Virus record (IMG/VR): IMGVR_UViG_3300036715_000947
Span: 1 to 63,115 of that record
Origin: a virus
Lineage: Duplodnaviria > Caudoviricetes
Length of the DNA: 63,115 nucleotides
Strand: one strand, 5' to 3'
Part shown: in pieces, positions 1 through 63,115 of the stretch
Layout of the letters: each line of letters starts with the position of its first letter
Numbering within the stretch: position 1 is the first letter of the stretch
The notes under the pieces: model-generated
What the model was told of the DNA's origin: nothing
Databases searched by the model: none
The model's input: the letters and a program-made list of their open reading frames with translations, nothing else
Position numbers and translations under genes: made by a program

Positions 1-295
1 AAGCCTCCCATGGGCCGGAGCATGGCCGGGAAGCCTCCCATGGGCCGGAGCGTGGCCGGGAAGCCTCCCATGGGCCGGAGCGTGGCCGGGAAGCCTCCCA
101 TGGGCCGGAGCGTGGCCGGGAAGCCTCCCATGGGCCGGAGCATGGCCGGGAAGCCTCCCATGGGCCGGAGCATGGCCGGGAAGCCTCCCATGGGCCGGAG
201 CATGGCCGGGAAGCCTCCCATGGGCCGGAGCGTGGCCGGGAAGCCTCCCATGGGCCGGAGCGTGGCCGGGAAGCCTCCCATGGGCCGGAGCGTGG
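1..295. repeat. 30-bp tandem array AAGCCTCCCATGGGCCGGAGC(A/G)TGGCCGGG, about 9.8 copies, continuous with the array at the right end
   Basis: Units read directly at 1, 31, 61 ... 271; the window ends in ...CGTGGCCGGG, which joins in register to base 1. Confidence 0.97.
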
Positions 296-326
296 GTAAT
301 TATTGCCTAACTAGCCATCTTGTACA

Positions 327-358
327 CACTACGGGCCGGGAATTCCCGGCCCGTAGTG
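327..358. terminator. 32-bp perfect palindrome CACTACGGGCCGGGAA|TTCCCGGCCCGTAGTG after the last leftward gene (terminator or binding site)
   Basis: Exact inverted repeat 15 nt past the stop of 374..583; no clear U-tract. Confidence 0.6.
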
Positions 359-373
359 CACGTGCTAGCTAGC

Positions 374-583
374 CTAGCGGTTGCGGAAGTACGCGTTGAG
401 ACCGAGTACCACCGGGTGGCCCTCGTACGTGGCGCCCGTTTCAATGTTGCCATGCGTCGAGGCAATGACGAGTGTTTTCCCGGTAGCGGACATGACCGGG
501 ACCGAGTTAATGGGCATATCGACGACGAGCCGCCCGTTCTTGATGGTGACGGAGATGGGAGCGGGAGCGGGAGTCTTGGCCAT
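374..583 (-). CDS. small hypothetical protein (SATGKTLVIASTHGN motif)
   Basis: 69 aa ORF, GAGG SD upstream, co-oriented with neighbours. Confidence 0.8.
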   Translation of the reverse strand: MAKTPAPAPISVTIKNGRLVVDMPINSVPVMSATGKTLVIASTHGNIETGATYEGHPVVLGLNAYFRNR

Positions 584-620
584 GACGTAACCTCATGCGG
601 TAGGTGGGAACGTGGAAGAA

Positions 621-649
621 TAGCGGGCCGGGACATTCCCGGCCCGCTA
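621..649. terminator. hairpin TAGCGGGCCGGGA-CAT-TCCCGGCCCGCTA
   Basis: 13-bp perfect stem just after the stop of 656..1345. Confidence 0.6.
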
Positions 650-655
650 GGTGAG

Positions 656-1345
656 CTATCGGCGGGCCGTCTTCTTGGCCTTGGCCTTGGCTTCGGGGGC
701 CGTCTTCTTGGCCTTGGCCTTGGCTTCGGGGGCCGTCTTCTTGGCCTTGGCTTCGGGGGCCGTCTTCTTGGCCTTGGCTTCGGGGGCCGTCTTCTTGGCC
801 TTGGCTTCGGGGGCCGTCTTCTTGGCCTTGGCTTCGGGGGCCGTCTTCTTGGCCTTGGCCTTGGCTTCGGGGGCCGTCTTCTTGGCCTTGGCTTCGCCGG
901 GATTCATGGTGAAACCGAGGTTGCGGAGGGTGACGAAAAATTCCCGATAATTGCGGAGGCCTTCACGCGTGAGCATCCTTTCCGGCACCTCGTCATAAAG
1001 GTCCGTGAGGTCCATGATCTCGCCGCGCGCGGAAGCGAGTACTGAGTCAAGGTGGGTCCGGAGATACTTCATATCTTCGCGCGTCATGGGAACGGGCGCG
1101 GGCTTGGGGGCCTTGGCGGGCTTGGGGGCCTTGGCGGGCTTGGGGGCCTTGGCGGGCTTGGCCGTGGGCTTGGCCGTGGGCTTGGCCGTGAGCTTGGCCG
1201 TGGGCTTGGCGGGCTTGGCCGTGGGCTTGGCCGTGGCCTTGGCGGGCTTGGCCGTGGGCTTGGCCGTGGCCTTGGCGGGCTTGGCCGTGGGCCTCACGGG
1301 TGGCGCGACGGGCTTGCGGTTCGCGGGAGCGGTGATCGTACGCAT
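656..1345 (-). CDS. histone H1-like Lys/Ala/Pro-rich DNA-binding protein
   Basis: AKPT/AKAPKP repeats at the N-terminus, (EAKAKKTAP)n at the C-terminus, short non-repetitive core; GGAGG SD. Confidence 0.8.
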   Translation of the reverse strand: MRTITAPANRKPVAPPVRPTAKPAKATAKPTAKPAKATAKPTAKPAKPTAKLTAKPTAKPTAKPAKAPKPAKAPKPAKAPKPAPVPMTREDMKYLRTHLDSVLASARGEIMDLTDLYDEVPERMLTREGLRNYREFFVTLRNLGFTMNPGEAKAKKTAPEAKAKAKKTAPEAKAKKTAPEAKAKKTAPEAKAKKTAPEAKAKKTAPEAKAKAKKTAPEAKAKAKKTARR

Positions 1346-1411
1346 GGGTAAACCTCCAATGCCCGAAGGATGCCGGGCGCATGGGGCCGGGAAGTCCGGC
1401 CCGGTGATGGA

Positions 1412-1807
1412 CTAGTGGACCGTGGCGCTATGGTGTACGCGTGGGACGTACGACATGCACGAATTCATGGGCCGCCCCGTTACGGCGGAGTGGAGATAGG
1501 CAAGGCGCGAAAATACGTGGTCCAATAGCTCGGACCACGGGGCACCGTACCGCGCGGGCCGCTCCTCGTCGGCGCGTTCCATGGCCTCACGGATCGCGAG
1601 TACCTCGTGCAATATGTCTTCGATGGATTCATCGGCACCGGGCAACTTGCGGGCTTCGTCGAGTGTGAATGCGAGGTCCGTCGCGTACGTGAGAACATGC
1701 GCGGGATCGCTATCTAGGGCCGAGTCTAAATCGGTCACGGTCGATACCGCAAGAGTTAATAGTGCCTCTAGTGTGTGCGCCATATTCGCGCCTCCCATCG
1801 GGTCCAT
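1412..1807 (-). CDS. hypothetical protein (start possibly the internal MAHTL after GGAGG)
   Basis: 131 aa ORF, first gene of the leftward operon. Confidence 0.7.
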   Translation of the reverse strand: MDPMGGANMAHTLEALLTLAVSTVTDLDSALDSDPAHVLTYATDLAFTLDEARKLPGADESIEDILHEVLAIREAMERADEERPARYGAPWSELLDHVFSRLAYLHSAVTGRPMNSCMSYVPRVHHSATVH

Positions 1808-1819
1808 CCCGTGGGTAAC

Positions 1820-1858
1820 AACATAGCCAATTTATACGCTAGCGCAAGGATTTTTTTA
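1820..1858 (-). promoter_or_regulatory. putative sigma70-type leftward promoter (TTGCGC-16 nt-TATGTT, upstream A-tract)
   Basis: AT-rich region directly upstream of the 1.8-0.37 kb operon. Confidence 0.4.
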
Positions 1859-1950
1859 ATGCGCTAATTAGTAACATAGCGGCATAGTATAGTATAGTAT
1901 GGTGCGGTATGTCTCTATGTCACTATATAGCTATCTAGCTAGAGTATAAA

Positions 1951-2178
1951 CCTACCGGCGAATCCTACCGGCGAATCCTACCGGCGCGATCAATGGAGCC
2001 CATCGGCGAATCCTACCGGCGAATCCTACCGGCGCGATCAATGGAGCCCATCGGCGAATCCTACCGGCGAATCCTACCGGCGAATCCTACCGGCGAATCC
2101 TACCGGCGAATCCTACCGGCGAATCCTACCGGCGAATCCTACCGGCGAATCCTACCGGCGAATCCTACCGGCGAATCC
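1951..2178. repeat. 13-bp tandem array CCTACCGGCGAAT (14 copies of CCTACCGGCG, two interrupted by CGATCAATGGAGCCCATCGGCGAAT)
   Basis: Read directly; flanked by an AT-rich tract at 1826-1950. Confidence 0.95.
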
Positions 2179-2181
2179 ATG

Positions 2182-2214
2182 AAAAATCCGGGCCAATACG
2201 TGGCCCGGATTTTT
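2182..2214. terminator. bidirectional intrinsic terminator ending the late/lysis transcript
   Basis: AAAAATCCGGGCCA-ATACG-TGGCCCGGATTTTT, about 27 nt after the stop of 2242..2859. Confidence 0.85.
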
Positions 2215-2241
2215 ACTTATGACTAACTAGTTATGCGGAGA

Positions 2242-2859
2242 TTATTTCAAAAGCAATTTCGTGACGACCCAAATCGTACCCACAGCGCCACCACCTTCTA
2301 GCCTGCCCTGCGTCCTGGCCTCCTTGACAGCACTCCTCCAGGCATCGGTCGCCGCCTGCTGTGCCAGTCTGGCCTTCTGCTCATGCTGGAACGCCTGGTA
2401 CATCTCCTGGTACTGGAGCGTCTTGTCAGAGAGCGCCACCTTGAGCGTGCCCACCTGTGAGGACAGATCCGCATTCGACACCTGTAGCGCCTCGATGACC
2501 TCTTTGTCTTTGGCGATCACGGCGTCGCGTGCGGCCACCTCATCGGCAGTGGCGGTGGAAGGCACGGGCTTAGCGGCGAGCTTGGCAAGTAACTCGTCAC
2601 GCTCACGAAGCAGGCGTGCGGCCTTGGCCTCAGAAGCCTTGGCCCTGTCCTCAGCAGCCTGTAGCTCCGCAACGTGATCGGGAATGGCCTGCGCTGCGGT
2701 GGCGTGGGAGTTGGCCGAGGCGTCCTCATTGTGCGATATGGTCTCCTGGCTTGACCCTTTGTGGGAATGATACGCGGCCATGCCCTTGACCACGCCCCAC
2801 CAGATCAGAAGACCCAGCACTGCCGCGCCGATGGCGTAGATAATCGTCTTACTGCCCAT
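2242..2859 (-). CDS. spanin-like (Rz-like) membrane-anchored coiled-coil protein
   Basis: N-terminal TM helix, long Ala-rich coiled coil, position after holin and endolysin. Confidence 0.65.
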   Translation of the reverse strand: MGSKTIIYAIGAAVLGLLIWWGVVKGMAAYHSHKGSSQETISHNEDASANSHATAAQAIPDHVAELQAAEDRAKASEAKAARLLRERDELLAKLAAKPVPSTATADEVAARDAVIAKDKEVIEALQVSNADLSSQVGTLKVALSDKTLQYQEMYQAFQHEQKARLAQQAATDAWRSAVKEARTQGRLEGGGAVGTIWVVTKLLLK

Positions 2860-3100
2860 CTTTGTCTCCTGTCTTGTTGATGGGACCTAGCTCTTCCATC
2901 ACTTTTCCCGCTCCGAAGGCCCACTTGGCGAAGTCGAGGAATTTTTCTGTGCCCTGCTGGCAGTAGGCGGCTACGTCAGGTCGAAGCACACCGACAATCC
3001 ACATGGACACAGCTATGATGAGCGCGATGAGTGAGGCAATGCGCGTGAATGACCAGTTTCCGCGCTTGTCCTTTAGCCAGCCTTCCGGTTGAGTGTTCAT
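2849..3100 (-). CDS. putative holin
   Basis: 83 aa with hydrophobic helices; ATGA overlap with the endolysin stop. Confidence 0.6.
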   Translation of the reverse strand: MNTQPEGWLKDKRGNWSFTRIASLIALIIAVSMWIVGVLRPDVAAYCQQGTEKFLDFAKWAFGAGKVMEELGPINKTGDKDGQ

Positions 3101-3537
3101 GCCGCATCCTTGATGGTGAGCCAAACTTCGTCATGGCTTTCCAGCGCCTTCTTGACCATGGCGAAAAGCTGTGGAAGCACGACAGAGCCACCGTGGATGC
3201 GCGTGTCAGAGTCAGTTACTTGGCCCACCCCGATGCAGCCCAGTGTATCTTCTGCTGTGTTAAGGCTGTGGATGCGAATGCCGGTAAACCCAGGAACATC
3301 GTTCACCAGCAGCATGTCCTTCTGGAACTTCGGACTGAAGGTTATGGTGATCTTGTAGCGGCCCGCCGGTATGGCAGTCTTCCCGTACACCTTCTTGCCT
3401 TCGTCTTCCGGTGTGGAGGGGTCGTCCACACGCACCTGGTCTTCGAGCGTGTAACAGAAGTGGGCGCCACTTTCCAGAAACAGGTCGCCTAGTGTGGTGT
3501 CGTCTTTGCTCGGCTTGCGTTGAAGTAAAAGTTCCAT
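3097..3537 (-). CDS. putative endolysin, DUF5675-like
   Basis: Motifs TLGDL..FCYTLED, TAIPAGRY, VPGFTGIRIH..N...DTLGCI; strong AGGAGG SD. Confidence 0.8.
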   Translation of the reverse strand: MELLLQRKPSKDDTTLGDLFLESGAHFCYTLEDQVRVDDPSTPEDEGKKVYGKTAIPAGRYKITITFSPKFQKDMLLVNDVPGFTGIRIHSLNTAEDTLGCIGVGQVTDSDTRIHGGSVVLPQLFAMVKKALESHDEVWLTIKDAA

Positions 3538-3574
3538 ATCAAACCTCCTGTGCGGCGCAGTGCCGCGACTTGCG

Positions 3575-4009
3575 TTATGATACCGCCGCGATCAAGGCAG
3601 CCTTGCCACCAAGTGCCTCTATCAATACCTGCGGCGTCCACCCTCGCGCCTCGTGGTCCAGGCCAAGGACCAGGGCCGCGAACTCGGCACACTCCCAGCC
3701 CGCATGGTCCCCAGGATCTCCTAGGCCCGCCAGGATCGCGTCCTTGGCGGAGTAGTGGTCCCCGAGGTGCTGGAGGACCATGGGCACGTCAACGGTTCGC
3801 CCGGTGTGGAAGACAGTGGGGGCGTCCTTCATGCGGTTGCGGAGGGCGTGGCAGGACACACCGCCGATGGCGCGGGCCTCAAGGACCAACGGCTCGCCAT
3901 CTACCACCCAGAGCACCCCGCAGTGGTCCCAGGCGCTACGGGTCCACCAGCGAATGACGGCGGCTACGGGGCCTCGCCCTCGGAACATGACTAGATCGCC
4001 GGTCTGCAT
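3575..4009 (-). CDS. permuted papain-like (YiiX/YebB-type NlpC/P60) enzyme
   Basis: GDLVMFRG...TRSAWDHCGV (His first) and ECAEFAA (Cys later). Confidence 0.75.
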   Translation of the reverse strand: MQTGDLVMFRGRGPVAAVIRWWTRSAWDHCGVLWVVDGEPLVLEARAIGGVSCHALRNRMKDAPTVFHTGRTVDVPMVLQHLGDHYSAKDAILAGLGDPGDHAGWECAEFAALVLGLDHEARGWTPQVLIEALGGKAALIAAVS

Positions 4010-4471
4010 CTAGGCCCCCATGCTCACGGCCTTGTCCGTCGCCACGATCCAGGCCCGCTGGCTCTCCCAGGTGGTGTCGGGGATCATCCCGGCCTTGGCG
4101 AGGTTGGCGCGGTAGATCGCCGCGTAGTTCTCGGCGGGCACGATGAGGGCCTGGAGCCCAGTGGCCGCGATCCCAGCCGAGGCCCAGGCGGCGATGGCAT
4201 CGGCCTCGGCGCAGGTCGGGTTGGCCTTGATGTAGTCCACACTCGCGGACTTTCCGGCGAACCGCTCCTGCCGAAGAAGCTGGTCCACACTGGAGAACTC
4301 TCCGATAGAGTCAAGCCCCTGGAGAGACGCCACAACGGGCACCTTTGTGTTGTAGTTCTCCACCTGGAGCTTGGCGATGGAGGCGGCGCACTGATCCACC
4401 AGAGCCTTGGCCTGGATAAGTGCAGCCTCCTTTCCGTTGAGAAGGGCGAGGGTTTGAAGGGCGTCAGCCAT
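4010..4471 (-). CDS. hypothetical protein downstream of the tail tip gene
   Basis: 153 aa ORF with GGAGGAG SD. Confidence 0.75.
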   Translation of the reverse strand: MADALQTLALLNGKEAALIQAKALVDQCAASIAKLQVENYNTKVPVVASLQGLDSIGEFSSVDQLLRQERFAGKSASVDYIKANPTCAEADAIAAWASAGIAATGLQALIVPAENYAAIYRANLAKAGMIPDTTWESQRAWIVATDKAVSMGA

Positions 4472-4486
4472 GGTAGGCTCCTCCAG

Positions 4487-7400
4487 CTATTGTGGCTTCA
4501 CATTGTGAGATACCACGCCAAGCGTGGTGTAAGTGTGGACGCGATTGACGGTGATCTTGACGACAGGCCCGTAAACGTCGGCCCGTGCGGACTCTACAAC
4601 TAGGCCGTTCGTCAGCACATCGCCGTGGACCAAGTGCTGTAGTTCTTGCCAGCGGCCATCGCCGAGTAGGAATCGGTGATTGGCAGCGAACCTGCCCGTG
4701 CGCCCGTTGGAAAGCACAAGCAGCCATCGGTGGTTTGTGCTCATGGATGCGTGTGTGACTTCCTCAACGCACACGCACCCTTCGGATTCGTCCCAGGCCA
4801 CAACACGGTCGCCAACGCGGACAACACCCGATGGCTTCTCGGTGCCGTCGGCCATGAGCAAAGGCACATCAGGAGCAGGACAGTTACCTCCACCACCCGT
4901 TCCGCCACCCGTTCCGCCACCCGATGCCCCCGTGATACCTGACGGCCAAGACGTGCCATTGTCCGTGAGCGCGGTGCCGACAGTCCACCCAGACGCGGAG
5001 TAGAAGCAATGGGTGTCGCTCGATCCCGCCGCGCCGTAGAGTGTGACCTTGCACGCCGGGACTCCTGACAGAATCGCCTCAGCGATAACCTGTGTGGCAT
5101 AGGACGCGTTCCCGGCATCTGAATCGCTCGTCGGGTTGTAGTAAATACGGTCCCCAAGCGGGCAGTAGTAGACGCCCCTTGCGGTCAGCGTGGCAGTTGT
5201 ACCAGCGGCGGACTGGCTGAACAACTCGATCTTGGCGTAGGAGAGCCCATCCAAATTATCCGTGTATGAATTTGGCGCCAGCTTGAGATCGATGCGCCCC
5301 ATGTAGGGGCTGGCTACCTGGTAGAGCCTTGGCGTAACGGTTAGCTGAGAAATGTTGGGGCGTCCGCCATTGGTGCCAGGGTCATTACTGCCCCGATAAA
5401 AGCACCGGAATGACGTTCCAGCCTGCCCGTTGTCGCCGATGGCGCTCATGGCACGGGCGGTCAGACCAGACAACTTATAGCCTGCGAGATTGACGCCGTA
5501 GCCTAGTTCCATTTGCGCGGTGAATGTTTCGCCGCCAAGTAAGGTTGAAGGAAAACCACCCGCGCTGATCCTGAAACCGATGGGCGCCGAGATGGCCGTG
5601 CCCGCATGGTATCCGTTCTCGTCCGAACCGCTCCGCATGTCCAGCGAGTAAAGCAACGGCACCCGCGCCACGAGTGCCTGGAGCGTGCCGTCCACAATCA
5701 TGGAGGCGTCGGCCATGCGGCGGGCGTATAGGTTGTCGAACCAGTACCACCCAGATGGCTGTGCATCGTTCACTTCGAGGTATATGACCATGAGCACCGC
5801 GCCCGCTGGCGCGGTGCCAATACATGAGGCTTTGGCATAAGAGGTTGAGCTAACTACAGTCGGCGAGCCCCAGCCAACTGTATTGTTTGCGGCGTCCCGG
5901 AAATAACAACCCATAGCCTGCATACCTGGGCCCTGAGACTTTGCCATGCACTCCATGTAATATTTGTCACCAGCAGCACAGGGGATGTGGGCCAAGTCTG
6001 TGCCGCTGTAAGTTCCGTTTGTGTGGTACACCGCGCGGGCGTAGTCCCCCGAGAAGGCGTTAGGCCCGGAGTGATCCAGCCACGCCGCTTCAAATGAGCC
6101 AGCAGGCCAGCCACCGGTAGGCGGAGTTTGATCGCTGGTCCCATTGGGGATCAGATTGTCGAGGTTCGTCACCGTCAATTGGCTAGAAATCAACTGCCCG
6201 AATAGCCCCGTTGCCGCCACCAGCACATCAGTCCACGCCGTGCCTGCCGCGTTGACCTGCACCGTGCGGGCGTCCGTGGTGATGGCGTAGTAGCCTGCGG
6301 GATAGCTCGCATTCGGCAGCGCGGGCTTCGACGCATAGGCCCACGCGACCTGATGCGGCTGTGAAGCGAGTTGCACGGCGTTTGCCTTGTTCGTGGCATC
6401 CGTCGCCGCCATGCTGATCGCGTTCTGCGCCGTGCCCACCGCGATGGCGTTCCGAAGATCGGCGGCGGCATTCTTCACGGCGGTCCACTTCGGGTTCCAC
6501 AGGGCCACGCGATTCCCGGTGCCGAGCGATGTGGTGCCGCTGAGTGAGTTCCAGGCCGTGGGGCTGGTGAGCGTGGAGAGGTAGGACATCAGCGCGGAAT
6601 AGGCCGTGTCATAGGTGGAGTGGCTCACGCTGTAGGCATTGGCCTTCGCCACGAGGTCCGCGTTCTCGCCCGTGATCGCGTTGTAGTCGAGGATGATCTG
6701 CGGCTTCTCGCCCGTGGTCAGGGTGTCGGGATCGTTGATCGTGTTGACGCCGGACTGTGCCGCATCCACGTCTGACTGTGACACGGTGCCAAACGCACCA
6801 ACGGATATCCAGTCAATGGCTACCGATGTTCCTAGATCATTGATGAAGTCGAATCGGAGGGCGAGAACATTCCCGCCGGTCATGTAGTCAGACCCGCCCA
6901 CAGTGAGTGTTCGCATGTCCGCGACGATGGTGGTCCAGACGCCTACGGTTGGGGCTGGAATCACTTTGCGGTAGCCAGAGTTCTCACCGTGACCGGCATT
7001 ACTTGGGTAGATGACACCTTCCCATGGGCCTGTAATGAGTTTGACCCGCATGGCGATTGCGTAGGATTTTGTTGGGTCCAGGTTCAGCCCAGTAAACCTT
7101 AGATTTTGGTCAGCAACCGTGTTGGTGATTGTCGTGGTCGTCCCATTGTCACTCGATGCGACGGTGCCTGGGAATGTGACACCGGCAGGAAGGCCACCGG
7201 AGAAATCTTTGAAGAGAATCGGCTTGATGGGTGAGCCAGCCAGATCGTTAGCCGCATCCGCAAGGGCCTTCGCCTTGGCATAGATCGCATTGAGAAGGGA
7301 CTGCCTGTTGGAATACACATCGGCGAACTTCTGCCGGAAGGTGGTTCCCACGATGGGCACGTCTGAGCCGGGGATGACGTTCCAGCCGGGTAGTGTTCCG

Positions 7401-10078
7401 AGGTAGGTGGTCAGAACTGAGACGGCAACGTCGTAGGACGTGCGGCTCACTCCGTAGGCATCTGCCTGGGCATCAATTCCGGCTTGCTCATTCGTGATGT
7501 TGGTGTAGTCGAGTACTACGGCTGATTTTTCTCCAGAGCTGAGAATGTTGTCCGAGGCGATGCTAGCGAGTCCATCCAATGCGGACTTGATCCAATCAGG
7601 CTGTGTTGAGCTTGCCACCACGGTGTAGGAGCCGCTCGCCCATTCGGAGTTTCCAGACTTGTAAACACCACACACCCGCACGGAGTAGGTGCCCGGCTGC
7701 ACGTCGTCGAGTAGCGCGGTAGGTCCTGTCACCACCATGTCAGTCCACGGACCAAAGTCACGCGATGCCTGAGCATGGTAGCTAGAGGCGCTGTCTTGGT
7801 CCCAAGAGGCCATGAGCACTTGCACATTGCGATCTTGAAGTGTGCGTGTAGTGGCGATGATGCTGAGGTTGGCGGGGACGGCGATGGCCGTGCTGGTGTC
7901 CTTCCGTGGGATCGTGTCGCCAGCAATCAAGCCGAGCATGGCGTACTTCGCCGGGTCATGCCGCAAAGCCGACACAGTGTATGTAAGGCCCGTGTCCTTT
8001 GTAACATCTGTCACCCTCCACAACGAATCCGTAGTGGGTGTGCTGAGCAACCACGAAGTGCCCGCAGCCGGTGCAGAAGAAAACGGAGATGACACGCTCA
8101 AGGTAGAAGTCGTGCTTGCCGGTGTGCTCACTGGCTTGGTTTCAAGGCCAACAAGCGTTTGGCACGAGAGCGTGTAGGAGGTGCCGGGGGCGAGTGTGAC
8201 TGGTGCGTCCAAAGTCACATTGCTTGCGTCGGAAGCAGAGATGATGCGCCCACCGATGCGTGCGTGCCCCGCGCGGAATTGATCACTGATGCTGATGATG
8301 TCGCCAGGGTAGACTACAGAGCCTTCCAGTCCAGAGGAAAACGACACCAGCTCTGAAGCAAGAAGCTCTGTGAGTATTGCCCACTTGCATAGGCGAAGCG
8401 CCTGTCCGTGCGAAGTGCACCCAATGGCGGACAGATTGAGGACATTGTAGCCATAGCGAGAAATGCCGTCCTGGTCCTCGTACACGGCAACGTCGGAATC
8501 ATACCCTAGCTCTGGATTCAGGAACGTAGCAATCGCCACCGTGTGTCGTGCTTGCTTAGCTGTTCCTTCGTACCTGAACGCTCCGCCCTCTACGTTGGCA
8601 TTCGTGAACACCGCGGAAACCACATCGTCTGTGTCGGCCACCGCAGTGACAAGCCCACTCGCGTAGTACGTGACGCCCCAAAAGATCGAGGCCATGTCGG
8701 ACAGAGCCTTGATAGCATTCTGCTGGCCTTGGATGTAGATGTTGGCACTCATGCGGGGCTCAAGGCCCATCTTGCCATCGTCCACCAATGTGTCGCACCA
8801 CTGGCCGATGTTGTACAGGCTCCATTTGTCTAAGTTCGTTGCCTGTAGGAATGTGCCGCTGCCATAGCGGGTGGAAGTGGCCATGTCGTACCACACCCAC
8901 GCAGGATTGTTGCACCAAGCCATTTTGAACGACCCATCCCAAGCGCCAGCGGTAGTGCCGGGGCCGGTGGTGGCGTAGTTCGCAAGCCTGGTTATTGTGC
9001 GCCCTGGTGCCGAAGCCTCAGTTACCGGGGAGCCGCCCGTGGTGGTGAGCACAAGGTCAGAAACATTGGAGATCGTAAATGTGGAGTTGTTGGCCGCGTT
9101 TGTGAAGCCAGTCGTAGTAATCTGCTGACCAACCACAAAACCATCGTCAATAAAGCTGCCCACGTCTCGCGTGAATGTGTGCGCCGTACCGTCCACTGCT
9201 ACCTTGTTGGGGCGGAACGGCTCACGAGGTGTGTAGTTCGCAGGCACTTTGATTTTGAGAAGTTTGGCAACGACCGTTACCTGCGGAATGGACTTGAACT
9301 GTTTTGAATTGACGCGCATTGAAAGCACAGCGCTGTTTGGGTAGCGCAGTCTCACGTCAATGATTTCAGTAAACGCCTCCCACCATGTATCGCGTAGGTT
9401 GTACGCAGTAGAGTCAGGCGACAAGCGCGTGACGCGAATCTGCCATGTTCCGGTAGGAACCGGAAGATCAACATGATAGGTTTTAGTGAACTTCGTAGAG
9501 AACGGGCCGCCAGTGATTACGCCGTTGCCCTCAAGCACAACCGCCGTCCACGCCCCACCCATGTAGCCAGGATTCTGGATTTCGATTTTGATCTGTACTG
9601 TGTTGCCGGAGGTGTTGCCGTTACTGGAGTCTATTACCTTGAACTGGTTCGGCATTGAGATGCGCACGCGCACTGCCGACGGGTTGGTGGACGTGGAGCG
9701 TACTACTGGCGTTGCCTGGAACACCTGAACGCCAACGACAGTCTCAGACTCGGACCCCGCGATGCCTTTGATCGCGGGCTGTGTGTTCGTTCCGGCAACA
9801 AGGGCCATGGCGAAGCCCTTGAAGTTCTTTGTAACACCATCTCCAGATAGCACAGGGGTGCCATCCAGGTACACGCTCTTCAAACCTTCGTAGAGCCCCG
9901 CGATAGGTCCTTCGCCTAGAAGAATCTGGAGTGTTCCAGTCTCGTTTACCGTGGGGTCCAAGTAGGACGGGCGTCCTACCGGGCCGCTCCCGCCACCACC
10001 TCCTCCTGGTCCGCTTGGCCCGCTAAGCCAAGAGGAGCCGCCTCCGCCATCACTTGGATCTACAACGCTAGTGACCAT
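4487..10078 (-). CDS. J: tail tip / host specificity protein (lambda J-like) with FN3 and carbohydrate-binding-like modules and a C-terminal Hint domain
   Basis: LGEGPIAGL..SVYLDGTPV, LRYPNSA, WDGSFK.AW.NNPAW, FTNANVEGGAFRY motifs; follows M-L-K-I. Confidence 0.92.
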   Translation of the reverse strand: MVTSVVDPSDGGGGSSWLSGPSGPGGGGGGSGPVGRPSYLDPTVNETGTLQILLGEGPIAGLYEGLKSVYLDGTPVLSGDGVTKNFKGFAMALVAGTNTQPAIKGIAGSESETVVGVQVFQATPVVRSTSTNPSAVRVRISMPNQFKVIDSSNGNTSGNTVQIKIEIQNPGYMGGAWTAVVLEGNGVITGGPFSTKFTKTYHVDLPVPTGTWQIRVTRLSPDSTAYNLRDTWWEAFTEIIDVRLRYPNSAVLSMRVNSKQFKSIPQVTVVAKLLKIKVPANYTPREPFRPNKVAVDGTAHTFTRDVGSFIDDGFVVGQQITTTGFTNAANNSTFTISNVSDLVLTTTGGSPVTEASAPGRTITRLANYATTGPGTTAGAWDGSFKMAWCNNPAWVWYDMATSTRYGSGTFLQATNLDKWSLYNIGQWCDTLVDDGKMGLEPRMSANIYIQGQQNAIKALSDMASIFWGVTYYASGLVTAVADTDDVVSAVFTNANVEGGAFRYEGTAKQARHTVAIATFLNPELGYDSDVAVYEDQDGISRYGYNVLNLSAIGCTSHGQALRLCKWAILTELLASELVSFSSGLEGSVVYPGDIISISDQFRAGHARIGGRIISASDASNVTLDAPVTLAPGTSYTLSCQTLVGLETKPVSTPASTTSTLSVSSPFSSAPAAGTSWLLSTPTTDSLWRVTDVTKDTGLTYTVSALRHDPAKYAMLGLIAGDTIPRKDTSTAIAVPANLSIIATTRTLQDRNVQVLMASWDQDSASSYHAQASRDFGPWTDMVVTGPTALLDDVQPGTYSVRVCGVYKSGNSEWASGSYTVVASSTQPDWIKSALDGLASIASDNILSSGEKSAVVLDYTNITNEQAGIDAQADAYGVSRTSYDVAVSVLTTYLGTLPGWNVIPGSDVPIVGTTFRQKFADVYSNRQSLLNAIYAKAKALADAANDLAGSPIKPILFKDFSGGLPAGVTFPGTVASSDNGTTTTITNTVADQNLRFTGLNLDPTKSYAIAMRVKLITGPWEGVIYPSNAGHGENSGYRKVIPAPTVGVWTTIVADMRTLTVGGSDYMTGGNVLALRFDFINDLGTSVAIDWISVGAFGTVSQSDVDAAQSGVNTINDPDTLTTGEKPQIILDYNAITGENADLVAKANAYSVSHSTYDTAYSALMSYLSTLTSPTAWNSLSGTTSLGTGNRVALWNPKWTAVKNAAADLRNAIAVGTAQNAISMAATDATNKANAVQLASQPHQVAWAYASKPALPNASYPAGYYAITTDARTVQVNAAGTAWTDVLVAATGLFGQLISSQLTVTNLDNLIPNGTSDQTPPTGGWPAGSFEAAWLDHSGPNAFSGDYARAVYHTNGTYSGTDLAHIPCAAGDKYYMECMAKSQGPGMQAMGCYFRDAANNTVGWGSPTVVSSTSYAKASCIGTAPAGAVLMVIYLEVNDAQPSGWYWFDNLYARRMADASMIVDGTLQALVARVPLLYSLDMRSGSDENGYHAGTAISAPIGFRISAGGFPSTLLGGETFTAQMELGYGVNLAGYKLSGLTARAMSAIGDNGQAGTSFRCFYRGSNDPGTNGGRPNISQLTVTPRLYQVASPYMGRIDLKLAPNSYTDNLDGLSYAKIELFSQSAAGTTATLTARGVYYCPLGDRIYYNPTSDSDAGNASYATQVIAEAILSGVPACKVTLYGAAGSSDTHCFYSASGWTVGTALTDNGTSWPSGITGASGGGTGGGTGGGGNCPAPDVPLLMADGTEKPSGVVRVGDRVVAWDESEGCVCVEEVTHASMSTNHRWLLVLSNGRTGRFAANHRFLLGDGRWQELQHLVHGDVLTNGLVVESARADVYGPVVKITVNRVHTYTTLGVVSHNVKPQ
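4502..4882 (-). other. C-terminal Hint (bacterial intein-like) domain, 127 aa, in the tail tip protein
   Basis: CPAPDVPLLMADGTEKP..VRVGDRV start, AANHRF block B, L.HGD, VVKITV..HTYTTLGVVSHN end, then VKPQ-stop. Confidence 0.85.
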
Positions 10079-10087
10079 GACGAATCC

Positions 10088-10774
10088 TTACGGGGCAACT
10101 GCACAAACCCATGGAGTGGTGGAGCCATCGCCTCCGATGGTTCCGTTATTGTCCGGCGCTAGTCCGCCGAAGCCCTTGTCCTGAAATGCCATGCTGTCAA
10201 TACCGGCGCTGATTACGTTGCCGCCAATTTTCATCAGGCCGTAGCCCAGCGGAACTGGACCTCCCTGTCCCGTTGTGAGTGCGGGAGCGTTGAACGACCA
10301 TGTTTCTGCGTCCTTGTTGTTCATGCCACTTCCCGTTGTCGGTGGCTTAGACAACATTGAGACAGCACCGGCCAACATGAGCGCATTGCCAGCTGCGTAG
10401 AAATAGTCACTGACGGCAAACGCCCACGACTGGAAGTAGAAGGCACCGGCCACGTAGAACGCGGCTGCAAGCGCATACATGATCAAGCCAGGTATGAAAT
10501 TCTTCAGCCCTCCGTGTGCGCCTGAAACAAGCGGCACGATCTTGACCACCTCTGCACTGCCGATGGGATACATGACAGTTTCCGGAGACTGGTCAACTCC
10601 GTCCACAACTACTCTGTAGTCCGTGGTGTACTGTGTGTCTCGGATGTACTGCTTGAAGCCTGGAACAACACTGGCCAGCGCGTGCACGGCCTCTGCAACA
10701 GATTCCACTTCTAGCGTGAACTCGCGGCCAAACCTTTTCCGAAGTTCCCCGTACAGAATCACAACTTTCAGCAT
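10088..10774 (-). CDS. I: tail assembly protein I (ubiquitin-like)
   Basis: LYGELRKRFGR..EAVHAL, IVPLVSG, TTGQGGPVPLGYG. Confidence 0.9.
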   Translation of the reverse strand: MLKVVILYGELRKRFGREFTLEVESVAEAVHALASVVPGFKQYIRDTQYTTDYRVVVDGVDQSPETVMYPIGSAEVVKIVPLVSGAHGGLKNFIPGLIMYALAAAFYVAGAFYFQSWAFAVSDYFYAAGNALMLAGAVSMLSKPPTTGSGMNNKDAETWSFNAPALTTGQGGPVPLGYGLMKIGGNVISAGIDSMAFQDKGFGGLAPDNNGTIGGDGSTTPWVCAVAP

Positions 10775-11439
10775 ACTGGCCTCGCAATGAACGAAACACT
10801 TTCAACGAGTCGGCCCATGTTCTCGACCAATCCCAACTTTCCGAATGGCTGGTGTGCAATCATGCCGTTGCCGACGTATACGGCACAATGATCGTTGTTG
10901 ACTCCACGGATATTGAACACAATGAGATCACCGGGCTCCGGCTCGCCCGTACCAACCACTGTGGCGGCTCCGCTGCGCAGCCCATCAGTGAACAAGTCTT
11001 CAGAGCGCCAAAACTCGGGCCTGCGCAAAAAGTCTGGAAGTTCCAGCATATCGGTGGCCACGGTGTAGCAATCCTGCACGCCCCAAACGAAGGCGTGGCC
11101 GAGTGGATTCCATGAAGCAGGAACAAGGCGCTTCCACGTACCGTCCATGGAGAACACCCACCACGGAACACTGCCTAGATCGCACTGTGCTTGGTCATGG
11201 CAGTACTGGTCACCACCTCCGTGCGTGTGCGAGTGCACCACGCCAAGAATGTCTCCCTTGTCTTCTGCGGCGACCCAATCGGAAGGATCGATGGTGAAAT
11301 AGTCGTGAGCACCTCCGATATTGTTGCAGGGAACATAAACAGGGAGCCTGTCTCCGCCCAACACGATGAGCCCGCACGACTCATCAGGGGCACACGCACG
11401 GGCGTGGTCCATGATGGCAGTGTGTAGGTCAGGAGTCAT
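10768..11439 (-). CDS. K: tail assembly protein K (JAB + NlpC/P60)
   Basis: HA..CAPDESCGL, VVHSH, FVWGVQDCY, HCAVYVGNGMIAHQ; start set at MTPDL (ATGA overlap). Confidence 0.9.
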   Translation of the reverse strand: MTPDLHTAIMDHARACAPDESCGLIVLGGDRLPVYVPCNNIGGAHDYFTIDPSDWVAAEDKGDILGVVHSHTHGGGDQYCHDQAQCDLGSVPWWVFSMDGTWKRLVPASWNPLGHAFVWGVQDCYTVATDMLELPDFLRRPEFWRSEDLFTDGLRSGAATVVGTGEPEPGDLIVFNIRGVNNDHCAVYVGNGMIAHQPFGKLGLVENMGRLVESVSFIARPVC

Positions 11440-12146
11440 CGAACCCTCGCTGCTCCAGGGAAGCCACCAAAAGGAAGCTCCGCATCTTTGCTTCCGAACC
11501 TGAGCTTGCAAGAAGTCAAGCGCTTGCCGCACACATCAAGGTCAGCGGTGGTGGGTGTGTCGTCAGCCTTGAAATACGAAGTGCCTGCGTAGCCGCACTC
11601 AGCACCACGGTACGCCCAAGGACACGCGTTGGCGACTATGACCCTCTTGGGAATCCTGGCAGACTGCACATCCAACGGCGTAACAAGCTCGAACTCGATC
11701 ACATCCTTGGACTCTGAAATCTTGCGCTCGATGAACCACGGCTCATCTGGCCAGCACTTGGTAGGGTCGGCGGTCGGGTTGACGCCGCCTGGAAAGTTCA
11801 CGGCGTCGAGATACTTGGCGAAGCAGCGCTTCAGTGTGACGGACGCGCCTACAAGATCATCGAGCGAGTGGATCAGGGCACCTATGGTCCCATCGAGCGC
11901 AGCTACGCTCAACCGTGGTCGTGGAAGCGTGCCCTTGCTGGACCACTTGAAGCCATCACTGCCAATTGGGAGGGCAACGTACTCGTAGCCCTGCCACACC
12001 ACGTTTGTGCCTAGTTGGTTCGTGCCAGAGTGGAAGCGATAGATGGCGTTGCCGCTGCCAGGAATGGGCGAGGTGTCGAGAACGAATAGCTCAATCACCG
12101 CCGTTGGCGATAGGCTCTGGATCTCTGCAAACGGAGTGGTCGTCAC
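11436..12146 (-). CDS. L: minor tail protein L
   Basis: VIELFVLD, GTLPRPRL, KYLDAVNF, C-terminal CPWAYRGAECGY..DVCGKRLTSCKLRF..LPFGGFPG. Confidence 0.93.
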   Translation of the reverse strand: MTTTPFAEIQSLSPTAVIELFVLDTSPIPGSGNAIYRFHSGTNQLGTNVVWQGYEYVALPIGSDGFKWSSKGTLPRPRLSVAALDGTIGALIHSLDDLVGASVTLKRCFAKYLDAVNFPGGVNPTADPTKCWPDEPWFIERKISESKDVIEFELVTPLDVQSARIPKRVIVANACPWAYRGAECGYAGTSYFKADDTPTTADLDVCGKRLTSCKLRFGSKDAELPFGGFPGAARVR

Positions 12147-12475
12147 ATCGGCACCTGCTGGAATTCTGCGGTAATGCTCGCAATGTTGTAGTCAACATCA
12201 GTGATCGTCCACTTCTTGCAAACATACTTGCGACTAATGTCGCCAGGGTGTGCGTAGTCGAACGAAAGTGTTCCTCCTTGCGCCTCAATGAAGCTCTTGA
12301 TGGCCGCCATCTCGGCGGCTGACCTACCGGAGAACGCCAGACCGCGCAACCGCATGTCGCTGTTCAGCCCATCCGGTGCGCGTTGCTCGTAGCCATCACC
12401 GAATCCCACGGAACGCACACGCGGAGTCCTGGTTTCAGTGGCTCCAATGTCAGGCACCCATGTGAATGTGGACAT
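12143..12475 (-). CDS. M: minor tail protein M
   Basis: TFTW.PD, FGDGYEQR..DGLN, ATF/AEFQQV ending. Confidence 0.92.
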   Translation of the reverse strand: MSTFTWVPDIGATETRTPRVRSVGFGDGYEQRAPDGLNSDMRLRGLAFSGRSAAEMAAIKSFIEAQGGTLSFDYAHPGDISRKYVCKKWTITDVDYNIASITAEFQQVPM

Positions 12476-15400
12476 TTAAGACCTCGACAGCAATCCGTTT
12501 TGACGTGACTCTTGGACAATTATTTCTCGCACCTTCGCACCGATGAGCTTGCCCAGCGCGAGAGCTTGGTCGGAGTTTCCAGATCCAGACGAAGAAGAAT
12601 CCTGGCCGTTATTGGTGATGTGGATGGTTATGCTGGTGTGCGTGCCGCCAAGTTCATGGTTGGGCGTGATGCGCCCTCCCGTGCTGGGCGTAAAGATTTC
12701 AGGACCGCGCTCGCCCACAAGGTAGGACGTACCTCCACTAACACTGCCGCCGTCGGCTTTGCCGCCTCCAAACAGGCCCATGATTGAAGTGCCTAGTGTG
12801 CTCCAGTTGTTGCCATTGGATGCCCAGTCAATGATCGGCTTCATCAACTGTGTCTTGACTATGGCCTTCTCCATCTCGACCAGCATGTCGGCAACGACGC
12901 TCTTGATGGTGTCGCCAAGTGTACGCCAGCTACGCGCAACTCCGTTGGTACTATTCATCCACGCAACCATGCCATCAGTGGCCGCACCAGTGGACTGGGA
13001 GACAATGCCCCTGATCATGGGCCATGTTTCACCGGCATTGGCGCGAAGCTGATCCTGCGCAAGCGCGTTGTCTCTCAGTGCCCTGTTGGTTCGCTCGATG
13101 CCTATGGTGGCCGCGCCCTCGGCCAGTAGCGCCTTGCGCTCTGTTTCCAGCCTGTTCTGCTCCGCAATGTCGGTAAGCCCTACCACGATGTTCCTGTCCT
13201 TGAGTGTCTGTAGTCTGGCCTGCTCCTTGGGATCGGTGATGCCCTTTTCGATGTTCGCGGCTCGATACGCCGCGGCTTCTCCGTAGAGCGCAGTGGTTAG
13301 CTGCGTAGTCAGCGCCTTTTCTTCCTGCTTGAATGCGTTGAAGCCACGACCGGCCACTAACGCATCGCGCTCTTCTTTGTTGAGCAAGCCCGCTAGCTCA
13401 AGTTGCTTTGCGTACGCTGCGTTTTCTCCGTAGAGGATGGCAGTGAGATTCTCTGCCTGCGAAGCCTTTTCGGTAGCAAGGGCAATGTCAGCTTTGTCCT
13501 GAAGTCCCTTGTCGACCACTGCCTTCGGAACGGCGGGCAACACCTCTCCATGCTTGCCTATGCTCTTCTGAGACATCTCAAGCCTGTATGCGGCGGCCTC
13601 GCCGTTACGAATGCGCTCCAGCACAACGGCATTCTTCAGTGCCTCGGCGTTGCTGTCTTCAAGGACTTTCGTACGCGCAGCCTCGTCGATGTAGTTGGAC
13701 TTTGCCAGAACTGTCCGTTTGATGTCCTCCTCCCGCATCTTGCCTGACAAACGTAGCTTCTGCTCATAGACCTCAAGCTCTGACTTCCCTAGTGCGGCGG
13801 TGTCTGCCTGTATCTTCCTGATCTCATCGTTGCTGGCAGCTAAAGATTTGCTAGCCACTAGCTCGTCTATGGTGGAAGTCGAGAAGTCGCCAGTCTGACT
13901 GAGCTTGCGAGAGTACACGTCAAGCTCGCCGTGTGTGGAGGCGTAGAGTGCGTCGCCAAGCGATTTCTTTTCTTTCAAGATAGCCACTTCTTGGCGCAGT
14001 CCATTCAGCGTACCAGCGGCGGCGGCGGTGTACTTTTTTATGGTCGTCTCACCAAACATGTACGCGGCATTCTCGCCTTGTAGAAGTTTGATCTTCTCCT
14101 GCCTGAAATTATTGGTGTCAGACTCTACACCCTTGGCCTGCCTTTCCTCGTTCTCCGCCTCATCCGCACGAATCTTGGCCGCCGCTTTCTCAGCCGCTAC
14201 CTTAGTCTTGTACAGTTCCCAGGTAGCAAGCTCGTCAGCCGTCCATCCGTTCGCCCTACGCTGTTCGTAGAGCCTCTTTTCCTCTGCGGCCAATTTCGCC
14301 ACCTCTGCGGCGGCCATGGCGTCTTTCGTGGACTTGCCGCCCGCTTTCGCATCCTCGTAGGCTTTGCGTTCAGCGGCTAACGTCTTCCAGATGGCACGCT
14401 CATCCTCTAGCGGCTTGGCAACATTTCTCTGGTGCTCTTCCGCCTTGCGGTTGGCTTCTTCCAAGCGCTTGGTTTCGCCGACCACATCACCGGCGACCAA
14501 TCGGAACCCCGCATACACTACGGCCAGACCTGCTGCCACGGCGGCGAGAGCCACCAACAAAGTACCCAGGGCCGTAGTGGTGAGGAACGTCACAGATGCA
14601 GAGAGCGCATCGGTGGCAATTTTTGCAGCCGATGCGGTCATAAAATACCCGTCAAACGCGAACGCTGCCATACCAGTGGAGATGGCAAGTTTGGCCATGG
14701 ACCAGCCAGCAGTGAGCGCCGCCACGCTAGAGGCGTAAAGCGGTGCCACCAACATGAGCGTGATTGAACCACCAACTGTGATGATCAGGCCCTTCCAGCT
14801 AATGGTAGCTTCTACCGCCTTGTTGACCCATCCGACGTACATTCCCAGCGCATGTATGACGCCTTCCACCGGGTTGACGATGTTGTCAATGAACTTCCTC
14901 CCATCCGCAGATTCAACAAACTTTTTCGTTCCTTCGCTGGCGTCCTTGAGCCACGTCACCAACGGAAACATGACAAGGGAAGCAACTGGCTCTGCGATCT
15001 CGCCGATGGAAGTCGACAAGTCCTCGAAGTACCGAACAGACGAGTTCAATTGCTTGCCGAGCGTCTGCATGGACGCTTCGTACGCACCATGAATGTCCTT
15101 GCCCTTCTCCATCACGGCATTCACGCGAGCCTGCATCTGTTCATCGACGGTTAGCTCCGCCACTGTCTTGTGCAGCTCGGCGGCCAGCTTGGTGTACGAA
15201 GTTTGCAGGTTCACGTTGATGCCGAGCGTGCGCAACATCCGCACCTGCCCAGTCTCAATGGCCCAGGTCATTCTCTGGAACGCTTCAGACGAATTGATGT
15301 TTGCGATGACGGCGGCATCCTGAGCGATGCGCCCAAGTTTGGTCGCGCTGGCCAAGTCGATGTGCGCCTCTGCCATGCGAGTGAGCGACTGTCGAGACTC

Positions 15401-15697
15401 AAGCATGGAGATGCCCGTCTTCTCAAGGCTCTTTGTGAACCCTTCCATCTCTTGCGCTGTGTAGTATGCGTTCTTGCCTACTACACCCATGACCACGCCG
15501 AGTGTCTCAAACCTTGCCGCGTTGAGCACAGCCTTCTCTGCGTAGTCGGCCAAGCTCGAAAATGCGTCCTCCATCTTGTGGAGCATGTCGATGCCAAGCC
15601 CCAAACCGGCGCCAGTCTTCACCAGACTTGCCAAGCGCTGGTCTGCGAGGACTACCGGGTCTGAGTTAACTGCTATGGAGAGGTTTGCAACTTCCAT
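12476..15697 (-). CDS. H: tail tape measure protein
   Basis: 1073 aa helical Ala/Glu/Lys-rich; C-terminal ADGGSV...YLVGERGPEIFTP. Confidence 0.92.
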   Translation of the reverse strand: MEVANLSIAVNSDPVVLADQRLASLVKTGAGLGLGIDMLHKMEDAFSSLADYAEKAVLNAARFETLGVVMGVVGKNAYYTAQEMEGFTKSLEKTGISMLESRQSLTRMAEAHIDLASATKLGRIAQDAAVIANINSSEAFQRMTWAIETGQVRMLRTLGINVNLQTSYTKLAAELHKTVAELTVDEQMQARVNAVMEKGKDIHGAYEASMQTLGKQLNSSVRYFEDLSTSIGEIAEPVASLVMFPLVTWLKDASEGTKKFVESADGRKFIDNIVNPVEGVIHALGMYVGWVNKAVEATISWKGLIITVGGSITLMLVAPLYASSVAALTAGWSMAKLAISTGMAAFAFDGYFMTASAAKIATDALSASVTFLTTTALGTLLVALAAVAAGLAVVYAGFRLVAGDVVGETKRLEEANRKAEEHQRNVAKPLEDERAIWKTLAAERKAYEDAKAGGKSTKDAMAAAEVAKLAAEEKRLYEQRRANGWTADELATWELYKTKVAAEKAAAKIRADEAENEERQAKGVESDTNNFRQEKIKLLQGENAAYMFGETTIKKYTAAAAGTLNGLRQEVAILKEKKSLGDALYASTHGELDVYSRKLSQTGDFSTSTIDELVASKSLAASNDEIRKIQADTAALGKSELEVYEQKLRLSGKMREEDIKRTVLAKSNYIDEAARTKVLEDSNAEALKNAVVLERIRNGEAAAYRLEMSQKSIGKHGEVLPAVPKAVVDKGLQDKADIALATEKASQAENLTAILYGENAAYAKQLELAGLLNKEERDALVAGRGFNAFKQEEKALTTQLTTALYGEAAAYRAANIEKGITDPKEQARLQTLKDRNIVVGLTDIAEQNRLETERKALLAEGAATIGIERTNRALRDNALAQDQLRANAGETWPMIRGIVSQSTGAATDGMVAWMNSTNGVARSWRTLGDTIKSVVADMLVEMEKAIVKTQLMKPIIDWASNGNNWSTLGTSIMGLFGGGKADGGSVSGGTSYLVGERGPEIFTPSTGGRITPNHELGGTHTSITIHITNNGQDSSSSGSGNSDQALALGKLIGAKVREIIVQESRQNGLLSRS

Positions 15698-15698
15698 G

Positions 15699-16061
15699 TC
15701 ACTTCTCCTGAGAGTTGGCCCGGCTCACATAGGCACTGTCTATGACCCGCACAAGTTCGAGATCCGTGTACGAAATTTCTTCGTGGCGCATGGCGCACCA
15801 AGCCTGCATGTCGAGCCACGATAGTCGAACGACTGCGTTTCCGTTCTGCGACCTGCCTGAGTGCAAGTCACTCCATATGTTCCAAGCTCCCCGTGCGGCG
15901 TCTGGCAGCTCGACATGATCGAGAGCCGGAGGACGTTTGCCAGTTGTGGCTTCAACATGCTCCAGCTTTTCTCTGAGACTAACGCCGTCTTCCCCCGGCA
16001 CTTCCAGCAGGAAAACGGCGTCAGCGTAAGCACGGGTGCTCTCGATCAGGACTTGAAAGGA
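15699..16061 (-). CDS. tail assembly chaperone T-like portion, probably made by -1 frameshift from the upstream chaperone
   Basis: ORF in the -1 frame overlapping the chaperone end, no good SD; W..W..L..GR...LSW.DMQAW pattern. Confidence 0.7.
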   Translation of the reverse strand, partial: SFQVLIESTRAYADAVFLLEVPGEDGVSLREKLEHVEATTGKRPPALDHVELPDAARGAWNIWSDLHSGRSQNGNAVVRLSWLDMQAWCAMRHEEISYTDLELVRVIDSAYVSRANSQEK

Positions 16062-16417
16062 CGAGCGGTGTCCCCGAGTCCGTCGATGAGCTGCGTCCGC
16101 ACCCAAAAACTCTTCTTGTCTTTGAGGATGGCCATGCAGGCTTCGTCAGAGTACGGAACCTCTTCGCCTCCACTGGTGAGACCGCGCCACGAAAGAATGC
16201 GGGCCATGACCAGATCCAGTCCATCCTGCTCATCCTGGGAGGTGGTGGAAAACTTGCGCTTCTTGGATCGGTCGAGAATGGCGGCGACCTTGGCCTGTGC
16301 TCCAGCATGGTGCGGAGAGGCCAGCTCGAAAAACCACCCGCCCTCGCCCGTAGCGGGGTGGATGATCTCGACCTCGAAGCTGTCTTTGAGTGTTGCGGAG
16401 ATGGCGCCAAAGTCCAT
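16046..16417 (-). CDS. tail assembly chaperone (G-like)
   Basis: Start MDFGAIS after GGGAG SD; HPATGE, ILSWRGL...PYS; located before the tape measure gene. Confidence 0.8.
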   Translation of the reverse strand: MDFGAISATLKDSFEVEIIHPATGEGGWFFELASPHHAGAQAKVAAILDRSKKRKFSTTSQDEQDGLDLVMARILSWRGLTSGGEEVPYSDEACMAILKDKKSFWVRTQLIDGLGDTARPFKS

Positions 16418-16443
16418 GTGGTGCTCCCTTGATGAAGGTTTGA

Positions 16444-17001
16444 CTACTTTACAGGAACGGGATGTACGAAGTACCCGCGCGATTCGCGCATTTCTTTCGA
16501 TTTTTCGCAGGCAGCTTTGAATGACTTGAAATAGCCACCAGATTTTTTCGAGCGTTTTCCGTCTTTCTCCCACACCATTTCAACGCTCCACATACCAGCG
16601 TGCGTGCTCCAGTACACACCCGGGTAGCCGGAAGTGTTGGTTTTGTAGATGGGCAAATTATGTGCGTTCTCTGACACGGTGGCAATGCGAAGGTTGGCTG
16701 ACCTGTTGTCGTGCCGAATGCGGTTAATGTGGTCAACGTGCATTCCAGGCTTCCAATTCTTGCACAGCAACCACGCCATTCCTATCGTCTTGCGCTTAAA
16801 AGCGCATTTAGCGTATCCGTAGTTCTCGCTCCAGTGGTGCATGGCTATCTTGTGCAGGTCACGTATGTCCACGATAAACTCGCACGAACTATTGGAAGCC
16901 TTGACATACGCAAGCCCACGATAGAACCTCACCGAATTACGGCACTGAACTACCTCGCCAGTTGGCAGAGTTACCGGAGTGAAAACAACTGGCCAAGCCA
17001 T
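16444..17001 (-). mobile_element. free-standing HNH homing endonuclease with AP2-like C-terminus
   Basis: VDHINRIRHDNRSANLR..T.SEN..N, NTSGYPGVYW; inserted between tail tube and chaperone genes. Confidence 0.88.
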
Positions 17002-18161
17002 CAGGGCAGCCTAGTGATCATGAGCGAGGTATTCGTGCCGCTGTTCGGCGCAAACGACTCAAACTCGACCGAGGCGACCATGAGGCCGTCCTTGGGCTCG
17101 GCAGTCCACTTCTTGATACGCGCCTTGGTGATGTCGATCGTGTAGCTCGTGGTACCGCCGGGGCCGAGGTTGATCTGGAACGCCACGTCGGCGTCGTTTC
17201 GCATGGCGGTGTAGAGGGCGTAGTTGTCGAAGTAGAGCTGCAAGGAGCCAGTCACCTTGGTGGCCTTGGGTCGAATGTCGTAGAGCGCCGAAGACCCGCA
17301 CACCTCGCCGATGTCAGAATTGCGGGCCAACTTGATGGACCAGTCAGTCACGTTGGCGATGGTTACGGTGTCCTTCTTGATAGACCCGTTCCACGAAGTG
17401 ATGAGGTTCGCAGTATTGATGGGAGTGAAGGAGGTGAAGATGGAGGTGGTGCTCTCGTTTCCCACTGCCTTGGAGAGTACGTCGAACTTCACGGAGATGG
17501 AGTCGTTCACCTTGCCGGAAAGCTCCAGACCATCGACTACCACACCAGTGAACGGAAAGTTCATTCCATTCACGAGGTGCGACTTTTCCATCGAGAACGA
17601 AGGGCGATTGTTGCGAACGATCTCGACAGTCGCGGACGCCGACTCCGTGACCAGGGTGGCGGCGCTGGCGGTGAGCACCAACGCGGAGACAGCGGTAAGT
17701 ACAAAGGTGCTGTTGTTACCGGCGTTGACGGCGCCCGACACATCGATGCGGTCGCCGACCACGAAGCCATCAGCGATGAAGCTGCCGCCATCGGCACGCG
17801 TCCATGTCTTGGCCGATGAGTCAATCGCAATCGTGGCCGCTGAGGAAACTACGACTGGAGCGATCTTGATGACGTTGGCGGTCCAGTCGAAGTTACCGAG
17901 CGCGGCAGCCAGCAACATGTCGTAGGTTCCGTACGAGAGACGGCCCGGAATCGAGCCCTTGCCTCGAAGCGCACCACCGACACCAGCGGCAACCAAGCCG
18001 TCAAGCCGAAGCTCTGGATTGTCGATGTACTTCCTGTCCGCATCGAGATTGAACCCAGTGTGGCGAAGAATCTGGCCCACGGGCGACGCGGGCGTGGTGC
18101 CGAAAACAGCTTCTTGGATAAATGCGAGTCGTGCTAGATTGCCAGTTTCAACATTGGGCAT
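17001..18161 (-). CDS. major tail tube protein with an inserted beta-rich accessory domain
   Basis: LAFIQEAVFGTTP N-terminus, VTGSLQLYF; position after the tail terminator. Confidence 0.85.
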   Translation of the reverse strand: MPNVETGNLARLAFIQEAVFGTTPASPVGQILRHTGFNLDADRKYIDNPELRLDGLVAAGVGGALRGKGSIPGRLSYGTYDMLLAAALGNFDWTANVIKIAPVVVSSAATIAIDSSAKTWTRADGGSFIADGFVVGDRIDVSGAVNAGNNSTFVLTAVSALVLTASAATLVTESASATVEIVRNNRPSFSMEKSHLVNGMNFPFTGVVVDGLELSGKVNDSISVKFDVLSKAVGNESTTSIFTSFTPINTANLITSWNGSIKKDTVTIANVTDWSIKLARNSDIGEVCGSSALYDIRPKATKVTGSLQLYFDNYALYTAMRNDADVAFQINLGPGGTTSYTIDITKARIKKWTAEPKDGLMVASVEFESFAPNSGTNTSLMITRLP

Positions 18162-18169
18162 GGTTCACC

Positions 18170-18547
18170 TCAGAGAACAGTGAAGGGTATGGAGACAGGA
18201 ATGTGCCACCAATTCGGTTCTTGGATTGGAGCGGCGAGTCGCGGCACACCACAGAAAATGCCGTTCAGGTTTTGACGCTTGAAATGATCAATCACGGCCT
18301 GTCCAGCGGTGACTGCGGGGCCTATGCCCTCACCAATGGGAACGAATACTGAAACTTGATAGATCCCCCTTTCGTGATCGCCACCGTATAGCTCTGGCTC
18401 CACTGTGGCCGGGATGAACGACACCTTGTAGTAGAGTGCGGTCTGCGTTTCCAGCTTCTCGTTGGGCCACCCAATGGCGGAAGTACCCAGCGACGGCAAG
18501 GTGAGAAGTCGTGCGTCAAGCTCGGCGCGTGCAGCGTCCCAACTCAT
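18170..18547 (-). CDS. tail terminator-like protein
   Basis: IGWPN, GIYQVSVFVP.G.G, WWHIPVSIPF. Confidence 0.75.
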   Translation of the reverse strand: MSWDAARAELDARLLTLPSLGTSAIGWPNEKLETQTALYYKVSFIPATVEPELYGGDHERGIYQVSVFVPIGEGIGPAVTAGQAVIDHFKRQNLNGIFCGVPRLAAPIQEPNWWHIPVSIPFTVL

Positions 18548-18951
18548 TTACTCACCGCCCGTTTCTCGGCGTCTTCCCCGATCTGTTTCCACTTGGCCTC
18601 AAGAACGCGGGCCATGCCTGCCGGTGCCTTCGTGGACGAGCCAAACTCAAGCTCAAGAATGTAGCCGACGTTGTTGTACATGTAGACTGTTTTCCCAGCC
18701 TTCACGGAAGCAGCAAAGGTGCGAGCACGATCCAGTGACGGCTGCCCGTCAACGGAGATTGAAGTAGAAGTCTCCTCGCCTACAGAATTGCCCCAAAAAT
18801 AATTGCTCCTCGCGTTGCCAGTTTGCACCGGGGTGGCGGACACCATGGCGTCCGTAATGCCGATGACGCACTCCCCCAACACGCGATCAAACTGCTTGAC
18901 AGCGTATTCCCTGAACGCGGCCAGATCCTCGGCAAACTTGGTGGCACTCAT
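18544..18951 (-). CDS. neck / tail completion protein (HK97 gp10-like)
   Basis: TPVQTGNARSN, YNNVGYI..LEFGSS.KAPAGM. Confidence 0.8.
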   Translation of the reverse strand: MSATKFAEDLAAFREYAVKQFDRVLGECVIGITDAMVSATPVQTGNARSNYFWGNSVGEETSTSISVDGQPSLDRARTFAASVKAGKTVYMYNNVGYILELEFGSSTKAPAGMARVLEAKWKQIGEDAEKRAVSK

Positions 18952-19316
18952 TTTCGCACCAGTAATGTGTATGCGATGGGCTCGATGCCTTCTGTGTAGA
19001 TGGGATTGATGTTGATGATCTCGTGCGACACGTCAACACCATCGATGACCAGAACTAGCCTGTCGTCGGGGCGTGGGCGCGTTGCACAATCCTTGGCGGC
19101 TAAGAGCGCCGAAAGGTCGCCAGTCTGCACTAGGTTGCCGTTCAGCTTTTCAGTGGCGACAGAGAGGTTCACTTCGCACGGGTAGTCATCATTCACGGAG
19201 CTTGTAGGAGCCCCGGTGGACGCACTGTGGGCACCAAGCACAACGCGGCGAAGAACCGCTGGCACGAGTGGCCCAGCTACTCGCATTGACTTGTAAACCA
19301 ACTGTGCGTAGTCCAT
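18948..19316 (-). CDS. head closure / head-tail joining protein
   Basis: Start MDY; GNLVQTGD, ends LLVRK; synteny. Confidence 0.7.
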   Translation of the reverse strand: MDYAQLVYKSMRVAGPLVPAVLRRVVLGAHSASTGAPTSSVNDDYPCEVNLSVATEKLNGNLVQTGDLSALLAAKDCATRPRPDDRLVLVIDGVDVSHEIININPIYTEGIEPIAYTLLVRK

Positions 19317-19324
19317 GTGGCTAC

Positions 19325-19705
19325 CTAGTCGTCGGGGGTTACAACAATGGCGTGCCTGTAGGGTGACATTAGTTGCCACGCCATCGCGCCGTACTTGGTT
19401 TGGTCAAACCATGCCTTGGGACCGCTGGCCCTGAACTCGTACTCGGCAGTGGTGCTCACGGCGCCGGGAATGCTCACGGAACTGACGCGCCCCACCATCG
19501 GGGCAGACGCCAGTTCCGCAATGTGTGCCGTGAGCTGCATGAGGATGGTGGTGCGAATGGAAACATCCTTGATGCGCGAACTGTCTGTGTTGTTGCAGTG
19601 CGCACAAGCCTCCGCGAAGTAGAGCCCGAGCAGCGTGTTGTCCAGCCCCGCAAACTCGCTGAACCGGAGCTTGAAAAGGGTGGGGTCGAACACCACGACA
19701 GCCAC
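19325..19705 (-). CDS. head-tail adaptor, DUF4054-like
   Basis: F...F.EF, LTAHIAEL, GRVSS, WFDQTKYGAMAWQL. Confidence 0.85.
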   Translation of the reverse strand: MAVVVFDPTLFKLRFSEFAGLDNTLLGLYFAEACAHCNNTDSSRIKDVSIRTTILMQLTAHIAELASAPMVGRVSSVSIPGAVSTTAEYEFRASGPKAWFDQTKYGAMAWQLMSPYRHAIVVTPDD

Positions 19706-19708
19706 GGC

Positions 19709-20098
19709 CTACGCTCCCTTCTTCGCGTTCTTGATGATCTTCTCCATTTCCTCGGTGCCCTCGATGCCGCGCACCGTGAGCGGGTCCAGCGGCTCCAGCC
19801 CAGTCGTGTTTTCCTTCGTGTCCTTCGCCTTTGCCACGGCGTTCTCACGGCCCGTGCTGGCGTAGACATGCCCGCTCTTCACAGGACCATAGTCCTTGTG
19901 ATCCGCGACCCACCTGTCCCAGAAATTCTTGTCCACCACCGTCAGACCATCGCCTTCAACGACGTCGGTGTTGAGAACTGGGCGCTTGGGGTGCGGCATG
20001 TTGTAGCGGGCACTGCCATTGATGCGGATGGTCTGCCCACCAACTTGCAGAAGCAGTCCGTTGGGAAGTTTGCATCCGACGATAACACTTTCAGCCAT
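19709..20098 (-). CDS. conserved head-module hypothetical protein
   Basis: VGCKLPNGL, GLT.VDK.FWD.W, TGLEPLDP; follows the capsid gene. Confidence 0.75.
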   Translation of the reverse strand: MAESVIVGCKLPNGLLLQVGGQTIRINGSARYNMPHPKRPVLNTDVVEGDGLTVVDKNFWDRWVADHKDYGPVKSGHVYASTGRENAVAKAKDTKENTTGLEPLDPLTVRGIEGTEEMEKIIKNAKKGA

Positions 20099-20179
20099 GA
20101 CATTCTCCGGGGTTTCTGACAAAGGTTGAACTACAAAATTGCGCGGGCCACACGATGCAGCCCGCGCAAGGTGGTGCGA

Positions 20180-21247
20180 CTAGATTCCGATCATCTGCGC
20201 GATGGCGGCGGGGAGCTTGATGATCGCGCCCCAAGTGCCACCGCTCTTCTTCTGCACGGTGCTGGAGGTGTCACGCACAAGGCCGTGCGCACGGTACTTC
20301 TCAGTGAAGGCGCAGAAGCCGAGCCGCTGTCCCTCGACCTGCTCCACGAACAACTGCGCAAGCTCACCAGCAGAAGTGGAGTACTCGGGCGCGGTCTTGA
20401 TGGTCATGTTGGGGTACGCCTCGGCCAAGAACTGCTTCACGGAACCGGAGCCGTACACATTGCTCATGGGGGTGAGCAGGGTGGCCTGGACCAGGGTGGA
20501 GATGGCCAGGGTCATCGGAGTGTTCATGTCGACGAGCCCGCCAAGCTGGCTCTGCAACTGCTTGTAGAGGTTCTGAATGTCCAGAACAATCTCAGAACCA
20601 GTGCCCTTGGCCCAGGTGGTGCCGCCCGCAGCCTTGGTGCCGGGGACGATGGGGGCGTTGAGGGAGGGATCGTTGAGCCACCCATAGTTGTCCAAACCCT
20701 GGACACCGAGGAAGTACGAGGAGTTCTGGAACTTGTTGAAGATGAGCGCCGAAGCCAGGTTCTTCTCCGCAGCGGCGTCGATCTTCTGGAGCCCGGCCAC
20801 TTCAAGCTCACGATCACCCCAGCGAGTGAAGGTCTGGTAGTGGTAGCTCTGGCGAGTCTCGTAGTTGATGTTGGCCTCGGTGGCGCCGCCGGAGTTGTAG
20901 TCTCCGTAAGGTGCCACAGAGCCGGACGACTCGACCATGGAGAAGGTGGCCGTCATGGTGGTCCAGTCGCCCTTCTTCTGTTCGCCGAAGATTTCCACGG
21001 CACGAAGAGGCGTGGTGAGCACGCGGGTGAGTTCGGGGTCCAGGTAGTTGGACAGGTACGCGGGAATGGCGGCGTTGCCGACGGTCACGAGGTGCGACTG
21101 GAGGGGATTGGGAGGCGCGGCATCCATCGTGAGAAGTGCGTTTGCGGCGTCCATTCCGATCTGCGAGTTGCGGTAGTCCACGGCACCGGGGAACACGATT
21201 CCGAAGGTGTCGGCAAGGAGTGAAATGTCTTTGTGCTGCATGGCCAT
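20180..21247 (-). CDS. major capsid protein (DUF2184-like, HK97 fold)
   Basis: 355 aa; KKGDWT, YGDY, RQSYHYQT, YGWLNDPSL, QKKSGGTWGAII.P.AIAQMIGI; strong codon bias. Confidence 0.9.
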   Translation of the reverse strand: MAMQHKDISLLADTFGIVFPGAVDYRNSQIGMDAANALLTMDAAPPNPLQSHLVTVGNAAIPAYLSNYLDPELTRVLTTPLRAVEIFGEQKKGDWTTMTATFSMVESSGSVAPYGDYNSGGATEANINYETRQSYHYQTFTRWGDRELEVAGLQKIDAAAEKNLASALIFNKFQNSSYFLGVQGLDNYGWLNDPSLNAPIVPGTKAAGGTTWAKGTGSEIVLDIQNLYKQLQSQLGGLVDMNTPMTLAISTLVQATLLTPMSNVYGSGSVKQFLAEAYPNMTIKTAPEYSTSAGELAQLFVEQVEGQRLGFCAFTEKYRAHGLVRDTSSTVQKKSGGTWGAIIKLPAAIAQMIGI

Positions 21248-21259
21248 GTCAGTGTCTCC

Positions 21260-22201
21260 TTAGTTCTTGATGCCGATGATGATCAGATCCCCGACATTCC
21301 CAGGAGTCTTCACATAGAAGGGAGTTTCCACCCAGGCGGTGGCAGAGACGGCCTGGGCAGTGATGGTGCCGGGCGAGGTGGAGAGGTTGTAGGTGCCGAC
21401 TCCGCCCGTGCCGGTGCCGAGGCTGGTGATGTAGGTACCGGCGGCGACGCTGGCGGACGAAATCACGGAGCCCACGGCGAGCGAGCCAGCGGTGACAGCC
21501 GTGACGGTCATCACATTGGTGGCGAAGGAGGCGGTGCCAGTGAAGCCACCCTGCGAACCGTTGGCCGTGACGGTGATCGCGGAATTGGAACTGAGCGTGC
21601 CGGGATAAGTGGACAGCGAGTAGGTGGCGGAGGTGCAGGCGCCGGGGGTGCCGGTCAACTGAGCTTCGATGAAGGTGTTGGCGGGGATGCCAGTGCCGGA
21701 CACCTTCATGCCGGGAGCGAGGTAGACACTGCCAGCGGTGGGCGTCATCACATTGGTGGCGAAGGAAGCGGTAATCACACCGCTCGTCCCACCAGGATCA
21801 GTGTTGAAGGAACCGGCGGGGGCGGCGTTGACGGAGCCGTCGAACAAGTTGGCGAAAACCTTGTCGCCGACAGCGGCGTCACCGAAAGAAGAGCGAGCGA
21901 AGAAGTCGCCGCGATCAAAGATCGTGACGCGGTTCCCCTTCGGGATGACCATGGAGCTTTCGCCCTTCCACGCCGTGATCAGTGCATCCTGCGGGCCGCC
22001 GACGAAGCCAGCGGGAGCCACGAGACCAGTCTTGCAGAACGAGTTCACGAGCCCGCTGCTGGTAAGCCACGCGAACGAAGCGACGTTGACGCCGGAGACA
22101 TCGGCGACGAAATTGCCGAGAACCGTGGAGCACGGATTGGTGGAAGCGATGTCGCCTTCGACACCGGGAGAGGGGTTTGCGTTCACCTGCTGCTGGAACA
22201 T
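21260..22201 (-). CDS. capsid decoration/cement protein with two inserted repeated domains
   Basis: FQQQVN..P.PGVEGD.ASTNP N-terminus; internal repeat ASFATNVMT..GTY.LS. Confidence 0.75.
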   Translation of the reverse strand: MFQQQVNANPSPGVEGDIASTNPCSTVLGNFVADVSGVNVASFAWLTSSGLVNSFCKTGLVAPAGFVGGPQDALITAWKGESSMVIPKGNRVTIFDRGDFFARSSFGDAAVGDKVFANLFDGSVNAAPAGSFNTDPGGTSGVITASFATNVMTPTAGSVYLAPGMKVSGTGIPANTFIEAQLTGTPGACTSATYSLSTYPGTLSSNSAITVTANGSQGGFTGTASFATNVMTVTAVTAGSLAVGSVISSASVAAGTYITSLGTGTGGVGTYNLSTSPGTITAQAVSATAWVETPFYVKTPGNVGDLIIIGIKN

Positions 22202-22204
22202 GGG

Positions 22205-23881
22205 CTATCCTTTCACCATGGTTGCGGCGTGAGGGTATCGGGTGGCGAAGTCAGCGACGCTGGCAGCGTCAACGGTGAGGCTGTCGGCGGCGTGAGAGGG
22301 CTCGGCAACGGCGGGCAGAGCCTTCAGAAGAGCACGGTAGGCGGAGGGATGGACGCCGGAAGTGTCCACCTTCTTGCTGTCGAGGGCCAGCTTGTAGATG
22401 GCCTCGGCGGAGTCAGCCGCAAGGGCGTCAACATCGCCGATGATCGGCTGCACGTCCTTGGCGGCCTGGAAGCGGGCGGCCAGTTCGGCAGTGGTGGCCT
22501 TCTTGATCTCGGCGAGCGCGGCATCCATGGCGGACTGGGTAACGCCAGGATCTTTCTTCGCCTCTTCGGAGATTTTCGTTGCATCGGCAACGAGCTTTTC
22601 AGCGGCAAGCTGGGCGTCGGACACGATCTTGTCGGCGGACAGCTTGGCGTCGGCCACGATCTTGTCGGCGGACAGCTTGGCGTCTGCCACCAGCTTCTCG
22701 GCTTCGGCTTTGAGGTCTTCGGGGGTCGGCATTGCGTCTCCTGTTACGGTGTTGCGGTTTATGAGGGCGGTTACGAGTCGATTGATTTCGATGATTCCAT
22801 CTTCTGGAATTTTGTAACTCGAAATTTTGTTCATCAACTCGGAAACCAGGGACTCGTCACTAGCACTTGGACGCCCGCCCTGCGTGGATGTGTCTGGATT
22901 GTCTGGATTGAGCAGCTTGTCTAGCTCAGCCTGCTCCTCCAGTTCGTCGAGCTTGTCAAGCTCGTCCATGAGTGATGCGTCGTAGGTTAGCTCGCCCTCC
23001 ATGCTTGAAAGTAGTGCGTTGAGATCGTCGCAAGCAAAGGTGCCTGCAAGACGATCCTTGAAGGTTTCAGACACAGCGCCCACCAAGCCATCGACCTGCC
23101 TGCCGTATCGTGCAGGTGCGATGTTCTTGACAAGTTTGCTGATTTCACCGGGCACGATCTTGGCGTCGGCTGCCATGTGGCCGGAAAGGTAGGTGTACAA
23201 CGCGCCCCGCACCATCTGTCCAACTGGAGTGAGCGCCCGAGCCTTTTGCTTCATAGACTTCCCCCCATCGTGAGCCGCGTCTGCAACAACCACGTCGTGA
23301 CCCGCACGGCCAGTCTCAACAAGCGCGACGTGGTTTCCAACTATGTCGGACATCACGCCATCGTACGCCACGCCCTCGTAGACACCAGGCGTTGGCACGA
23401 ACGTGTAGCGATACCCGCAAGAAAGCTCGTAGCGCGTTTTGTCATTCACTCCGTTGATGGCGTCGGCTGTCCAAAGGACGATTGAGTTTTTGAGATACGG
23501 AGCCTCAAACACTGCATCCGTGCCCGTGGCACCCACGATGTAGTTTTTGAGTGCGGGGTCTTCGAGGTCCATCGCGCCAACCGGCCGGTGGGCGTCGAGA
23601 AGTGGGAGGCTGTTGAATGTCGGCGCGGCCTTGGCAAGCTCTTCCGCTGGCCGCAGCACATGGTAGACGCGATCAGCGACAAGGCCGTGCGCTCTCCAGT
23701 TCGGGATCTCGTGCCCGAAATACGGATTCACGGCAGACTTGGAAATGTTGCAGCCGTCAACGTGCATGAAGCCTTGTGCGTCAATGTGCCTAGCGCTAGC
23801 TCTGTCCAGTGCCAGCTTGTCCAGCGCCAGCTTGTCGAACGCGAGCAGCTTCTCGTCAAGTACGCTAGGCACGGTACCCAC
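22205..23881 (-). CDS. prohead protease/scaffold (DUF2213-like)
   Basis: NISKS.VNPY.G.EIP, ELSCGYRY, YDGVM..IVGNHVALVE.GRAG.DV.VAD; coiled-coil scaffold-like tail. Confidence 0.9.
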   Translation of the reverse strand: MGTVPSVLDEKLLAFDKLALDKLALDRASARHIDAQGFMHVDGCNISKSAVNPYFGHEIPNWRAHGLVADRVYHVLRPAEELAKAAPTFNSLPLLDAHRPVGAMDLEDPALKNYIVGATGTDAVFEAPYLKNSIVLWTADAINGVNDKTRYELSCGYRYTFVPTPGVYEGVAYDGVMSDIVGNHVALVETGRAGHDVVVADAAHDGGKSMKQKARALTPVGQMVRGALYTYLSGHMAADAKIVPGEISKLVKNIAPARYGRQVDGLVGAVSETFKDRLAGTFACDDLNALLSSMEGELTYDASLMDELDKLDELEEQAELDKLLNPDNPDTSTQGGRPSASDESLVSELMNKISSYKIPEDGIIEINRLVTALINRNTVTGDAMPTPEDLKAEAEKLVADAKLSADKIVADAKLSADKIVSDAQLAAEKLVADATKISEEAKKDPGVTQSAMDAALAEIKKATTAELAARFQAAKDVQPIIGDVDALAADSAEAIYKLALDSKKVDTSGVHPSAYRALLKALPAVAEPSHAADSLTVDAASVADFATRYPHAATMVKG

Positions 23882-24173
23882 CCTTCACAATGGCTTGCGT
23901 GTTGGAAAGCATGAGCGAACGGCCTGCGCTCGTGGTGGCTAGGCAATAGTGCGTGTATGTTTCGCCAAGTGTGCCAGCAATCACAATCTGCTTAACTAGC
24001 GAAGTGTCCACAGTCGGAGCACCCGAGACAATCGCGGAAGTGGCGCTAACTCCGTCTGAGTCTTCGGCAGTCCACACGGCGCTAGAAATGGTTTCGCCCG
24101 CGCCCAAGAGCCGCGAGTAGTCGAAACCAAGGATGACAACTTCTCTGGGATCTTTGGCAGGGAAGGGCTTCAC
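23865..24173 (-). CDS. small virion protein, fibre adaptor-like
   Basis: KDPREV....FDYS..L..GETISSA.W; follows the repeat-rich fibre-like gene. Confidence 0.6.
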   Translation of the reverse strand: MKPFPAKDPREVVILGFDYSRLLGAGETISSAVWTAEDSDGVSATSAIVSGAPTVDTSLVKQIVIAGTLGETYTHYCLATTSAGRSLMLSNTQAIVKGGYRA

Positions 24174-25636
24174 GCTTTCACCGTGTAGTTACGCATGTCT
24201 GCTCCCGGCGTGTAGTTTCTTGCCAGCCCTACGGTCACATCCACTCCATTGGTACAAGTGTAACCCCCGGAGAGATAATATCTAGTGCTGGCCCCAAATA
24301 AGTAGAATCTGTCGTCCGCCTGTGCTATGAGCGTCCGAGCGTGAAGTAGGTCTATGTTCAGACCGACAACTGAGAGTGCCGGAATATAACAAGTGAACGA
24401 CGAGATAGCTGTTGGAACATTGAGCCCTACACCTAGATCTGGCGCGGGTTTGCCAAGCACCAGTCCAGTAGGCGATGGGCATTGGGCGTTGGTGCTAAGC
24501 GAAGGCAGTCCACCTTGAAGCGCCAGATTTGCAGAAGAAGGCACCAAAAAGTTCTTGACAAGATTTGGAGCCAAAGTCCCGGTACTGACGACGGCGGCGC
24601 CGGGAACCTGGAGAACCCTGGCAACGGCAAGACTGGGCGCGGCGGAGGAGGCCGTCACTCCGGTTGCGCTGGAAACTCCTAGCAAGAAATCGAGCTTTGG
24701 TGGATTCTTGGCTAAGTTTGTAGTTGCAGGGCCAGGGACCGCAAGGTTCACCTGCGCCGTGGGAGCTAGGGCGGTGAGCCCCACGCTCGTGGGCGTTGGG
24801 CAGAGGAGCGAGATGCCCTGTGTCAGTGACGGTGCGTTGCTCGCAGACGTAATGGCGGTGGGCGTCGGCGATTGCAGTACAATTTGACTGCTCAGCGCAG
24901 GAGCGTTGCTAGCTAGCGAGATGGTAGCCGCAGGGGCCTGTAATGACGCCGATAATGTAGGCGCATTGCTAGCTAGAGACACCGTGGCTGCGGGAACTTG
25001 TAGCGACGCGCTTACAGACAACGATGGTGCAAGCGTGGAAACGACTAGCGACGCGGCGAGCGCAAGTAGGCTAGAAACGAGCGCGGGAGGATTGGTGCTC
25101 GTTTGTAGCGCTACGGGCGTAGGACACGAAATAGACGTGCCAGCGGTCAGCGACGGGGCATTCGTGGCGGTCGCTAGAGCGGTCGTTGGCGCTTGGAGCG
25201 TGAACTGGGCCGTTGGCGACGGACTGGAGCTTGTGATGGCCGCAGGAGCCGGGCAGTTCAGGACAATGTTCTGCGTCAGTGTCGGCGAAGGGCTCGCCGT
25301 GACAATCGCAACGGGGGCCGGAGCCTGTAGGCTAGTACCTTGAGAAAGGGTGGGCGAGGGGCTCGCCGTGGCAATCGCAACGGGGTCGGGGCAATTAAGA
25401 ACGATACTCTGCACCAGGGTTGGTGCGGGCGCAGCCGTTGCCATTGCCACGGGCGCAGGAGCCTGTAGTACGAGTTGGACAGTTGGCGCTGTCGTGGCTG
25501 TGGCGATGTTGGTCGGCGCAGGGCAACTGAGAACCGTACCAGGAGCCGCTTCCCAAAACTCCGAACCGGTCACGGCTCCAAGGACGCCTTCGTCTCGGAG
25601 GTTCTGAGCCGTGGCGCGGGTGGTCCACAGCATCAC
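24170..25636 (-). CDS. Ala/Pro/Thr/Ser-rich repetitive fibre-like protein
   Basis: Recurrent LxxPAPxAIxxAxxAPxL units throughout 488 aa. Confidence 0.65.
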   Translation of the reverse strand: MMLWTTRATAQNLRDEGVLGAVTGSEFWEAAPGTVLSCPAPTNIATATTAPTVQLVLQAPAPVAMATAAPAPTLVQSIVLNCPDPVAIATASPSPTLSQGTSLQAPAPVAIVTASPSPTLTQNIVLNCPAPAAITSSSPSPTAQFTLQAPTTALATATNAPSLTAGTSISCPTPVALQTSTNPPALVSSLLALAASLVVSTLAPSLSVSASLQVPAATVSLASNAPTLSASLQAPAATISLASNAPALSSQIVLQSPTPTAITSASNAPSLTQGISLLCPTPTSVGLTALAPTAQVNLAVPGPATTNLAKNPPKLDFLLGVSSATGVTASSAAPSLAVARVLQVPGAAVVSTGTLAPNLVKNFLVPSSANLALQGGLPSLSTNAQCPSPTGLVLGKPAPDLGVGLNVPTAISSFTCYIPALSVVGLNIDLLHARTLIAQADDRFYLFGASTRYYLSGGYTCTNGVDVTVGLARNYTPGADMRNYTVKA

Positions 25637-26466
25637 TTGGCTCCGATGGCGAAGGAGCCGACGCTTGTGCCGGTGCTGGTCGTGGTCGTCCAGTACATCG
25701 CGTTGATGCAGGCGTTGGCCCCGACCTTGGGCTCACTGAGCGCCGCGAAGTCAGCGATGTAGAAACCGTTAGAGATGAGGCTAACGAACGACGACAGCCG
25801 CTTGACCGCCGTGACACCGAAACTACCCGCCGTTCCAGTGCTCGCGCTGAGGGTCACGGAATCAACCGTCTTGATCCACTTGCCCACGGTGCCGGCTGGA
25901 GGCTGGATCGGGAGCATACGGTATGCGGGCAGGGAGGCCGCGATGGTAACGGTCGTGGTCCCGGTGGAGGCATCGTTATAGGTCACGGCGCAGGTTGCCG
26001 TGACGCCGGTGGAGCCCGTAGCCGTATACCATTCCAGATACCACTCCACGTCTGAGTAGTCCGATGAGCAACGGCCATCGGTGACGGGTGAGGTCATCAC
26101 CGCGCCGGTGGACTGCGCCGTGGTCACGGTACCGCTTAGGCCGCCCATGTGGCCCAGGCGGTCGATCAGCCACTTTCCCTGACCGGCGTTGGACTGGGCG
26201 ATAGAGCCCCAGATCAGTCGGCAGGTTGCGCTTCCGGGATTTACGTAGTTGGGGTTGTACGCCCCGAGCGTAGTGTTAGTCGGGTTCGCCCACGCTCCGG
26301 GAGTCGCTCCCGCCGCAGGTGCACCGCCCTCCTGCCACCCGGAGTACCAATTTCCGGCCACGGCGGTCAGACTTGTTTTGTAGATGTTGAATCGACCACC
26401 TGCGCCGGAGTTACCGGCAGCGGCGAGTGCAGAGACTACATCTGAGGTACTCGCAAAATCGGTCAC
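25633..26466 (-). CDS. putative virion structural protein (Gly/Thr/Ala-rich beta protein)
   Basis: 277 aa ORF coupled by overlapping start/stop codons. Confidence 0.65.
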   Translation of the reverse strand: MTDFASTSDVVSALAAAGNSGAGGRFNIYKTSLTAVAGNWYSGWQEGGAPAAGATPGAWANPTNTTLGAYNPNYVNPGSATCRLIWGSIAQSNAGQGKWLIDRLGHMGGLSGTVTTAQSTGAVMTSPVTDGRCSSDYSDVEWYLEWYTATGSTGVTATCAVTYNDASTGTTTVTIAASLPAYRMLPIQPPAGTVGKWIKTVDSVTLSASTGTAGSFGVTAVKRLSSFVSLISNGFYIADFAALSEPKVGANACINAMYWTTTTSTGTSVGSFAIGAK

Positions 26467-26627
26467 GGTGCGGCCTCCAGATACATCGGCGCGAAGGCCG
26501 ACTCGATGCCCTCAAGATAGATCACCGTTTGCCCGTCATCGGCGGTGCCTACGGAGGCCACGGTGTGCACACCAGGGAAGGCGTCCGCAAAGGGTGTGAG
26601 GACTACGACGAGATCACCGGGATTCAT
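26463..26627 (-). CDS. 54-aa hypothetical protein MNPGDLVVVLTPF..., absent from the ORF track
   Basis: AGGAGG SD, ATG at 26627, TGA overlapping the GTG of the next gene. Confidence 0.75.
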   Translation of the reverse strand: MNPGDLVVVLTPFADAFPGVHTVASVGTADDGQTVIYLEGIESAFAPMYLEAAP

Positions 26628-26639
26628 TCGAGCCTCCTA

Positions 26640-27092
26640 CTAGGTGAGCGTGAACCAGCCAGCGGCGTTCTGCGTGAGCGTCACCGTGTTGCCCGCGGCG
26701 AAGGACACATCGGCGGGAGCGGAATCAAGAAGTCCGTAGCCGACCAGCGGATTCACCTTGCCGTTCAAGGTGCCATTCGCACGGAGGACATAGTAGCGGG
26801 CCGTGAAGCCAGAGCCGGAGCCGGTCCACGAAGGATTGTTGCCCGTCTTGAATGCCGCCGTGCCGGAAGTCTGATTGAACGTGGGAGAGGTGAGCGCGAA
26901 GCCGCCCGTGGTGTAGCCGTTTCCATTGGCTACTTCGTTCGTGAGGTCGGCGGAAACAGCCATCGTAAGCGCCGGGGTGAAAGACGAAGTGTGGAGTGTG
27001 ACCACGAACGAGCTGCCGTCCATGTCGAACGTCCCGTTCCCGATGTCGGCCTTGAACGAGTTGAAGAGCGTCAGTGCAGATGGGGCGGCCAT
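26640..27092 (-). CDS. putative virion structural protein
   Basis: 150 aa; EVANGNGYTTGG.AL, WTGSG..FTARY.VL; AAGGAG SD. Confidence 0.75.
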   Translation of the reverse strand: MAAPSALTLFNSFKADIGNGTFDMDGSSFVVTLHTSSFTPALTMAVSADLTNEVANGNGYTTGGFALTSPTFNQTSGTAAFKTGNNPSWTGSGSGFTARYYVLRANGTLNGKVNPLVGYGLLDSAPADVSFAAGNTVTLTQNAAGWFTLT

Positions 27093-27104
27093 GGTGTTCT
27101 CCTT

Positions 27105-27422
27105 TTAGGTGGAAGGTGTATTGCGAGGGTTGCGGTGACTGGCCCTAACAGAGTCAATGCCACCATGGTGTTCGTTGTTGATGTGGTTCCAGAAGTCTTC
27201 CTTCAACTCTTCAAAATTTCGCTGTGCGTGACCTGCATCGTTCTTGATGAGCAGGAGCGTTGACTGGATGCTTGCCAATTGTGCGAATATCTCCGCAAGC
27301 TGAACTGGGATGGATTTCTGGTCGGAGCCCACCACCCTATTCCAAACTAGCTGTACCACCAGCACACAGCCGCCTCCGACCAGGCCGGTGGTCACTGGAT
27401 TTGTGAAAGCATCACTCATCAC
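27105..27422 (-). CDS. small membrane protein with coiled coil
   Basis: N-terminal hydrophobic helix. Confidence 0.6.
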   Translation of the reverse strand: MMSDAFTNPVTTGLVGGGCVLVVQLVWNRVVGSDQKSIPVQLAEIFAQLASIQSTLLLIKNDAGHAQRNFEELKEDFWNHINNEHHGGIDSVRASHRNPRNTPST

Positions 27423-27718
27423 TTCCTCGCTCTCGTGGCTTCTCGTGAAGCAGCGCTTTCGTCATGGATGGAGGACTGTATGCTGTTGAGGATGGTGTCC
27501 TGGTGCTCTATCGCTGGAACGACGGCGGTCGCGGATTTGTCAAGATGCCTGAGCACTCGCCACATATCAAACACAAGCGCGAGCACAGCGATGGAAGCAC
27601 TGACGATAAAATACTGCACGACGGGTCCAATGAGCGTGTCGTGCAATACCCACGCACGCGAGCGAACGCATGGCAGTCTGTCCATCGCCCGCCTCAGTTG
27701 CGAACTTTCTGAGGTCAC
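27419..27718 (-). CDS. small membrane protein
   Basis: One strong TM segment; coupled to the portal stop. Confidence 0.55.
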   Translation of the reverse strand: MTSESSQLRRAMDRLPCVRSRAWVLHDTLIGPVVQYFIVSASIAVLALVFDMWRVLRHLDKSATAVVPAIEHQDTILNSIQSSIHDESAASREATRARK

Positions 27719-29622
27719 TTGTCACCTCCACCGGCGTCGGTATTCGCCTGTAGCTTTGCCGCAGCGTCTTCGTGCAGTTTGACGTAGGCGGCGTGTGTTT
27801 GGATGTAGGTTTTGAAAACATCGTTCAGTGCGTTGGTACTCGGGTCGTTCAGCGCCGCCGTGTGTGCGTCCAATGCACGCTGGTTCGCCGCCGCCGCCCT
27901 TTCGTGGCTTCGCTTAGTACCATCGCGCACTGCCTTGGCTGTGGCGTTTGCGGCCACGGCGGACGACTTTGTGGCTACGGCGTACGGCCCGTCCTCTGCG
28001 GCGTTGATGACGCCCGTGTGCTGGTTGCCGAAGAACTCGTCCGTGCCGATAGCTTCGTCACCAACTTTCTGCGCAGGCGCGGGCAGACTTGGAGACTTCG
28101 GCTCCGCCTTCCCGACACCAGACGGAGCAGCCTTCGGGGCAGGCGGCGTGATCTTCTTGCCTAGATCCAGATTGTCGTATCCAGAGTCGGGATTCTTGGC
28201 AATGCGTACGCGCTCTTCTTGTGCGTCGATGACACCTGCGTTGATAAGAGCCACGCCCGCCGTGACATCGGATGCGCGGATGGCTGCCTGCTGCTCGGAA
28301 TCGAGCGCGAAGAGTGACACGAACTCGAAATCAATGTCGTCATACACCTCGCCAAAGAGGTTCAACTGGATGACCTTGAGCAAGATTTCAAGATTGGGGC
28401 GGAAGAGCTTTTCCTGCTGGTCTGCGATGTAGTCGTAGTAGACGCGGATCTCGCCGTCGGAGTTGGCATTCAAGCCAGATGGCGTCACACCTAGCAGCAC
28501 CACAAGCGGCGTCTTTGCCACGGCGGCCATGTGCTCTTGCGCCTGTGCCTGAAGCTGGGACAGCCCGGTGATGGGTGTCGAGAATTGCGCAAAGTCCTCG
28601 TCCTTGTTGTCCAGGAGGAAGATGTTCTGGTTGTTCGCCAGTTGCGTGTAGAGCTTGGCCCTGGCCAACACCTCATCACCATCGCCACCTGACAGAACAT
28701 CTTGCATGTTGGTCTTGAGAATTTTGGTGGAGAAATTCTTGAGAAGTTTGCCTACGGAATCACGCGTGGAGAACCAGTAGTCAACATACGGCTGGGCCAA
28801 TTGGCTCATGCTCATGCCAGAGAAGTTGTAGGCTGGCTTGAGCATGTCCGGAACGGGACGTGACACGAAAGTGAGAAGCCGCGAAGAATGGACCTCCTGC
28901 CCATAGACGTACCACGAACTTGGTGTGTAGTAGTCGGCGGCCAGTGGATTGATGGAGTTGTAGTCCTTCGGGTACGTGGTAACGGGCTCGACCATCTTCA
29001 GATTGCGAAGTTTGCCTCGCCCGATTTTGAGTTTGTTGAGTACGAGCGGCTTGGCAAGCTCGGGGCCGCGATCTTCGCCCAGGTCAATGAAGATTTGCGC
29101 GCGCCCAAATTTTCCGTCCATCTCCGCGGCCTTGCGAAAAAGTTCTCGTAGGCGCAGGCGCTTCATTTCTGCGTCCAGCTTCTTGATCACGTCTGACCTG
29201 TCATCTTCGCCAGTGGAACGTAGCTTGATCCACTTGCGCGTCATCTCGGAGGCAGTCCTTTCGCTCATGTCGCGGTATTCGGTGTACTGGTCCAGCTCAC
29301 TCAAGTACGCAAAGCCTGGGAAGCCCATGCCCGTGAACGCCGCGGACAGCGATGCGTAGTTAGTCGCGCTATCCATGGCCAGCACATGCTTGGCGGGGCA
29401 CACATTCTTGGGCGGAGTGTACGGCACCACATCCCACTGCGTGCGCTTGGGCAGCTTGGGCTGGCCGGGATTGAACGCTGGCCCCATGGCGTTGGCCTTG
29501 GCACGCACCGCCTCTGAAATCTTGAACCTTCGTTCGTCCAATTCACGCTCTGCCAACGCCTCGGCCACGGCCTCAACTGGCTTCTTGAAGAATGAGAACT
29601 CGTGACCGAAGATTTTCATCAT
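27715..29622 (-). CDS. portal protein (DUF1073-like) with C-terminal extension
   Basis: F.GFAYLSEL.Q, EMTRKW, VHSSRLL, LKPAYNFSGMSMSQL, P.VVLLG.TPSGLNA; follows TerL. Confidence 0.9.
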   Translation of the reverse strand: MMKIFGHEFSFFKKPVEAVAEALAERELDERRFKISEAVRAKANAMGPAFNPGQPKLPKRTQWDVVPYTPPKNVCPAKHVLAMDSATNYASLSAAFTGMGFPGFAYLSELDQYTEYRDMSERTASEMTRKWIKLRSTGEDDRSDVIKKLDAEMKRLRLRELFRKAAEMDGKFGRAQIFIDLGEDRGPELAKPLVLNKLKIGRGKLRNLKMVEPVTTYPKDYNSINPLAADYYTPSSWYVYGQEVHSSRLLTFVSRPVPDMLKPAYNFSGMSMSQLAQPYVDYWFSTRDSVGKLLKNFSTKILKTNMQDVLSGGDGDEVLARAKLYTQLANNQNIFLLDNKDEDFAQFSTPITGLSQLQAQAQEHMAAVAKTPLVVLLGVTPSGLNANSDGEIRVYYDYIADQQEKLFRPNLEILLKVIQLNLFGEVYDDIDFEFVSLFALDSEQQAAIRASDVTAGVALINAGVIDAQEERVRIAKNPDSGYDNLDLGKKITPPAPKAAPSGVGKAEPKSPSLPAPAQKVGDEAIGTDEFFGNQHTGVINAAEDGPYAVATKSSAVAANATAKAVRDGTKRSHERAAAANQRALDAHTAALNDPSTNALNDVFKTYIQTHAAYVKLHEDAAAKLQANTDAGGGDK

Positions 29623-29634
29623 TGCTCCTGTGGT

Positions 29635-31977
29635 CTACCCGCCTACTGAGGCAAGAAGTGACTTGGAAATCTTGAGCGGTGCACGGCGCATGGTGACAAG
29701 CTCAAGCGCTCCCATGAACGCGTCCACATCATCGTCTTTCGCTGCGTTGGGGAAGATGGCACAGCTCTCGACGAAATCATGCGCCCACTTGGTGCCCTTC
29801 AGGATGCGCACCAGACCTGCCTCCTGGATAGGCGACACCACATTGGCACGAAGCACCTTGTCTGTGGAGTGCACCACCTCCACAAACGGGATGCGCGTGA
29901 GGCGCGATAACGCCTGTATGACCGCCTTGCCCGTGGCAGAGCCGCCACCTTCGATGCCCACCTGCGACGGTCGCCATTTGTCGTACAGTTGCTCGACCTT
30001 GCGCTCCAACTCAGGGAACTCGATCTTCTCGCAGAACAGATCGAGCATGACGTAGCCGTCCTTGGCTATGCCCATGGTGACGCAGGCCGCGTTGTCGTTG
30101 CTCTGCTTGCCGCCTGCCGCCGTGTCCCAGTACTGAATGATCTGCTCCAATTGGAAGAAGACTTTCAGCCTCTCCACCTCATCGCCACCAATGCGTACAT
30201 CGGCGGGTGGCCCAGAGACATATTTCCAATTGTCGCGCAAGAAGATGACACCCTCTGCGGCAGACGGCCTCTGCTGATAGAGACTGGCCCACACACGAGA
30301 GCCCGTGCCTACTTCGTCGATGTCACCAGACCCGTAGCGTATGCGGTTCAGCGCTTCGATGGGATAGCGTGCGGGGTGCAGCGCCTCACCTTTGCGGCGA
30401 TACTTTTCGTCCTCTTCCGCAATGGCCGGGTACTTGGCAACCTCCCATTTCTCGCCGCCCTTGCCCATGGCCGTGAGCAACCGACCAGCTAGATCGTCGG
30501 CGTGCCATCGAGTGTTGTGTGCCACCAAGCCGTTTGCGATGAAATTCTCTGTGCCCTCTACCTCAATATCGAAGACCTCTTGCTCACCAACGGGCTCGAT
30601 GGCGCAAATTTCATCTTCGGTGAAGTCGTAGATATTCGGCGGCAGCGCTGAGAATTCGTGAAGTCTTTCCGTAGCCAACTGCGAGGTTGCAGTCGTTGCA
30701 CAAGAGTCCTCGCGTCTTACCGGTTCGGTGGTCGTGGTCAACGCATAGCTTGGCGTCCCAATGAGCCCTTGTGTTTTGACTGGTAGGTGGCTTCCGGCAA
30801 ATGGCGCACTTTCCTCCCTGCTGTTTAAGAAGCGCGTCGAACTCTTCCGCAGTAATGCCGTAGCGATATTTGAGACGCGACGCCCTGCGCGATTCAGGAT
30901 TGACTGAAGGCGGTCGCACACCATTCGCCCAGCGGGTTTTGTTGTAGTGAGATTTGCAGAGTCCTTTGCAACTGACTGGCTCCGTACACCCATCGACAGA
31001 GCACTCAACTCCGCGCCAGTGGCCGTAACTGACACTAGCTTGTCGCCCACTTTGAGATTTCTTAGCCTTGTCCATACAAGCGCCTCGCTCCTGCGAACGA
31101 GGAAAGGGTGGCGTTCGTTCGCTTTCACAAGCCTACCTGAACTCGTTCTGATTTCATAGCAGAAATCAGAACCTTGGCTCTTCCAATGTTTTACGAACGA
31201 CGTTGACAGCGCACCCTTATTGAACGTTGCAATCTCATCGCCAGCACGAACATCAAGCATGGGCTTCTCTGTGCCATCGGCCATCAACACCGGAGTGTCG
31301 CCAGTGACACACATGATCAACAGAATGCCGCCTCCGGGCTCTGCGCGAGTCTTGAGTGTAGTCTCGTACCAGTCCCAAATACTTTGACGCGTAGTGACAG
31401 AGTACGCCTCCTGCGCGTCCTTAACAGGATCATCGATCATCAACACGCGTGCTCCACGGCCCGTGACGCCCGTTCCCACGCCCGCGCTCTTGTACGCACC
31501 CTTGTGGCCCACAATCTCGAACTGTTCAGAATTGCGCAAGAACGAGCCCTTGGACGTAACAGTGCGCACTGACGAACTGCTCAAGGTGGTGTCGGGGAAC
31601 AACTGCGCGTACTCTTCCTGATCAATAATCTTCTGCACGTCACGATTCATCATGGACGCGAGATCATTCGAGTAGCTGGTTGCGATGAACGTCAGGTCAG
31701 GGTAGCGCCCTAGCGCATACGCGGGAAACCGCCTGGACACCATCTCAGACTTGCCCGAGCGAGGCGGGGCCATGATCATCAAGCGCGGAGACTTGCGATC
31801 AATGACATCTTGAAGGAATTGGTCTAGCTTTGCCGCCAACTCGTAATGAAACCAGCCAGCGTTGTAGTCGCTCTTCGTCCAGAGGATGAACGCCAGTAGA
31901 TCGCGCTTCGCCTTGGCGCGTATGGCGTCAATCATGCTCAACTTTTCGGCGCGGCTTAGCGTCTCCAGTTCAAGCAC
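29635..31977 (-). CDS. terL: terminase large subunit precursor containing a 266-aa intein (spliced product about 514 aa)
   Basis: Walker A MAPPRSGKSE, Walker B LMIDDPVK, LIM|TRWH.DDL.GRLL, nuclease WDTA and DDDVDA. Confidence 0.95.
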   Translation of the reverse strand: MLELETLSRAEKLSMIDAIRAKAKRDLLAFILWTKSDYNAGWFHYELAAKLDQFLQDVIDRKSPRLMIMAPPRSGKSEMVSRRFPAYALGRYPDLTFIATSYSNDLASMMNRDVQKIIDQEEYAQLFPDTTLSSSSVRTVTSKGSFLRNSEQFEIVGHKGAYKSAGVGTGVTGRGARVLMIDDPVKDAQEAYSVTTRQSIWDWYETTLKTRAEPGGGILLIMCVTGDTPVLMADGTEKPMLDVRAGDEIATFNKGALSTSFVKHWKSQGSDFCYEIRTSSGRLVKANERHPFLVRRSEALVWTRLRNLKVGDKLVSVTATGAELSALSMGVRSQSVAKDSANLTTTKPAGRMVCDRLQSILNRAGRRVSNIATALLRKSSTRFLNSREESAPFAGSHLPVKTQGLIGTPSYALTTTTEPVRREDSCATTATSQLATERLHEFSALPPNIYDFTEDEICAIEPVGEQEVFDIEVEGTENFIANGLVAHNTRWHADDLAGRLLTAMGKGGEKWEVAKYPAIAEEDEKYRRKGEALHPARYPIEALNRIRYGSGDIDEVGTGSRVWASLYQQRPSAAEGVIFLRDNWKYVSGPPADVRIGGDEVERLKVFFQLEQIIQYWDTAAGGKQSNDNAACVTMGIAKDGYVMLDLFCEKIEFPELERKVEQLYDKWRPSQVGIEGGGSATGKAVIQALSRLTRIPFVEVVHSTDKVLRANVVSPIQEAGLVRILKGTKWAHDFVESCAIFPNAAKDDDVDAFMGALELVTMRRAPLKISKSLLASVGG
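30514..31311 (-). mobile_element. intein in terL
   Basis: Begins CVTGDTPVLMADG, block B ANERHPF, L.VGD, ends VFDIEVEGTENFIANGLVAHN; +1 residue Thr. Confidence 0.93.
30611..31075 (-). CDS. Endonuclease VII-type (His-Me finger) homing endonuclease nested out of frame inside the terL intein
   Basis: C..DGC...KGLC..HY zinc finger, LKYRYGIT.EEF..LL..Q.GKCAIC, LCVDHDH.TGK.RGLLC..CN.A.G; AGGAG/GAGG SD before ATG. Confidence 0.9.
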   Translation of the reverse strand: MDKAKKSQSGRQASVSYGHWRGVECSVDGCTEPVSCKGLCKSHYNKTRWANGVRPPSVNPESRRASRLKYRYGITAEEFDALLKQQGGKCAICRKPPTSQNTRAHWDAKLCVDHDHRTGKTRGLLCNDCNLAVGYGKTSRILSAAAEYLRLHRR

Positions 31978-31979
31978 GG

Positions 31980-32531
31980 CTACTCCCCATCGATTGGCGT
32001 AGGTTTCTTCAGTCCTTCAAGCCGTGAGTAGAGGAACGCATCGATTTCCTCGGTAGGCTTGCTGTCGAACGGATTCTTGCGTGGATCGACCACCTCAAGG
32101 CGCTCGGAGGCAATGCCGAGCAGGTGGTCCATGCGATCCATGATTGCAAGGAGCGTGGCGGCGCGTCGCGGGTCGTTGCGCCCAGCCCACTGCGCAAGCA
32201 ACATGTCGTTGAGCCGCTCAAGCTGAAGCTGACGATGGCTGCTGGCCTGCTCCTGAATGTGCGCGTAAACGCGGTCCATCTCACGACGCACGATGGCGGC
32301 GGCCTCTCTCTCCGAGCAGCCGAGCGAGTGCGCGATGCTGGCGTAGGAGGCCCCGCCCTTGCGCAGCAACATGACTTGGTAGACGCGCTTGGTGTACTCA
32401 GGATCGTGTGACCTGTGCTTGGAAGAGACGGTATCGGGAACGTCCGTGCGAAAATCCACGGGCACCTTCCTAGCGAGAACAGACTTGATCTTTCGCCTCG
32501 GAAGTATGTCTCTCTTTTTGACAGTGGCCAT
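31980..32531 (-). CDS. terS: putative terminase small subunit (HTH)
   Basis: LRKGGASYASIAHSLGCS helix-turn-helix; immediately upstream of terL. Confidence 0.7.
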   Translation of the reverse strand: MATVKKRDILPRRKIKSVLARKVPVDFRTDVPDTVSSKHRSHDPEYTKRVYQVMLLRKGGASYASIAHSLGCSEREAAAIVRREMDRVYAHIQEQASSHRQLQLERLNDMLLAQWAGRNDPRRAATLLAIMDRMDHLLGIASERLEVVDPRKNPFDSKPTEEIDAFLYSRLEGLKKPTPIDGE

Positions 32532-32563
32532 GTGCGATCCCAGCGTTGCGCGATTGGTTGGTG

Positions 32564-32833
32564 TTACTCAGCAGGCGAGAAGTCGACGTACATCTTGTCG
32601 CCCTGTTTGAACTTTCCCCACAGAGCGGGATTGTTGACGAGCAACGTGATGCTGCCACTCGGCGTCCACATTGCGAAAGAATTGTCTTCGTCGCTGCCGT
32701 CTTGCGGGTAGGCGCCGTTCTTGCACACAGGCGCCATGGTCAGCGTCTCACCGCACTTGTCCATATTTGTGTGGTCAGCGAAATGTTCCTGCACTCCGTT
32801 GACCATGACCTTTGCTCTCATCTGTGCGCTCAT
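32564..32833 (-). CDS. conserved hypothetical protein
   Basis: MRAK..V, EDNSFA.WTPSG.I.L.V.NP, YVDFSPA. Confidence 0.75.
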   Translation of the reverse strand: MSAQMRAKVMVNGVQEHFADHTNMDKCGETLTMAPVCKNGAYPQDGSDEDNSFAMWTPSGSITLLVNNPALWGKFKQGDKMYVDFSPAE

Positions 32834-32945
32834 CTCTGTTTCCTATAGAAAGGCCCTGGCGGGCGTTGTGCTTTGTGTGGTTGTACGCGTGACTCCGGCA
32901 CGCCTATTTGTTCAATCGCCCGCCAGGACGAGGGTGGTGCGTGTC

Positions 32946-33140
32946 CTACTTGCCCTTCTTGCCGCCCTTCTTCTTGGGGCCGCCGGGGAGGAAGCCAGTG
33001 TTCGCAGAGGCGCCAGGGAAGCCCGAACCCGTCTTGCTCGACGTGAAGGTGAAGTTGCCGGGCGCAACGCGCCCGACCTTCGTTGCCTTGGGACGACCGA
33101 CAGTCGCCTTGGCCGCGCCCTTGCCAGCAGAATTGCCCAT
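32946..33140 (-). CDS. small basic Gly/Lys-rich protein, paralog 2
   Basis: 64 aa; AAGGAG SD; MGNSAGKGAAKATVGRPKAT start. Confidence 0.8.
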   Translation of the reverse strand: MGNSAGKGAAKATVGRPKATKVGRVAPGNFTFTSSKTGSGFPGASANTGFLPGGPKKKGGKKGK

Positions 33141-33217
33141 GGTGTTTCTCCTTGTTTTTTGCGCCGGTGTGGGGCGCGTGGTTGAACTGGCGTACCAGTC
33201 CGGGTTAAAGGAACCTA

Positions 33218-33376
33218 CTACTTGCCTTTCTTGTTGCGGCCCGTCTTCACGGTCTTCGTGCGGCCAGCGGTGCCGGTGATGCCTGTGACGTTCTGTCGGC
33301 TCACACGCCCGACCGTGGTCGCCTTGGGACGGCCCACAGTCGCCTTTGCCGCGCCCTTGCCAGCAGAATTGCCCAT
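33218..33376 (-). CDS. small basic Gly/Lys-rich protein, paralog 1 (52 aa, absent from the ORF track)
   Basis: MGNSAGKGAAKATVGRPKATTVGRVSRQNVTGITGTAGRTKTVKTGRNKKGK; AGGAGG SD. Confidence 0.8.
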   Translation of the reverse strand: MGNSAGKGAAKATVGRPKATTVGRVSRQNVTGITGTAGRTKTVKTGRNKKGK

Positions 33377-33429
33377 CTTGCCCTCCTACGTCTTTGCGCC
33401 GGTAGGCGCGGGTTAAAGGAATGCAGCGA

Positions 33430-34809
33430 TCATTTCTCGGACCCTTTGAGCCGAGCCATGTTCGCGGCCTTTTTCGCTGCCTTCATCTTCTGCCCGTTGA
33501 TGAACCACGCATCAGAGAACGGAATGCAGCGGATGTACTTCGGCCCCTTGGGTAGATGGGGCACGGTGAGATCGAAAGTCTTCTCCGTGGAGTAGACCAT
33601 GATCTGGTCGATCTTGGAGTGCGAGAGGTAGTGATCGACAGCATCGCGTCGTGCTTGCACGTGCTGTTTCGAGTTGCCGTCAGACCTGAACTGCACACTA
33701 GCGACGGGAATGTGCTTGGGCAGGCCGTGGGTGACGAACTCGAAGCACTCGGGGAAGAACGAGAACGCGATGCTAGGAATGATCGGAATACCGGCCTCCT
33801 GCCAGTAGCGCGAAATCCAGCGAGCGCGATAGAGGTTGTAGAGCTGCACCGCAAGCGGGTCAGTGCCCCATAGAGAGAAGTCCGGCTGACACGCGGCCAG
33901 CGGCTTCAGCGGAACGATGGTGCGAATGGTGTCCACGCTCTCTGACCAGATTTTCTCGAAGCGCCAATCGTCCGTGTAGAACGCGAAGATCTTGCCCGTG
34001 ACGCGCTCGTCCATGCCGCCTTCGCCGAAGATGTAGAGCTGTGGGTCCTTCTTGTCCTTTTCGTCGTACGGCCACGTTGAGGTGGGGACAGGGCCCGAAT
34101 AGAGCATGTCTGGGTTGAGGTCAGGGATGCCCCACTTCGACGTGCTGGGAAAGAACACCTCCGTCGTGTACTCGAGGATCTTCGTGCTGGTCTCCAGCGT
34201 GCCACCATCGAATGGAGAGTCTTTCAGTTCCGTCTGCCTCGTGAGCTTTTCCAGCGTGTCTTTCATCTCTTCATCAGCGCTAGATAGCGTCTTCAGAAGT
34301 TCGCCGAACATCGCGTCATCGCGCGTTGCCATCTCCGTGATCGGATCGAGGAGCGCCAGCGCTTTGTTCTCTTCCTCCGGCGACAGATCCACGTACTCGA
34401 CCGGAACAGTGCGTTCCTTGCGCCGGATCGCTTCCTCGTAGCGTGCGTGGCCGTCGAGGATAGTTCCCGTCCGCTTCGAGACGAGAATGGACTTCACCCA
34501 GCCGAGATCGTTCAGCGAACCACTGAGCGCGGCAACCTGGGCAGCCCCATGCTTCCTGTAGTTCATCTTGTGCGGGTGGATGTGGCCAAGCGGCACATCT
34601 GCGTGGCCGACGATGCGTGAGCGCAACGTTTTCCCGAGTCGCTTCGCTTCCTTCTCACGCTGCTTCGCCGTTTCCGTGGCGTCGTGCCCAACGACACTGC
34701 TCGCGTTCTCGCGGACTTTCTCTCCTGTCTTCTTGTGCTTCTTTTTGGGCAGAGGCGGTGTCGGGTCTTTTTCGCTCCCTTTTTTCCCGGCCTTCACCGC
34801 TACGCCCAT
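33430..34809 (-). CDS. ParB-like N-terminal domain fused to a DUF4417-like domain (alternative start 34833)
   Basis: HKMNYRKH...LGWVKSILV...ILDGHAR (ParB/Srx); FYTDDWRFE.IW, PDFSLW, YNLYRARW..RYWQ..GI.IIPS. Confidence 0.8.
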   Translation of the reverse strand: MGVAVKAGKKGSEKDPTPPLPKKKHKKTGEKVRENASSVVGHDATETAKQREKEAKRLGKTLRSRIVGHADVPLGHIHPHKMNYRKHGAAQVAALSGSLNDLGWVKSILVSKRTGTILDGHARYEEAIRRKERTVPVEYVDLSPEEENKALALLDPITEMATRDDAMFGELLKTLSSADEEMKDTLEKLTRQTELKDSPFDGGTLETSTKILEYTTEVFFPSTSKWGIPDLNPDMLYSGPVPTSTWPYDEKDKKDPQLYIFGEGGMDERVTGKIFAFYTDDWRFEKIWSESVDTIRTIVPLKPLAACQPDFSLWGTDPLAVQLYNLYRARWISRYWQEAGIPIIPSIAFSFFPECFEFVTHGLPKHIPVASVQFRSDGNSKQHVQARRDAVDHYLSHSKIDQIMVYSTEKTFDLTVPHLPKGPKYIRCIPFSDAWFINGQKMKAAKKAANMARLKGSEK

Positions 34810-34984
34810 GTCGCTCCTCCAATGCCCCGCCATCGCTCCTGGTACAGCCTAGAACCCACGGAGCCGGTGTCAAGCCTACCTTGTGGCTATGGAGTGCCTC
34901 CCGGCGTTTTTAGCGCCATTTGCGGCGCAAATGGCGTCGGCTATTCAGTTCCGAGCCGGTCCGCCGGAGTCACAATGACTATCT

Positions 34985-35830
34985 AGCCGTATAACAAGCC
35001 TACTGTCAGCTACTTGTGGGCGCAAATTTCAGCAGAAAATTTCCCTATTCAATGCGGGAGCGAAAATTTTGGAGTCCGTGAATAATTGAATTTCCCAATA
35101 ACTACGCGGGTCTGCGCCGGTTCTATTCAATTATTCATTCTATTTTTTAATTAAGGGGGGAGAGAGAAAGAGAGAGAAGGTACAGTACAATGTACAAGAG
35201 AGTTAAAACAAAGTGAATATCGAATAAGTGCATAAACCCGCGCCACCATTACGTTTCAAATATTCACTTTCCGCATGTCTCGCTAACTAGCCGCTCACGA
35301 AGGACAATTTCGTGTAACTAGCGGTATAACTCCACTGGATAGCGCTACTTCCAAACAAGCCACTTGTAACAAACGTTCGGCATAGAAACTAAAAAGGGTG
35401 TCAATGTGATGTATGCTACGTTACAGGGTGTGAAAAAATTGTCTCAATTTCCGGAGAATGCGTGTTGCCACGCCAAAACGTGCATAAGTAGTGACATGGC
35501 GGTGCTAATAATTTTTAGAAAATGGTGCTATACTAGGTCCACGCGAGCCGGAAACCGCCGGATCGTGACAAATGCCCACCACCACTACGTTACAGCGTGT
35601 CTCAAAATCCCACAATTATTTTTGAGGCTAACTAGCGATGAACCGCGAAAATATAAATAATTCTGGGAAAGAGTGCGTTCCAAAAAAATCCGATTTTTGC
35701 GTGTTTTTGGCCATTTTTGGACGGTTTTGGAGAATTCCTATATTTTGAAATATAAAAAAAATATAAAAAAATCTAGCCTCAAACCCAGCCCGGCATTGAC
35801 TCTAGGGCACGTCTCCCACAGGAGGTATCT
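34985..35830. promoter_or_regulatory. AT-rich divergent intergenic control region between late (minus) and replication (plus) arms
   Basis: Marked GC drop, A/T tracts, three TAACTAGC copies, -10-like TATAAC (35325) and TATACT (35529). Confidence 0.65.
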
Positions 35831-35931
35831 TGACAAACGCGCGTGAAACAAGGAACCTTGGGCCATCCGGTCCCGGCTGCCCGCGTGGTGGCGGGCAAGG
35901 CAAGGCGGCTTCTCAGGCAGGGGGCGCAACG

Positions 35932-36954
35932 ATGCCGGGACCGGATCACGGACGCCCCGCCACGGCCTCGAAGATGGACCCTCCGCGTCCCGGAACGTAC
36001 TGGTGGAAGCGCGTTGGAGACACCTGGACTTCCGTGTTGGTGTCAGTGGTCGCCAATGTAGCGAATGCAGCGAGTGGCGGTGAAGGCTCGTTCGACTACA
36101 CGCCGCAGGTGATCTACACGCCACAAGTGGTCTACGAGGACACGCGGCACAGAGAGGTCTGCTGGGCACATCCTCTCGAAACGTGGCACCGCGACTTCAT
36201 TTCCGACGAAGCCCACAAGAAGCAACTTGCGGCGTATGACGCAGTGGAAGAGAAGACGGAGCCGGAGGCTCCAAGGAAGACGGCGCTTCCCATCGAAAGC
36301 GACCGTCCCATCACCATCCTTGGTGTGTACCGCGCAGCCGACAAGGTGCACGTGACCGTCACTACGGAGCACGCCGAGGATCTCGTCGAGAAGCTCGTAG
36401 GGAAGCTCATCGACCAGCTTCTCAAAGACAAAGCAGACTCACCTACTTCGCTACGGAAGACAGAGGACGTACCTACGGGCCTCGTCGGTACCGAGAGCGA
36501 CCCCGCCAAGGCACAGCGCCAGCCGACGAAGGAGGATCTGGAGCGAGCCCGTGAGCACGCCACGCTTGCCTTCTCGCGCGGCAAGGCATTGGTGATCACG
36601 GCACCGCCCGACTTCGATGTGGTTACGCTCGCCACCGAGACCGCGAAGCACTTCGCGGGCAGCGCCGACGTGCTGCGTGTGGGAATGGTCACGACGGGCG
36701 TGGAGTTCTCCACAAATACTGAGTCGAGCCGCGGTGTGCTGATTATCGTCGGCCAGCCGACCAACGCAAAGCAGCTAGACGCCATAAGCGGCCTTGTCAT
36801 GGCAAGGTCCGTCTACACACGCACCGGCATCAGCGTTGCCAAGATGGCGCCGCCACCTCACGTCATCGTCGCCGACAACACAGACGGAATGATGGAGTAC
36901 TTCCCCGAGGAAACCAGGAACTTCATGCGCATCACCTTGGGCGAGGAGGTGTGA
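35932..36954 (+). CDS. hypothetical protein (start uncertain)
   Basis: Long ORF with genome-typical codon use; first gene of the plus arm. Confidence 0.65.
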   Translation: MPGPDHGRPATASKMDPPRPGTYWWKRVGDTWTSVLVSVVANVANAASGGEGSFDYTPQVIYTPQVVYEDTRHREVCWAHPLETWHRDFISDEAHKKQLAAYDAVEEKTEPEAPRKTALPIESDRPITILGVYRAADKVHVTVTTEHAEDLVEKLVGKLIDQLLKDKADSPTSLRKTEDVPTGLVGTESDPAKAQRQPTKEDLERAREHATLAFSRGKALVITAPPDFDVVTLATETAKHFAGSADVLRVGMVTTGVEFSTNTESSRGVLIIVGQPTNAKQLDAISGLVMARSVYTRTGISVAKMAPPPHVIVADNTDGMMEYFPEETRNFMRITLGEEV

Positions 36955-36955
36955 C

Positions 36956-37225
36956 GTGGACGGACTTCGCCGGAAAGAAATGGAGAGCGATCCCGCGTAC
37001 AGGAGGATGAAGGAAAATCAGTGCTGGGAGATGGCGGGTCTCGCTAGGCAGGACGGAGACTTTGCCGAAGAGAAGCGCTATGTCGACGAGGCGAGGAAGT
37101 GGGCGAGCGGCGAAAACGGTAGCCGTGGCAGCACTGAAAAAGTGACTTCGCCCGCCACCACCACTCACGAAGACACAACCGCCGCCACATACAAACAGGG
37201 CAATCCCAATCCTCCAAGGTGCTAG
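36956..37225 (+). CDS. hypothetical protein
   Basis: 89 aa; GGAGGT SD. Confidence 0.6.
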   Translation: MDGLRRKEMESDPAYRRMKENQCWEMAGLARQDGDFAEEKRYVDEARKWASGENGSRGSTEKVTSPATTTHEDTTAATYKQGNPNPPRC

Positions 37226-37227
37226 GC

Positions 37228-39291
37228 ATGTCGAAGCAACGTACCGGCAAGGACGAAGTAGAGTCCCTGATGCTAGAGAAGCTGGCAGCAAGCGGACTCG
37301 ACAAGAAGGACGCCCGCAAGCTGAAGATGCAGCCCATGGACGAGGCTGAAGCGGGCGAGGCGACGAACTTTGACGAGGCAGGGTTCAAGATTCCCTACTT
37401 TTCCGTCAACGGCGAAGAGCTGCCATTCTGGCGATTCCGCTTCCTTACCAACCGCAAGAAGGGCAAGTATTTCCAGCCGAAGGGCACCGGCGTGGCGGTG
37501 TACTTTCCTCCTCTCATAGACTGGGCAACGCGCATCGAGGACGCCAAGAAGTCCATCATCGTTACGGAAGGGGAGTTGAAGGCAGCGTGTGCAACGAAGC
37601 TAGGCTACCCAACCATCGGGCTCGGTGGCGTCTGGTCATTCAAAAGCAAGAAGAAGGAAAGAGACTTCATCGAGGACCTTGAACAGATCGAATGGCAGGG
37701 GAGGAGCACGTTCCTTTGCTTCGACTCGGACGCCACGACGAACCCCAAGGTCATGCAGGCCGAATGCGCGTTGGCAAGGGAGCTTGATCGCCGTGGCGCG
37801 AAGGTCTACATCGCACGACTACCGGCGCTCTCCAAGGGAGGGAAGACAGGGATCGACGATTACCTGATGTCCAGGCGCGGAGGCGTCAAGCGCTTCATGC
37901 GCCTTCTAGGCAAGGCAGAGGAGTGGAGCAAGAGTGCGGCGCTTCGGGAGTTCAACAACGAAGTCATCTTGATACGCGATCCGGGCGTGTGCGTGATACG
38001 GGCTACGGGCCAGCGCGTGGACACCAACACACTCGTCCACACCCTCTACGCCAACCGCGTCTACTGGAAGGCGTCGCCTACGGAGAAGGACCCGCTACGC
38101 CGCGTGGAAGCGTCGGTTCCCGCCGACTGGATCAAGTGGGAAGGCCGCGCCGAAGCAGAGAAGATGACGTACAGGCCGGGAGAGGGCGAAATCACCTCAT
38201 CCAAAGAGTACAATATGTGGAAAGGATGGGGCACGAACCCAGTGAAGGGAGACGTCGAGCCGTGGACGAAGCTCCTTGACTACGCGTTCAAGGACGCGGA
38301 CCCACGTGATCGCAAGTGGTTTGAGCAGTGGTGTGCGTACCCAATCCAACACCCCGGCACCAAGCTCTACACGGCCTGCGTCCTATGGTCCGTCAAGCAA
38401 GGAACGGGCAAGTCACTCATCGGCTACACGCTAGGCAGGATCTACGGTGACAACTACATCGAGATCAAGGACCACGACATCGAGTCCACGTTCAACTCGT
38501 TCATGGTGAACAAACAGTTCATCCTCGGTGACGAGATCACGGGCACCGACGGCCTCATGCGACGCAAGCTCGCCAACAAGCTGAAGGGCATGATCACACA
38601 GCTAAAGGCGACGGTGAACCAGAAGTACGTGTCCACGTACGAGATTCCCGATTGCGTCAACTACCTTTTCACGTCGCAGCATTGCGATGCGTTCTTCATC
38701 GAGAATGCCGATAGGCGGTTCTTTGTGAACGAAATCCGCGGAATGCCGCTGCCGCTCGGGTGGTATCGCAAGACGTACGATCCTTGGTACAAGAGCAAGG
38801 CGGGGATCGAGGCGTTGCACTACCACCTACTCCACCTCGACTGTAGGGGTTTCGATCCACACGCTCCCGCGCCCATGACGGATTCCAAGCGTACGATGAT
38901 CGAGGAAGGGCGCAGCGATCTTATGGATTGGATCGAGAGCGTGAGCCAGTACAACGGAGCCAAGAAGCTGATGACTTCGGAGGAGGTGCTTGTGCTTGCG
39001 CTAGGACAGGGCAAGACGATGTGGAGCAAGAACGGCATCACACGCGCCCTTCACTCGGCGGGATACATGCGACCGCTCGGGAATCAGCAGCAGCTAGTCC
39101 TACCGGATGGCCGACAGGTTAGGCCGTGGCTCATCGACCGACAAATGCCGGTACCGCCCAGGTCGGAGGTGACGCAAAAATGGGTACGCGATCTTTGGTT
39201 CTCGGATCGACCAATGGGCAGTCGCAAATTCAAGGAAGTACGGGCCGAAGCAACCAAGCGTTACGAGGACGAGGAGGAGGAGGAGTCATGA
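37228..39291 (+). CDS. primase-helicase (DUF3854/Toprim-like primase + SF3-like P-loop helicase)
   Basis: KYFQPKG, IVTEGELKA, GLGGVW, CFDSD, KTGIDDY; QGTGKS Walker A, ILGDE, ADRRFFV. Confidence 0.9.
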   Translation: MSKQRTGKDEVESLMLEKLAASGLDKKDARKLKMQPMDEAEAGEATNFDEAGFKIPYFSVNGEELPFWRFRFLTNRKKGKYFQPKGTGVAVYFPPLIDWATRIEDAKKSIIVTEGELKAACATKLGYPTIGLGGVWSFKSKKKERDFIEDLEQIEWQGRSTFLCFDSDATTNPKVMQAECALARELDRRGAKVYIARLPALSKGGKTGIDDYLMSRRGGVKRFMRLLGKAEEWSKSAALREFNNEVILIRDPGVCVIRATGQRVDTNTLVHTLYANRVYWKASPTEKDPLRRVEASVPADWIKWEGRAEAEKMTYRPGEGEITSSKEYNMWKGWGTNPVKGDVEPWTKLLDYAFKDADPRDRKWFEQWCAYPIQHPGTKLYTACVLWSVKQGTGKSLIGYTLGRIYGDNYIEIKDHDIESTFNSFMVNKQFILGDEITGTDGLMRRKLANKLKGMITQLKATVNQKYVSTYEIPDCVNYLFTSQHCDAFFIENADRRFFVNEIRGMPLPLGWYRKTYDPWYKSKAGIEALHYHLLHLDCRGFDPHAPAPMTDSKRTMIEEGRSDLMDWIESVSQYNGAKKLMTSEEVLVLALGQGKTMWSKNGITRALHSAGYMRPLGNQQQLVLPDGRQVRPWLIDRQMPVPPRSEVTQKWVRDLWFSDRPMGSRKFKEVRAEATKRYEDEEEEES

Positions 39292-39512
39292 TGAAAACTA
39301 CCAAGTCAGCCCTCCTGGCGATGTCGGAACAAGAGGAAGACACCATCGACACGAAGGGCGGTGCACGTGACCCAAGGTGTTCTGTGTGCTGGCTACCGGC
39401 AACTACGCGGGTTGCGTGTGAGGTAGGAGGTGCCATGGTGCGAGGCTGGTACTGTGCAAGATGCCGACGATACATCATGCCCACGCGATGCAAGGAGCGC
39501 AGCCATGGGTGA
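39288..39512 (+). CDS. small CxxC/CxxC zinc-finger protein
   Basis: ATGA coupling; CSVC...CARC. Confidence 0.55.
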   Translation: MMKTTKSALLAMSEQEEDTIDTKGGARDPRCSVCWLPATTRVACEVGGAMVRGWYCARCRRYIMPTRCKERSHG

Positions 39513-39795
39513 GGTTTCTATGGACATTACGATAAAGCTGTCCCTATCGCGCAAGGAGTTTCGGCTAGTCGGACTTGCGTTGGCGTCAAAGCCATTGCGG
39601 GCCGAGGAGGTGGAGGAGGCCAAGATGCTGAACGCCCGCTTGCAGCGACAAGTAGCGGCGGCCACCCATGAGATCGCAAGCGTGTACGGAGGCGCGGCGG
39701 AAGCAGCGGAGTCCTCCACAACCACTCCAGCCCCGCCAGCGAGCGCGGTGCGGAGAACCCCAAGGAAGAAGTCCGACGACGGAGGTGTTCTATGA
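39505..39795 (+). CDS. hypothetical protein
   Basis: AAGGAG SD; coupled to neighbours. Confidence 0.6.
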   Translation: MGEVSMDITIKLSLSRKEFRLVGLALASKPLRAEEVEEAKMLNARLQRQVAAATHEIASVYGGAAEAAESSTTTPAPPASAVRRTPRKKSDDGGVL

Positions 39796-40106
39796 TGACG
39801 CGTGCACAATTCCTTCTAGTGAAGCTGGCCGAGGAGGCGGCTGAGGTGTCGCAGATAGCGCTGAAGTCAGCGCAGTTCGGCTTGTCCGAGGTGTACGACA
39901 CCGGCGGCAAAACGCCAGCGACAAACTTGGAACGGATACACCGAGAACTCGATGACTTGATGGGTGTGCTGCAAATGCTCAACACCGAGTTTGGGTTTGG
40001 GTATCCGGACCGCGTGAACAGCGCAGCGTGCATCGAGAAAAAGATACGCAAGGTGGAGTTCTGGTACCAATACTCCGTCGATCTTGGTGCCGCGGAACCT
40101 GTGTGA
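39792..40106 (+). CDS. MazG-like NTP pyrophosphohydrolase
   Basis: KLAEEAAEV.Q...K..RELDDL. Confidence 0.7.
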   Translation: MMTRAQFLLVKLAEEAAEVSQIALKSAQFGLSEVYDTGGKTPATNLERIHRELDDLMGVLQMLNTEFGFGYPDRVNSAACIEKKIRKVEFWYQYSVDLGAAEPV

Positions 40107-40118
40107 GAGGAGGGTGCG

Positions 40119-40514
40119 ATGACAATCAAGCTCATGGACGAAAAGCCCAACTACCAGGAGTTCCTGATGGGCTATCTGGAATGTGCCGCGTGGTGTGGCA
40201 TCAGCGAAGACGATCCCAACAAGAACAAGTGCAGAGACGGACACCCCTCAGTGTACGACTTCACGGTTCACGAAATCTTCCGCGCCGAAAAGGAGTGCCG
40301 AGACTTTGTGGACTCCAATATACAGGATCTTCGCGGACTCGACATGAAGCGGTGCGGGTACGACTTTTGGTTCACGCGCAACGGTCACGGAACAGGCTTC
40401 TGGGACCGCGGGCTTGGTGAAGTCGGCGACCGTCTCACTGAGGCAGCAGAAGGCTGCGGCACGATGTACGTCTACGTTTCCCGCCGTGGAAAACTTCACA
40501 TGAAAGTGGGGTAG
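40119..40514 (+). CDS. conserved phage hypothetical protein
   Basis: GYDFWFTRNGHGTGFWDRG motif; GGAGG SD. Confidence 0.8.
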   Translation: MTIKLMDEKPNYQEFLMGYLECAAWCGISEDDPNKNKCRDGHPSVYDFTVHEIFRAEKECRDFVDSNIQDLRGLDMKRCGYDFWFTRNGHGTGFWDRGLGEVGDRLTEAAEGCGTMYVYVSRRGKLHMKVG

Positions 40515-40515
40515 C

Positions 40516-40779
40516 GTGCAGACCAGGAAACACAGTTTGTCTGAATCCGTGGGACAAGGAGGCGAGATGCACAAGTCCAGCCACGAAGTCGGCAAAGTGA
40601 AGTTTCGATCCAAGCCCAAGGACGTGGTAGTGCTCCTGCCCGTTAGGATCTGGCATCAGGTCGAGATCTTAGAGGACGGGACCGAGCGCCACTCAATCGA
40701 GCATCCTTTGCACGGCGTTTTCGTTGGTGAGACGTGGACAGAAGCACTACGCAACATGAAGCAGGCGCTACAGCCGTAG
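40516..40779 (+). CDS. hypothetical protein
   Basis: ORF in operon; start may be the internal MHKS after GGAGG. Confidence 0.55.
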   Translation: MQTRKHSLSESVGQGGEMHKSSHEVGKVKFRSKPKDVVVLLPVRIWHQVEILEDGTERHSIEHPLHGVFVGETWTEALRNMKQALQP

Positions 40780-40819
40780 CGCCTAACGACACAAGCTCAC
40801 CAGCCCATCTGGAGGAGAC

Positions 40820-40927
40820 ATGAACCACCACACTAGTCCGATATGGGCAGCGATCGGAGCAATCCTGTTCTTTGGATTGTTCTGGACCGTGCTCGATCTA
40901 ATCACCGGGAAATTCAAGCGCAAGTGA
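40820..40927 (+). CDS. 35-aa single-TM membrane peptide MNHHTSPIWAAIGAILFFGLFWTVLDLITGKFKRK
   Basis: GGAGGAG SD; hydrophobic core with basic tail; below the ORF track cutoff. Confidence 0.6.
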   Translation: MNHHTSPIWAAIGAILFFGLFWTVLDLITGKFKRK

Positions 40928-40948
40928 TACCTGACGGGGACACAATCT

Positions 40949-41266
40949 ATGGACGCACACATGATGCCTTTCACAGCAGGACCGAAGACGGTTGGGGCGT
41001 GTTCCGAGTTGAGCGACGATGTGGGCGAGGAACTGAAGCTCTACGCATGGCAGCCCAAAGGGCACGGCGAACTTTCATGGTTTGTCGTCGCCGAGACAGA
41101 GGCCGAGGCCAAAGATGCGGTTGATCGAGAGATTGCACGTAGGCTGTCGCTTCCTTGGGACGAACCAGATCACATTGGAGATTACGATGTGGAGGGATGG
41201 GGCTCTGACTATTACACGCTGACGGTTGCGAAACGTGGACAGCCAGTGAGCAACGACAACGAGTAG
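40949..41266 (+). CDS. hypothetical protein (N-terminus shared with 41934..42251)
   Basis: MDAHMMPFTAGPKTVGACSELS. Confidence 0.65.
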   Translation: MDAHMMPFTAGPKTVGACSELSDDVGEELKLYAWQPKGHGELSWFVVAETEAEAKDAVDREIARRLSLPWDEPDHIGDYDVEGWGSDYYTLTVAKRGQPVSNDNE

Positions 41267-41295
41267 CGCCCGACCGCTACCAACAGGAGAACGAC

Positions 41296-41604
41296 ATGAC
41301 AGATAGAGAACTGCTGGAAGCCGCCGCGAAGGCTGCGGGGATTGACGGAGAGTACCGAACCGAGCGCTTGTGCGTTGACGGCGACTGGACGAACGTGACC
41401 GCGATTTTTATGACTGACGGCGCGGGCTGGTGGTGGAACTCCCTCGAAGACGACGGAGCCGCCTTGCGTCTGGCGGTGAGGTTGGGTCTGCTGTTTGATC
41501 CGGATGCGTCGCGCCTGTACAGCGAAGAACTTGCGGACGGCAGGGGGCCGGAAGAAGCAGCACGCCGCGCCTTCACCCGCGCAGCCGCCGCGCTTGCGGA
41601 GTGA
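41296..41604 (+). CDS. conserved phage hypothetical protein
   Basis: MTDRELLE.AAKAAG, WN.LEDDG.ALRLAV.L, RRA.TRAAA. Confidence 0.8.
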   Translation: MTDRELLEAAAKAAGIDGEYRTERLCVDGDWTNVTAIFMTDGAGWWWNSLEDDGAALRLAVRLGLLFDPDASRLYSEELADGRGPEEAARRAFTRAAAALAE

Positions 41605-41698
41605 GGGCGTTGGTGCTTCCCAACAACAGAGTGCAGCGCCCAGCGGGGTCCTCTGAAACGAGCAGTTGAGCGGATGGAAAAACAACAAAGGAGAAGCG

Positions 41699-41890
41699 AT
41701 GGAAACCGAAAGCCAGACCATTTTGCGAAGGGCCAAGGAAGCCCTTGATTACTACCGAGAAAGAGAGAAGCAAGCAATCGAGACGCTGGCTAGTGCAAGA
41801 GAAGATGTTCGGAAAGCGCGAGAGAAATATGAGCAGCTTTTCTTGGCGGAAGAAATGCGAGAAGCGGAACGGCGTAGAAATCGCGCCTAA
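41699..41890 (+). CDS. small coiled-coil protein
   Basis: AAGGAG SD; stop TAA lies within GCCTAAC. Confidence 0.65.
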   Translation: METESQTILRRAKEALDYYREREKQAIETLASAREDVRKAREKYEQLFLAEEMREAERRRNRA

Positions 41891-41933
41891 CTTTCAAGCT
41901 GACCGGCCCCGCTGTGGGCCAAGGAGGAACGAC

Positions 41934-42251
41934 ATGGACGAACACACTATGCCTTTCACAGAAGTGCCAAAGACGGTTGGGGCGGGGTCTGAGTCGAGCC
42001 GCAATGACCAGCTTTTGAGGCTGGCGCGCCTCGGTCTCTGGTGCCTCAACGCATCCTACAGGGATTCCATCGGAGACGTTGACGGTGACGGTATCAAGGA
42101 CAAGGCACTTGAGCTGGGGATTCTTGTCACTCACGAAGTATCTGAGCCCTGCGGTGAGCACTGTGCCTGCGCGGAGTACGGGTTCCCGGCTACTTGTCTC
42201 AGAGAGGCGGAATGGCTGCACCCGTTTGAAATCCAGTTTGGAATGCGGTGA
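41934..42251 (+). CDS. hypothetical Cys-cluster protein
   Basis: AAGGAGG SD; PCGEHCACAEYGFPATCLR. Confidence 0.7.
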   Translation: MDEHTMPFTEVPKTVGAGSESSRNDQLLRLARLGLWCLNASYRDSIGDVDGDGIKDKALELGILVTHEVSEPCGEHCACAEYGFPATCLREAEWLHPFEIQFGMR

Positions 42252-42338
42252 GAGCCCAACGACCGGCAGCTCGATTGAAACCAAGCGCCGGATGCGGGGG
42301 TCCGGTTGACCGCCCGGTTGGGCGCAGGAGCAGATAGA

Positions 42339-42665
42339 ATGTGTGAATTCGGGTTCTATGAAGGGCTCCCAGGCGTAGCGGGTAGGATCACGGGCACGTT
42401 TGCCGACAGCGTAGCGTCGGTAATGCGCAAACTAAGGACCTACCGGATCGTATCCTGCAATGGCTCAATGGGCAGCGTCTCGGTGTGGATCGACGACGAA
42501 GGCGGCCTATGGTGTGAGTTCTACCAATACGGGCGGACCATGGCTAGCGCCCGGCCTACCAGCAATGCCGAGGTGAGGAAGTGGCTCGAAGAGTGGCTTC
42601 CGAAAACACGGCTAACAGCCCAACGACCGGCTAACCGGCACTGCCGGAGAAAGGAACCGAGATGA
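42339..42665 (+). CDS. hypothetical protein
   Basis: AGGAG SD directly after the GTTGGGC box. Confidence 0.6.
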   Translation: MCEFGFYEGLPGVAGRITGTFADSVASVMRKLRTYRIVSCNGSMGSVSVWIDDEGGLWCEFYQYGRTMASARPTSNAEVRKWLEEWLPKTRLTAQRPANRHCRRKEPR

Positions 42666-42961
42666 CGAACCAGAACGCCGAGGCACGGTCCGAGTCGAGC
42701 GCATGGCTTGGCGCATGGTTGCCGATTGACACAGCCCCACGAGACGGCACGGAGGTGCTGGTGTTGTCGTACCACGCGGGCGTGGCCGTAGTGCGTCCCG
42801 CGTGGTACAGGAGCCGCAAGGAATGGGAAGACTTCGGGCAGTACTTTTTTGGCTGGGACCGCCTGGAAGAGTGGGAGGGCTGGTGGTCCTACGCCAGCAA
42901 CGGTGTGGGCCAGGAAAAGCTGGAGGGGGCGCAACTTCCGACGCACTGGTATCCCATGTAG
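42662..42961 (+). CDS. DUF551-like phage protein
   Basis: WLPIDTAPRDGTEVL...PTHW.P. Confidence 0.8.
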   Translation: MTNQNAEARSESSAWLGAWLPIDTAPRDGTEVLVLSYHAGVAVVRPAWYRSRKEWEDFGQYFFGWDRLEEWEGWWSYASNGVGQEKLEGAQLPTHWYPM

Positions 42962-43013
42962 GCACCGCCATGGGACATGGAGGACGAGCCACGAACCAAA
43001 AAGAGGAGGGGCC

Positions 43014-43610
43014 TTGATCGCGGCTTTGTATGTTGAGAAAAACGGATGCTACTTCGGCCTGCCGGGAGTGGACCCGTGGGACATCGAACGGGACGCCAGG
43101 CGATACCAGGGGCCTTACCCGGTTGTGGCACACCCACCCTGTGAGCGATGGGGACGGTTTTCGGAAGGCAGCCCGACGCTGAAAACCAAGGCCACCGGGG
43201 ACGACGGCGGATGTTTTTCCGCTGCACTCACCAGCCTTCGTCGATTCGGAGGAGTGCTTGAGCATCCTGCCCAATCGAAAGCCTGGTCAGCGTTTGGAAT
43301 CCCGAAGCCACCGAAAGCAGGATGGCTTCGGGTTGGGTATGCCGAATGGACATGTGAGGTCGAGCAGGGGCATTACGGGCACAGGGCAAGGAAGAAGACG
43401 TGGCTTCTGGTGGTGGGTCCGAAGCCTCCTGAATTGATATGGGGTCCGTCCGGGCAACGGTTGCCAGAGAAGCTACTGGAGAAGCGTGGGTACGAGAGCG
43501 CCAGGCGTCGAGGGATCATAAGTAGCATGTGTAGCGAACATCGGCAACGGACGCCGATTGAGTTCCGCGATCTTCTGCTTTCAATTGCAGAGGCATCGAA
43601 TGAATGGTGA
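43014..43610 (+). CDS. putative compact C5-cytosine DNA methyltransferase-like protein
   Basis: IAALYV, DIERDAR, VVAHPPC (PC motif), GVLEHP, GHRARK.TWL, R.RTP..F; TTG start with AGGAGG SD. Confidence 0.6.
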   Translation: MIAALYVEKNGCYFGLPGVDPWDIERDARRYQGPYPVVAHPPCERWGRFSEGSPTLKTKATGDDGGCFSAALTSLRRFGGVLEHPAQSKAWSAFGIPKPPKAGWLRVGYAEWTCEVEQGHYGHRARKKTWLLVVGPKPPELIWGPSGQRLPEKLLEKRGYESARRRGIISSMCSEHRQRTPIEFRDLLLSIAEASNEW

Positions 43611-43718
43611 AGGCGGTCTATGGGCTAGCGTAACCGGGCCACGCCATTGGGACATCGCTGTGTTGGATGCGAGGCCGAGAGCTTGGCCTAAGTCCAATCA
43701 TTTCAATCGAAAATAAGT

Positions 43719-43747
43719 ATGACTAGTTAGCGCGATTGTGGGATAAT
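43719..43747 (+). promoter_or_regulatory. sigma70-type promoter ATGACT-17-GATAAT
   Basis: Upstream A-rich tract, followed by a GC hairpin and the acidic protein gene. Confidence 0.55.
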
Positions 43748-43802
43748 AGGGGTCCACCACCTCGGGCGCCGCGTCGGCGCCCCATTTCAGAAAGGGATTC
43801 TA

Positions 43803-44615
43803 ATGAATCTCCAGGTCATCACGGACAAGAGCGGGATCATCCTCGGATGGTCGCCTACCCAGGCCGATGCGAAGAAGGCGGCGAAGACTCTCGGGGGCGA
43901 GGCGTCTCCCATGGAGGTCGGAACCAGCAAGCCCGATCTCCTCGCTTTCCTCCAGAAGTACTGCACCGGCGTCCACGTGACGAAGGGCGCGAAGGTTCGC
44001 GCCGACATCGTTGCGGGGGATGCCGCCAAGAAGGACAGCGATGCGTCCGGGACCATCGAAGAGCGCGTGACGAACCTCGAAGAGGCCCTCGCAGCTACTC
44101 AGAAGGAGTTCGCTGAGGTCATCAACGAGATCCGCACCGCGCTGCCCCACGAGGACGAGGAGGAGGACGAGGAGGACGAGGAGGACGAGGAGGACGAGGA
44201 GGACGAGGAGGACGAGCAGGACGAGGAGGACGAGGAGGACGAGGAGGACGAGGAGGACGAGGAGGACGAGGAGGACGAGGAGGACGAGGAGGACGAGGAG
44301 GAGGACGAGGAGGAGGACGAGGAGGAGGACGAGGAGGAGGACGAGGAGGACGAGGAGGAGGACGAGGAGGACGAGGAGGACGAGGAGGACGAGGAGGACG
44401 AGGAGGACGAGGAGGACGAGGAGGACGAGGAGGACGAGGAGGACGAGGAGGACGAGGAGGACGAGGAGGACGAGGAGGACGAGGAGGTGAAGCCGAAGCG
44501 CGGTGCTGCGAAGAAGCCCGCCGCGAAGCCTGCGAAGAAGCCCGCCGCCAAGGCCAAGAAGCCCGCCACCAGGTCCAAGCAGCCCGCCCGTGGGCTGGCG
44601 CGTCGGCGCCGGTAG
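43803..44615 (+). CDS. highly acidic protein with a ~110-residue Asp/Glu tract and a KPAAK-type basic tail
   Basis: N-terminal domain, (EED)n, then KPKRGAAKKPAAK...RRRR; downstream hairpin. Confidence 0.85.
   Translation: MNLQVITDKSGIILGWSPTQADAKKAAKTLGGEASPMEVGTSKPDLLAFLQKYCTGVHVTKGAKVRADIVAGDAAKKDSDASGTIEERVTNLEEALAATQKEFAEVINEIRTALPHEDEEEDEEDEEDEEDEEDEEDEQDEEDEEDEEDEEDEEDEEDEEDEEDEEEDEEEDEEEDEEEDEEDEEEDEEDEEDEEDEEDEEDEEDEEDEEDEEDEEDEEDEEDEEDEEVKPKRGAAKKPAAKPAKKPAAKAKKPATRSKQPARGLARRRR
44151..44487. repeat. (GAGGAGGAC)n coding microsatellite
   Basis: Near-pure 9/12-bp units with a single CAG interruption. Confidence 0.95.
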
Positions 44616-44640
44616 CTGACGGAAGCACAGCGTGAAGAGA

Positions 44641-44666
44641 GCGGCCCGGTCCATGCACCGGGCCGC
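44641..44666 (+). terminator. hairpin GCGGCCCGGT-CCATGC-ACCGGGCCGC
   Basis: 10-bp perfect stem after the stop; weak U-tract. Confidence 0.55.
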
Positions 44667-44689
44667 TTCATCTACCCAAGAGGTGTCCA

Positions 44690-45070
44690 GTGCCTAGCCT
44701 CTACAAACTCAAGCACCAAGCGTTCGCCATGGCACGCGCAAACGGTCACTGCTTCTCACAGTACCATCGAGTAGGGCGGATGTGGGTGGCCGAGTGCGTT
44801 TGGTGCGGGCGCATGGTGCTAGTCACTACCGATCCAGTGCCGGGTGTTCCACACATCATTGGTGAGGTGGTGGATCTGAAGTGCCCGGCCAAGCACAAGA
44901 AACCGTGCGTCAAGTTTGCAGCAATAAAAGATGGGCGCGGCCTCCCACAGCGAAGACTCTACAAGCACTACGCAGCGTCCAAAGACGGTCTTCACTGCAT
45001 TGACTGCGGGACACTGCTGGACGACCGAGGAAAGTGTGCGTGGTGCTATGGCAGGGGAGCAAATGAGTAA
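44690..45070 (+). CDS. Cys-rich hypothetical protein
   Basis: GAGGT SD; several CxxC pairs. Confidence 0.6.
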   Translation: MPSLYKLKHQAFAMARANGHCFSQYHRVGRMWVAECVWCGRMVLVTTDPVPGVPHIIGEVVDLKCPAKHKKPCVKFAAIKDGRGLPQRRLYKHYAASKDGLHCIDCGTLLDDRGKCAWCYGRGANE

Positions 45071-45398
45071 AACGTATTACGAGATCATCGGTGTGTACCC
45101 GTGTGCAACCAAGCTGGAGATACGTGACGCGTACTGGGACAGGGCTCGGAAGATGCACCCCGACATGTTCCCCAAAGCAAGCGCAGAGGAGCTATTCAAG
45201 ATCACCACGAAGTTCACGCGCCTGACAACGGCCTACAGCGTTCTCAGTGATGCCAAGGCGCGGGCCAAGTACGACCATCTGCTAGCTCTCAAAATGCGCC
45301 CGTGCAACAAGTGCAGGGCCACGGGAGTTAGGTACAACATCCACAACAGACCGGCGCCGTGCGCCGAGTGCCTCGGAAGGGGATACCATGACCGCTGA
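45063..45398 (+). CDS. DnaJ (J-domain) protein with short zinc finger
   Basis: YYEIIGV...EIRDAY...ARKMHPD...AYSVLSD..RAKYD; CNKC.ATG, CAECLGRG. Confidence 0.88.
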   Translation: MSKTYYEIIGVYPCATKLEIRDAYWDRARKMHPDMFPKASAEELFKITTKFTRLTTAYSVLSDAKARAKYDHLLALKMRPCNKCRATGVRYNIHNRPAPCAECLGRGYHDR

Positions 45399-45624
45399 AC
45401 AGTGCTCCAATCCTGCATGGGACACATACCCGCCTCTCTCGCTCTCCCACGCAGCGTTCCACATCAACGTGCCGGCCCCGCTCTTCGGACAGCCGCCGTC
45501 CGCGTTCACCGCTCAGTGTGAGTACGTGCGTATCTATCTCGGCGGCGCCAAGGAGCCCGTCTTGCAGGAGAACAATCCGCAAGGCATCTTGCCGTGGGAC
45601 TCCCCTCTGCGGGACAAGCCATGA
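45388..45624 (+). CDS. hypothetical protein
   Basis: Fills the gap with coupled start and stop. Confidence 0.45.
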   Translation: MTAEQCSNPAWDTYPPLSLSHAAFHINVPAPLFGQPPSAFTAQCEYVRIYLGGAKEPVLQENNPQGILPWDSPLRDKP

Positions 45625-46589
45625 GCAGGCTGTTGGACATCACCGAACCCATGACGGCGGCGCGTGGGTTCGATCCTGACAAGCCCAAGCATCGCAAGAT
45701 GCTGGAGGACATGCTGCCAGTCTACGCGTCGTTCAAGATAGATGGCGTAAGGGCCACAGCTATCGGAGGAGTGCTCCTCGGTAGGTCCATGAAGCCCATA
45801 CGGAACAAGCACACACAGAGCATGTTTCGTAATTTGGAAGGACTTGACGGGGAGCTTGTATGTGGGCGACCCAACAGTCACGACCTCTGCCGCAACACAT
45901 CCAGCGCAATCAACTCCATCGGTGGCACGCCCGACGTGCGGTGGTTCGTGTTTGACCACACGTCAGAGGGCGGGTACTCGCAGAGACGTAAGGCGATGCT
46001 GGCCGTGTGTGCGAAAGCCATGTCACCGGTGGTTGTGCTGAAGCAACACCTGTGCTCCTCAGTGGAGGAGGTTCTTGAGCTTGAGAAGGAGGCTCTCAAA
46101 AAAGGGTACGAGGGGCTCATCATTCGCAGCGCCAACGGGCTGTACAAGAGCGGGAGATCGACCATCAAGGAGGGATACCTGCTGAAGCTGAAGCGGTTCA
46201 AGGACGCCGAGGCAGAGGTGATCGGTTTCGTGGAGCTTATGCACAACCTCAACGAACAGGAGGTGTCGGAGACGGGACGCACGAAGCGATCCCACAAGAA
46301 GGAAGGCATGGTGGGCGGCGGCACACTGGGAGCGCTGAAGGTGCGCGACCTCGAAACCGGTCAGGAGTTCGAGGTGGGCACGGGGTTCTCCGCCGACGAC
46401 CGCCAGTGGTGGTGGAACAATCGCCACACGCTCGAAAAGACGATCATCACCTACAAGTACTTCCCACAGGGGGTGAAGGACAAGCCAAGGCATCCGGTGT
46501 ACAAGTGCATCCGGCATCCAGAGGACATGCCAGTGACAAAGAAGACGGAGAAGAAGGAGGCCATGCCATGGCGATCGTCAAGAAGCTGA
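45621..46589 (+). CDS. lig: ATP-dependent DNA ligase
   Basis: KIDGVR (motif I), LDGEL, FVFD, GYEGLIIR, LLKLK, VGTGF, PRHP. Confidence 0.93.
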   Translation: MSRLLDITEPMTAARGFDPDKPKHRKMLEDMLPVYASFKIDGVRATAIGGVLLGRSMKPIRNKHTQSMFRNLEGLDGELVCGRPNSHDLCRNTSSAINSIGGTPDVRWFVFDHTSEGGYSQRRKAMLAVCAKAMSPVVVLKQHLCSSVEEVLELEKEALKKGYEGLIIRSANGLYKSGRSTIKEGYLLKLKRFKDAEAEVIGFVELMHNLNEQEVSETGRTKRSHKKEGMVGGGTLGALKVRDLETGQEFEVGTGFSADDRQWWWNNRHTLEKTIITYKYFPQGVKDKPRHPVYKCIRHPEDMPVTKKTEKKEAMPWRSSRS

Positions 46590-47080
46590 AGAAGGCGAAC
46601 AGCGAAGAGAAGCCACTGAAGGAAAAGAAAAGTGTCTTCGTCGGTGGAGCACGCGAGGTCAAGAAGCCTGCGAAGAAAAACGTGGTGGAGGGTGTGGTCA
46701 TCCCCGACACAGCGGCAGAGTGTGCAGACCTTCTGTACAAGATGCGGGAAGAGCGACTCGCCATCGAGCGCAAAGCAGCACGTGTCGGAAAGGTGGAGTC
46801 TGTTTTGAAGGAGAAGCTCACCAACATGCTGCCGAAAGACAACGCCACGGGCGTACGCGGCCACGTGGCACAAGTCACCATCGACCGCCCGCTCAAAGCC
46901 ACAGTAAGGGACTGGGACAAGGTGTTCGCCTACGTGAACAAGCACAAGGCGTACGACCTCCTTCGCCACCAGATCAACGATTCCGCCGTCATCGCAAGGT
47001 GGGAGAACGGTGAGAAGGTTCCTGGTGTGGAGAAGTTCTACGCCACGTCAATCCATTGCACGAAGATCGGAAAGAAGTAA
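46568..47080 (+). CDS. conserved phage hypothetical protein
   Basis: AAGGAGG SD; V.DWD.V..YV....AYDLL...VPGV. Confidence 0.7.
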   Translation: MAIVKKLKKANSEEKPLKEKKSVFVGGAREVKKPAKKNVVEGVVIPDTAAECADLLYKMREERLAIERKAARVGKVESVLKEKLTNMLPKDNATGVRGHVAQVTIDRPLKATVRDWDKVFAYVNKHKAYDLLRHQINDSAVIARWENGEKVPGVEKFYATSIHCTKIGKK

Positions 47081-47118
47081 CCAGTAGGCGCGTGCCGATT
47101 TCAAGGAAAGGACAGGTG

Positions 47119-47337
47119 ATGTCGTTCGTATCCGCAAGATTGGTGGAGCGAGTCCGCGAAGTAAGTAAACGTGACGGAGGCAGTGGTCCGCTCCGTGTGT
47201 CGACGTACATGGCGGCGCTGGACATTCTGGAGGTGGTGCGCGAGGAGTGCCGTGTCGAGGACGTGTTCACCGACGCACAGATACGGGACTACATCAGGCG
47301 CACAGCGGAAATGCCGCCGCTTGACTTGCCACGTTAG
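47119..47337 (+). CDS. hypothetical protein
   Basis: AGGA/AGGT SD; 72 aa. Confidence 0.5.
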   Translation: MSFVSARLVERVREVSKRDGGSGPLRVSTYMAALDILEVVREECRVEDVFTDAQIRDYIRRTAEMPPLDLPR

Positions 47338-47350
47338 TGAGGCGGCTGAC

Positions 47351-47671
47351 GTGGGCATCTACATCAATCCACTGGACGGAACCTCCAAGGAAGAGTTCTT
47401 GGTGAAGCACGGTCGAATGGTGAGCGCCATCGATGTGATCACCTTCGACTACACCAAGCGCGAGACAGAGCTTCCGGTGGTGCTCGTGGACAACGGAGCA
47501 TTCACCGCAGCATTGGTTGCCTATTGTGAGCGCGAGGCATGGCGCGTAGTCGTGGGCGTGTCTGATCGTTACGCGCTGTATTACGTGGTTCCCACGCACC
47601 ACATTGTCGACACACCCAGGACAGGAATACTTCGCTCCACGCTTGACCAAGCCTTTGCCATCCCGTCATAG
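47351..47671 (+). CDS. hypothetical protein
   Basis: G.YINP...KEEFL..HG, LPV.LVDNG.FTAA. Confidence 0.65.
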   Translation: MGIYINPLDGTSKEEFLVKHGRMVSAIDVITFDYTKRETELPVVLVDNGAFTAALVAYCEREAWRVVVGVSDRYALYYVVPTHHIVDTPRTGILRSTLDQAFAIPS

Positions 47672-47705
47672 AGGCGGGCTCTAACCACCACTACAGGAGG
47701 AACCA

Positions 47706-48788
47706 ATGGTTCCCGGCACACCAATCCCCGACTTCATGCGCGGAATTATCCGCGACGCGCAGGACAAGCGCGACTACGTTGTCCCGGCGCAGTATGTGAC
47801 CGTAATTGACCCCGACCTCAACGTGTCGTGGGACGGCGGCCACACACAGGCCAAGTTCAACAAGCACGCCGAGGGTCAGCTTATGACCTACCTCGGCATT
47901 CCGCAGCGGTTCGTGGAGCGTCTCCGCGAGGACGCGCCCGATCTCATCCAGATCAACGCCAACCGCCTTCTGGAGAACAAGGGTGCCGACGGGCGCATGA
48001 TACGGGAGCTTCGCGGAACCGTGCGTGCGTGGCTGAGCAGCCAGTACAGGCGCCTCGACAACGAGGACGTGGCCGAGCGCGTCATGCCCATGCTGGAGGA
48101 CAACCACTACATTCTCCGTTCGGCCAGCGTAACCGACACCCACCTCTACCTCCACGCCGTTTCGCCACATGCTGAAGGAGAGGTACGCGTCGGCGACCCT
48201 GTTCGCTTCGGGTGGATCATCTCCAATTCCGAAGTGGGCTCCGGCTCCCTCAGCATCCAGCTTTTCGTGGAGCGCCTGCGGTGCCTCAACGGAATGGTAC
48301 TCCCCGAGTTCTCGAAGCGGCGGGCACACATCGGAGGGCGCTCACTGGCAGCCGTGGGCGTCGACAGCTACTTGGTGGCACCATCCACCGAGACTCAGCG
48401 AGCCTCTGACGAGGCCCTGTGGGGTGGCGTGCGAGACCACATCGCCGAGTTCATGCGCCCCGGCGGCACGCAGCGAGTTCTTGCACGAATGCAGGAGAGC
48501 GCTGAACTCCCCATCACCGGGGACCCCGCCGCCGTGGTGGCACAGCTTTCAAACACGTTCAATCTCCGCGAGCACGAGTCGAGAAGCATCCTCTACAGCT
48601 ACCTCGAAGGCGGCGATCATACGCGATGGGGCCTCAGCAACTCCGTAACACAGGTGGCCAACACCATCGGAGGCGACGGCGCGGCGGACTATGACCGAGC
48701 CGTGGAACTGGAGCGCATCGGCGGGGAACTTCTGCTCCTCGGTGCATCCCGCGAGTGGAAGGCCATCGCCGAAGCCACTGCTCGGTAG
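47706..48788 (+). CDS. DUF932-like protein
   Basis: RAWLSSQYRRLDN, ISNSEVGSGSL, RLRCLNGM, WGLSNSVT.VA; AGGAGG SD. Confidence 0.8.
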   Translation: MVPGTPIPDFMRGIIRDAQDKRDYVVPAQYVTVIDPDLNVSWDGGHTQAKFNKHAEGQLMTYLGIPQRFVERLREDAPDLIQINANRLLENKGADGRMIRELRGTVRAWLSSQYRRLDNEDVAERVMPMLEDNHYILRSASVTDTHLYLHAVSPHAEGEVRVGDPVRFGWIISNSEVGSGSLSIQLFVERLRCLNGMVLPEFSKRRAHIGGRSLAAVGVDSYLVAPSTETQRASDEALWGGVRDHIAEFMRPGGTQRVLARMQESAELPITGDPAAVVAQLSNTFNLREHESRSILYSYLEGGDHTRWGLSNSVTQVANTIGGDGAADYDRAVELERIGGELLLLGASREWKAIAEATAR

Positions 48789-48796
48789 GAGGCGCC

Positions 48797-48997
48797 GTGG
48801 ACATCCATAGCGCTAAGGACAAGGTTTTTTGCTTCACAACATACTGGGCGCTTTGTCTTGCAGCAGCAGCTATTGCGGCGGCGCTTGGCGTGGTGATGAA
48901 GACGTGGTGGAACAGCGTCAAGACCGGCGGCACGTGGCACTTCGTCACTTCGCCGCCGCCGAAGTACGAGAAACCCACACAGGGAAGGAGGAAGTGA
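48797..48997 (+). CDS. small membrane protein
   Basis: AGGAGG SD; one TM segment. Confidence 0.55.
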   Translation: MDIHSAKDKVFCFTTYWALCLAAAAIAAALGVVMKTWWNSVKTGGTWHFVTSPPPKYEKPTQGRRK

Positions 48998-49230
48998 TGT
49001 TGTGGAGGTCGCCGAAGCCCAAGCCAGTGGTACGCGAGCTAACACGCTCGGAACGGTACGAGCGCATGGCATACCTGCGCTACGAAAAGAGGAGGGTCGC
49101 CGCTCTGAAGTCAACAAGGTTCCAGGACATGCAGGCGTGGGAGATCAATCTCCAGGAAGCATATCGGGTGAGGTACGAGCGCATGATGGGTGATACCTTC
49201 GAGGGTGCCATCTACGGACGACTGTGGTAG
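48997..49230 (+). CDS. hypothetical protein
   Basis: AAGGAGG SD; TGATG coupling. Confidence 0.6.
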   Translation: MLWRSPKPKPVVRELTRSERYERMAYLRYEKRRVAALKSTRFQDMQAWEINLQEAYRVRYERMMGDTFEGAIYGRLW

Positions 49231-49283
49231 ACGCCACCTAGTAATACAATGGCGTAAGTCGTGACATATCCGTCGAAAAAATG

Positions 49284-49312
49284 TTGAAAACCTAGCGGTA
49301 TCGTGGTACAAT
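49284..49312 (+). promoter_or_regulatory. sigma70-type promoter TTGAAA-17-TACAAT with extended -10 TG
   Basis: Near-consensus boxes, upstream A-tract. Confidence 0.75.
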
Positions 49313-49358
49313 TAACAATCGGCGGCGATCCGCCGACTTTTCAGAAAGAGGTGCAGGT

Positions 49359-50321
49359 GTGAAGCATGTGTCGGGTGTTCCTGACCGCGTAACCGAGAAG
49401 CATGACGCGGCTGTTGCCAGTGGCAAGGTGCTGAAAAAGAAAAAGCGGCATTCCGACGAGACGGAAGCGCCCAGCACCGTGAAGCGGCCCAAGATGGAGG
49501 TCCGCTCCTACGACGAGCAGATGGCAAAGCTCGCCGCTCGTCAGAAAAGTGCCGAGAGCAAGGGCGGCACCAATTTCATCTCTACCGCAGGTGGGCACTT
49601 CTCCATCAACGACAAGCGCGTCAAGGGCGACGTGCTTCGCGGTGTCATCGTGGACAGCATTTTCTCGAACGTCTACTACGACAAGGAGTGGAAGCCAGGT
49701 GTGAAGGCCACTCCCTCGTGCTACGCCTTCAGCTTCGAGGAAGAGGGCCTGCGCCCTCACAAGGATGCACGCGAGAAACAGTCGAAGACGTGCGAGGACT
49801 GCCCTCTCAATGCTTTCGGCACGGCGCGTGTGGGGAAGGGCAAGGCGTGCAAGAACCAGCGCCGTATCGGGATCATTCTCGAAGACGACCTGGAAGATCC
49901 GCGTGCACCGGTCTACCTCCTCAACGTGGCCGTCACGTCAACAAAGAGCTGGAGGGAGTACGTACGCGCAATCACTTCCGCGTACGACAAGCCCACGGCC
50001 TGCGTGCTGACGGCTATCTCCATCGACACGCCGGAGGACAGGACTACCGCCGAGTTGTCGTTCACGTTTGAGCGCGAGCTTGAGCCTGATGAGCTTGACA
50101 ACGTGCTTCCGCGCCAGCAGGAAGTTGACAACATGCTGACCGTGCCGTTCCCCGTCTTCGATGACGACAAGAAGAAGGGCTCGAAGGCGGGTCGTGACAG
50201 TGACGATGATCACCAGAGGAAGTTTGCCAAGGGTGGCAAGCTCTCCTCCGCCAAGGCCAGCGCTGGACCGTCCGGCATCGTCAAGAACAAGGTCAAGAAG
50301 CCGTCGAAGTTCGTCCGCTAA
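49359..50321 (+). CDS. putative ssDNA-binding / replication accessory protein
   Basis: NVYY...P.CY, C.DCP.N.FG....GKACKN.RR; located upstream of the polymerase; function inferred. Confidence 0.5.
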   Translation: MKHVSGVPDRVTEKHDAAVASGKVLKKKKRHSDETEAPSTVKRPKMEVRSYDEQMAKLAARQKSAESKGGTNFISTAGGHFSINDKRVKGDVLRGVIVDSIFSNVYYDKEWKPGVKATPSCYAFSFEEEGLRPHKDAREKQSKTCEDCPLNAFGTARVGKGKACKNQRRIGIILEDDLEDPRAPVYLLNVAVTSTKSWREYVRAITSAYDKPTACVLTAISIDTPEDRTTAELSFTFERELEPDELDNVLPRQQEVDNMLTVPFPVFDDDKKKGSKAGRDSDDDHQRKFAKGGKLSSAKASAGPSGIVKNKVKKPSKFVR

Positions 50322-50378
50322 GCACGGACAGCACACCACCATTGCCGGACGCTCCGGCATTCTACAGAAGGAGCCAAC

Positions 50379-50702
50379 ATGGCCCGCATCACCAAGGAAG
50401 ACATCGCGGCTATCCGCGCCGACATCAAGGAGTACAAGGAGCAGGCCAAGGCGTTCACCAAGAGCGCCGTCGCCGCCTGCAAGGAAGAGGAGGCCGCCTA
50501 CCGCATCCTCGACCGCGCCAAGGCCGCGCTTTCCAAGGCCATCGACCGCCTCGCCGCCCAGCGCCAGAAGGACAAGGACAAGCGCGCGCGGGACAAGGCC
50601 AAGCGTGCCAAGAAGAGCACGAAGCAGCGGGTGAAGCGCACGACCAAGGCCACCAAGCGCCCCGCCAAGGCCGCCAAGCGCCCCGCCAAGGCCAGTGAGT
50701 AG
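50379..50702 (+). CDS. basic coiled-coil protein with Lys/Ala-rich tail
   Basis: AAGGAG SD; high codon bias. Confidence 0.75.
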   Translation: MARITKEDIAAIRADIKEYKEQAKAFTKSAVAACKEEEAAYRILDRAKAALSKAIDRLAAQRQKDKDKRARDKAKRAKKSTKQRVKRTTKATKRPAKAAKRPAKASE

Positions 50703-50719
50703 CTGGCAGCCCACCGACC

Positions 50720-50751
50720 GTCCGGCTACGCGCTATCGAGCGTAGCCGGAC
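50720..50751 (+). terminator. 12-bp stem hairpin GTCCGGCTACGC...GCGTAGCCGGAC
   Basis: Intergenic inverted repeat. Confidence 0.5.
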
Positions 50752-50770
50752 ACTCTGAGAGGACAGTGAG

Positions 50771-51169
50771 ATGACCGCCAAGAAGAAAGTTCCCGCCGAA
50801 GATGGCGCCAACAAGGCCCCCAAGAAGACGGCCCCCAAGAAGACGGACCCCAAGAAGGCTGTCAAGAAGTCCACGGACGCAACCAAGGAAACCAAGGCCA
50901 CCGTTACCGCAAGCGCAGCGGGACCCAAGCCCGCCCCCGCACTCGCCCGCAAGCAGGCCGGTGTGCGTGTCGAACTCCTCGACAACTGGATGGCCCTCAA
51001 CACAGAGGCCAAGGACATGACGGAGAGCGAGTGCCTCGCCCTCATCACCGCCGAGCGCGAAGGCCGCTGCCGCCCCAACGTCATCCTCCGGCTTCATGGC
51101 CGGTACAACAAGGTACGCGGTGCCCGTGAACGCACCGAGTTCATGCAGCCCATCGGCAAGAGGAAGTAG
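50771..51169 (+). CDS. hypothetical protein with Lys-rich N-terminus
   Basis: W.ALN...E.E...LI.AE..GR.R....RLH.RY..R..RER. Confidence 0.75.
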   Translation: MTAKKKVPAEDGANKAPKKTAPKKTDPKKAVKKSTDATKETKATVTASAAGPKPAPALARKQAGVRVELLDNWMALNTEAKDMTESECLALITAEREGRCRPNVILRLHGRYNKVRGARERTEFMQPIGKRK

Positions 51170-51189
51170 CACACCAAGCCCCGCACCAT

Positions 51190-54063
51190 ATGTCCACCAC
51201 AGGGGATGAAGTGAGCATCGAACCGATCACCATCGATTTCGAGACGAACAAGATAGAACCACGCCCACGGTTTCCACCAGAGCCCGTGGGCGTGGCGATT
51301 AAGTGGCCGGGCATGAAGGCCAAGTACCACGCGTGGGGCCATCCGCAGGACAACACGTGCGACAAGGAGTATGGGGTACGGAAGCTGAAAGAGGCATGGA
51401 CAAGCGGGAAGCCTCTCCTGTTCCATAATTCCAAGTTCGACGTGGCGGTGGCAAACGAGAGACTCGGGCTCAGCATCCCATCGTGGGAGATGATGCACGA
51501 CACCATGTTCCTGCTTTTCCTCGACAACCCCTATTCCAAGTCACTAGCTCTGAAGCCTAGCTCCGAGATCTACCTGGGGATGCCGCCAGAGGAGCGAGAC
51601 ATGGTGTGCGATTGGCTCGTGGAGAACCAAGCCATGCTGAGAAGCACAGGCTTGCTCGACAAACACGAGCGCATTACCGATGGCAACTTCGGAAAGTACA
51701 TTTCACTCGCGCCAGGCGGTCTGGTGGCCGCGTATGGCATGGGCGACGTGATACGCACCGAGAAGCTGTTCAAGCGCCTATACCATCAGGTCACGGTAGA
51801 GCGCGGAATGCGCTACGCGTACGACACCGAGCGCGAGCTAATGCCCATCCTGCTTGCCAACGAGCGGGAGGGCATCCGTGCGGCCAAGAAGAGCTTGGCC
51901 AATAGCATCGTCACGTACGAAGAGGCCATGCAGGAAGTGGACGAGTGGATACGGAAGCGGCTACACGCGCCGGGCATGAACGTCAACGCTGACCAGCAGC
52001 TTGCTAACGCGCTGGAAAGCTCTGGCGTAGTGACCGACTTCGTTTACACCAAGCCGTCCAAGGCCCACCCCAATGGGCAGCGTTCAGTGTCGAAAGACAA
52101 CCTGACCATTGAGCGCTTCAAGGACCCACGCGTATTCCGAGTGCTCACCTACAGGAACAAGCTGGCCTACTCTCTGGCCACATTCATGCGCCCATGGGCG
52201 GCGGTGGCCGAGCAAACAGGCGGCACCATCCACACGAATTGGAATCAAGTCATGCGCCAAGGGGCGGGCGCTATCACTGGAAGAATGTCGTCATCGCCCA
52301 ACTTTCAAAATGTGACGAAGAACGTAAAGGAAGACGTGGAGAGCGAGGGCGGATACAGACACCCATCGTTCCTGAAGTGGCTTCCCGAGCTTCCGTCGTT
52401 GAGACGGTTCCTGTTGCCGGACGCCGGAGAACTTTTTGGGCACAGAGACTTCTGCTTCTCCGACGACACCGAAGTACTGACGGATGAAGGATGGAAGCTG
52501 TTCAAGGACTTGACCAGGAAAGAAAAAGTGGCGCAATGGCGCGATGGTGTTGTCAGCTTTGCACACCCGCTGGCGTATCAGAACCTACGCCACGATGGTG
52601 TCATGTATCACATCACTGGGAAGGACTCGTTCGACCTACTGGTGTCGCCCAATCATAGGTGTTTGGTGGAGTTGGACGGAGCACGTGGTTTTGAATTTGT
52701 ACGCCCCGCTGACTATCCCACCAGCCATGCTTGGCAATGGAGCGCGGGCAAGTACTTAGGTACTGGCAAGCTGATCTGCCCAACAGACGACGAAATCACG
52801 TTGTTGTGTGCGCTCCAAGCCGACGGAAGCGTAAAGAACTACGCTGCGCCTCGCGTTGTGTGGTACTTGAAGAAGCCGCGCAAGATAGAGCGACTGTCGG
52901 CAACATTGAAGGCGTTGGGCGTGGACTACTTCACCAATCCTAACATCCCGTCCAAGCCTGGATTTACTTCATTCTCTATGGCGTGGAGCGATCTTCCAAG
53001 CAATGTTCGCAAACTCATTGACAGGGAAAAGACGTTCACTCGCAAGTTGCTTTCCATGGACCTTGCTTCGCGCAGGGTGTTTGTGAACGAGCTATTCTTT
53101 TGGGACGGATCGCGCCAAGACGGTGCGAACAGCGGGTACTACTGCTCCACCAACCGTGCGAACGTAGAGCTTGTGCAAGAAGTAGCCACCCTGTCCAACT
53201 ATCGCGCTCAGTTAAGGATAGAAAAGCACGCCACGAAGAAGACGTGCTACTTCGTGAATATGCGAGACAACCCAAGGACAGGCGTAGATACGGCGGTACG
53301 AAGTGAGATAGAGTATCACGGAAGAATCTATTGTGTCTCAATGCCGCACGGCACTGTCATCGTGCGAAGGAATGGCCGTGTATCGGTTACGGGCAACTGC
53401 CAGCAGGAATTGCGCATTCTGGCCGAGTATGAGGGTCGTGCACTGTTCAGGGCGTACAGGAAGAACGCAGACCTCGACGTTCACGTGATGGTGCAAGGAC
53501 TCCTGGCCGACGCGGGGCAGCACCTTGAGCGTTCCGACGTAAAGCGCTTCAACTTCGGCATTCTGTACGGCATGGGCGCAACCGGGCTGTCAAAGCGGCT
53601 CGGCATCTCCAAGGGCAAGGCCCGCGAGCTTATCTCCACGTGGAACCGCGTCATGCCAGGTGTGGCGGACCTCGTGGAAGACATCAAGGACGAGGTAAGG
53701 CGCGGCGGCTACATTTGCACGTGGGGAGGCAGGCAGTACACGATGCCCCCTCCCATGACCTTTGGGGAGAACGGAGAAGTACGCGATCGTGACTACGTGC
53801 TGCTCAACTACCTCATACAAGGGTCCGGCGCTGACGCCACCAAGCGGGCACTCATCAACTACTACAAAGAGAAGAAGCACAGCCGCATCATCAACAACGT
53901 CCACGACGAAATAAACTTCTCAGCACATGCACACCACATGGCTGAGGAACAGTCAATTCTCAAGCAAGTAATCGAAGACCTTCCTTTCGATGTCGGCATG
54001 AAGAGCGATGGGAAAGCTGGCAAGAATTGGGGAGCACTCGAACCGTGGAAGGACGAGCTATGA
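51190..54063 (+). CDS. polA: family A DNA polymerase precursor with 3'-5' exonuclease and a 315-aa intein (start possibly GTG 51211)
   Basis: TIDFET, FHNSKFD, TGRMSS.PNFQN, motif A RDF|CQQELRIL, motif B K.FNFGILYGMG, NYLIQGSGAD, motif C VHDE. Confidence 0.95.
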   Translation: MSTTGDEVSIEPITIDFETNKIEPRPRFPPEPVGVAIKWPGMKAKYHAWGHPQDNTCDKEYGVRKLKEAWTSGKPLLFHNSKFDVAVANERLGLSIPSWEMMHDTMFLLFLDNPYSKSLALKPSSEIYLGMPPEERDMVCDWLVENQAMLRSTGLLDKHERITDGNFGKYISLAPGGLVAAYGMGDVIRTEKLFKRLYHQVTVERGMRYAYDTERELMPILLANEREGIRAAKKSLANSIVTYEEAMQEVDEWIRKRLHAPGMNVNADQQLANALESSGVVTDFVYTKPSKAHPNGQRSVSKDNLTIERFKDPRVFRVLTYRNKLAYSLATFMRPWAAVAEQTGGTIHTNWNQVMRQGAGAITGRMSSSPNFQNVTKNVKEDVESEGGYRHPSFLKWLPELPSLRRFLLPDAGELFGHRDFCFSDDTEVLTDEGWKLFKDLTRKEKVAQWRDGVVSFAHPLAYQNLRHDGVMYHITGKDSFDLLVSPNHRCLVELDGARGFEFVRPADYPTSHAWQWSAGKYLGTGKLICPTDDEITLLCALQADGSVKNYAAPRVVWYLKKPRKIERLSATLKALGVDYFTNPNIPSKPGFTSFSMAWSDLPSNVRKLIDREKTFTRKLLSMDLASRRVFVNELFFWDGSRQDGANSGYYCSTNRANVELVQEVATLSNYRAQLRIEKHATKKTCYFVNMRDNPRTGVDTAVRSEIEYHGRIYCVSMPHGTVIVRRNGRVSVTGNCQQELRILAEYEGRALFRAYRKNADLDVHVMVQGLLADAGQHLERSDVKRFNFGILYGMGATGLSKRLGISKGKARELISTWNRVMPGVADLVEDIKDEVRRGGYICTWGGRQYTMPPPMTFGENGEVRDRDYVLLNYLIQGSGADATKRALINYYKEKKHSRIINNVHDEINFSAHAHHMAEEQSILKQVIEDLPFDVGMKSDGKAGKNWGALEPWKDEL
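52453..53397 (+). mobile_element. intein with LAGLIDADG-like endonuclease in polymerase motif A
   Basis: CFSDDTEVLT..GW start, VSPNHR, ALQADGS and LFFWDGS, IYCVSMPHGT...VTGN end; +1 Cys. Confidence 0.92.
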
Positions 54064-54809
54064 GCGCAACATCTTCACCTGCCAGTGGAATCGACAAGCC
54101 ACGCAAGAAGACACAAGTGAAGTACAAGAAGAAACGCCAACTGTCGATGCCGAATGTGTGGTCATTCTCTCGATGGTCAACGTACTCGCAGTGCCCTCTC
54201 AAGGCCAAGCTCACCTACATCGACGGCTACAGGTTCGAGAGGGAGAAGGGATCGGCGTCTGACCGTGGCGTGGAGGTGCACGCGCTTGCGCAAAACTGGC
54301 TGGAGTCTCCGAAGCTGAAGAAGCTGCCGCCCATCTTCGATTTTTTCAAAGAGGACTTGCACAGACTTCGCAGGCTGCGGGCCGTGGCCGAAGTGCCGTT
54401 GGCGTTCCGAAGGGATTGGACGCCATGTGATTTTGACGCGCCCGACTACTGGTGGCACGGCGAGCTTGACGCGGTGGCGATGCTGTCCAGCAAGGTAGCG
54501 CTTGTGGTGGACTACAAAACGGGCAAGGAGTATGAGCACCACGTTCTCCAGCTTGAGCTATACGCGCTTGCCGTCATGCTCACAGACAAGTCAATACGTC
54601 GCGTCATCGTGGAAGATTGGTACATCGACCTTCACCGGAAGAGCCGACGCCGAGAGTACACACGCTCACAGATACCCATGCTCAAGAAGATTTGGGAGCG
54701 GCGTACCAAGGCCATGTTCAACGATCACGAGTTTGCGCCACTTCCAGGGTTCTTGTGTTCGTGGTGTGACTTCACGAAGAGCAAGGGTTCTGGTCTCTGT
54801 GCACATTGA
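54060..54809 (+). CDS. PD-(D/E)XK (Cas4/RecB-like) exonuclease
   Basis: WSFSR...CP, RG.EVH, GELD, VVDYKTGK, QLELYAL, CSWC.F....C. Confidence 0.88.
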   Translation: MSATSSPASGIDKPRKKTQVKYKKKRQLSMPNVWSFSRWSTYSQCPLKAKLTYIDGYRFEREKGSASDRGVEVHALAQNWLESPKLKKLPPIFDFFKEDLHRLRRLRAVAEVPLAFRRDWTPCDFDAPDYWWHGELDAVAMLSSKVALVVDYKTGKEYEHHVLQLELYALAVMLTDKSIRRVIVEDWYIDLHRKSRRREYTRSQIPMLKKIWERRTKAMFNDHEFAPLPGFLCSWCDFTKSKGSGLCAH

Positions 54810-54818
54810 GGTGGTGTC

Positions 54819-55241
54819 ATGCTTGAGCGGCCTATCGAAGAAGGGGCAAACAGGTGGGCCATCGCCCACGGCATTCGCCACCGCAAGATGAACGGGAAGG
54901 GCCAGCGAAGCTGGCCGGACCAGCTTTACTACTCACGCTTTTTCTTGAAAGGTGTGAAGGGCGTTTTCATCGAATACAAAGCCACAGGCAAGAAACCCAC
55001 AAAGCTCCAGTACGAGCAAATGGACGAACTACGCGCGGCAGGCTTCGACGTAGCGTGGTTCGATAACAAACTCGAAGCTGTGAATTACCTGAAAGGATTC
55101 CTCGATGAGCGCAAGCTACAAAAAGCCCTCGACCAGCAGGACAGCACCGATTTCGATGCTGAAGTCGAAAAAGCCCGAGCAGACAATCCTCGAAGAAGCG
55201 ATGTCCCTAGTCGGCGGAGAAAGGCAGGACGACTACGGTGA
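54819..55241 (+). CDS. VRR-NUC domain nuclease
   Basis: E..IE, WPD, FIEYKA.GKKPT.LQ. Confidence 0.85.
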   Translation: MLERPIEEGANRWAIAHGIRHRKMNGKGQRSWPDQLYYSRFFLKGVKGVFIEYKATGKKPTKLQYEQMDELRAAGFDVAWFDNKLEAVNYLKGFLDERKLQKALDQQDSTDFDAEVEKARADNPRRSDVPSRRRKAGRLR

Positions 55242-55440
55242 CTTCAAGGACATGTTTGTTCGCTGGCGTGAGGCGTGCCACGCTTGCGGACGGCCCGGAC
55301 TCGCCAACGTCACAGGCGAAGATTTGGCCACGGCCATGATTCTCCTGAAAGTGATTCGTGACGCCACGCGTCCCAAGCGTGACAATCCGGTGGACATCGC
55401 TGGATGGGCGCACGGGCTCGACATCGTGCGTGGGGAGTAG
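55156..55440 (+). CDS. DUF6378-like protein (start uncertain; overlaps VRR-NUC)
   Basis: ILEEA..LV.G.RQ.DYG, MILLK..R...KRDN.VDIAGWA. Confidence 0.75.
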   Translation: MLKSKKPEQTILEEAMSLVGGERQDDYGDFKDMFVRWREACHACGRPGLANVTGEDLATAMILLKVIRDATRPKRDNPVDIAGWAHGLDIVRGE

Positions 55441-55443
55441 TCC

Positions 55444-55995
55444 ATGCGCGATCTGATGATCGACCTCGAAACGATGAGCACCAGCAGTAACGCGGCCATC
55501 GTTTCCGTCGGCGCGGTGCTCTTCGACACCGAAGATGGAGTGCTGGGCGACACGATGAGTTTGAGTGTGTCTCTACAGTCATCCATCGACCTCGGCCTCG
55601 CCGTTGACGGAGCCACCGTTGCGTGGTGGATGCGGCAGGAAAATGAGGCACGCAAGGCCATATTCGGAGAGCCGCGACTCACGATCAAGACGGCGCTCGC
55701 AGTGCTCGCCAACTACATCGAATCGTCCCCCATGGGGTCGGACGTGAAGGTGTGGGGCAATGGCGCAGCGTTCGACGCAGTGGTCCTCCGCAACGCGTAC
55801 GATCGGTCGGGAATCCTGTGTCCGTGGAACTTCCGCAACGAGCGATGCTACCGCACGGTCAAGGTCATGTTTCCCATGGTCGGAAAGCCGGGACACGCCG
55901 ACAGGGTTAAGCACGTGGCGCTGAGTGACGCCATCGACCAAGCCGAGCACCTCATCGCCATCTACAGGCACATTCGCCATCAAACATCCAAGTAA
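55444..55995 (+). CDS. DEDDh 3'-5' exonuclease
   Basis: LMIDLET, IVSVGAV.F, VWGNGA.FD, H.ALSDA..QA. Confidence 0.88.
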   Translation: MRDLMIDLETMSTSSNAAIVSVGAVLFDTEDGVLGDTMSLSVSLQSSIDLGLAVDGATVAWWMRQENEARKAIFGEPRLTIKTALAVLANYIESSPMGSDVKVWGNGAAFDAVVLRNAYDRSGILCPWNFRNERCYRTVKVMFPMVGKPGHADRVKHVALSDAIDQAEHLIAIYRHIRHQTSK

Positions 55996-56005
55996 GGGAC
56001 GGACC

Positions 56006-56587
56006 GTGCGTACGCTAACGCTTCAAGATCGAATCGACAGCTACGTCACGCTGACGCGGCATCCTCGCTCGCTATTCGTGGGCGAGGATGGCCGTATCGT
56101 GGGCACGTGGATCATGGGCAACTCGTACAGGGTGGCCAGTGGGCTTTACGGCGGCTATCCGCACGGCTACCTCAAGCGCGTGAAGGCGCTGTTCCCCGAC
56201 AAGCGCAAGGTGCTGCACCTTTTCAGCGGCAAGGTGGACACCAGCGTGCTCCCTGGCAAGACGGTGGACATCAACAAGGACAACGCGCCAACGTGGGTGG
56301 ACGACGCACAGACACTCTCAAAGGTGCCGGTGAAGGATTTTGACCTCGTACTCGCCGATCCTCCGTACTCGGTGGAGGACTGTGACCACTACCAAACCAC
56401 GATGGTCAAGCGCAACGTGGTGATGAGGACGCTGGGGAAGAGGCTGAAGCGTGGAGCCCATGTGGTGTGGCTTGATCAAGTCCTACCGATGTACCGCAAG
56501 GACCAGTTCAGAATCGTGGCCGTGATCGGCATGGTCAAGAGCACAAACCACAGGTTCCGAGTCGTTACTATCTTCGAGAGGGTGTGA
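56006..56587 (+). CDS. putative amino-(N6-A/N4-C) methyltransferase-like protein
   Basis: VLHLFSG (motif I-like), VDIN, DLVLADPPY (motif IV). Confidence 0.7.
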   Translation: MRTLTLQDRIDSYVTLTRHPRSLFVGEDGRIVGTWIMGNSYRVASGLYGGYPHGYLKRVKALFPDKRKVLHLFSGKVDTSVLPGKTVDINKDNAPTWVDDAQTLSKVPVKDFDLVLADPPYSVEDCDHYQTTMVKRNVVMRTLGKRLKRGAHVVWLDQVLPMYRKDQFRIVAVIGMVKSTNHRFRVVTIFERV

Positions 56588-56588
56588 C

Positions 56589-56783
56589 ATGAAGGAAATG
56601 ACGTACGACATGTGGATGGCGGCAGGGTACTGCGTACGAAAAGGCGAGAAGTCTATGGGGCGCGACAGGCACGGCAGACCTACGTTCAAGCGCGAACAGG
56701 TAGAAGAGAGAAGTGACTTCATGCGCCCCAAATACTCGGACAGCGACCGTCTCATGGACACCGAAGATTTGTGCGGGGAGTAG
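56589..56783 (+). CDS. hypothetical protein
   Basis: TY..W...GY.VRKGEK....F...QVE. Confidence 0.65.
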   Translation: MKEMTYDMWMAAGYCVRKGEKSMGRDRHGRPTFKREQVEERSDFMRPKYSDSDRLMDTEDLCGE

Positions 56784-58270
56784 CTGTGCGCAGAATGGTG
56801 AGAAGGCCGAAGCGGGCGCAAGAATGGGTGCCCAGGAATTACATGAAGAGGGCCTTGCGCTTCCTCCTCTCCAATGGAGCGGCGGGCTTGTGGCTCGATC
56901 CCGGCCTCGGCAAGACTTCAATCACGCTCACAGCGTTCAACTATTTGCGCAAGTACAAAACGGCGCGGCGCATGTTGGTGATCGCACCTCTGCGTGTGTG
57001 CCGGTCTGTGTGGCCCAAGGAGGGCCGGAAGTGGGCACATCTCAACGGCCTCAAGATTGTTTTCCTCCACGGCAACGACAAGGACCAGCTACTTGAGGAG
57101 GACGACGCCGATGTGTATTGTATTAACCCCGAAGGTCTACAGTGGCTTTTGTCCAAGGGCAGGTTTGGCAAGCTAGACGCCGATGTGCTGTGCATAGATG
57201 AGGTGTCTCGGTTCAAGAATACGAACACGCAGAGGTTCAAGGCGCTGAAGCCCTACCTCGGACGATTCCGTAGGCGGTGGACGTTGACGGGCACGCCAGC
57301 GCCCAACGGGCTCATGGACATCTTTGGGCAGATTTACTGTCTCGACCTTGGCCACGCGCTAGGTCCGTACGTCACACACTACCGACAGAAATTTTTCCAG
57401 CAAGATCCAGGCAACGAGTACGGATGGATACTCAAGAAAGGAGCTGAGAAAGAGATATACGAGAAAATAGCACCCCTCATACTGCGAATCGACAACAGCG
57501 TGTTGAAGGGTCTTCCTAAATTGGTGTTCAACAATGTCATGGTCGACCTGCCAGACAAGGCCATGCGCGTTTACAAGGAGATGGAGCGCGAGCTTTTCAC
57601 GCTACTGGACGACGGAACGAAGATAGCGGCAAAGAGCGTGGGCGTGGCTGTGGGGAAGTGCAATCAGATCGCCAACGGTGGCATCTACACACAGAACCCA
57701 ATCACGGGCAAGCGCATCGCGCGGGACGTGCACATGGCGAAGGTGGAAGCAGTGCAGGACTTGGTGGAGGAGATCGGTGGCAAGCCGGTGCTTCTCCTCT
57801 ACAACTATTCCAGCGACAAGGAGCGCCTCAAGCGTGCGTTTCCCAACGCCCCCTGCGTGGCCGACATGACCGAGCGCAAGGCGGATCAGCTATTCGACAG
57901 GTGGAATCGTGGCGCGGTGCCGCTGATGATGGCACAACCTAGCTCCATCGGTCATGGGCTCAATCTACAGGGTGGTGGGCAGCACATCATTTGGATGGGC
58001 CTACCGTGGGATCTTGAGCTTTGGATTCAGGCCATCGACCGACTGCACCGACAGGGGTCCAGGTTCAAGCACGTCTTCGTCCATTGCATCATCGCCAAGG
58101 GCACCGTGGACGTGATTATCCGTCGCACGCTTGCCGAGAAGGACGCCACGCAGAACAGGCTCCTAGAAGCAATCAAGAACAGCCGCAGAGACGAGGTGCT
58201 GGTGGGCACGGGCCAGGCGAGGCACTACCTCCAGGATCGGGGCGGCTGCCGCGTCTCCAGCGGGCGCTAG
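56771..58270 (+). CDS. SNF2-like superfamily 2 helicase (start approximate)
   Basis: LDPGLGKT, IDEVS.FKN, LTGTPAPN, GHGLNLQ, QAIDRLHRQG. Confidence 0.92.
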   Translation: MRGVAVRRMVRRPKRAQEWVPRNYMKRALRFLLSNGAAGLWLDPGLGKTSITLTAFNYLRKYKTARRMLVIAPLRVCRSVWPKEGRKWAHLNGLKIVFLHGNDKDQLLEEDDADVYCINPEGLQWLLSKGRFGKLDADVLCIDEVSRFKNTNTQRFKALKPYLGRFRRRWTLTGTPAPNGLMDIFGQIYCLDLGHALGPYVTHYRQKFFQQDPGNEYGWILKKGAEKEIYEKIAPLILRIDNSVLKGLPKLVFNNVMVDLPDKAMRVYKEMERELFTLLDDGTKIAAKSVGVAVGKCNQIANGGIYTQNPITGKRIARDVHMAKVEAVQDLVEEIGGKPVLLLYNYSSDKERLKRAFPNAPCVADMTERKADQLFDRWNRGAVPLMMAQPSSIGHGLNLQGGGQHIIWMGLPWDLELWIQAIDRLHRQGSRFKHVFVHCIIAKGTVDVIIRRTLAEKDATQNRLLEAIKNSRRDEVLVGTGQARHYLQDRGGCRVSSGR

Positions 58271-58333
58271 GCGGTCTAGCGGTGTTGTAACACGCGTTAG
58301 CGGCTAAGTATTGACATTACTAAATAAAAAATG

Positions 58334-58363
58334 TTGACTTATGCCGCTAACTCGCGGTATAAT
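58334..58363 (+). promoter_or_regulatory. strong sigma70-type early promoter TTGACT-18-TATAAT
   Basis: Near-consensus boxes with UP-like A-tract. Confidence 0.8.
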
Positions 58364-58409
58364 TGTTCATCGGCGCATCGGAGCGCCGGACATCACAAGG
58401 AGGTGCAGT

Positions 58410-58763
58410 ATGAGACCCACACAACGCACGTTTGGGGCGGCGCTTGTCGTGTGTAGTTGGTGCGGCAACGACAGTGGAGACCTCGCCGTAGGACAGCTCC
58501 CTGACAGTTGCGGAATGCGCGTGATTATCAACGATCAGCCGTGCCAGACATGCAAGGACGAAATGGCTCGGGGCATCACCTTCATCGAGGCTACCAAGGA
58601 CGCGTTCGGCAAGGTCGAGCGAACAGGGCGCTGGTCGGTGGTGACGGAGGAGGGGGCGCGTGGAATCATCAATGGCGACGAACTGCTGGCGTCCGTGCTC
58701 AAGTGTCGCAAGACGTACATGGAGACGGAAACGTACGAGAGGGTGTTCGGACGCTGCAAATAA
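58410..58763 (+). CDS. hypothetical zinc-binding protein
   Basis: AAGGAGG SD; CSWC...PCQTC. Confidence 0.7.
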   Translation: MRPTQRTFGAALVVCSWCGNDSGDLAVGQLPDSCGMRVIINDQPCQTCKDEMARGITFIEATKDAFGKVERTGRWSVVTEEGARGIINGDELLASVLKCRKTYMETETYERVFGRCK

Positions 58764-58832
58764 CAGCGAAGATGGAGAAAAGAAGTCCGTGTGAACCGCC
58801 ACGACAAACGTGGACACTACCAGGAGGGCGAC

Positions 58833-59474
58833 ATGAGCCTCAAAGCATGGCAGAAGCGCATCGAGCAGTACGAAGCGGGAGCACCGATACCGGAATCGTT
58901 GGTGCGTGCGTTACGAGTGGCGGCACAGCCGGGAACGCCAACGCACGACCTGATCAACAGCAAGTGCCTCTATGATGGAGCGAACGCCGACCACGGTGTG
59001 GAGTGGCGGATTACCTACGAACAGACCAAAAAAGGCATCAAGTGGCTCCGGTCTCACGCGATCCGCGAACTCATGCGCGAGGAAGAACAGCGAATCGTCA
59101 ACGACTTCTCGCGCTTCTACTTCGTAGGCATCAAGGCGTACGAGTACGAGTCACCCATGCGCACAGGGCATGTGCTAACGCACTACGCCCCGGTCTACCG
59201 CGTATGTGGAAACAGTGGGGAGTGGTTCGACTACGTGAGCGCCCCGTGGCAGAGCGGCGACCCTCTCGGCATCCCGCGCTTTGGGGTGCTACAGTCGCTC
59301 CTTTGCTCAGAGGGGCGCGACACGCTACGGTTCAAGTATGGGTGGCTCAACATACAAACCGGAACGACAGGTGTGAGAGATTACGATGCGCCGTCGCGTG
59401 CGTCCTTCCTCGAATCCCTGTGTGCGTGGAATAAGAAAGGCCGGGGAGCGTGGCAGTACTGGGAGGAGGTGTGA
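58833..59474 (+). CDS. hypothetical protein
   Basis: AGGAGG SD. Confidence 0.7.
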   Translation: MSLKAWQKRIEQYEAGAPIPESLVRALRVAAQPGTPTHDLINSKCLYDGANADHGVEWRITYEQTKKGIKWLRSHAIRELMREEEQRIVNDFSRFYFVGIKAYEYESPMRTGHVLTHYAPVYRVCGNSGEWFDYVSAPWQSGDPLGIPRFGVLQSLLCSEGRDTLRFKYGWLNIQTGTTGVRDYDAPSRASFLESLCAWNKKGRGAWQYWEEV

Positions 59475-59475
59475 C

Positions 59476-59862
59476 ATGCCTAAGAAAATCTACAGTCGTC
59501 TCGCGGGTCTCGCCGATGCAATTCGGTCGTGCATCGTCGCTGAAAATTGGCAGTGGGTGGGCAGGCACCGCGCCGTCGTCAATGAGATCATGGAATACAC
59601 GTTCCCACATGGCTCTGGCTTCGACGGCATCACGAGCTTCGACACAGATGCTTCGAGTGCTAAGAAGCTGGTGTTTGCCACCGAGTTTCATCACATGGAT
59701 GCTAACGGGTACTACGCAGGATGGACACGGCACAAAGTCATCGTCACTCCAACATTCGTATTCGACATTGACATCAGGGTCACAGGCGAGAATCGCAACA
59801 ACATACGAGAACACATCGCGGAGACATTCGCCACGTGGCTCCGCAGCGAAGCGGAGGTATGA
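59476..59862 (+). CDS. conserved phage hypothetical protein
   Basis: PHGSGFD, FHHMD.NGYY.GWT.H.V.VTP. Confidence 0.78.
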   Translation: MPKKIYSRLAGLADAIRSCIVAENWQWVGRHRAVVNEIMEYTFPHGSGFDGITSFDTDASSAKKLVFATEFHHMDANGYYAGWTRHKVIVTPTFVFDIDIRVTGENRNNIREHIAETFATWLRSEAEV

Positions 59863-59863
59863 C

Positions 59864-60619
59864 ATGGCACGCCACGGTAACAAGACCAGCGGTATACGCT
59901 ACACCTACGAAGACACCGGATTGAAGGCGCTGTGCGAGGCGCTGGAGGGCCTTGGTGACTTGTGTGGGTATTCGCAAAGCACCTACGTGTCACCGGCAGT
60001 CGGCGAATTGTTCGGCAAGTTCGTTGATACCGACAAGCCTGACGACGGTGCCAACAGCATCTACTACTCGCACCTCACGGCCATCCCCGACGGGGCTGAG
60101 GTGAAGTGGCACAATCTTTTCGTGCCCGAGTACATGGCGTACTCCGACTACAGCGGCGGAGTGGTGGACCGCGCCAACCTTGAGACGTTCCTCGAAAAAT
60201 ATGGCAGCGTAGAGGGGGTGTACGAGGCAACGGGCGGCTATGGCACGCGTGTCGTGGCCATCATGCTCAGCAGCATTACGGAGGAGATGGTGGAGGTGTT
60301 CGCCGAGCTTTCCGACTATCCCTGTCTGGATGACGAGGCGCTTTCCGAACTCGAAACCAATCTCGAAGACGAAGACTGGGACAACTGGATCAGCGGTGAT
60401 TTCTCGCGTGCTTTGTGCAAGAAGTTTCCGGAACTGGAGGACGAGATCGACCAGATGGAGTCTGAGGACCCCGAACAGCTACGAGAGCTTTACTACACGC
60501 TCAAGGAACGCACCAACACCTACGGCTATTGCGAAGACGCAGTGAGCTACTACATCGACATCGAAGCACTCGTCAATGGCGCCGTGGCTTCGGACTTCAA
60601 CAAGAAAGAGGGGAAGTGA
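59864..60619 (+). CDS. acidic hypothetical protein
   Basis: GGAGG SD; SDYSG..V.RAN, L.DYP.LDDE. Confidence 0.75.
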   Translation: MARHGNKTSGIRYTYEDTGLKALCEALEGLGDLCGYSQSTYVSPAVGELFGKFVDTDKPDDGANSIYYSHLTAIPDGAEVKWHNLFVPEYMAYSDYSGGVVDRANLETFLEKYGSVEGVYEATGGYGTRVVAIMLSSITEEMVEVFAELSDYPCLDDEALSELETNLEDEDWDNWISGDFSRALCKKFPELEDEIDQMESEDPEQLRELYYTLKERTNTYGYCEDAVSYYIDIEALVNGAVASDFNKKEGK

Positions 60620-60620
60620 T

Positions 60621-61034
60621 ATGGGCTTCGTTGCCATCAGACTGCGCAAGGGCGCGGTGGTGACTCCTGACATGCGCAAACTGTTCGTTCGTCTCACGCT
60701 TCTGTCGGAGCGCATGGGCTCAAGCATGTGGGAGATATGTGGAGACGACCAGGCTACGCTCGCAGGAAGCGGCTCCTTCCACAAGGAAGGGCGCTACCTA
60801 CTGCGCAGTGTGGCGAAGCGGTGGACGACCGGCTCCATGTTTTCCAAGAGCCGACACTTCAAGGACACCAGCGATGGAGATCTCTACTTCGCCATCTTGC
60901 CGTTTGGCGTGGTGCTCTCGACATCCAAGGCGGCGCTACGTGCGGCGCTGCCAGGAGTGGGCATCAGCACCGTGTCGGACCGTCACAAGGCCAAGCGACA
61001 AACTACCGCCGTGCAGGGACCGGAGGAAGTATGA
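60621..61034 (+). CDS. hypothetical protein
   Basis: Operon position, GAGG SD. Confidence 0.6.
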   Translation: MGFVAIRLRKGAVVTPDMRKLFVRLTLLSERMGSSMWEICGDDQATLAGSGSFHKEGRYLLRSVAKRWTTGSMFSKSRHFKDTSDGDLYFAILPFGVVLSTSKAALRAALPGVGISTVSDRHKAKRQTTAVQGPEEV

Positions 61035-61270
61035 CCAAAGCGCGCGAACAGCCGAGGTGTTGTGTGTGCAACGCCGATCTCACTAGGATGGAGGAGTACA
61101 CAGGCCACAAGATGTGCAAGCGGTGCTGGGAGTCAGAAGACTACGTGGACGAGCCCATGGAACTGTCCGAGGCCGACGGACGCGTGCTCTTTTGGGTGTG
61201 CGTGGTGTTGGCCAGCATCGTCGTCGCTGCAGTGCTGGTGCCGGTCTTTGCCTGCCTGTACAAGGGGTGA
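61031..61270 (+). CDS. small zinc-finger protein with C-terminal TM helix
   Basis: CCVC...CKRC plus hydrophobic tail. Confidence 0.65.
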   Translation: MTKAREQPRCCVCNADLTRMEEYTGHKMCKRCWESEDYVDEPMELSEADGRVLFWVCVVLASIVVAAVLVPVFACLYKG

Positions 61271-61273
61271 CGT

Positions 61274-61810
61274 GTGGTGGTCATGGATTACAGTCAGAGA
61301 CTCTACCTGGTCGTGGCCATTAGGGACGGTGTTGTGTATTTCCTGGAGCGGAGCGATGTTGGCGGCCCGTGGTCTCTACACAATCCTACGGACCCCGAGA
61401 AGACAGACACCATCTCCATCAGCCGCAAGCCTATGGAGGCTGAGTTGATAGGAGTGCGGTCGATGCCGCTGGAGAGCTTCGAGCGCGTGTTCGACATAGT
61501 GGCCAACATCAGTGGAGGAGACCTCGTAAAAAAGTGGATGGAGAACAGGCATTGGGGCGTTACCAGAGAAGCGGCTGAGATCATCGACCGCGTAATCTAC
61601 ATCGAGGACAGTGTTGAGTACCTTCGATGGCGTGCGGCACACCGCAACCACGACAATGCACTAGAGCGGGCACGTCGCATCAGGAAGAACGCAGAGACCA
61701 ACGCAGAGGAGCTACCGCCAGCTAAAAAATATAACTTTGCCAAAGAGCCGCCACCGACAAAGAAACGCAAACCCAAGTTCACCAGCTTCAAAAGCCTACT
61801 GAGGAGGTAA
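61274..61810 (+). CDS. hypothetical protein
   Basis: 178 aa ORF in operon. Confidence 0.65.
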   Translation: MVVMDYSQRLYLVVAIRDGVVYFLERSDVGGPWSLHNPTDPEKTDTISISRKPMEAELIGVRSMPLESFERVFDIVANISGGDLVKKWMENRHWGVTREAAEIIDRVIYIEDSVEYLRWRAAHRNHDNALERARRIRKNAETNAEELPPAKKYNFAKEPPPTKKRKPKFTSFKSLLRR

Positions 61811-61811
61811 C

Positions 61812-62675
61812 ATGCCCACCACGCCCACCACACCCACCACGTCCACCACACCCACCACGTCCATCCGGCAATGCTTCAAGAAGCTGCGCGAGCACCTTCA
61901 GCACATACACAACAATGTGGGAGGGGAAGATGAGTTTTTGGACGCGCTCCACAGGATAGAGAAGAGGATCGAGACGCTCACACGCGAGGTGCGGTCACTG
62001 CGAAAGATCAAGGCCACTGAGCGGGCCAGCGTCACGTGCCCGGCACCGGCGGAGGAAGCGCCGAAGCCCAAGGACACCCTCGTGGCACGCATCGTACACG
62101 ACGAAGACTGTGCCTCGCCGCGTGAATGGGATAACGTCGGAACTATGGTACTCTTCCACCGCAGGTACGCATTGGCGAACGAATCAGACATGGCCTTGGA
62201 AGAGGCCGTGGCCTTCGAGGCTGCGTTCGCAAAGCACTTCCCAGGTGGCGTACTGCTCCCGGTCTACATGTACGACCACAGCGGTGTGTCGCTATCGACC
62301 GCGCCGTACAGTTGTCCGTGGGACTCTGGCAAAGTGGGCTTCATTTACGCGAAGGCCGATAAGGTGGAGCAAGAGGGGCTGGCGCTAGAGGCGTGCACGG
62401 ATATTCTCAGAAGCGAGGTGGAGACATACAGCAAGTGGCTCGGCGGGGAGTGCTACGGCTACGTCATCGAGGACAGTGCCACTGGCGAAGTGGTGGACTC
62501 GTGCTTTGGGTACATCGGACGTGACGATGCGGAGGCGGCCGCCAAAGAAGCGGTAGCCGAGAAGGCAAAGGACCCGGAGTACCGCACGGACCGGGAATGC
62601 TCCCGATCCGTGGTCTGTGCCGCCGGAGCATGGCCGGAAGGTAGCGTGTCCGGGAGTCAGTACCGCGTGATCTAG
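61812..62675 (+). CDS. conserved hypothetical protein; C-terminus runs into the terminal repeat region
   Basis: SPREWDN.G.M, LPVYMYDHSG, CPWDSG.VGFIY, WL.GECYGY, DSCFGY.G. Confidence 0.8.
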   Translation: MPTTPTTPTTSTTPTTSIRQCFKKLREHLQHIHNNVGGEDEFLDALHRIEKRIETLTREVRSLRKIKATERASVTCPAPAEEAPKPKDTLVARIVHDEDCASPREWDNVGTMVLFHRRYALANESDMALEEAVAFEAAFAKHFPGGVLLPVYMYDHSGVSLSTAPYSCPWDSGKVGFIYAKADKVEQEGLALEACTDILRSEVETYSKWLGGECYGYVIEDSATGEVVDSCFGYIGRDDAEAAAKEAVAEKAKDPEYRTDRECSRSVVCAAGAWPEGSVSGSQYRVI

Positions 62676-63115
62676 GGGCATGGCGGCCCGGAGTACCGCA
62701 CGGACCGGGAATGCTCCCGGTCCGTGGTTTGTACCGCCGGAGCATGACCTGGCCGTGCCTGTACCGCCGGAGGGCATGACCGGGAGCATGACCGGGAGCA
62801 TGGCCGGGAAGCCTCCCATGGGCCGGAGCATGGGCCGGAGCATGGGCCGGAGCATGGGCCGGAGCATGGGCCGGAGCATGGGCCGGAGCATGACCGGGAG
62901 CATGGCCGGGAAGCCTCCCATGGGCCGGAGCATGGCCGGGAAGCCTCCCATGGGCCGGAGCATGGGCCGGAGCATGGGCCGGAGCATGGGCCGGGAAGCC
63001 TCCCACGGGCCGGAGCGTGGCCGGGAAGCCTCCCATGGGCCGGAGCGTGGCCGGGAAGCCTCCCATGGGCCGGAGCATGGCCGGGAAGCCTCCCATGGGC
63101 CGGAGCGTGGCCGGG
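62573..63115. repeat. right-end repeat complex: ~60-bp duplication (62573/62687), 12-bp GGGCCGGAGCAT units and the 30-bp unit
   Basis: Read directly; same unit as 1..295. Confidence 0.93.

Follow-up and report, generated by a model that had tools for sequence, protein, structure and literature searches.

A Hint domain with conserved catalytic residues, set behind a glycine linker, at the C-terminus of a J-like phage tail fibre

Tailed phages recognise their hosts through the outermost part of the tail fibre. In a 63,115-nucleotide stretch of DNA from an uncultivated tailed phage (the window; IMG/VR record IMGVR_UViG_3300036715_000947) the central tail fibre protein closes with a run of glycines, an intein-like Hint domain and four further residues, the first of which is Val at the +1 position.

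The fibre gene translates as a single ORF of 1863 amino acids. Its product matches the Pfam families FNIII-A_GpJ (amino acids 109–241; 2.2e-27) and Phage-tail_3 (amino acids 451–609; 7.7e-17) and the PHROG family phrog_31, ‘central tail fiber J’ (E = 9.8e-189), and I-, K- and L-like genes and a tape-measure gene lie upstream. By these domains and the order of the tail module, the product is a central tail fibre of the lambda J/TipJ type, in agreement with the label of tail tip protein given to it in the original prediction. Assignment as an equivalog of lambda J was rejected, the NCBIfam model lambda_TipJ scoring 357.8 bits, far under its cut-off of 1950. No Peptidase_S74 match was found by Pfam, either at E ≤ 1 in the whole protein or at E ≤ 10 in its last 157 residues. 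The C-terminus has the layout ...SGGGTGGGTGGGGN1732/C1733...SH1858N1859/VKPQ, and the features of this region are as follows.

4487..10078, minus strand: gene for the J-like central tail fibre/tip attachment protein, 1863 amino acids (ORF list and translation), stop codon TAG at 4487..4489
4925..5446, minus strand: distal beta-sandwich domain, about amino acids 1545–1718 (AlphaFold), predicted homotrimer
4883..4924, minus strand: Gly-rich linker SGGGTGGGTGGGGN, amino acids 1719–1732, with Asn1732 at −1 of the predicted N-terminal scissile bond
4502..4882, minus strand: Hint domain, amino acids 1733–1859 (profile, AlphaFold, Foldseek, residue conservation and dN/dS)
4880..4882, minus strand: codon of Cys1733, the first Hint residue (placed on the translation by script)
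4676..4678, minus strand: block-B His1801, within FAANHRFL
4502..4507, minus strand: His1858-Asn1859, the Hint terminus (Asn codon 4502..4504)
4490..4501, minus strand: flank VKPQ, with +1 Val1860 and +2 Lys1861 (translation), followed by the TAG stop
4010..4471, minus strand: conserved 153-amino-acid gene, 15 nt downstream of the fibre gene, with its own GGAGGA ribosome-binding site

Searches with the fibre sequence itself returned little. No Pfam Hint-clan model scored above cut-off; Hint, PT-HINT and Intein_splicing reached 12.8–13.6 bits against cut-offs of 27.7–35.8 (PT-HINT, PF07591, 13.6 versus 27.7; Hint, PF01079, 13.5 versus 29.7), Hint_2 was absent from the C-terminal part even at E ≤ 10, and the best PDB match in a single-sequence search had E = 0.027. 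The HMM search that had been proposed as a check would by itself have failed to find this domain. Given these weak single-sequence results with Pfam, NCBIfam and PDB, profile and fold evidence was required to call a Hint. A profile built from 39 relatives of the domain matched the PT-HINT-bearing 8w20_A (1.1e-17), the NpuDnaB intein 4o1r (2.1e-17) and the BIL structure 2lwy (1.7e-12) in PDB. AlphaFold modelled amino acids 1733–1859 with a pLDDT of 94–98 (about 97 for the domain). In a Foldseek search with this model 62 PDB entries matched at E ≤ 0.001, the best of them at 2.1e-9, and those listed were all Hint folds of inteins, BIL or Hedgehog. BIL2 and DnaB inteins head these matches at about 2e-9 in an order that is unstable, a second model placing NpuDnaB and not BIL2 first. 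The assignment is far beyond chance with a profile E-value of 1e-17 and a predicted-fold E-value of 2e-9, and on sequence and model the domain, with its beta-fold, first-residue Cys and block-B His, qualifies as a true member of the Hint superfamily. The glycine linker and terminal Hint that had been proposed are thus upheld, residues Asn1732 and C1733 were numbered exactly, and the Hint fold on which the proposal had been staked is indeed predicted.

As had also been read from the sequence, the translation contains Cys1, the block-B His and the terminal His-Asn, followed by Val and four residues in all. Class-1 intein splicing is impossible because the +1 residue is Val1860, as anticipated, and by sequence the domain does not qualify as a class 1 intein. 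The block-B Thr is replaced by Ala and a Lys occupies the block-F Asp position, details that the original prediction had passed over and that are found in its clade. Relatives were taken as the best 150 of 730 representative matches, and conservation was scored over an alignment of 148 sequences (147 related Hint copies and the fibre Hint). Cys1, the block-B His and the terminal Asn are present in all 148 and the penultimate His in 147; the block-B Thr position is Ser in 67, Thr in 53 and Ala in 24. A hydroxyl or thiol residue at +1 was found in 9/147 related copies, as Ser or Thr and in no case Cys. By comparison with 13 related loci dN/dS was 0.08–0.38, which indicates purifying selection on the Hint. 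Invariant catalytic residues and purifying selection together argue for an active autoprocessing domain, which is what the original prediction had proposed.

The sequences preceding Cys1733 have a distinct organization. In an AlphaFold model of amino acids 1480–1863 the distal domain is all beta (pLDDT 85–94), and in the model used above for the Hint the linker has a pLDDT below 50; the linker DNA contains the 12-nt unit GGTGGCGGAACG twice, and at least four Gly occur among the 10 residues preceding Cys1 in 71/147 related copies. Three copies of amino acids 1545–1732 were predicted to form a trimer with an ipSAE of 0.96, compared with 0.00 for the best of three controls, so that the distal domain is predicted to trimerise without the Hint. 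Its fold has no Pfam family and Atlas matches were all below 0.9; when the two-domain model was compared with BFVD and PDB in Foldseek, all matches were to the Hint. Every carrier of the distal domain also has the linker and Hint (16/16 viral loci and 6/6 long proteins), and no Hint-less allele was found among them. This cassette of distal domain, Gly linker and Hint caps many tail proteins, with 3–12 residues past the His-Asn, in many uncultured phages and in prophages of cultured Sphingomonas; 22 of 27 examined IMG/VR ORFs terminate 4–12 residues past this dipeptide. In a prophage of Sphingomonas desiccabilis CP1D, a J-like fibre of 862 amino acids has the Hint at its end with a tail of 12 residues. 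Hint variants have been interchanged among otherwise similar fibres. By sequence, the recombining fibre-tip cassette has a Hint of the Cys-thioester kind as its fixed terminal part, and this Hint is under purifying selection.

The domain was compared with the closest known classes. A-type BIL and PT-HINT domains (2lwy from C. thermocellum; 8w20) have the same fold, Cys1, block-B His and His-Asn, lack a +1 nucleophile and reside in extracellular or variable proteins and not at conserved enzyme sites. According to Zhang et al. 2012 (PMC3482391), PT-HINT lies just ahead of the C-terminal toxin or variable domain whose release it brings about, whereas the fibre Hint is followed by four residues and by no toxin or other domain, belongs to a phage central tail fibre, follows a predicted trimeric beta-sandwich and poly-Gly linker, has a conserved +1/+2 Lys and scores below cut-off for PT-HINT. 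Class 1 mini-inteins (NpuDnaB 4o1r, Ssp DnaB 1mi8 and those of phage terminases) likewise share the fold, blocks A, B, F and G and the terminal His-Asn, and terminase and helicase inteins are its nearest matches in cultured phages. The fibre Hint differs in having Val at +1 and no C-extein to be rejoined, and it ends a structural protein and does not interrupt a conserved catalytic site; nor could exteins contiguous in intein-free homologues be recognized, with four residues on one side and a Hint in all 16 loci and all six long proteins.

We consider it probable (about 0.6) that the Hint is an autoprocessing module of the BIL/PT-HINT type which removes itself from the fibre tip. The last 131 residues would constitute a catalytically competent non-intein Hint of the A-type BIL or PT-HINT kind, tied by the poly-Gly linker to the trimeric distal domain. 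Cys1733, aided by His1801, would carry out an N-to-S acyl shift at the Asn1732-Cys1733 bond, and the thioester would be resolved chiefly by water or a small thiol, detaching the Hint and leaving a mature fibre that ends at or near Asn1732 in a flexible Gly tail; cyclisation of Asn1859, aided by His1858, could also release VKPQ. The Hint would thereby act as the self-removing C-terminal pro-domain of a mobile cassette. For BIL domains without a +1 nucleophile, N- and C-cleaved products are described as predominating (PMC7664689). Domain identity, fold, conservation, selection, architecture and distribution are what the data show; the chemical steps and their biological purpose are what we infer, cleavage being deduced from residue conservation. 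With the block-B Ala and block-F Lys of this clade, the acyl shift might proceed slowly or only under certain conditions. Were N-cleavage the only reaction, the invariant His-Asn, the near-invariant +1/+2 Lys and the tails of at least 3 residues (the shortest found in relatives) would be unexpected, and these point to chemistry at the C-junction as well.

Such chemistry might be ligation and not plain cleavage, with an amine capturing the Cys1733 thioester, which we regard as rather unlikely. The nucleophile could come from the fibre's own tail, either from the side chain of Lys1861 or from the amino group that Asn cyclisation exposes on Val1860, to give a BIL-type splice in which VKPQ is kept on the Gly tail; or it could be foreign (on another protein of the virion, a lipid or an amine of the cell envelope), to give a covalently modified receptor-binding tip, as the original prediction had allowed. 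An aminolysis mechanism for BIL splicing was reportedly put forward by Dassa in 2004. Lys is found at +1 or +2 in 133/147 related copies and, in close relatives, the tail differs in sequence and length beyond this x-Lys; an invariant His-Asn and a retained Lys amid a variable tail suggest selection on C-junction chemistry, and this Lys is compatible by its position with ligation. BIL2 of Tetrahymena thermophila BUBL (6y75, 6tmm), which ranks in Foldseek with the closest structures (E = 2.1e-9, TM 0.73), is also a non-canonical Hint. It is reported in PMC8616854 (section 2.4) to splice via a Lys isopeptide with the Lys amine as nucleophile and to join its N-flank to other proteins, and A-type BIL splicing without a nucleophilic side chain has been reported (Aranko 2013, cited in PMC7664689). 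Yet BIL2 has 17% sequence identity to the fibre Hint and is flanked by ubiquitin-like domains, its Foldseek rank over DnaB is not robust, and the phage Lys is a candidate nucleophile only. Both the flexibility of the Gly linker and the interchange of Hint variants would suit a purely chemical role, but no acceptor was identified, and the product of splicing would differ by four variable residues of no obvious function.

Hedgehog/Hog proteins (1at0; PF01079) resemble the fibre in that a C-terminal Hint frees an N-terminal functional part via a Cys thioester, with a fold match of E = 2.3e-5 in Foldseek; the fibre Hint differs by its sub-cut-off PF01079 score and its conserved His-Asn, and its four remaining residues leave it without the sterol- or adduct-recognition region of Hedgehog, which again counts against ligation. 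The Hedgehog Hint is not known to have a His-Asn or to need one. That the fibre Hint is a ligase-like device moving its poly-Gly C-terminus to an amine, on either its own-tail Lys or a foreign acceptor, is in our estimate unlikely.

In 17 related viral loci the 153-amino-acid gene comes directly after the one that encodes the Hint, and its product matched neither a PHROG family nor any Pfam family above cut-off. With MADAL at its start and neither Cys nor Ser adjoining it, the product does not suggest itself as an acceptor, and that role is not supported. Read-through of the fibre gene into it, which would be in frame in the window, was rejected as the frame relative to the fibre stop codon is not conserved (8/17 loci).

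Two further readings were weighed. The Hint might stay on the virion, processed barely or not at all, and serve at the tip as a structural or receptor-contacting domain. In favour of this are its position at the outermost end of a protein that sets host specificity, the swapping of variants between similar fibres, as is often seen for receptor-binding modules, and the block-B Ala and block-F Lys of its clade. We find this improbable, as a binding domain need not keep Cys1, the block-B His and the His-Asn invariant in 147–148 of 148 copies, and the same Hint family is carried by unrelated architectures, namely tandem arrays and payload-bearing PT-HINT-like proteins. Very improbable, in our view, is a functionless remnant, whether a degenerate selfish intein close to the end of the gene or a PT-HINT toxin-release cassette that has lost its C-terminal cargo. 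The terminase of this genome does contain a canonical intein (30514..31311) with 35% identity to the fibre Hint over 93 residues and the block A sequence ‘LMADGTEKP’ in common, and more than 30 residues follow the Hint in 54/130 relatives; among 10 such payload-bearing relatives scanned, 8 matched PT-HINT at E < 0.001, 4 of them above cut-off. Against this stand the low dN/dS, the conserved x-Lys flank, the strict coupling of Hint and distal domain (22/22) and the distribution of relatives with at most 10 residues after the Hint (60/130), which for the most part group in large separate clades, a few lying among those with cargo. In the long relatives with such short tails (n = 43), Phage-tail_3 was present in 17, FNIII-A_GpJ in 4 and PT-HINT at E < 0.001 in 6. 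Current Pfam models miss most members, so that this Hint family is invisible in routine annotation.

To our knowledge, the only self-processing fibre ends known are those with a Ser-Lys intramolecular chaperone domain. A self-removing Hint would be like these in outcome and not in ancestry: the auto-cleaving C-terminal chaperone domains of tailspikes and tail fibres (Peptidase_S74; PMC3742443, PMC8326128) likewise terminate trimeric fibres of phages and cut themselves off after synthesis, but their fold is unrelated, they use a Ser-Lys dyad where a Cys thioester and Asn cyclisation are proposed here, and they continue the fibre without a break and bring about its trimerisation, whereas the Hint is set off by a flexible Gly linker. 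Neither the length and flexibility of this linker nor the free exchange of Hint variants fits well with a role as folding chaperone.

If the Hint only cleaves itself off, it would represent a second, independent route of tail fibre maturation, and mature tips of this kind should be annotated as ending at the Gly linker. Should an amine take over the thioester instead, no earlier case of protein-ligation chemistry at the receptor-binding tip of a phage would be known; a large group of uncultured phages would have a covalently modified or reactive tip, and the compact natural module could serve protein engineering.

A search of open-access article text found no study of a Hint domain on a tail fibre, and the mentions of phage Hint domains or inteins that it did find, passages of PMC3556154, PMC5259590 and PMC7824862 included, concern only terminase, ribonucleotide reductase and similar genes. 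Against 50,697 phage records, a nucleotide search with positions 4000..11000 gave no match. The fibre Hint as a protein query matched 28 of these records, of which 24 were annotated, all as terminase or helicase genes, and 4 were unannotated Lak phage records. The Hint of a Sphingomonas prophage used as query in the same records matched a single unverified, unannotated, metagenome-derived phage clone from a faecal sample, the one case among them of a Hint in a tail gene; its 738-amino-acid ORF ends in a Hint followed by 8 residues.

The label of tail-tip protein in the original prediction was borne out by the content and setting of the 1863-residue J protein. Pfam FNIII-A_GpJ matches amino acids 109–241 (2.2e-27) and Phage-tail_3 amino acids 451–609 (7.7e-17), the PHROG 'central tail fiber J' matches at 9.8e-189, and I-, K- and L-like genes and a tape-measure gene lie upstream; together these identify it, on sequence grounds, as a lambda-J-like tail-tip fibre. 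It is not the lambda J equivalog (NCBIfam lambda_TipJ 357.8 bits versus a cut-off of 1950). The window is a complete 63,115-base IMG/VR virus record (CheckV completeness 100), in which the fibre region reads:

4487..10078 (-), J protein gene, ORF of 1863 residues
4010..4471 (-), gene for a 153-aa protein, starting 15 nt past the J stop
3097..3537 and 3575..4009 (-), DUF5675 protein (6.3e-26) and 144-aa protein, downstream of the fibre genes

Translation gave the C-terminus as ...SGGGTGGGTGGGGN1732/C1733PAPDVPLLMADG...FAANH1801RFL...VVKITVNRVHTYTTLGVVSH1858N1859/VKPQ-stop; the predicted Gly linker, Cys1, block-B His, terminal His-Asn, Val at +1 and four-residue tail were all present, with residue numbers exact.

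The Hint domain (amino acids 1733–1859) is recognized through its relatives. No Hint-clan family was detected by Pfam at E ≤ 1 over the whole J protein; its last 157 residues scored 13.5 (Hint), 13.6 (PT-HINT) and 12.8 bits (Intein_splicing), all far under the cut-offs, and a single-sequence search of the PDB reached E = 0.027 at best. Across 1.84 billion representative proteins, searched exhaustively with phmmer, relatives numbered 730 at E ≤ 1e-3, 101 at E ≤ 1e-10 and 11 at E ≤ 1e-30. The profile from 39 of these (alignment A1) matched the PDB entries 8w20_A ('Intein C-terminal splicing domain-containing protein', E = 1.1e-17), 4o1r (NpuDnaB intein, E = 2.1e-17), 2lwy (Clostridium thermocellum bacterial intein-like (BIL) domain, E = 1.7e-12), 6y75 (Tetrahymena BIL2, E = 2.8e-11) and 1at0 (Hedgehog, E = 0.0069). 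AlphaFold2 with the same alignment gave pLDDT 94–98 over the domain and < 50 in the linker. Foldseek with this model returned 62 PDB matches at E ≤ 0.001, headed by BIL2 (2.1e-9, TM 0.73) and DnaB mini-inteins, with BIL 2lwy at 4e-7 and Hedgehog at 2.3e-5; a second, two-domain model placed NpuDnaB first, so the order among BIL2 and DnaB inteins is uninformative. Profile and fold thus uphold the predicted Hint domain, whereas the HMM search proposed as its check would by itself have missed it, Hint and PT-HINT staying below cut-off on J.

To define the family, the domain was re-mapped on 152 proteins (the best 150 of the 730 relatives and two more), of which 130 gave 147 full-length Hint copies and 22 were set aside as fragments or as matching only in part. 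With the query aligned, Cys1, block-B His and the final Asn are present in 148/148 and the penultimate His in 147/148; the block-B Thr position holds S in 67, T in 53 and A in 24 (Ala in J), and the block-F Asp position K in 60, R in 27 and N in 22 (Lys in J). A nucleophile at +1 is scarce (T 5, S 4, C 0 of 147 copies), and Lys stands at +1 or +2 in 133/147. The last Hint is followed by ≤ 10 residues in 60 of the 130 proteins, by 11–30 in 16 and by > 30 in 54; the 60 short tails measure 3–10 residues, never 0–2. Tails of close relatives include VKPQ, IKPQ, VKILS, VKIPPT, IKTT, VKTLT, LKPENP and MKPAP, with x-Lys kept throughout. In a midpoint-rooted FastTree of Hint copies, read without support values, most short-tail forms group into a small number of large clades separate from those of payload and tandem-array forms; a few lie dispersed within the latter. 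The nearest curated family is PT-HINT/A-type BIL, because PT-HINT matches 8 of the 10 payload-bearing relatives scanned at E < 0.001 (four above its cut-off); the tail-fibre clade falls outside the current PT-HINT model. Fifteen related proteins (e.g. P0028, P0025 and P0030) carry two to three full tandem Hint copies, in some joined directly, as ...VHN/KGGGC..., with no obvious cargo between.

Known classes were compared in turn. The J Hint was rejected as an intein, as neither a +1 nucleophile, a C-extein nor an intein-free allele was found when each was sought; as a Pfam PT-HINT member, on score and on architecture (no cargo); and as a Hog domain, being without the adduct-recognition region. 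In mode of working it is most like an A-type BIL. A canonical intein of 266 aa (Cys223...His-Asn488, Thr489 at +1) also lies in the window:

30514..31311 (-), terminase intein, within the large terminase gene 29635..31977 (Terminase_6N + Terminase_6C)

This intein and the J Hint are 35% identical over 93 residues, and the intein's block A (VLMADGTEKP) is similar to the one in J; the genome thus has both a genuine intein and a Hint that is not one.

Homology of J to its relatives mostly begins well ahead of the Hint, at approximately amino acids 1490–1600 (BLAST), and a model of amino acids 1480–1863 contains an all-beta domain at approximately 1570–1720 (pLDDT 85–94). Three copies of amino acids 1545–1732 were predicted as a homotrimer (ipSAE 0.96 versus 0.00 for the best of three controls; contacts agreeing ≥ 95% between runs; partner pLDDT ≥ 92). 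This supports, but does not show, trimerization of the distal domain; in calibration 20/30 solved homo-pairs and 1/23 single chains reached the mark, which is only an approximate guide for a custom alignment and three copies. The distal domain was not found without linker and Hint, either in the 16/16 matching IMG/VR loci (15 of them contigs already found via the Hint) or in the 6/6 matching proteins within the 1024–3261 aa searched. Among 43 relatives of ≥ 502 aa with a terminal Hint, Phage-tail_3 occurs in 17, FNIII-A_GpJ in 4, Rcc01698_C in 3, and Phage_Tail_Tip and PB4_spike in 1 each; PT-HINT matched only 6 and Intein_splicing only 4.

Nei–Gojobori dN/dS between the window and 13 related loci was 0.08–0.38 for the Hint and 0.10–0.16 for the distal domain (12 computable loci; dS saturated at L019), ratios which place the Hint under purifying selection. 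In five related loci (L014–L018) compared with window positions 4502..5446, the distal domain is ~85% identical (dN ~0.07) but the Hint only ~68–70% (dN ~0.33), a pattern indicating exchange of Hint variants at the Gly linker or close to it. The window's linker DNA has two copies of a 12-nt unit, possibly a recombination site.

The J Hint holds all residues for an N–S acyl shift (Cys1, block-B His) and for Asn cyclization (His-Asn), with the +1 nucleophile absent, and it holds a fixed place behind a flexible linker, capping a fibre tip predicted to be trimeric. We favour, at a probability of roughly 0.6, the reading that the Hint removes itself from the fibre. The Asn1732–Cys1733 bond would become a thioester whose resolution would free the Hint and leave the fibre ending in a Gly tail; cyclization of Asn1859 could also cut away VKPQ. 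BIL domains are described in PMC7664689 as without a +1 nucleophile and as giving chiefly N- and C-cleaved products.

Ligation in place of plain cleavage, which the original prediction also raised, is in our view improbable but kept alive because plain N-cleavage leaves unexplained why His-Asn is invariant, why Lys stands at +1/+2 and why tails have at least three residues. An A-type BIL reportedly joins its flanks with no need of a nucleophilic side chain. A further precedent, in section 2.4 of PMC8616854, is BIL2, which forms a Lys isopeptide and conjugates its own N-flank to other proteins. Autoprocessing of the J Hint is likely, given the fold, catalytic residues and purifying selection, and the ligation part is neither supported nor refuted. 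Both the linker and the swapping of Hints speak against a role as a classical chaperone.

Sixty-five IMG/VR loci encode a Hint relative. In the 27 examined, whose match reaches the domain end, 22 ORFs of 489–1187 aa terminate 4–12 residues past His-Asn; one of the other five ends at a contig edge and four run well past the matched stretch. In the remaining 38, outside the examined set, the match covers only the domain's first two-thirds; two of these, 59-kb genomes, have coordinates identical to those of terminase inteins from the phage-record search. That search (two protein queries, 50,697 phage records) found no cultured phage with this Hint in a tail gene: every annotated match of the first query lies in terminase or helicase genes, with four Lak phage matches unannotated, and the second gave one unverified phage clone from a faecal sample, with a 738-aa ORF ending in Hint plus 8 residues. 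Our literature searches gave no account of a phage tail fibre bearing a Hint domain; UniProt-derived names in BFVD include 'Hint domain containing protein [uncultured Caudovirales phage]', so automatic annotation has already met related proteins.

With one genome per GTDB species, two peptide patterns found at least four loci, a lower bound: one in a Holophagaceae MAG contig (66% identity) and three in genomes of cultured Sphingomonas. The 862-aa carrier of S. desiccabilis CP1D (L071), the Sphingomonas locus whose phage context was checked, matches PHROGs 'tail fiber' (3.4e-67) and 'central tail fiber J' and sits in the tail module of a prophage, upstream of an endolysin, which makes L071 a tractable experimental system. 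L069 and L070 are two Hint-ending tail-fibre genes on one contig of one Sphingomonas sp. strain, and the 877–947-aa Hint-ending Sphingomonas proteins have no Pfam match at E < 0.001.

In three related loci (L003, L004 and L013) a J-like hub part (equivalent to amino acids 380–800) lies upstream of the start of a 1054–1140-aa Hint-ending ORF, and in L003 and L004 the two also differ in frame; the window, unlike these, has hub and Hint-ending parts fused in one 1863-aa protein. In 17 related viral loci the 153-aa gene comes directly after the gene with the Hint, in a frame that varies relative to that of J; in the nine more distant ones similarity is confined to its first 85 residues. Its product could serve the fibre as an accessory or assembly protein. 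The PHROG matched by the 144-aa protein (6.3e-11) bears an enoyl-CoA hydratase/carnitine racemase-like annotation.

Follow-up and report, generated by a model that had tools for sequence, protein, structure and literature searches.

We report here that a mobile class-1 intein in the large terminase gene (terL) of a tailed phage very probably has, as its homing endonuclease, a separate gene overprinted on the intein in another reading frame rather than an in-frame domain. The element interrupts a terL gene of the Terminase_6 type, at the ATPase coupling motif, in the IMG/VR virus record IMGVR_UViG_3300036715_000947 (Duplodnaviria; Caudoviricetes), of which positions 1 to 63,115 were analysed; this whole stretch of 63,115 nucleotides is referred to as the window, all coordinates are positions within it, and all terL features described below are on its minus strand. 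Our analysis establishes the anatomy of the element, its conservation, the frame-specific selection upon it, the predicted folds of its products and the movement of intein and nuclease as a unit between divergent terL genes. The nuclease is probably what spreads the intein.

The terL precursor gene (29,635-31,977) starts with GTG and encodes 780 aa including the intein. Its product matches Pfam Terminase_6N (E=1.3e-14) and Terminase_6C (E=6.1e-16), and in PHROGs the terminase large subunit family phrog_38 (E=2e-94). Alignment with four actinophage terL genes placed the intein borders at LLIM↓CVTGDT and VAHN↓TRWH, corresponding to terL residues 223-488 (30,514-31,311). The N-extein comprises residues 1-222 (31,312-31,977) and ends in ...GGILLIM, while the C-extein comprises residues 489-780 plus the stop codon (29,635-30,513) and starts with TRWHADD, the ATPase coupling or C-motif. 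In the family flanks examined, the C-extein has Thr at +1 and Trp at +3 in 78/78 cases and Arg at +2 in 77/78, and the nucleotide consensus around the insertion site reads ...aTnatG↓ACnCGnTGG...GAc. No phage record in our collection is more than 36.5% identical to the exteins of the window, the closest terL genes outside the family being those of Aaphi23, S1249 and others. As judged by alignment, the insertion site is TerL6-f of Kelley et al. (2016).

The intein is 266 aa long, running from Cys1 to His265-Asn266 with Thr+1 following, and was recognised by Pfam Intein_splicing (E=1.8e-16; 60.7 bits, cut-off 35.8). Conservation of the splicing residues was assessed in an alignment of 47 intein sequences (A2). 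The position-1 nucleophile Cys1 (CVTGDT) is invariant in 47/47, and so are N65, R67, H68, P69 and F70 of block B (N65-E-R-H68-P-F), as well as D248, T254, N256-A259, G261 and N266 towards the C-terminus, where H265 is at least 90% conserved. The residue at -3 from the block B His, usually Thr, is Asn in this intein. The N-terminal splicing lobe, with blocks A and B, spans residues 1-99 (31,015-31,311), and the C-terminal lobe, with blocks F and G, spans residues 224-266 (30,514-30,642) and ends in ...TENFIANGLVAHN. Both were well modelled by AlphaFold2 (block-mean pLDDT 82-98 over residues 1-100 and 93-97 over residues 231-266), and Foldseek matched them to mini-intein structures (6frg, E=4.1e-10; also 4o1r, 1mi8 and 2in9; target TM 0.77-0.88). 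Residues 100-223 (30,643-31,014) form a linker which is open but unconstrained in the terL frame, predicted to be disordered (pLDDT <50 throughout), 47% Ser+Thr+Arg+Ala in composition and without a Pfam family; indeed, a Pfam search of the terL product returned no nuclease family at E≤0.1. With Cys1, the block B His, a terminal His-Asn followed by Thr+1 and a predicted Hint fold, the window intein bears the marks of class 1 in both sequence and model, splicing itself being demonstrated only for a homologue that is discussed below.

The nuclease is encoded on the same strand by an ORF of 154 aa plus TGA (30,611-31,075) that overlaps intein codons 79-234. Its ATG lies 902 nt downstream of the terL start, which puts it in the +2 (or -1) frame relative to terL. 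Pfam Endonuclease_7 (PF02945) matches residues 66-150 of the product with E=1.9e-20 (73.0 bits, cut-off 23.6), covering profile positions 2-81 of 82; the PHROGs match is to endonuclease VII (E=1.2e-30), and a profile match to T4 endonuclease VII (1e7d) gave E=6.6e-8. In the T4 enzyme four Cys are zinc ligands, and an Asp-His ... Asn set makes up the catalytic core. The corresponding beta-beta-alpha-Me core of the nested nuclease (residues 66-150; 30,626-30,880) aligns C90, C93, D113, H114, H116, C126, C129 and N130, all eight invariant among 47 sequences, with C23, C26, D40, H41, H43, C58, C61 and N62 of T4 endonuclease VII, and has Val133 at the position of T4 Glu65. The Cys-rich N-terminal module (residues 25-44, with C25, C30, C40 and H43; 30,944-31,003; pLDDT 91-94) has invariant C25, C30, C40 and Y44 and a nearly invariant H43 in the nuclease alignment (A1), and is a putative zinc finger that may serve in DNA recognition. 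The AlphaFold2 model of the whole protein has a mean pLDDT of 87.1, and its best Foldseek matches were T4 endonuclease VII (1en7, 2qnf and 1e7l) and Hpy99I (3fc3), with probabilities of 0.97-1.00 but weak E values of about 0.009-0.013 and just 66-79 columns aligned to the endonuclease VII chains.

Over the 462 nt of the nested ORF the terL frame contains no stop codon, the third frame seven and the antisense frames 4, 9 and 10. Given the nuclease codons, an open terL frame is by itself only mildly improbable: when the ORF of the window was shuffled among synonymous codons 5000 times, that frame stayed open in 1143 shuffles (23%). What carries the weight of the evidence is the Pfam match, together with a layout that is conserved in other genomes. 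The first-pass annotation, made from the letters and a list of ORFs, had described a 266-aa terL intein with intact splicing blocks, a Ser/Thr/Arg-rich central region devoid of nuclease motifs and a complete endonuclease VII-type nuclease in the -1 frame (31,075-30,611), both frames being free of stops. Profile searches of the two frames, with Intein_splicing in one and Endonuclease_7 in the other, bear out this description.

Other inteins with a nuclease in an alternative frame, which that annotation had proposed looking for, proved to be numerous. We examined 100 related loci, namely 80 of the 258 nuclease relatives confirmed in a scan of IMG/VR and 20 bacterial genome contigs, and in 96 of them the nuclease is nested exactly one frame behind the frame of intein and exteins. 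This holds for 80/80 of the IMG/VR relatives and for 16/20 of the genome contigs, including isolates of Bradyrhizobium, Mycolicibacterium, Oribacterium and Dysosmobacter. The terL frame is free of stops in all 96 nested loci, the third frame having 2-27, and the offset of the nuclease modulo 3 is identical in the window and the phages Angelicage, Vivi2, Phlyer and Mortcellus. The exceptions (L101-L104) are all Nonomuraea; L101 was rejected as a nested case because its match falls in a free-standing protein that contains two endonuclease VII domains, and L102-L104 likewise lack the intein halves. The nuclease is intact in 77 of 78 distinct relatives. At one locus (L099) the nuclease has a stop after 49 codons and an altered DHDH motif within an intact intein frame, and at another (L105) it reads DHDR for DHDH and CNSCN for CNDCN. 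When longer proteins were searched (271-2000 aa, 177 candidates), a test that is weak as negative evidence, no full intein with the nuclease fused in frame was found. The single match of that search at E≤1e-10, P0001, is a truncated N-extein/N-intein/nuclease fusion of 476 aa on one contig of 2,097 nt. Judging by the sequences in which it occurs, the family is distributed across bacterial phyla, more widely than actinophages. The virus record of the window is metagenomic; for its portal and tail-tip proteins, the best matches listed and the commonest organisms among them are phages of Proteobacteria, not actinophages, and by protein similarity the window phage looks non-actinobacterial. No tRNA genes were found in the window.

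Estimates of dN/dS for each frame, also suggested by the first-pass annotation, separated the two overlapping genes. Among the 10 pairs formed by the window and four actinophages, omega (Nei-Gojobori) was 0.12-0.38 in the nuclease frame where dS was computable, pairwise dS being saturated in comparisons that include the window, against 1.07-2.34 in the terL frame over the central stretch of the intein; the unused third frame gave 0.98-1.60. Over the segment from zinc finger to core, mostly inside the linker, the terL frame (1.26-2.34) resembles the third frame, and for the close pair Phlyer/Mortcellus omega is 0.28 in the nuclease frame versus 1.20 in the terL frame. There is selection on the nuclease frame and none on the central stretch of the intein. 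It is unlikely, in our view, that the nested ORF is a relic and that the intein survives in the window phage as a mini-intein which is fixed and has a long linker, the nuclease being no longer expressed or active. Decay does exist in the family, as the premature stop of L099 and the changed motifs of L105 illustrate, and no intein-less allele of the window terL lineage was found either in a C-extein scan of IMG/VR (one relative) or in the phage collection (none closer than 36.5%). Yet the window ORF is complete, with every invariant catalytic and zinc residue present, the low omega values were obtained on lineages that include the window, and nearly all distinct relatives have kept the nuclease intact.

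Intein and nuclease have also travelled together. In loci L005 and L008 the nucleases are 88% and the splicing lobes 86% identical, with extein flanks only 38% identical, and in the family as a whole the nuclease accompanies the intein between terL genes whose flanks share 29-40% identity. Over 70 sequences, the identity of the nuclease correlates with that of the splicing lobes at rho 0.42 and with that of the exteins at rho 0.22. These identities indicate that, at the level of the family, the unit has moved between divergent or unrelated terL genes. The reverse situation is found in L105, the sole close terL relative of the window in the IMG/VR C-extein scan (C-extein 92% identical), which carries a different intein allele: the flanks are 93% but the nucleases only 55% identical.

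T4 gp49 and terminase-adjacent HNH proteins are nucleases that work with terminase in packaging, so it may be asked whether the endonuclease VII-type protein serves the phage too, or instead, as a packaging-associated resolvase or nuclease, the intein being kept for the sake of a useful gene. Its predicted fold and its catalytic core point to an enzyme of the junction-resolving type, and the annotation of its free-standing relatives is endonuclease VII or Holliday junction resolvase. Moreover, the nuclease gene always lies within a packaging gene, which implies late co-expression. Nevertheless, we consider such a phage function quite unlikely: the nuclease moves with the intein between terL genes of low flank identity, and close terL alleles such as those of the window and L105 hold very different nuclease alleles, a combination that fits selfish turnover better than host function.

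The start of the nuclease is fixed within the splicing domain. Its ATG (31,072-31,075) is composed of the last base of intein Val79 (GTA) and the TG of Trp80 (TGG), a residue that is invariant in A2, and in 79/79 distinct sequences of the family the nuclease starts on the TG of this Trp codon (69 ATG, 10 GTG). A Shine-Dalgarno-like AGGAGCGAGG (31,083-31,092), which in the terL frame encodes R-R-S-E-A of the intein, has its GAGG ending 7 nt upstream of the ATG, so that both start signals lie inside codons of the N-terminal region of the intein, as had been annotated. In the family, only 42 of 79 members have a GGAG, GAGG or AGGA core within -18 to -4 of the nuclease start. No sigma-70-like promoter site was found in 30,400-32,700 and no unusual RNA structure around the nested start (z = -0.38), and among the sequencing runs listed there was no RNA-labelled one containing the terL intein stretch.

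If the nuclease were instead reached from the terL frame by -1 ribosomal frameshifting, the product would be an N-extein/N-intein/nuclease fusion ending at the nuclease stop. The nuclease does lie in the -1 frame, which in the window extends for 19 open codons upstream of the ATG, and P0001 has, at the DNA level, precisely this fused form. This route is nonetheless very unlikely, as an in-frame stop is present no more than six codons upstream of the nuclease start in 45 of the 79 sequences, directly adjoining the start in five of them, and an ATG or GTG has been retained in all. The weakest alternative, an assembly artefact in which two compensating indel errors shifted an in-frame endonuclease domain out of frame, could appeal to the metagenomic assembly of the window and to an N-side frame switch falling between N-lobe and zinc finger with no loss of conserved residues, but it is refuted, to the point of having a negligible chance of being right, by an equal relative frame across independent samples and isolate phage genomes, by a start and stop of the nuclease's own that are conserved in position and by Logan contigs from four runs (which may be the source samples) that are without indels at a word depth of 13-118.

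We favour the following account of an intein with an overprinted homing endonuclease. Translation of the terL frame would give the 780-aa precursor, in which the two Hint lobes would fold around the disordered linker of 124 residues, and Cys1, His68, His265-Asn266 and Thr+1 would perform standard class-1 splicing to release a 514-aa TerL. On the same late mRNA, ribosomes would start independently at the ATG at 31,075, on the invariant Trp80 codon and with GAGG upstream, and would produce the 154-aa protein with its Cys-rich N-terminal module and endonuclease VII-type nuclease. During co-infection, this nuclease would cut intein-less terL at or near the conserved ...(I/V)(M/Q)↓TRW(H/S), and repair of the cut gene would copy intein and nuclease in together. 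Of this account, we infer that the nuclease is translated independently, where it cuts and that the element is currently active in the window phage.

The chances seem to us evenly balanced that the out-of-frame layout is, beyond this, an old, stable and selected design of one large family of TerL C-motif inteins in phages and prophages of many phyla, with no in-frame version, rather than a passing accident that leads to an in-frame or a split intein. Taken as a whole, this reading holds that the nuclease start is hard-wired into the codon of the invariant Hint Trp and that the purines resembling a ribosome-binding site often come from the conserved Gly turn preceding it, so that the dose and timing of the nuclease would be uncoupled from those of TerL. 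Were it true, the family would offer a natural model for the long-term sharing of DNA by two proteins and for internal initiation of translation within an essential gene. In any case, purifying selection on the nuclease and the Trp-pinned start make for a clean system in which internal initiation and homing by a trans-acting nuclease can be studied, and the family is also suited to probing the idea that, in the origin of inteins, splicing came first and the nuclease invaded later. In the public records that we looked at, only 'terminase' is annotated over the nested nuclease; gene callers miss it, and an intein of this kind can therefore easily be mistaken for a decaying one or for a mini-intein.

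Out-of-frame homing endonucleases have been described before. In a cyanobacterial dnaX intein, a LAGLIDADG homing endonuclease is encoded in the +2 frame (Phillips, DeSimone and Gogarten, bioRxiv 10.64898/2026.09.14.751524), an arrangement that, according to that preprint, was first proposed by Gorbalenya in 1998. There, too, the nuclease is overprinted on the same strand, and the text gives omega as low in the nuclease frame and raised in the intein frame. The window differs from that case in the class of nuclease, in the host gene and in that dnaX inteins occur in cellular genomes. Fractured genes with split inteins, associated with Dassa and colleagues in 2009, reportedly have a free-standing VSR-like endonuclease gene between their halves. 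They resemble the window in having a separate nuclease gene at the position of the intein endonuclease domain, but there the host gene is divided, with its intein, between two ORFs, whereas the intein frame of the window reads through and gives a single precursor. Out-of-frame coding is also known from the ShiLan-type insert of phage DNA methylases, a hidden out-of-frame HNH ORF in an insertion that is open in the frame of the host gene (Arsenault, Gosselin and Gogarten, Genes 2025, PMC11855218). As described in that paper, this insert lacks a splicing domain and presumably stays in the protein as a loop, in contrast to the full Hint domain of the window; its authors saw no ribosome-binding site and propose leaderless GTG initiation, whereas the window has a Shine-Dalgarno-like motif and an ATG.

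The insertion site itself was known from cluster B3/B4 mycobacteriophages, in which TerL6-f was placed in the putative C-motif (Kelley, Lennon, Belfort and Novikova, mBio 2016, PMC5050341). Splicing of the Chandler gp6 TerL6-f intein was demonstrated with the MIG reporter (Kelley et al., 2016), and at the DNA level this intein shares 99.9% identity with the one in Phlyer, a member of the window's family whose intein aligns with that of the window and has the same out-of-frame ORF at the same insertion point. As far as the available text of PMC5050341 goes, no endonuclease is reported for TerL6-f, and cleavage was tested only on TerL1-b and TerL1-c.

The nearest relatives come from a survey limited to PhagesDB, a 2025 preprint that describes out-of-frame ('frame 3') nucleases in actinophage inteins (Gosselin et al., 2025). 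Its cluster 47 (Angelicage, Affeca, Keitabear and Sedona) contains direct homologues of the window element, with the same strand and relative frame ('frame 3' being +2) and, according to its methods, an in-frame linker that lacks recognisable structure, as the pLDDT of the window linker also suggests. The window nuclease shares 55.3% identity (E=7e-50) with the ORF of Angelicage, which belongs to the same family, occupies the same terL insertion site and is flanked by homologous splicing lobes. The window differs from these phages in its host phage, with exteins at most 36.5% identical to phage records and portal and tail-tip proteins like those of Proteobacteria phages. The first-pass annotation had proposed a dual-coding selfish element of an architecture that it did not know to be described, and had ranked it as the best candidate for a new system. 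The proposed mechanism fits the selection, the start shared by 79/79 sequences, the disordered linker and the mobility of the unit; the claim of novelty falls, given the 2025-26 preprints and the cluster 47 homologues. The layout is real and conserved, but with the architecture already in print the window provides a further example rather than a new system, and no new category is opened. What our analysis adds is a phage that looks non-actinobacterial, a family that extends across phyla and a nuclease start pinned to a Trp codon. Carriage by actinobacteriophages reflects the scope of the earlier survey and not a property of the element: the layout reported from actinophages belongs to a far more widely spread family.

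The large terminase gene of the window (terL; 31977 to 29635, minus strand, 780 aa in the ORF list) carries an intein at 30514-31311 of the same strand, corresponding to terL residues 223-488, whose borders (LLIM/CVTGDT ... VAHN/TRWH, slashes marking the junctions) were placed by alignment with the terL genes of four actinophages, Angelicage, Vivi2, Phlyer and Mortcellus. The ORF list also contains a 154-aa ORF nested in this intein (31075 to 30611, minus strand), which is read in the +2 (that is, -1) frame because its ATG lies 902 nt downstream of the terL start. Pfam searches found Terminase_6N, Intein_splicing (E=1.8e-16) and Terminase_6C, and no nuclease family, in the terL frame, and Endonuclease_7 in the nested frame (E=1.9e-20, scoring 73 bits where the cut-off is 23.6); PHROGs assignments were consistent with those of Pfam. 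Upstream of the nested ORF, AGGAGCGAGG occupies 31083-31092, with 7 nt between the end of its GAGG and the ATG. The first-pass annotation had described a terL intein with an endonuclease VII-type ORF in the -1 frame, equipped with its own ATG and SD-like sequence, and the ORF list, alignment, Pfam and PHROGs bear out every particular. The overprinted feature is real.

Openness of the terL frame by itself is weak evidence against chance, whereas the comparative evidence is strong. No stop interrupts the terL frame across the nested ORF, against seven in the third frame and 4, 9 and 10 in the three antisense frames. When the codons of the window's nested ORF were shuffled synonymously, the terL frame stayed open in 1143 of 5000 trials (Angelicage 3517, Vivi2 594, Phlyer 1281 and Mortcellus 1147, each of 5000). 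Using tblastn, the nested protein was matched under 'terminase' in the Gordonia phage Angelicage (55.3%), the Vivi2 group of Gordonia phages (47.7%) and Pipefishvirus mycobacteriophages (48.6-49.0%), and the offset of the ORF from the terL start, modulo 3, is the same as the window's in all four actinophages. Scanning IMG/VR with the nuclease gave 265 pattern matches and 258 confirmed relatives, 80 of which were kept; a scan of prokaryotes at one genome per species gave 100 matches and 20 relatives, making 100 loci together. In 96 of these 100, intein halves and exteins homologous to those of the window occur, with the nuclease exactly one frame behind them. Both intein halves are present in 94 of the 96 nested loci, L039 and L069 (5' end cut) having one, and the terL frame is free of stops in all 96 (third frame, 2-27). 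Among the 100 loci no intein was found in the Nonomuraea loci L101-L104: at L101:2710-3717 a free-standing 335-aa protein contains a tandem pair of endonuclease VII domains with Cys-rich modules ahead of each, and L102-L104 give similar matches without intein halves. The database protein P0001 (476 aa, from a single 2,097-nt JGI contig) reads in frame from the N-extein of terL through the N-terminal lobe of the intein into the endonuclease, ending at the endonuclease stop; it reflects either a frameshift or fusion variant or an error in sequencing. As for misassembly, the window is a single contig and a complete 63,115-bp virus record, and no indel was found in 30300-31500 in Logan contigs of four runs (word depth 13-118), which are labelled microbial mat or sediment metagenome and may be the record's own source, and hence check the assembly alone.

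Selection acts on the nuclease frame. In a codon alignment built on that frame for the window and the four actinophages (Nei-Gojobori counts, all 10 pairs), omega was 0.12-0.38 for pairs with unsaturated dS, against 1.07-2.34 in the terL frame and 0.98-1.60 in the unused third frame; nuclease-frame dS was saturated, and omega therefore undefined, for most pairs including the window. Over the nested ORF as a whole, synonymous differences between the close pair Phlyer and Mortcellus number 14.3 in the nuclease frame and 6.7 in the terL frame, and non-synonymous differences 12.7 and 20.3, respectively (omega 0.28 and 1.20). Proteins of different lineages are 46-56% identical when read in the nuclease frame and 25-30% when read in the terL frame.

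In the AlphaFold2 model of the intein (alignment A2, 47 sequences), residues 1-99 and 224-266 form two lobes of high confidence (block-mean pLDDT 82-98), which match crystal structures of mini-inteins (Ssp and Npu DnaB, Mtu RecA; E down to 4.1e-10, target TM 0.77-0.88), and residues 100-223 have pLDDT <50 and no secondary structure. True double coding of structured protein would therefore cover few codons, about 21 at the 5' end, where the nuclease N-terminus is disordered, and about 10 at the 3' end. The nuclease model (alignment A1, 47 sequences) has a mean pLDDT of 87.1, with residues 1-11 below 50. Foldseek ranks T4 endonuclease VII (1en7, 2qnf, 1e7l) and Hpy99I highest for it, with weak E-values (about 0.009-0.013), and the A1 profile matches the T4 endonuclease VII sequence at E=6.6e-8. 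Residues C90, C93, D113, H114, H116, C126, C129 and N130 are invariant in A1 and align with T4 C23, C26, D40, H41, H43, C58, C61 and N62; the counterpart of T4 Glu65 is Val133. A confidently modelled N-terminal module, with C25, C30 and C40 invariant and H43 near-invariant, may be a DNA-recognising zinc finger.

The start of the nested gene was compared in 79 sequences, the window and 78 distinct loci (16 duplicate, 2 cut and 4 non-nested loci being left out). It is ATG in 69 and GTG in 10, and in every one it combines the third base of one intein codon with the TG of the codon for the invariant Trp80. Synthesis of the nuclease by frameshifting from terL is argued against by an in-frame stop within six codons upstream of the start in 45/79, directly before it in five. 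In 42/79 a GGAG/GAGG/AGGA core is found 4-18 nt ahead of the start, often on codons of a conserved Gly turn. Around the nested start of the window no promoter-like site was found and the RNA fold was not unusual, so the template is likely to be the late terL mRNA.

The intein is open, with Cys first and Asn last, in all 78 distinct loci; +1 Thr is present in 78/78 flanks, one locus with a short flank being left out, and the insertion point invariably falls between ...(I/V)(M/Q) and T-R-W-(H/S). Of the 78 nuclease ORFs, 77 are intact; the sole decayed copy, on a contig from an uncultured bacterium bin (L099:2795-3277), is cut short by a stop after its first 49 codons and has a changed DHDH motif, beside an open 272-aa intein frame. 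A subfamily (L045, L048, L051, L053, L055, L058, L061-L064, L067, L068, L071, L072, L077, L081, L083, L084, L093-L095, L097, L098) has longer nucleases (184-236 aa) and inteins (297-341 aa), the extra length being one or two more copies of the N-terminal Cys-rich module; its C-exteins often start TRWS, not TRWH. The window's terL has a single close relative, on an IMG/VR contig (L105:479-2851; amino acid identity 92% in the C-extein, 84% in the N-extein). The intein there is the same one in a distinctly different allele, and its nested ORF (L105:1387-1875) has a GTG start and DHDR and CNSCN instead of the family's DHDH and CNDCN.

Among 70 sequences with enough flank, nuclease identity correlated better with splicing-lobe identity (Spearman 0.42) than with extein identity (0.22). 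Like units occur in unlike terL genes: L005/L008 are 88% identical in the nuclease, 86% in the lobes and 38% in the flanks, and L026/L052 are 82%, 89% and 33% identical. The window and L105 form a reverse pair, with extein flanks 93% (C-extein 92%), lobes about 72% and nucleases 55% identical. Judged from these pairwise identities, the pattern is that expected of an element which moves between genes and turns over within a lineage.

The window's phage looks unlike an actinophage as far as its genes tell: its exteins share no more than 36.5% identity with any terL of the phage collection and, among the matches listed for its portal and lambda-J-like tail-tip protein, both the best matches and the commonest organisms are phages of Proteobacteria. 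Isolate contigs with family members are titled Bradyrhizobium, Mycolicibacterium, Oribacterium and Dysosmobacter, and metagenome bins, whose labels can be wrong for phage contigs, include Anaerolineae, Gallionellaceae, Geobacteraceae, Caulobacteraceae, Opitutaceae, Saccharimonadales and more. The isolate assemblies L085 (Oribacterium sp.) and L086 (Dysosmobacter sp.), which share a name prefix, have identical nuclease-match DNA and intein and extein matches equal in coordinates and scores despite the two genera, which suggests a shared phage or cross-contamination.

A dual-coding selfish element, as originally proposed, is the best-supported reading, in which translation of the nuclease and its cleavage of the empty site are the putative part. 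The accompanying claim that the architecture was undescribed is not supported: the window element belongs to a kind of system already described. Inteins with non-canonical endonucleases, 63 in all, have been reported from actinophages, including out-of-frame cases in cluster 47 (Angelicage, Affeca, Keitabear, Sedona), together with the proposal that a free-standing endonuclease gene invaded the intein (Gosselin, Arsenault and Gogarten, bioRxiv 10.1101/2025.01.02.630785). Our literature search found no further description of an out-of-frame endonuclease VII inside an intein. TerL6-f inteins of B3/B4 mycobacteriophages sit in the putative ATPase coupling motif, and that of Chandler gp6 splices in an MBP-GFP reporter; no endonuclease for TerL6-f is reported in the accessible part of that paper (Kelley et al., 2016, PMC5050341). 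Chandler intein DNA is 99.9% identical to that of Phlyer, which is among the family members analysed here, and therefore a member with an out-of-frame ORF and a disordered linker splices. To what is accessible of these accounts, the window appears to add a non-actinophage-like carrier, members across many bacterial groups, the Trp-codon start and the selection figures, the last two being absent, as far as seen, from the main text of bioRxiv 10.1101/2025.01.02.630785. Elsewhere, a methylase insert hides an out-of-frame HNH, whose translation has been discussed (Arsenault et al., 2025, PMC11855218). A dnaX intein with a +2-frame LAGLIDADG, an idea traced to Gorbalenya 1998, shows frame-specific selection as in the window's family (Phillips et al., 2026, bioRxiv 10.64898/2026.09.14.751524).

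Follow-up and report, generated by a model that had tools for sequence, protein, structure and literature searches.

Organization of the 40.8–42.7 kb block

The window is the whole stretch of DNA analysed, a phage genome of 63,115 nucleotides (IMG/VR record IMGVR_UViG_3300036715_000947) that is 100% complete by CheckV. The phage is lytic and siphovirus-like, and the 40.8–42.7 kb block lies in its variable early region, with the primase on one side and the ligase on the other. A perfect 9-bp hairpin spans the stop codon of g1 (40763–40784, plus strand; −16.4 kcal/mol, z −4.2, with 0 of 200 shuffles folding as well), and its 3′ arm enters a GCCTAAC box at 40781–40787, 1 nt past the g1 stop TAG. 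This box and the adjoining GACACAAGCTCACC form a minus-strand half-site (40781–40810) for which a 3′ partner was not found. Compared by eye, it resembles the start of a long site at 2948–2975 of L034, a relative's contig (63% complete by CheckV) that alone provides the strongest attC evidence in this study. The first 24 codons of g3 (40949–41021, plus strand) are a 73-nt, 81%-identical direct repeat of 41934–42006 and end in TCCGAGTTGAGC; this motif corresponds to the L″ arm of the relatives' attC sites, read as its reverse complement. At the g3–g4 junction, a weak attC-model match (41261–41319, minus strand, 10.4 bits), in which the ends alone align, is possibly a relic.

On the minus strand, 41618–41671 is a decayed but full-length attC-like site (54 nt) that keeps the exact attC spacing. 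It consists of an R″ box (GCTCAAC), a 5-nt spacer, GTT with one bulged base and a 6-nt arm, and a loop, followed by the 3′ arm, a 6-nt spacer and an R′ box (GTTGGGA). Seven of its 18 model pairs are non-canonical, and it shares 37–39 of 60 bases with class 1 attCs. The next gene, g5 (63 aa; 41699–41890, plus strand), has its stop codon TAA inside the GCCTAAC core at 41885–41891, so that on the cassette model 41624–41890 is one single-gene cassette.

The same core opens a long-loop attC-like relic (41885–41999, minus strand) that has no R″ box and is recognized from its folds and its L034 homology. The core and the arm CTGACCGG...CCCCGC pair with GCGGGG...TCTGAGTCGAG, and the loop contains the ribosome-binding site, the ATG and 16 codons of g6 (105 aa; 41934–42251, plus strand). 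The pairing of GCTGACCGGCCCCGC with GCGGGGTCTGAGTCGAGC claimed in the preliminary description is seen in minimum-energy folds. The window and L034 both show this long-range stem in their minimum-energy folds, and the fold of the g3 copy shows a comparable one; none of the three does better than shuffles (z 0.5, 0.7 and −1.0). The region 41897–41999 is 87.6% identical to L034 2962–3066, and the long stem differs between the two by one compensatory and two pair-keeping changes. L034 2954–3078, which overlaps this homolog, scores 11.9 bits; the similarly built L034 1935–2059 scores 19.9 bits.

The fourth element is a rearranged attC-like site of 70 nt (42254–42323, minus strand) with a Y-shaped fold and a perfect 7-bp R stem, GCCCAAC/GTTGGGC. 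Its full-length alignment to the class 1 model requires insertions of 7 and 2 nt. It is the one site whose DNA fold outperforms its shuffled versions (z −3.4 and −3.5); the other four do not (z −0.7 to +0.9). A tRNA-like reading was dropped, no tRNA being found here, and Rfam gave 3 chance-level matches only (E 0.5–1.4) in 38000–46000. The 15-nt sequence AGCCCAACGACCGGC is repeated exactly and in direct orientation, a type of repeat for which 0.07 occurrences are expected per genome; the copies are at 42253–42267 (plus strand, core plus spacer) and 42617–42631 (plus strand, within an extension of g7), flanking a 364-nt unit made up of this site and g7 (108 aa; 42339–42665, plus strand). Three close homologs of g7 (89 aa) and one distant homolog all end after ...WLPKTR or ...WLPRASR; the 17 extra residues of g7 are read-through of an old junction, with an out-of-frame TAA at 42613.

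The last element (42618–42712, minus strand) is a long-loop relic with a GCCCAAC core that no attC model recognizes. Its sides are the core plus GACCGGCTAACCGGC against TCCGAGTCGAGC followed by GCTTGGC, and its loop contains the ribosome-binding site, the ATG and 13 codons of g8 (99 aa; 42662–42961, plus strand). The stem is absent from the fold of the L024 homolog of 42618–42712; the g8 homolog in L024 is 79% identical and has another genomic context. Both 41885–41999 and 42618–42712 extend over the N-terminal coding part of the gene that follows. Three of the five window-internal sites (40781, 41885–41999 and 42618–42712) are partial.

Core boxes and their chance level

The boxes and complements listed in the preliminary description were all confirmed by a sequence check, including the GCCCAAC boxes that start at 42254 and 42618 and the closing complements GTTGGGC (42317–42323) and GTTGAGC (41665–41671). 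Its assignment of the five boxes to the RYYYAAC type holds except for TCCCAAC at 41618–41624, which fails the strict consensus because its first base is T. An attC is recognized by inverse-core and core boxes with conserved AAC ... GTT triplets at its two ends (PMC4889954), and the R′ box is given as G|TTRRRY (PMC9892861). Between the R boxes, the imperfect hairpin of an attC has on each side an unpaired spacer and an L box, one of the L boxes with an extrahelical base, and a variable loop in the middle; integron integrases recombine attCs as folded bottom strands. Both end boxes are present in 41618–41671 and 42254–42323, as in all four intact L034 copies described below, and sites 40781, 41885 and 42618 have the first box only. 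There is no GTTRRRY at the 3′ end of 41885–41999 or 42618–42712, and the next plus-strand copy is more than 400 nt away. A rule-based detector that looked for AAC...GTT together with an L helix lacked specificity and was dropped.

Taken by itself, the number of boxes is in line with chance. The window has 67 occurrences of RYYYAAC, below the 97.4 ± 10.6 of shuffles, and the local cluster of 8 in 1932 nt is not significant (chance P = 0.15 with uniform placement, 0.70 under Markov-1). These counts are what would be expected if the boxes were chance motifs in GC-rich DNA. We give that explanation almost no weight, since it is contradicted by the 15-mer repeat, by the family homology, covariation and model scores reported below, and by proximity to stop codons: a box lies −4 to +25 nt from the stop in 3 of 9 block genes compared with 1 of 80 elsewhere (Fisher p = 0.0028, for a block picked post hoc).

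Covariance models and the intact family in relatives

Two custom-built covariance models, which differ from that of IntegronFinder, were applied. R1 was built from 22 sites from Vibrio, Shewanella and two class 1 cassettes, and recovered five of five held-out class 1 attCs at E ≤ 10. R3 comprises five class 1 attCs only (aadA1, psp, aadA2, qacH and cmlA1), four of which are near-identical; its E-values are rough. In a control search of 26 loci (536,754 bases), R3 exceeded 20 bits only for two known attCs, with all other matches at or below 15.2 bits. A broader attC model was abandoned, as the short class 1 sites and the longer ones did not come together in a MAFFT alignment.

R1 gave no match in the window at E ≤ 10. 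The best R3 match is 41618–41671 (14.2 bits), the sole R3 match of the genome at E ≤ 1, with E 0.35–0.46 genome-wide and 0.012 within the 2.1-kb block; no window site alone reaches genome-wide significance, and R3 also gives unrelated window matches of 12.9 and 12.5 bits. Sites 41618–41671 and 42254–42323 both align full length to R3 in the same orientation, the latter at 7.4 bits, and the minus-strand set of the window comprises 41618–41671 together with the sub-threshold 42254–42323 and 41261–41319. A profile of the relatives' elements matches 41620–41667 at E = 0.004. Among the 20 matches of a relatives-only model to the whole window, 42254–42323 (11.8 bits, E 0.66) and 41618–41671 (11.1 bits, E 1.1) are the top two. 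These low-scoring full-length alignments fit the earlier impression that several sites are decayed; 42254–42323 has insertions and deletions, and three other sites are partial.

The contig L034 contains four 56–60-nt copies of the element, each immediately 3′ of a stop codon. R3 recognizes all four on the minus strand (2263–2318, 53.4 bits; 1559–1614, 47.7; 1258–1317, 45.4; 928–987, 36.6) with E-values of 1e-11 to 4e-7; scored on the plus strand, the 53.4-bit site reaches 6.3 bits. Together with two weaker sites, these four strong ones share the minus strand and fit into 2.2 kb of L034; a weaker R3 match was also found in L024 (5158–5210, 20.1 bits). The covariance-model check proposed for the block thus succeeds for the L034 family and falls short for the window sites.

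The L034 copies share the layout R″ of 7 nt, a 5-nt spacer, GTT with a bulged C and a 6-nt arm, loop, arm plus AAC, a 6-nt spacer and R′ of 7 nt. This order, 7-5-(3+bulge+6)-loop-(6+3)-6-7, is identical to that of aadA1. The copies are identical to the aadA1/aadA2 attCs at 41–45 of 60 bases (68–75%; z 7–8.6 against shuffles), and the identity extends to the unpaired spacers. A BLAST search with one copy gave a weak match (77.6% over 49 nt, E 0.4) to the attC position in an aadB-aadA5-blaOXA-2 class 1 array. Across the family, 84.9% of cells are paired, compared with 24–55% when the partners are slid, and four pairs have changed on both sides, a level attained by 8 of 500 shuffles. Judged by sequence, the sites are intact and close to the class 1 aadA-type attC in this relative and eroded in the window.

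The elements could instead form a phage-specific family of palindromes placed after stop codons, for example as terminators or as sites for protein binding, with no relation to integrons and a likeness to attC that arose by convergence. They do lie on the sense strand right behind stop codons in the manner of terminators, their orientation is opposite to that of canonical cassettes, and R1, with its Vibrio and Shewanella types, gives the L034 copies only 14.7 and 10.4 bits. Convergence is nevertheless improbable given the scores with a class-1-only model of 36.6–53.4 bits, compared with at most 15.2 bits for unrelated matches, and an identity to aadA1/aadA2 that includes unpaired spacers needless for a mere hairpin; moreover, none of the elements is followed by a run of T. 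A reading as ordinary junction hairpins with microhomology and no integron link, which rested on the silent R1, the chance motif count and the poor folds, was overturned by the profile of the relatives' elements, the R3 scores and the aadA1/aadA2 identity.

Gene order and breakpoints in related phages

In L024, L028, L029 and L034, g6, g8 and g9 occur in differing orders and fusions. The body of g6 past residue 17–19 recurs in L024, L028 and L029 behind different N-termini. The N-terminal stretch common to g3 and g6 was found elsewhere in the L034 contig only. In 19 more distant relatives g1–g10 are not conserved, apart from one g4 homolog located elsewhere in L006. Searches of INPHARED phage records returned no close relatives, and IMG/VR returned no relatives of g3 or g7 and no exact-pattern copies of 42254–42323 besides the window; one distant g7 locus was found in metagenome contigs.

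Contigs from four DNA metagenome runs (four studies) are intact over 39000–40890 in all four runs, fragment between about 40.9 and 43.3 kb, and in two of the four continue to 44000 from 42862 or 43044. Loose contig ends at 41891, 42263 and 42630/42634, each in two runs, lie 1, 3 and 6–10 nt from the predicted crossovers 41890|91, 42259|60 and 42623|24, respectively. These ends do not prove recombination, because Logan contigs break at any strain difference. Several mosaic breakpoints lie 1–11 nt from predicted crossover points. Other breakpoints are off the cores, at 41004 (three runs), 41016, 42215, 42299, 42675 and 42949 and at 41992–41999 (L024, L028/L029, L034 and three runs), and fit homologous recombination or the mere end of the shared attC. 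The comparison of gene order suggested in the preliminary description came out as anticipated, with an order that varies among relatives and breakpoints at or near the boxes.

A probable degenerate cassette array without an integrase

We interpret the 40.8–42.7 kb block as a degenerate integron-type cassette array, i.e. a CALIN (a cluster of attC sites without an integrase), with a probability of about 0.7. The cassette-array reading put forward in the preliminary description is supported because the L034 family scores with an attC model and the gene-content changes coincide with the sites, as opposed to model support being absent or the changes falling away from them. Each unit comprises one small gene of unknown function with an attC-derived imperfect palindrome 5′ of it. 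The units meet at the core RYYYAA|C, and the stop codon of the gene before it is frequently part of this core or directly next to it. Some units have an enlarged attC loop that encloses the ribosome-binding site, the start codon and the first 13–22 codons of the unit's own gene; because the loop takes in the gene start, unrelated proteins have a common N-terminal stretch. All model matches are on the minus strand and the genes on the plus strand. In a canonical cassette the orientation is the opposite, with the gene on the attC top strand and the attC at the 3′ end of the gene. Here the window minus strand is the top strand of the attCs, and the genes are therefore written on the attC bottom strand. 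Genes antisense to the attC top strand are a minority arrangement in bacterial arrays.

[quoted passage not shown] The window replicon contains no integron integrase: profile searches with TIGR02249 and PF00589 gave no match in it, in agreement with the original view of a phage without an integrase, and PF00589 (tyrosine recombinase) had no match in the records of four relatives. A profile for phage RNA polymerase (PF00940) had no match in the phage, and the control genomes were equally silent.

We infer that the array was assembled by an integron integrase supplied in trans by a host. Present shuffling among co-occurring phages might proceed by homologous recombination between similar attCs, which has a little under an even chance, by an integrase acting in trans, which is somewhat less probable than that, or by both. 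It is also possible, at somewhat under even odds, that the sites are attC-derived and now see no integrase action, persisting as intercistronic RNA/DNA hairpins and short common sequences while general or phage-encoded homologous recombination shuffles the gene bodies, as in T4-type promoter/stem-loop cassettes. Breakpoints at the inner end of long sites (41992–41999 and 41004) are not producible by core cleavage, and the g3/g6 repeat and the 15-mer around g7 point the same way. So do the erosion of the window sites, which are too degraded to resemble good integrase substrates, the location of the hairpins on the mRNA strand at gene ends, and the compensatory and pair-keeping changes in the long stem. 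However, the four L034 copies keep the geometry read by integrases (spacers of 5 and 6 nt, the bulged base and AAC/GTT), which argues against shuffling by homology only because homology alone would not maintain such a geometry. The loose ends 1–10 nt from three predicted crossovers also speak against an inactive array, as does the fact that no single-strand-annealing-type recombinase was recognized among the scanned phage proteins.

Implications

Integron cassettes are a main vehicle of antibiotic-resistance spread. The case described here adds a whole lineage of related lytic phages from four metagenome studies. One member of the lineage carries intact copies of an attC family that is eroding in another; the order of the cassettes varies between genomes, and the attC type is near that found beside aadA and qac cassettes. 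[quoted passage not shown] If host integrases act on the sites, such phages would give cassettes a path of exchange; otherwise the lineage shows the decay of attC into ordinary junction hairpins. A broader proposal is that integrase-less lytic phages of sediment and microbial-mat communities could be a circulating reservoir of aadA-type (Xanthomonadales-like) attC cassettes, written 'backwards' and swapped with host integrons by host integrases in trans; we consider this unlikely. Under that proposal, placing the gene on the attC bottom strand with its start codon in the loop would lead to expression by the phage's own transcription.

Comparison with known systems

Phage-borne attC clusters were first reported in 2023, with 17 CALINs among 10,705 phage genomes, and IntI1 recombines five of the six phage-borne sites tested (PMC9892861). 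Clusters of attC sites without an integrase in virulent phages are already reported there. As in the cases described in that report, an integrase-less lytic phage has at least two attC-type sites on one strand between small accessory genes. Applied to phage TJE1, R1 found exactly three sites, one past each of orf1–orf3 (22.6–26.1 bits), which equals the number reported in PMC9892861, an agreement in count only. The TJE1 genes are on the attC top strand, in contrast to the window genes on the bottom strand. Compared with the phages of PMC9892861, some sites here enclose the start of the next gene, the window copies are eroded, and the attC type is near the class 1 aadA sites, although similar cases may be present among its 17 CALINs.

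The attCs of aadA1a, aadA6, aadA7 and aadA24 belong to a clade almost confined to Xanthomonadales chromosomes (935 of 941 sites; Ghaly et al. 2021, PMC8352920). The L034 sites resemble these 'Xanthomonadales-like' attCs in their 41–45 of 60 bases and the full geometry of aadA1/aadA2, a closeness measured by base identity and layout. Unlike the aadA-type sites of chromosomes and plasmids, the elements described here are in a phage and accompany no resistance gene.

A second likeness is to the T4-type promoter/stem-loop (PeSL) cassettes. In the hyperplastic regions of those phages, small genes that vary are flanked by short conserved junction elements, and insertions, deletions and replacements have their boundaries at these elements (PMC2839356, PMC4122927). 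No promoter was found at the junctions of the window, where the one sigma-70-like site in 36000–47000 (2.0 expected) lies away from them, and none of 17 terminator-like matches is on the plus strand at these junctions. PeSLs combine early promoter and terminator motifs that are unrelated to attC, whereas the window elements are homologous to attC.

Gene block and box motifs

The 63,115-bp window spans an entire IMG/VR virus record (CheckV completeness 100%). Tail and packaging genes (tape measure, central tail fibre, portal and a terminase with an intein) lie on the minus strand, and the plus strand carries replication genes: a primase/helicase (37219–39291), ligase, family A DNA polymerase, SNF2 helicase, exonucleases and a methyltransferase. 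The attC-like sites are located among small plus-strand genes, with the primase on one side and the ligase on the other: g1 (40567–40779), g2 (40820–40927), g3 (40949–41266), g4 (41296–41604; phrog_5086), g5 (41699–41890), g6 (41934–42251), g7 (42339–42665), g8 (42662–42961) and g9 (43014–43610; phrog_12600). Neither the integron integrase (TIGR02249) nor the tyrosine recombinase (PF00589) model has a match in the window, and no tyrosine recombinase was found in the records of four related phages, in agreement with the preliminary description of a phage lacking an integrase. In the large terminase subunit (29635–31977, minus strand), an intein splicing domain (PF14890) separates the ATPase part from the nuclease part. 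Gene g10 (43803–44615) encodes a run of ~110 Asp/Glu residues from 9-nt repeats (44059–44500), then a lysine- and alanine-rich tail; just upstream are a sigma-70-like promoter (43719–43747) and a hairpin (43764–43782).

attC-like hairpins had been proposed around boxes at 40781, 41618, 41885, 42254 and 42618, and the boxes and complements described for them are all present at the stated coordinates. Taken as bare motifs, the boxes are ordinary: RYYYAAC occurs 67 times in the window against 97.4 ± 10.6 in shuffles, and eight boxes cluster in 1932 nt with a chance P of 0.15–0.70. Folded as single-stranded DNA, 42254–42323 is the sole site of the five to fold better than shuffles (z −3.4, −3.5); the remaining four give z of −0.7 to +0.9. 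The partner box GTTRRRY is absent from the 3′ ends of 41885–41999 and 42618–42712, and their second ‘arm’ is a motif that the coding N-termini of g3, g6 and g8 share (three copies).

Repeats and hairpins also occur elsewhere in the genome. With 51 entries, perfect hairpins of at least 7 bp exceed the 28.9 ± 6.0 of simulated sequence. Strong GC-rich examples (7–14 bp) with the common core GGGCCGGGAA..TCCCGGCCC lie near the record ends (327–358, 621–649, 1384–1402, 62699–62726), and a 14-bp hairpin between AAAAA and TTTTT (2182–2214) looks like a bidirectional intrinsic terminator. Both record ends (1–280, 62800–63115) are tandem arrays of one 30-nt unit beginning AAGCCTCCCATGGGCCGGAGC; the assembly start probably falls within a single repeat array, or else the genome termini are repeat-rich. 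A 13-nt unit (CGGCGAATCCTAC) is tandemly repeated about 14 times at 1957–2163, with two interruptions, and exact direct repeats of 23 and 29 nt, spaced about 240 nt, lie at 21507/21744 and 33112/33348 (expected 0.07 per genome).

An attC-type family in related phages

A first attC covariance model (R1) was built from 22 real sites: the integrons of a Vibrio anguillarum phage and Shewanella phage M16-3, and two class 1 cassettes named in PMC9892861. R1 recovered five of five held-out class 1 sites at E ≤ 10 (22.5, 21.0, 13.8, 12.8 and 8.8 bits) and, in phage TJE1, identified precisely three sites (26.1, 22.8 and 22.6 bits), the number of attC sites that PMC9892861 reports for this phage. It gave zero matches at E ≤ 10 over the window with filters off, nothing within the gene block beyond one 3.1-bit end-match, and zero matches across 19 relatives having the primase in common. 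The region was initially read from these nulls as ordinary junction hairpins, a reading displaced by the attC-type family of the relatives.

On closer relatives, R1 gave two 56-nt matches on the minus strand of the related phage locus L034 (14.7 and 10.4 bits). Read directly, these are near-identical imperfect palindromes immediately 3′ of stop codons. A sequence profile from the two copies added two more in L034, one in a second locus, L024, and window 41620–41667 (E = 0.004). In an alignment of seven copies, 42254–42323 included, the common hairpin is kept, with 84.9% of cells paired against 24–55% with partners slid; four pairs have changed on both sides, which 8 of 500 shuffles reach.

On the minus strand, the layout of the L034 copies is exactly that of the aadA1 attC: R″ (7 nt), a 5-nt spacer, GTT with a bulged C and 6-nt arm, the loop, the arm with AAC, a 6-nt spacer and R′ (7 nt). 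A model built from five class 1 attC sites alone (R3; aadA1, psp, aadA2, qacH, cmlA1) scores the minus-strand copies at L034 2263–2318 (53.4 bits, E = 9.6e-12), 1559–1614 (47.7 bits, E = 3.3e-10), 1258–1317 (45.4 bits, E = 1.5e-09) and 928–987 (36.6 bits, E = 3.6e-07), followed by L024 5158–5210 (20.1 bits, E = 0.011) and two long L034 sites at 1935–2059 (19.9 bits, E = 0.013) and 2954–3078 (11.9 bits, E = 1.9). Across 26 control loci (536,754 bases), two known attCs score 31.9 and 21.8 bits and all else at most 15.2 bits. The L034 copies match aadA1/aadA2 at 41–45 of 60 bases (z 7–8.6 against shuffles), the BLAST match of one falls, weakly (E 0.4), on an attC position within a class 1 array, and whole-record searches confine sites of this type to this one region. 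We conclude that the element family is of attC type, as the preliminary description had suggested for the hairpins.

Two ORFs annotated ‘DUF1010 domain-containing protein’ lie inside the class 1 cassette array of plasmid NZ_KJ541071 (3248–3565, 4453–4743). This annotation may be a reading across attC DNA, since the BLAST match of the L034 element (3501–3549) lies under the first.

Decayed sites in the window

The window's own sites vary in preservation. Model R2, from the five copies in relatives alone, ranks 42254–42323 first (11.8 bits) and 41618–41671 second (11.1 bits) among 20 window matches, both marginal scores. Site 41618–41671 (minus strand) is the genome's sole R3 match at E ≤ 1, aligning full length with spacing intact at 14.2 bits and with 7 of 18 model pairs non-canonical; 42254–42323 aligns full length with two insertions (7.4 bits). 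A weak match at 41261–41319 aligns at its ends alone (10.4 bits). The long sites 41885–41999 and 42618–42712 resemble the two long L034 sites in architecture, lack the far box and are recognised by none of the models; their core and one arm precede the ribosome-binding site, and the other arm lies 13–22 codons into the gene. Position 40781 is a half-site. The non-canonical pairs, insertions and missing boxes fit the suggestion that several sites are decayed.

Split at the predicted crossover RYYYAA|C, the block resolves into single-gene units, each a site plus a gene: 41624–41890 (g5), 41891–42259 (g6) and 42260–42623 (g7), the last being exactly the 364-nt unit bracketed by a 15-nt repeat. 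In contrast to a canonical integron array, the genes here occupy the attC bottom strand. Each cassette's own attC therefore precedes its gene, sometimes containing the gene start, and the stop codon of the preceding gene lies in or adjoins the core, as GCC TAA C.

Gene content around the sites

The 19 primase relatives (36–58% identical) retain the order primase, variable stretch, g12, ligase and g14 (the position of g16 was checked in one of them, L001). None of g1–g10 is present in them at this position; one g4 homolog lies elsewhere in locus L006. In closer relatives, single block genes occur in other settings. L024 has a g8 homolog (79% identical) and, 1.5 kb on, the g6 body fused behind another domain; in loci L028 and L029, a zinc-ribbon domain precedes the g6 body (80% identical); and in L034, a 105-nt stretch with 87.6% identity to 41897–41999 comes directly after g9 and leads into another gene body. 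The g6-like gene of L028 lies between two pentapeptide-repeat-like proteins with ADLSGANL-type repeats (1280–2026, 3331–4014). A second conserved junction (CCTAACTTTAATTTGGGC...) lies upstream of a zinc-ribbon gene (MKA[KR]CCPRC) in L034 (3320–3345), L024 (6208–6235) and L028 (about 2760–2790); the window has only GCCTAACTTT, at 41885, in common with it.

All g7 homologs (three of 89 aa, one distant) terminate at ...WLPKTR or ...WLPRASR; the 17 extra residues of the window's g7 therefore read through a former g7–g8 junction. The ancestral stop is lost (42606–42665), with an out-of-frame TAA at 42613 after the codon where all homologs end, and g7 now overlaps g8 by ATGA. Either a true frameshift or a mistake in the assembly may account for this loss.

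Contigs of the region come from four DNA metagenome runs, drawn from four studies; one run may represent the sample that yielded the window. The contigs are unbroken over 39000–40890 in all four and extend from 42862 or 43044 as far as 44000 in two; over ~40.9–43.3 kb they are fragmented into many pieces. Among the 24 of 144 loose ends and 32 of 298 pieces listed, loose ends fall at 41891, 41999, 42263, 42299 and 42630/42634, and a joint from 42675 back to 41004 occurs in three runs.

Shuffling and comparison with known phage attC clusters

Our analysis establishes attC homology, array organisation, the lack of an integrase and differing gene orders. Among the loose ends listed for the metagenome contigs, breakpoints lie 1–10 nt from three predicted crossovers. 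We put the chance that an integrase acting in trans is the main driver of present-day shuffling at roughly one in three. Many breakpoints are at the inner ends of long sites (41992–41999, 41004), a pattern that fits either homologous recombination of attCs similar in sequence or simply the ends of shared attCs. Homologous recombination as the main driver has close to an even chance (about 0.45).

The aadA-type attCs belong to a clade almost confined to Xanthomonadales, according to PMC8352920. The kind of array is already known, because PMC9892861 reports CALINs (attC clusters without an integrase) in phages: 17 among 10,705 phage genomes, with IntI1 recombining five of six phage-borne sites tested. 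The CALINs tabulated there may hold similar cases. What is new here, relative to the phage CALINs known, is the inverted gene orientation, gene starts within the attC loop, and intact and eroding copies in one lineage.
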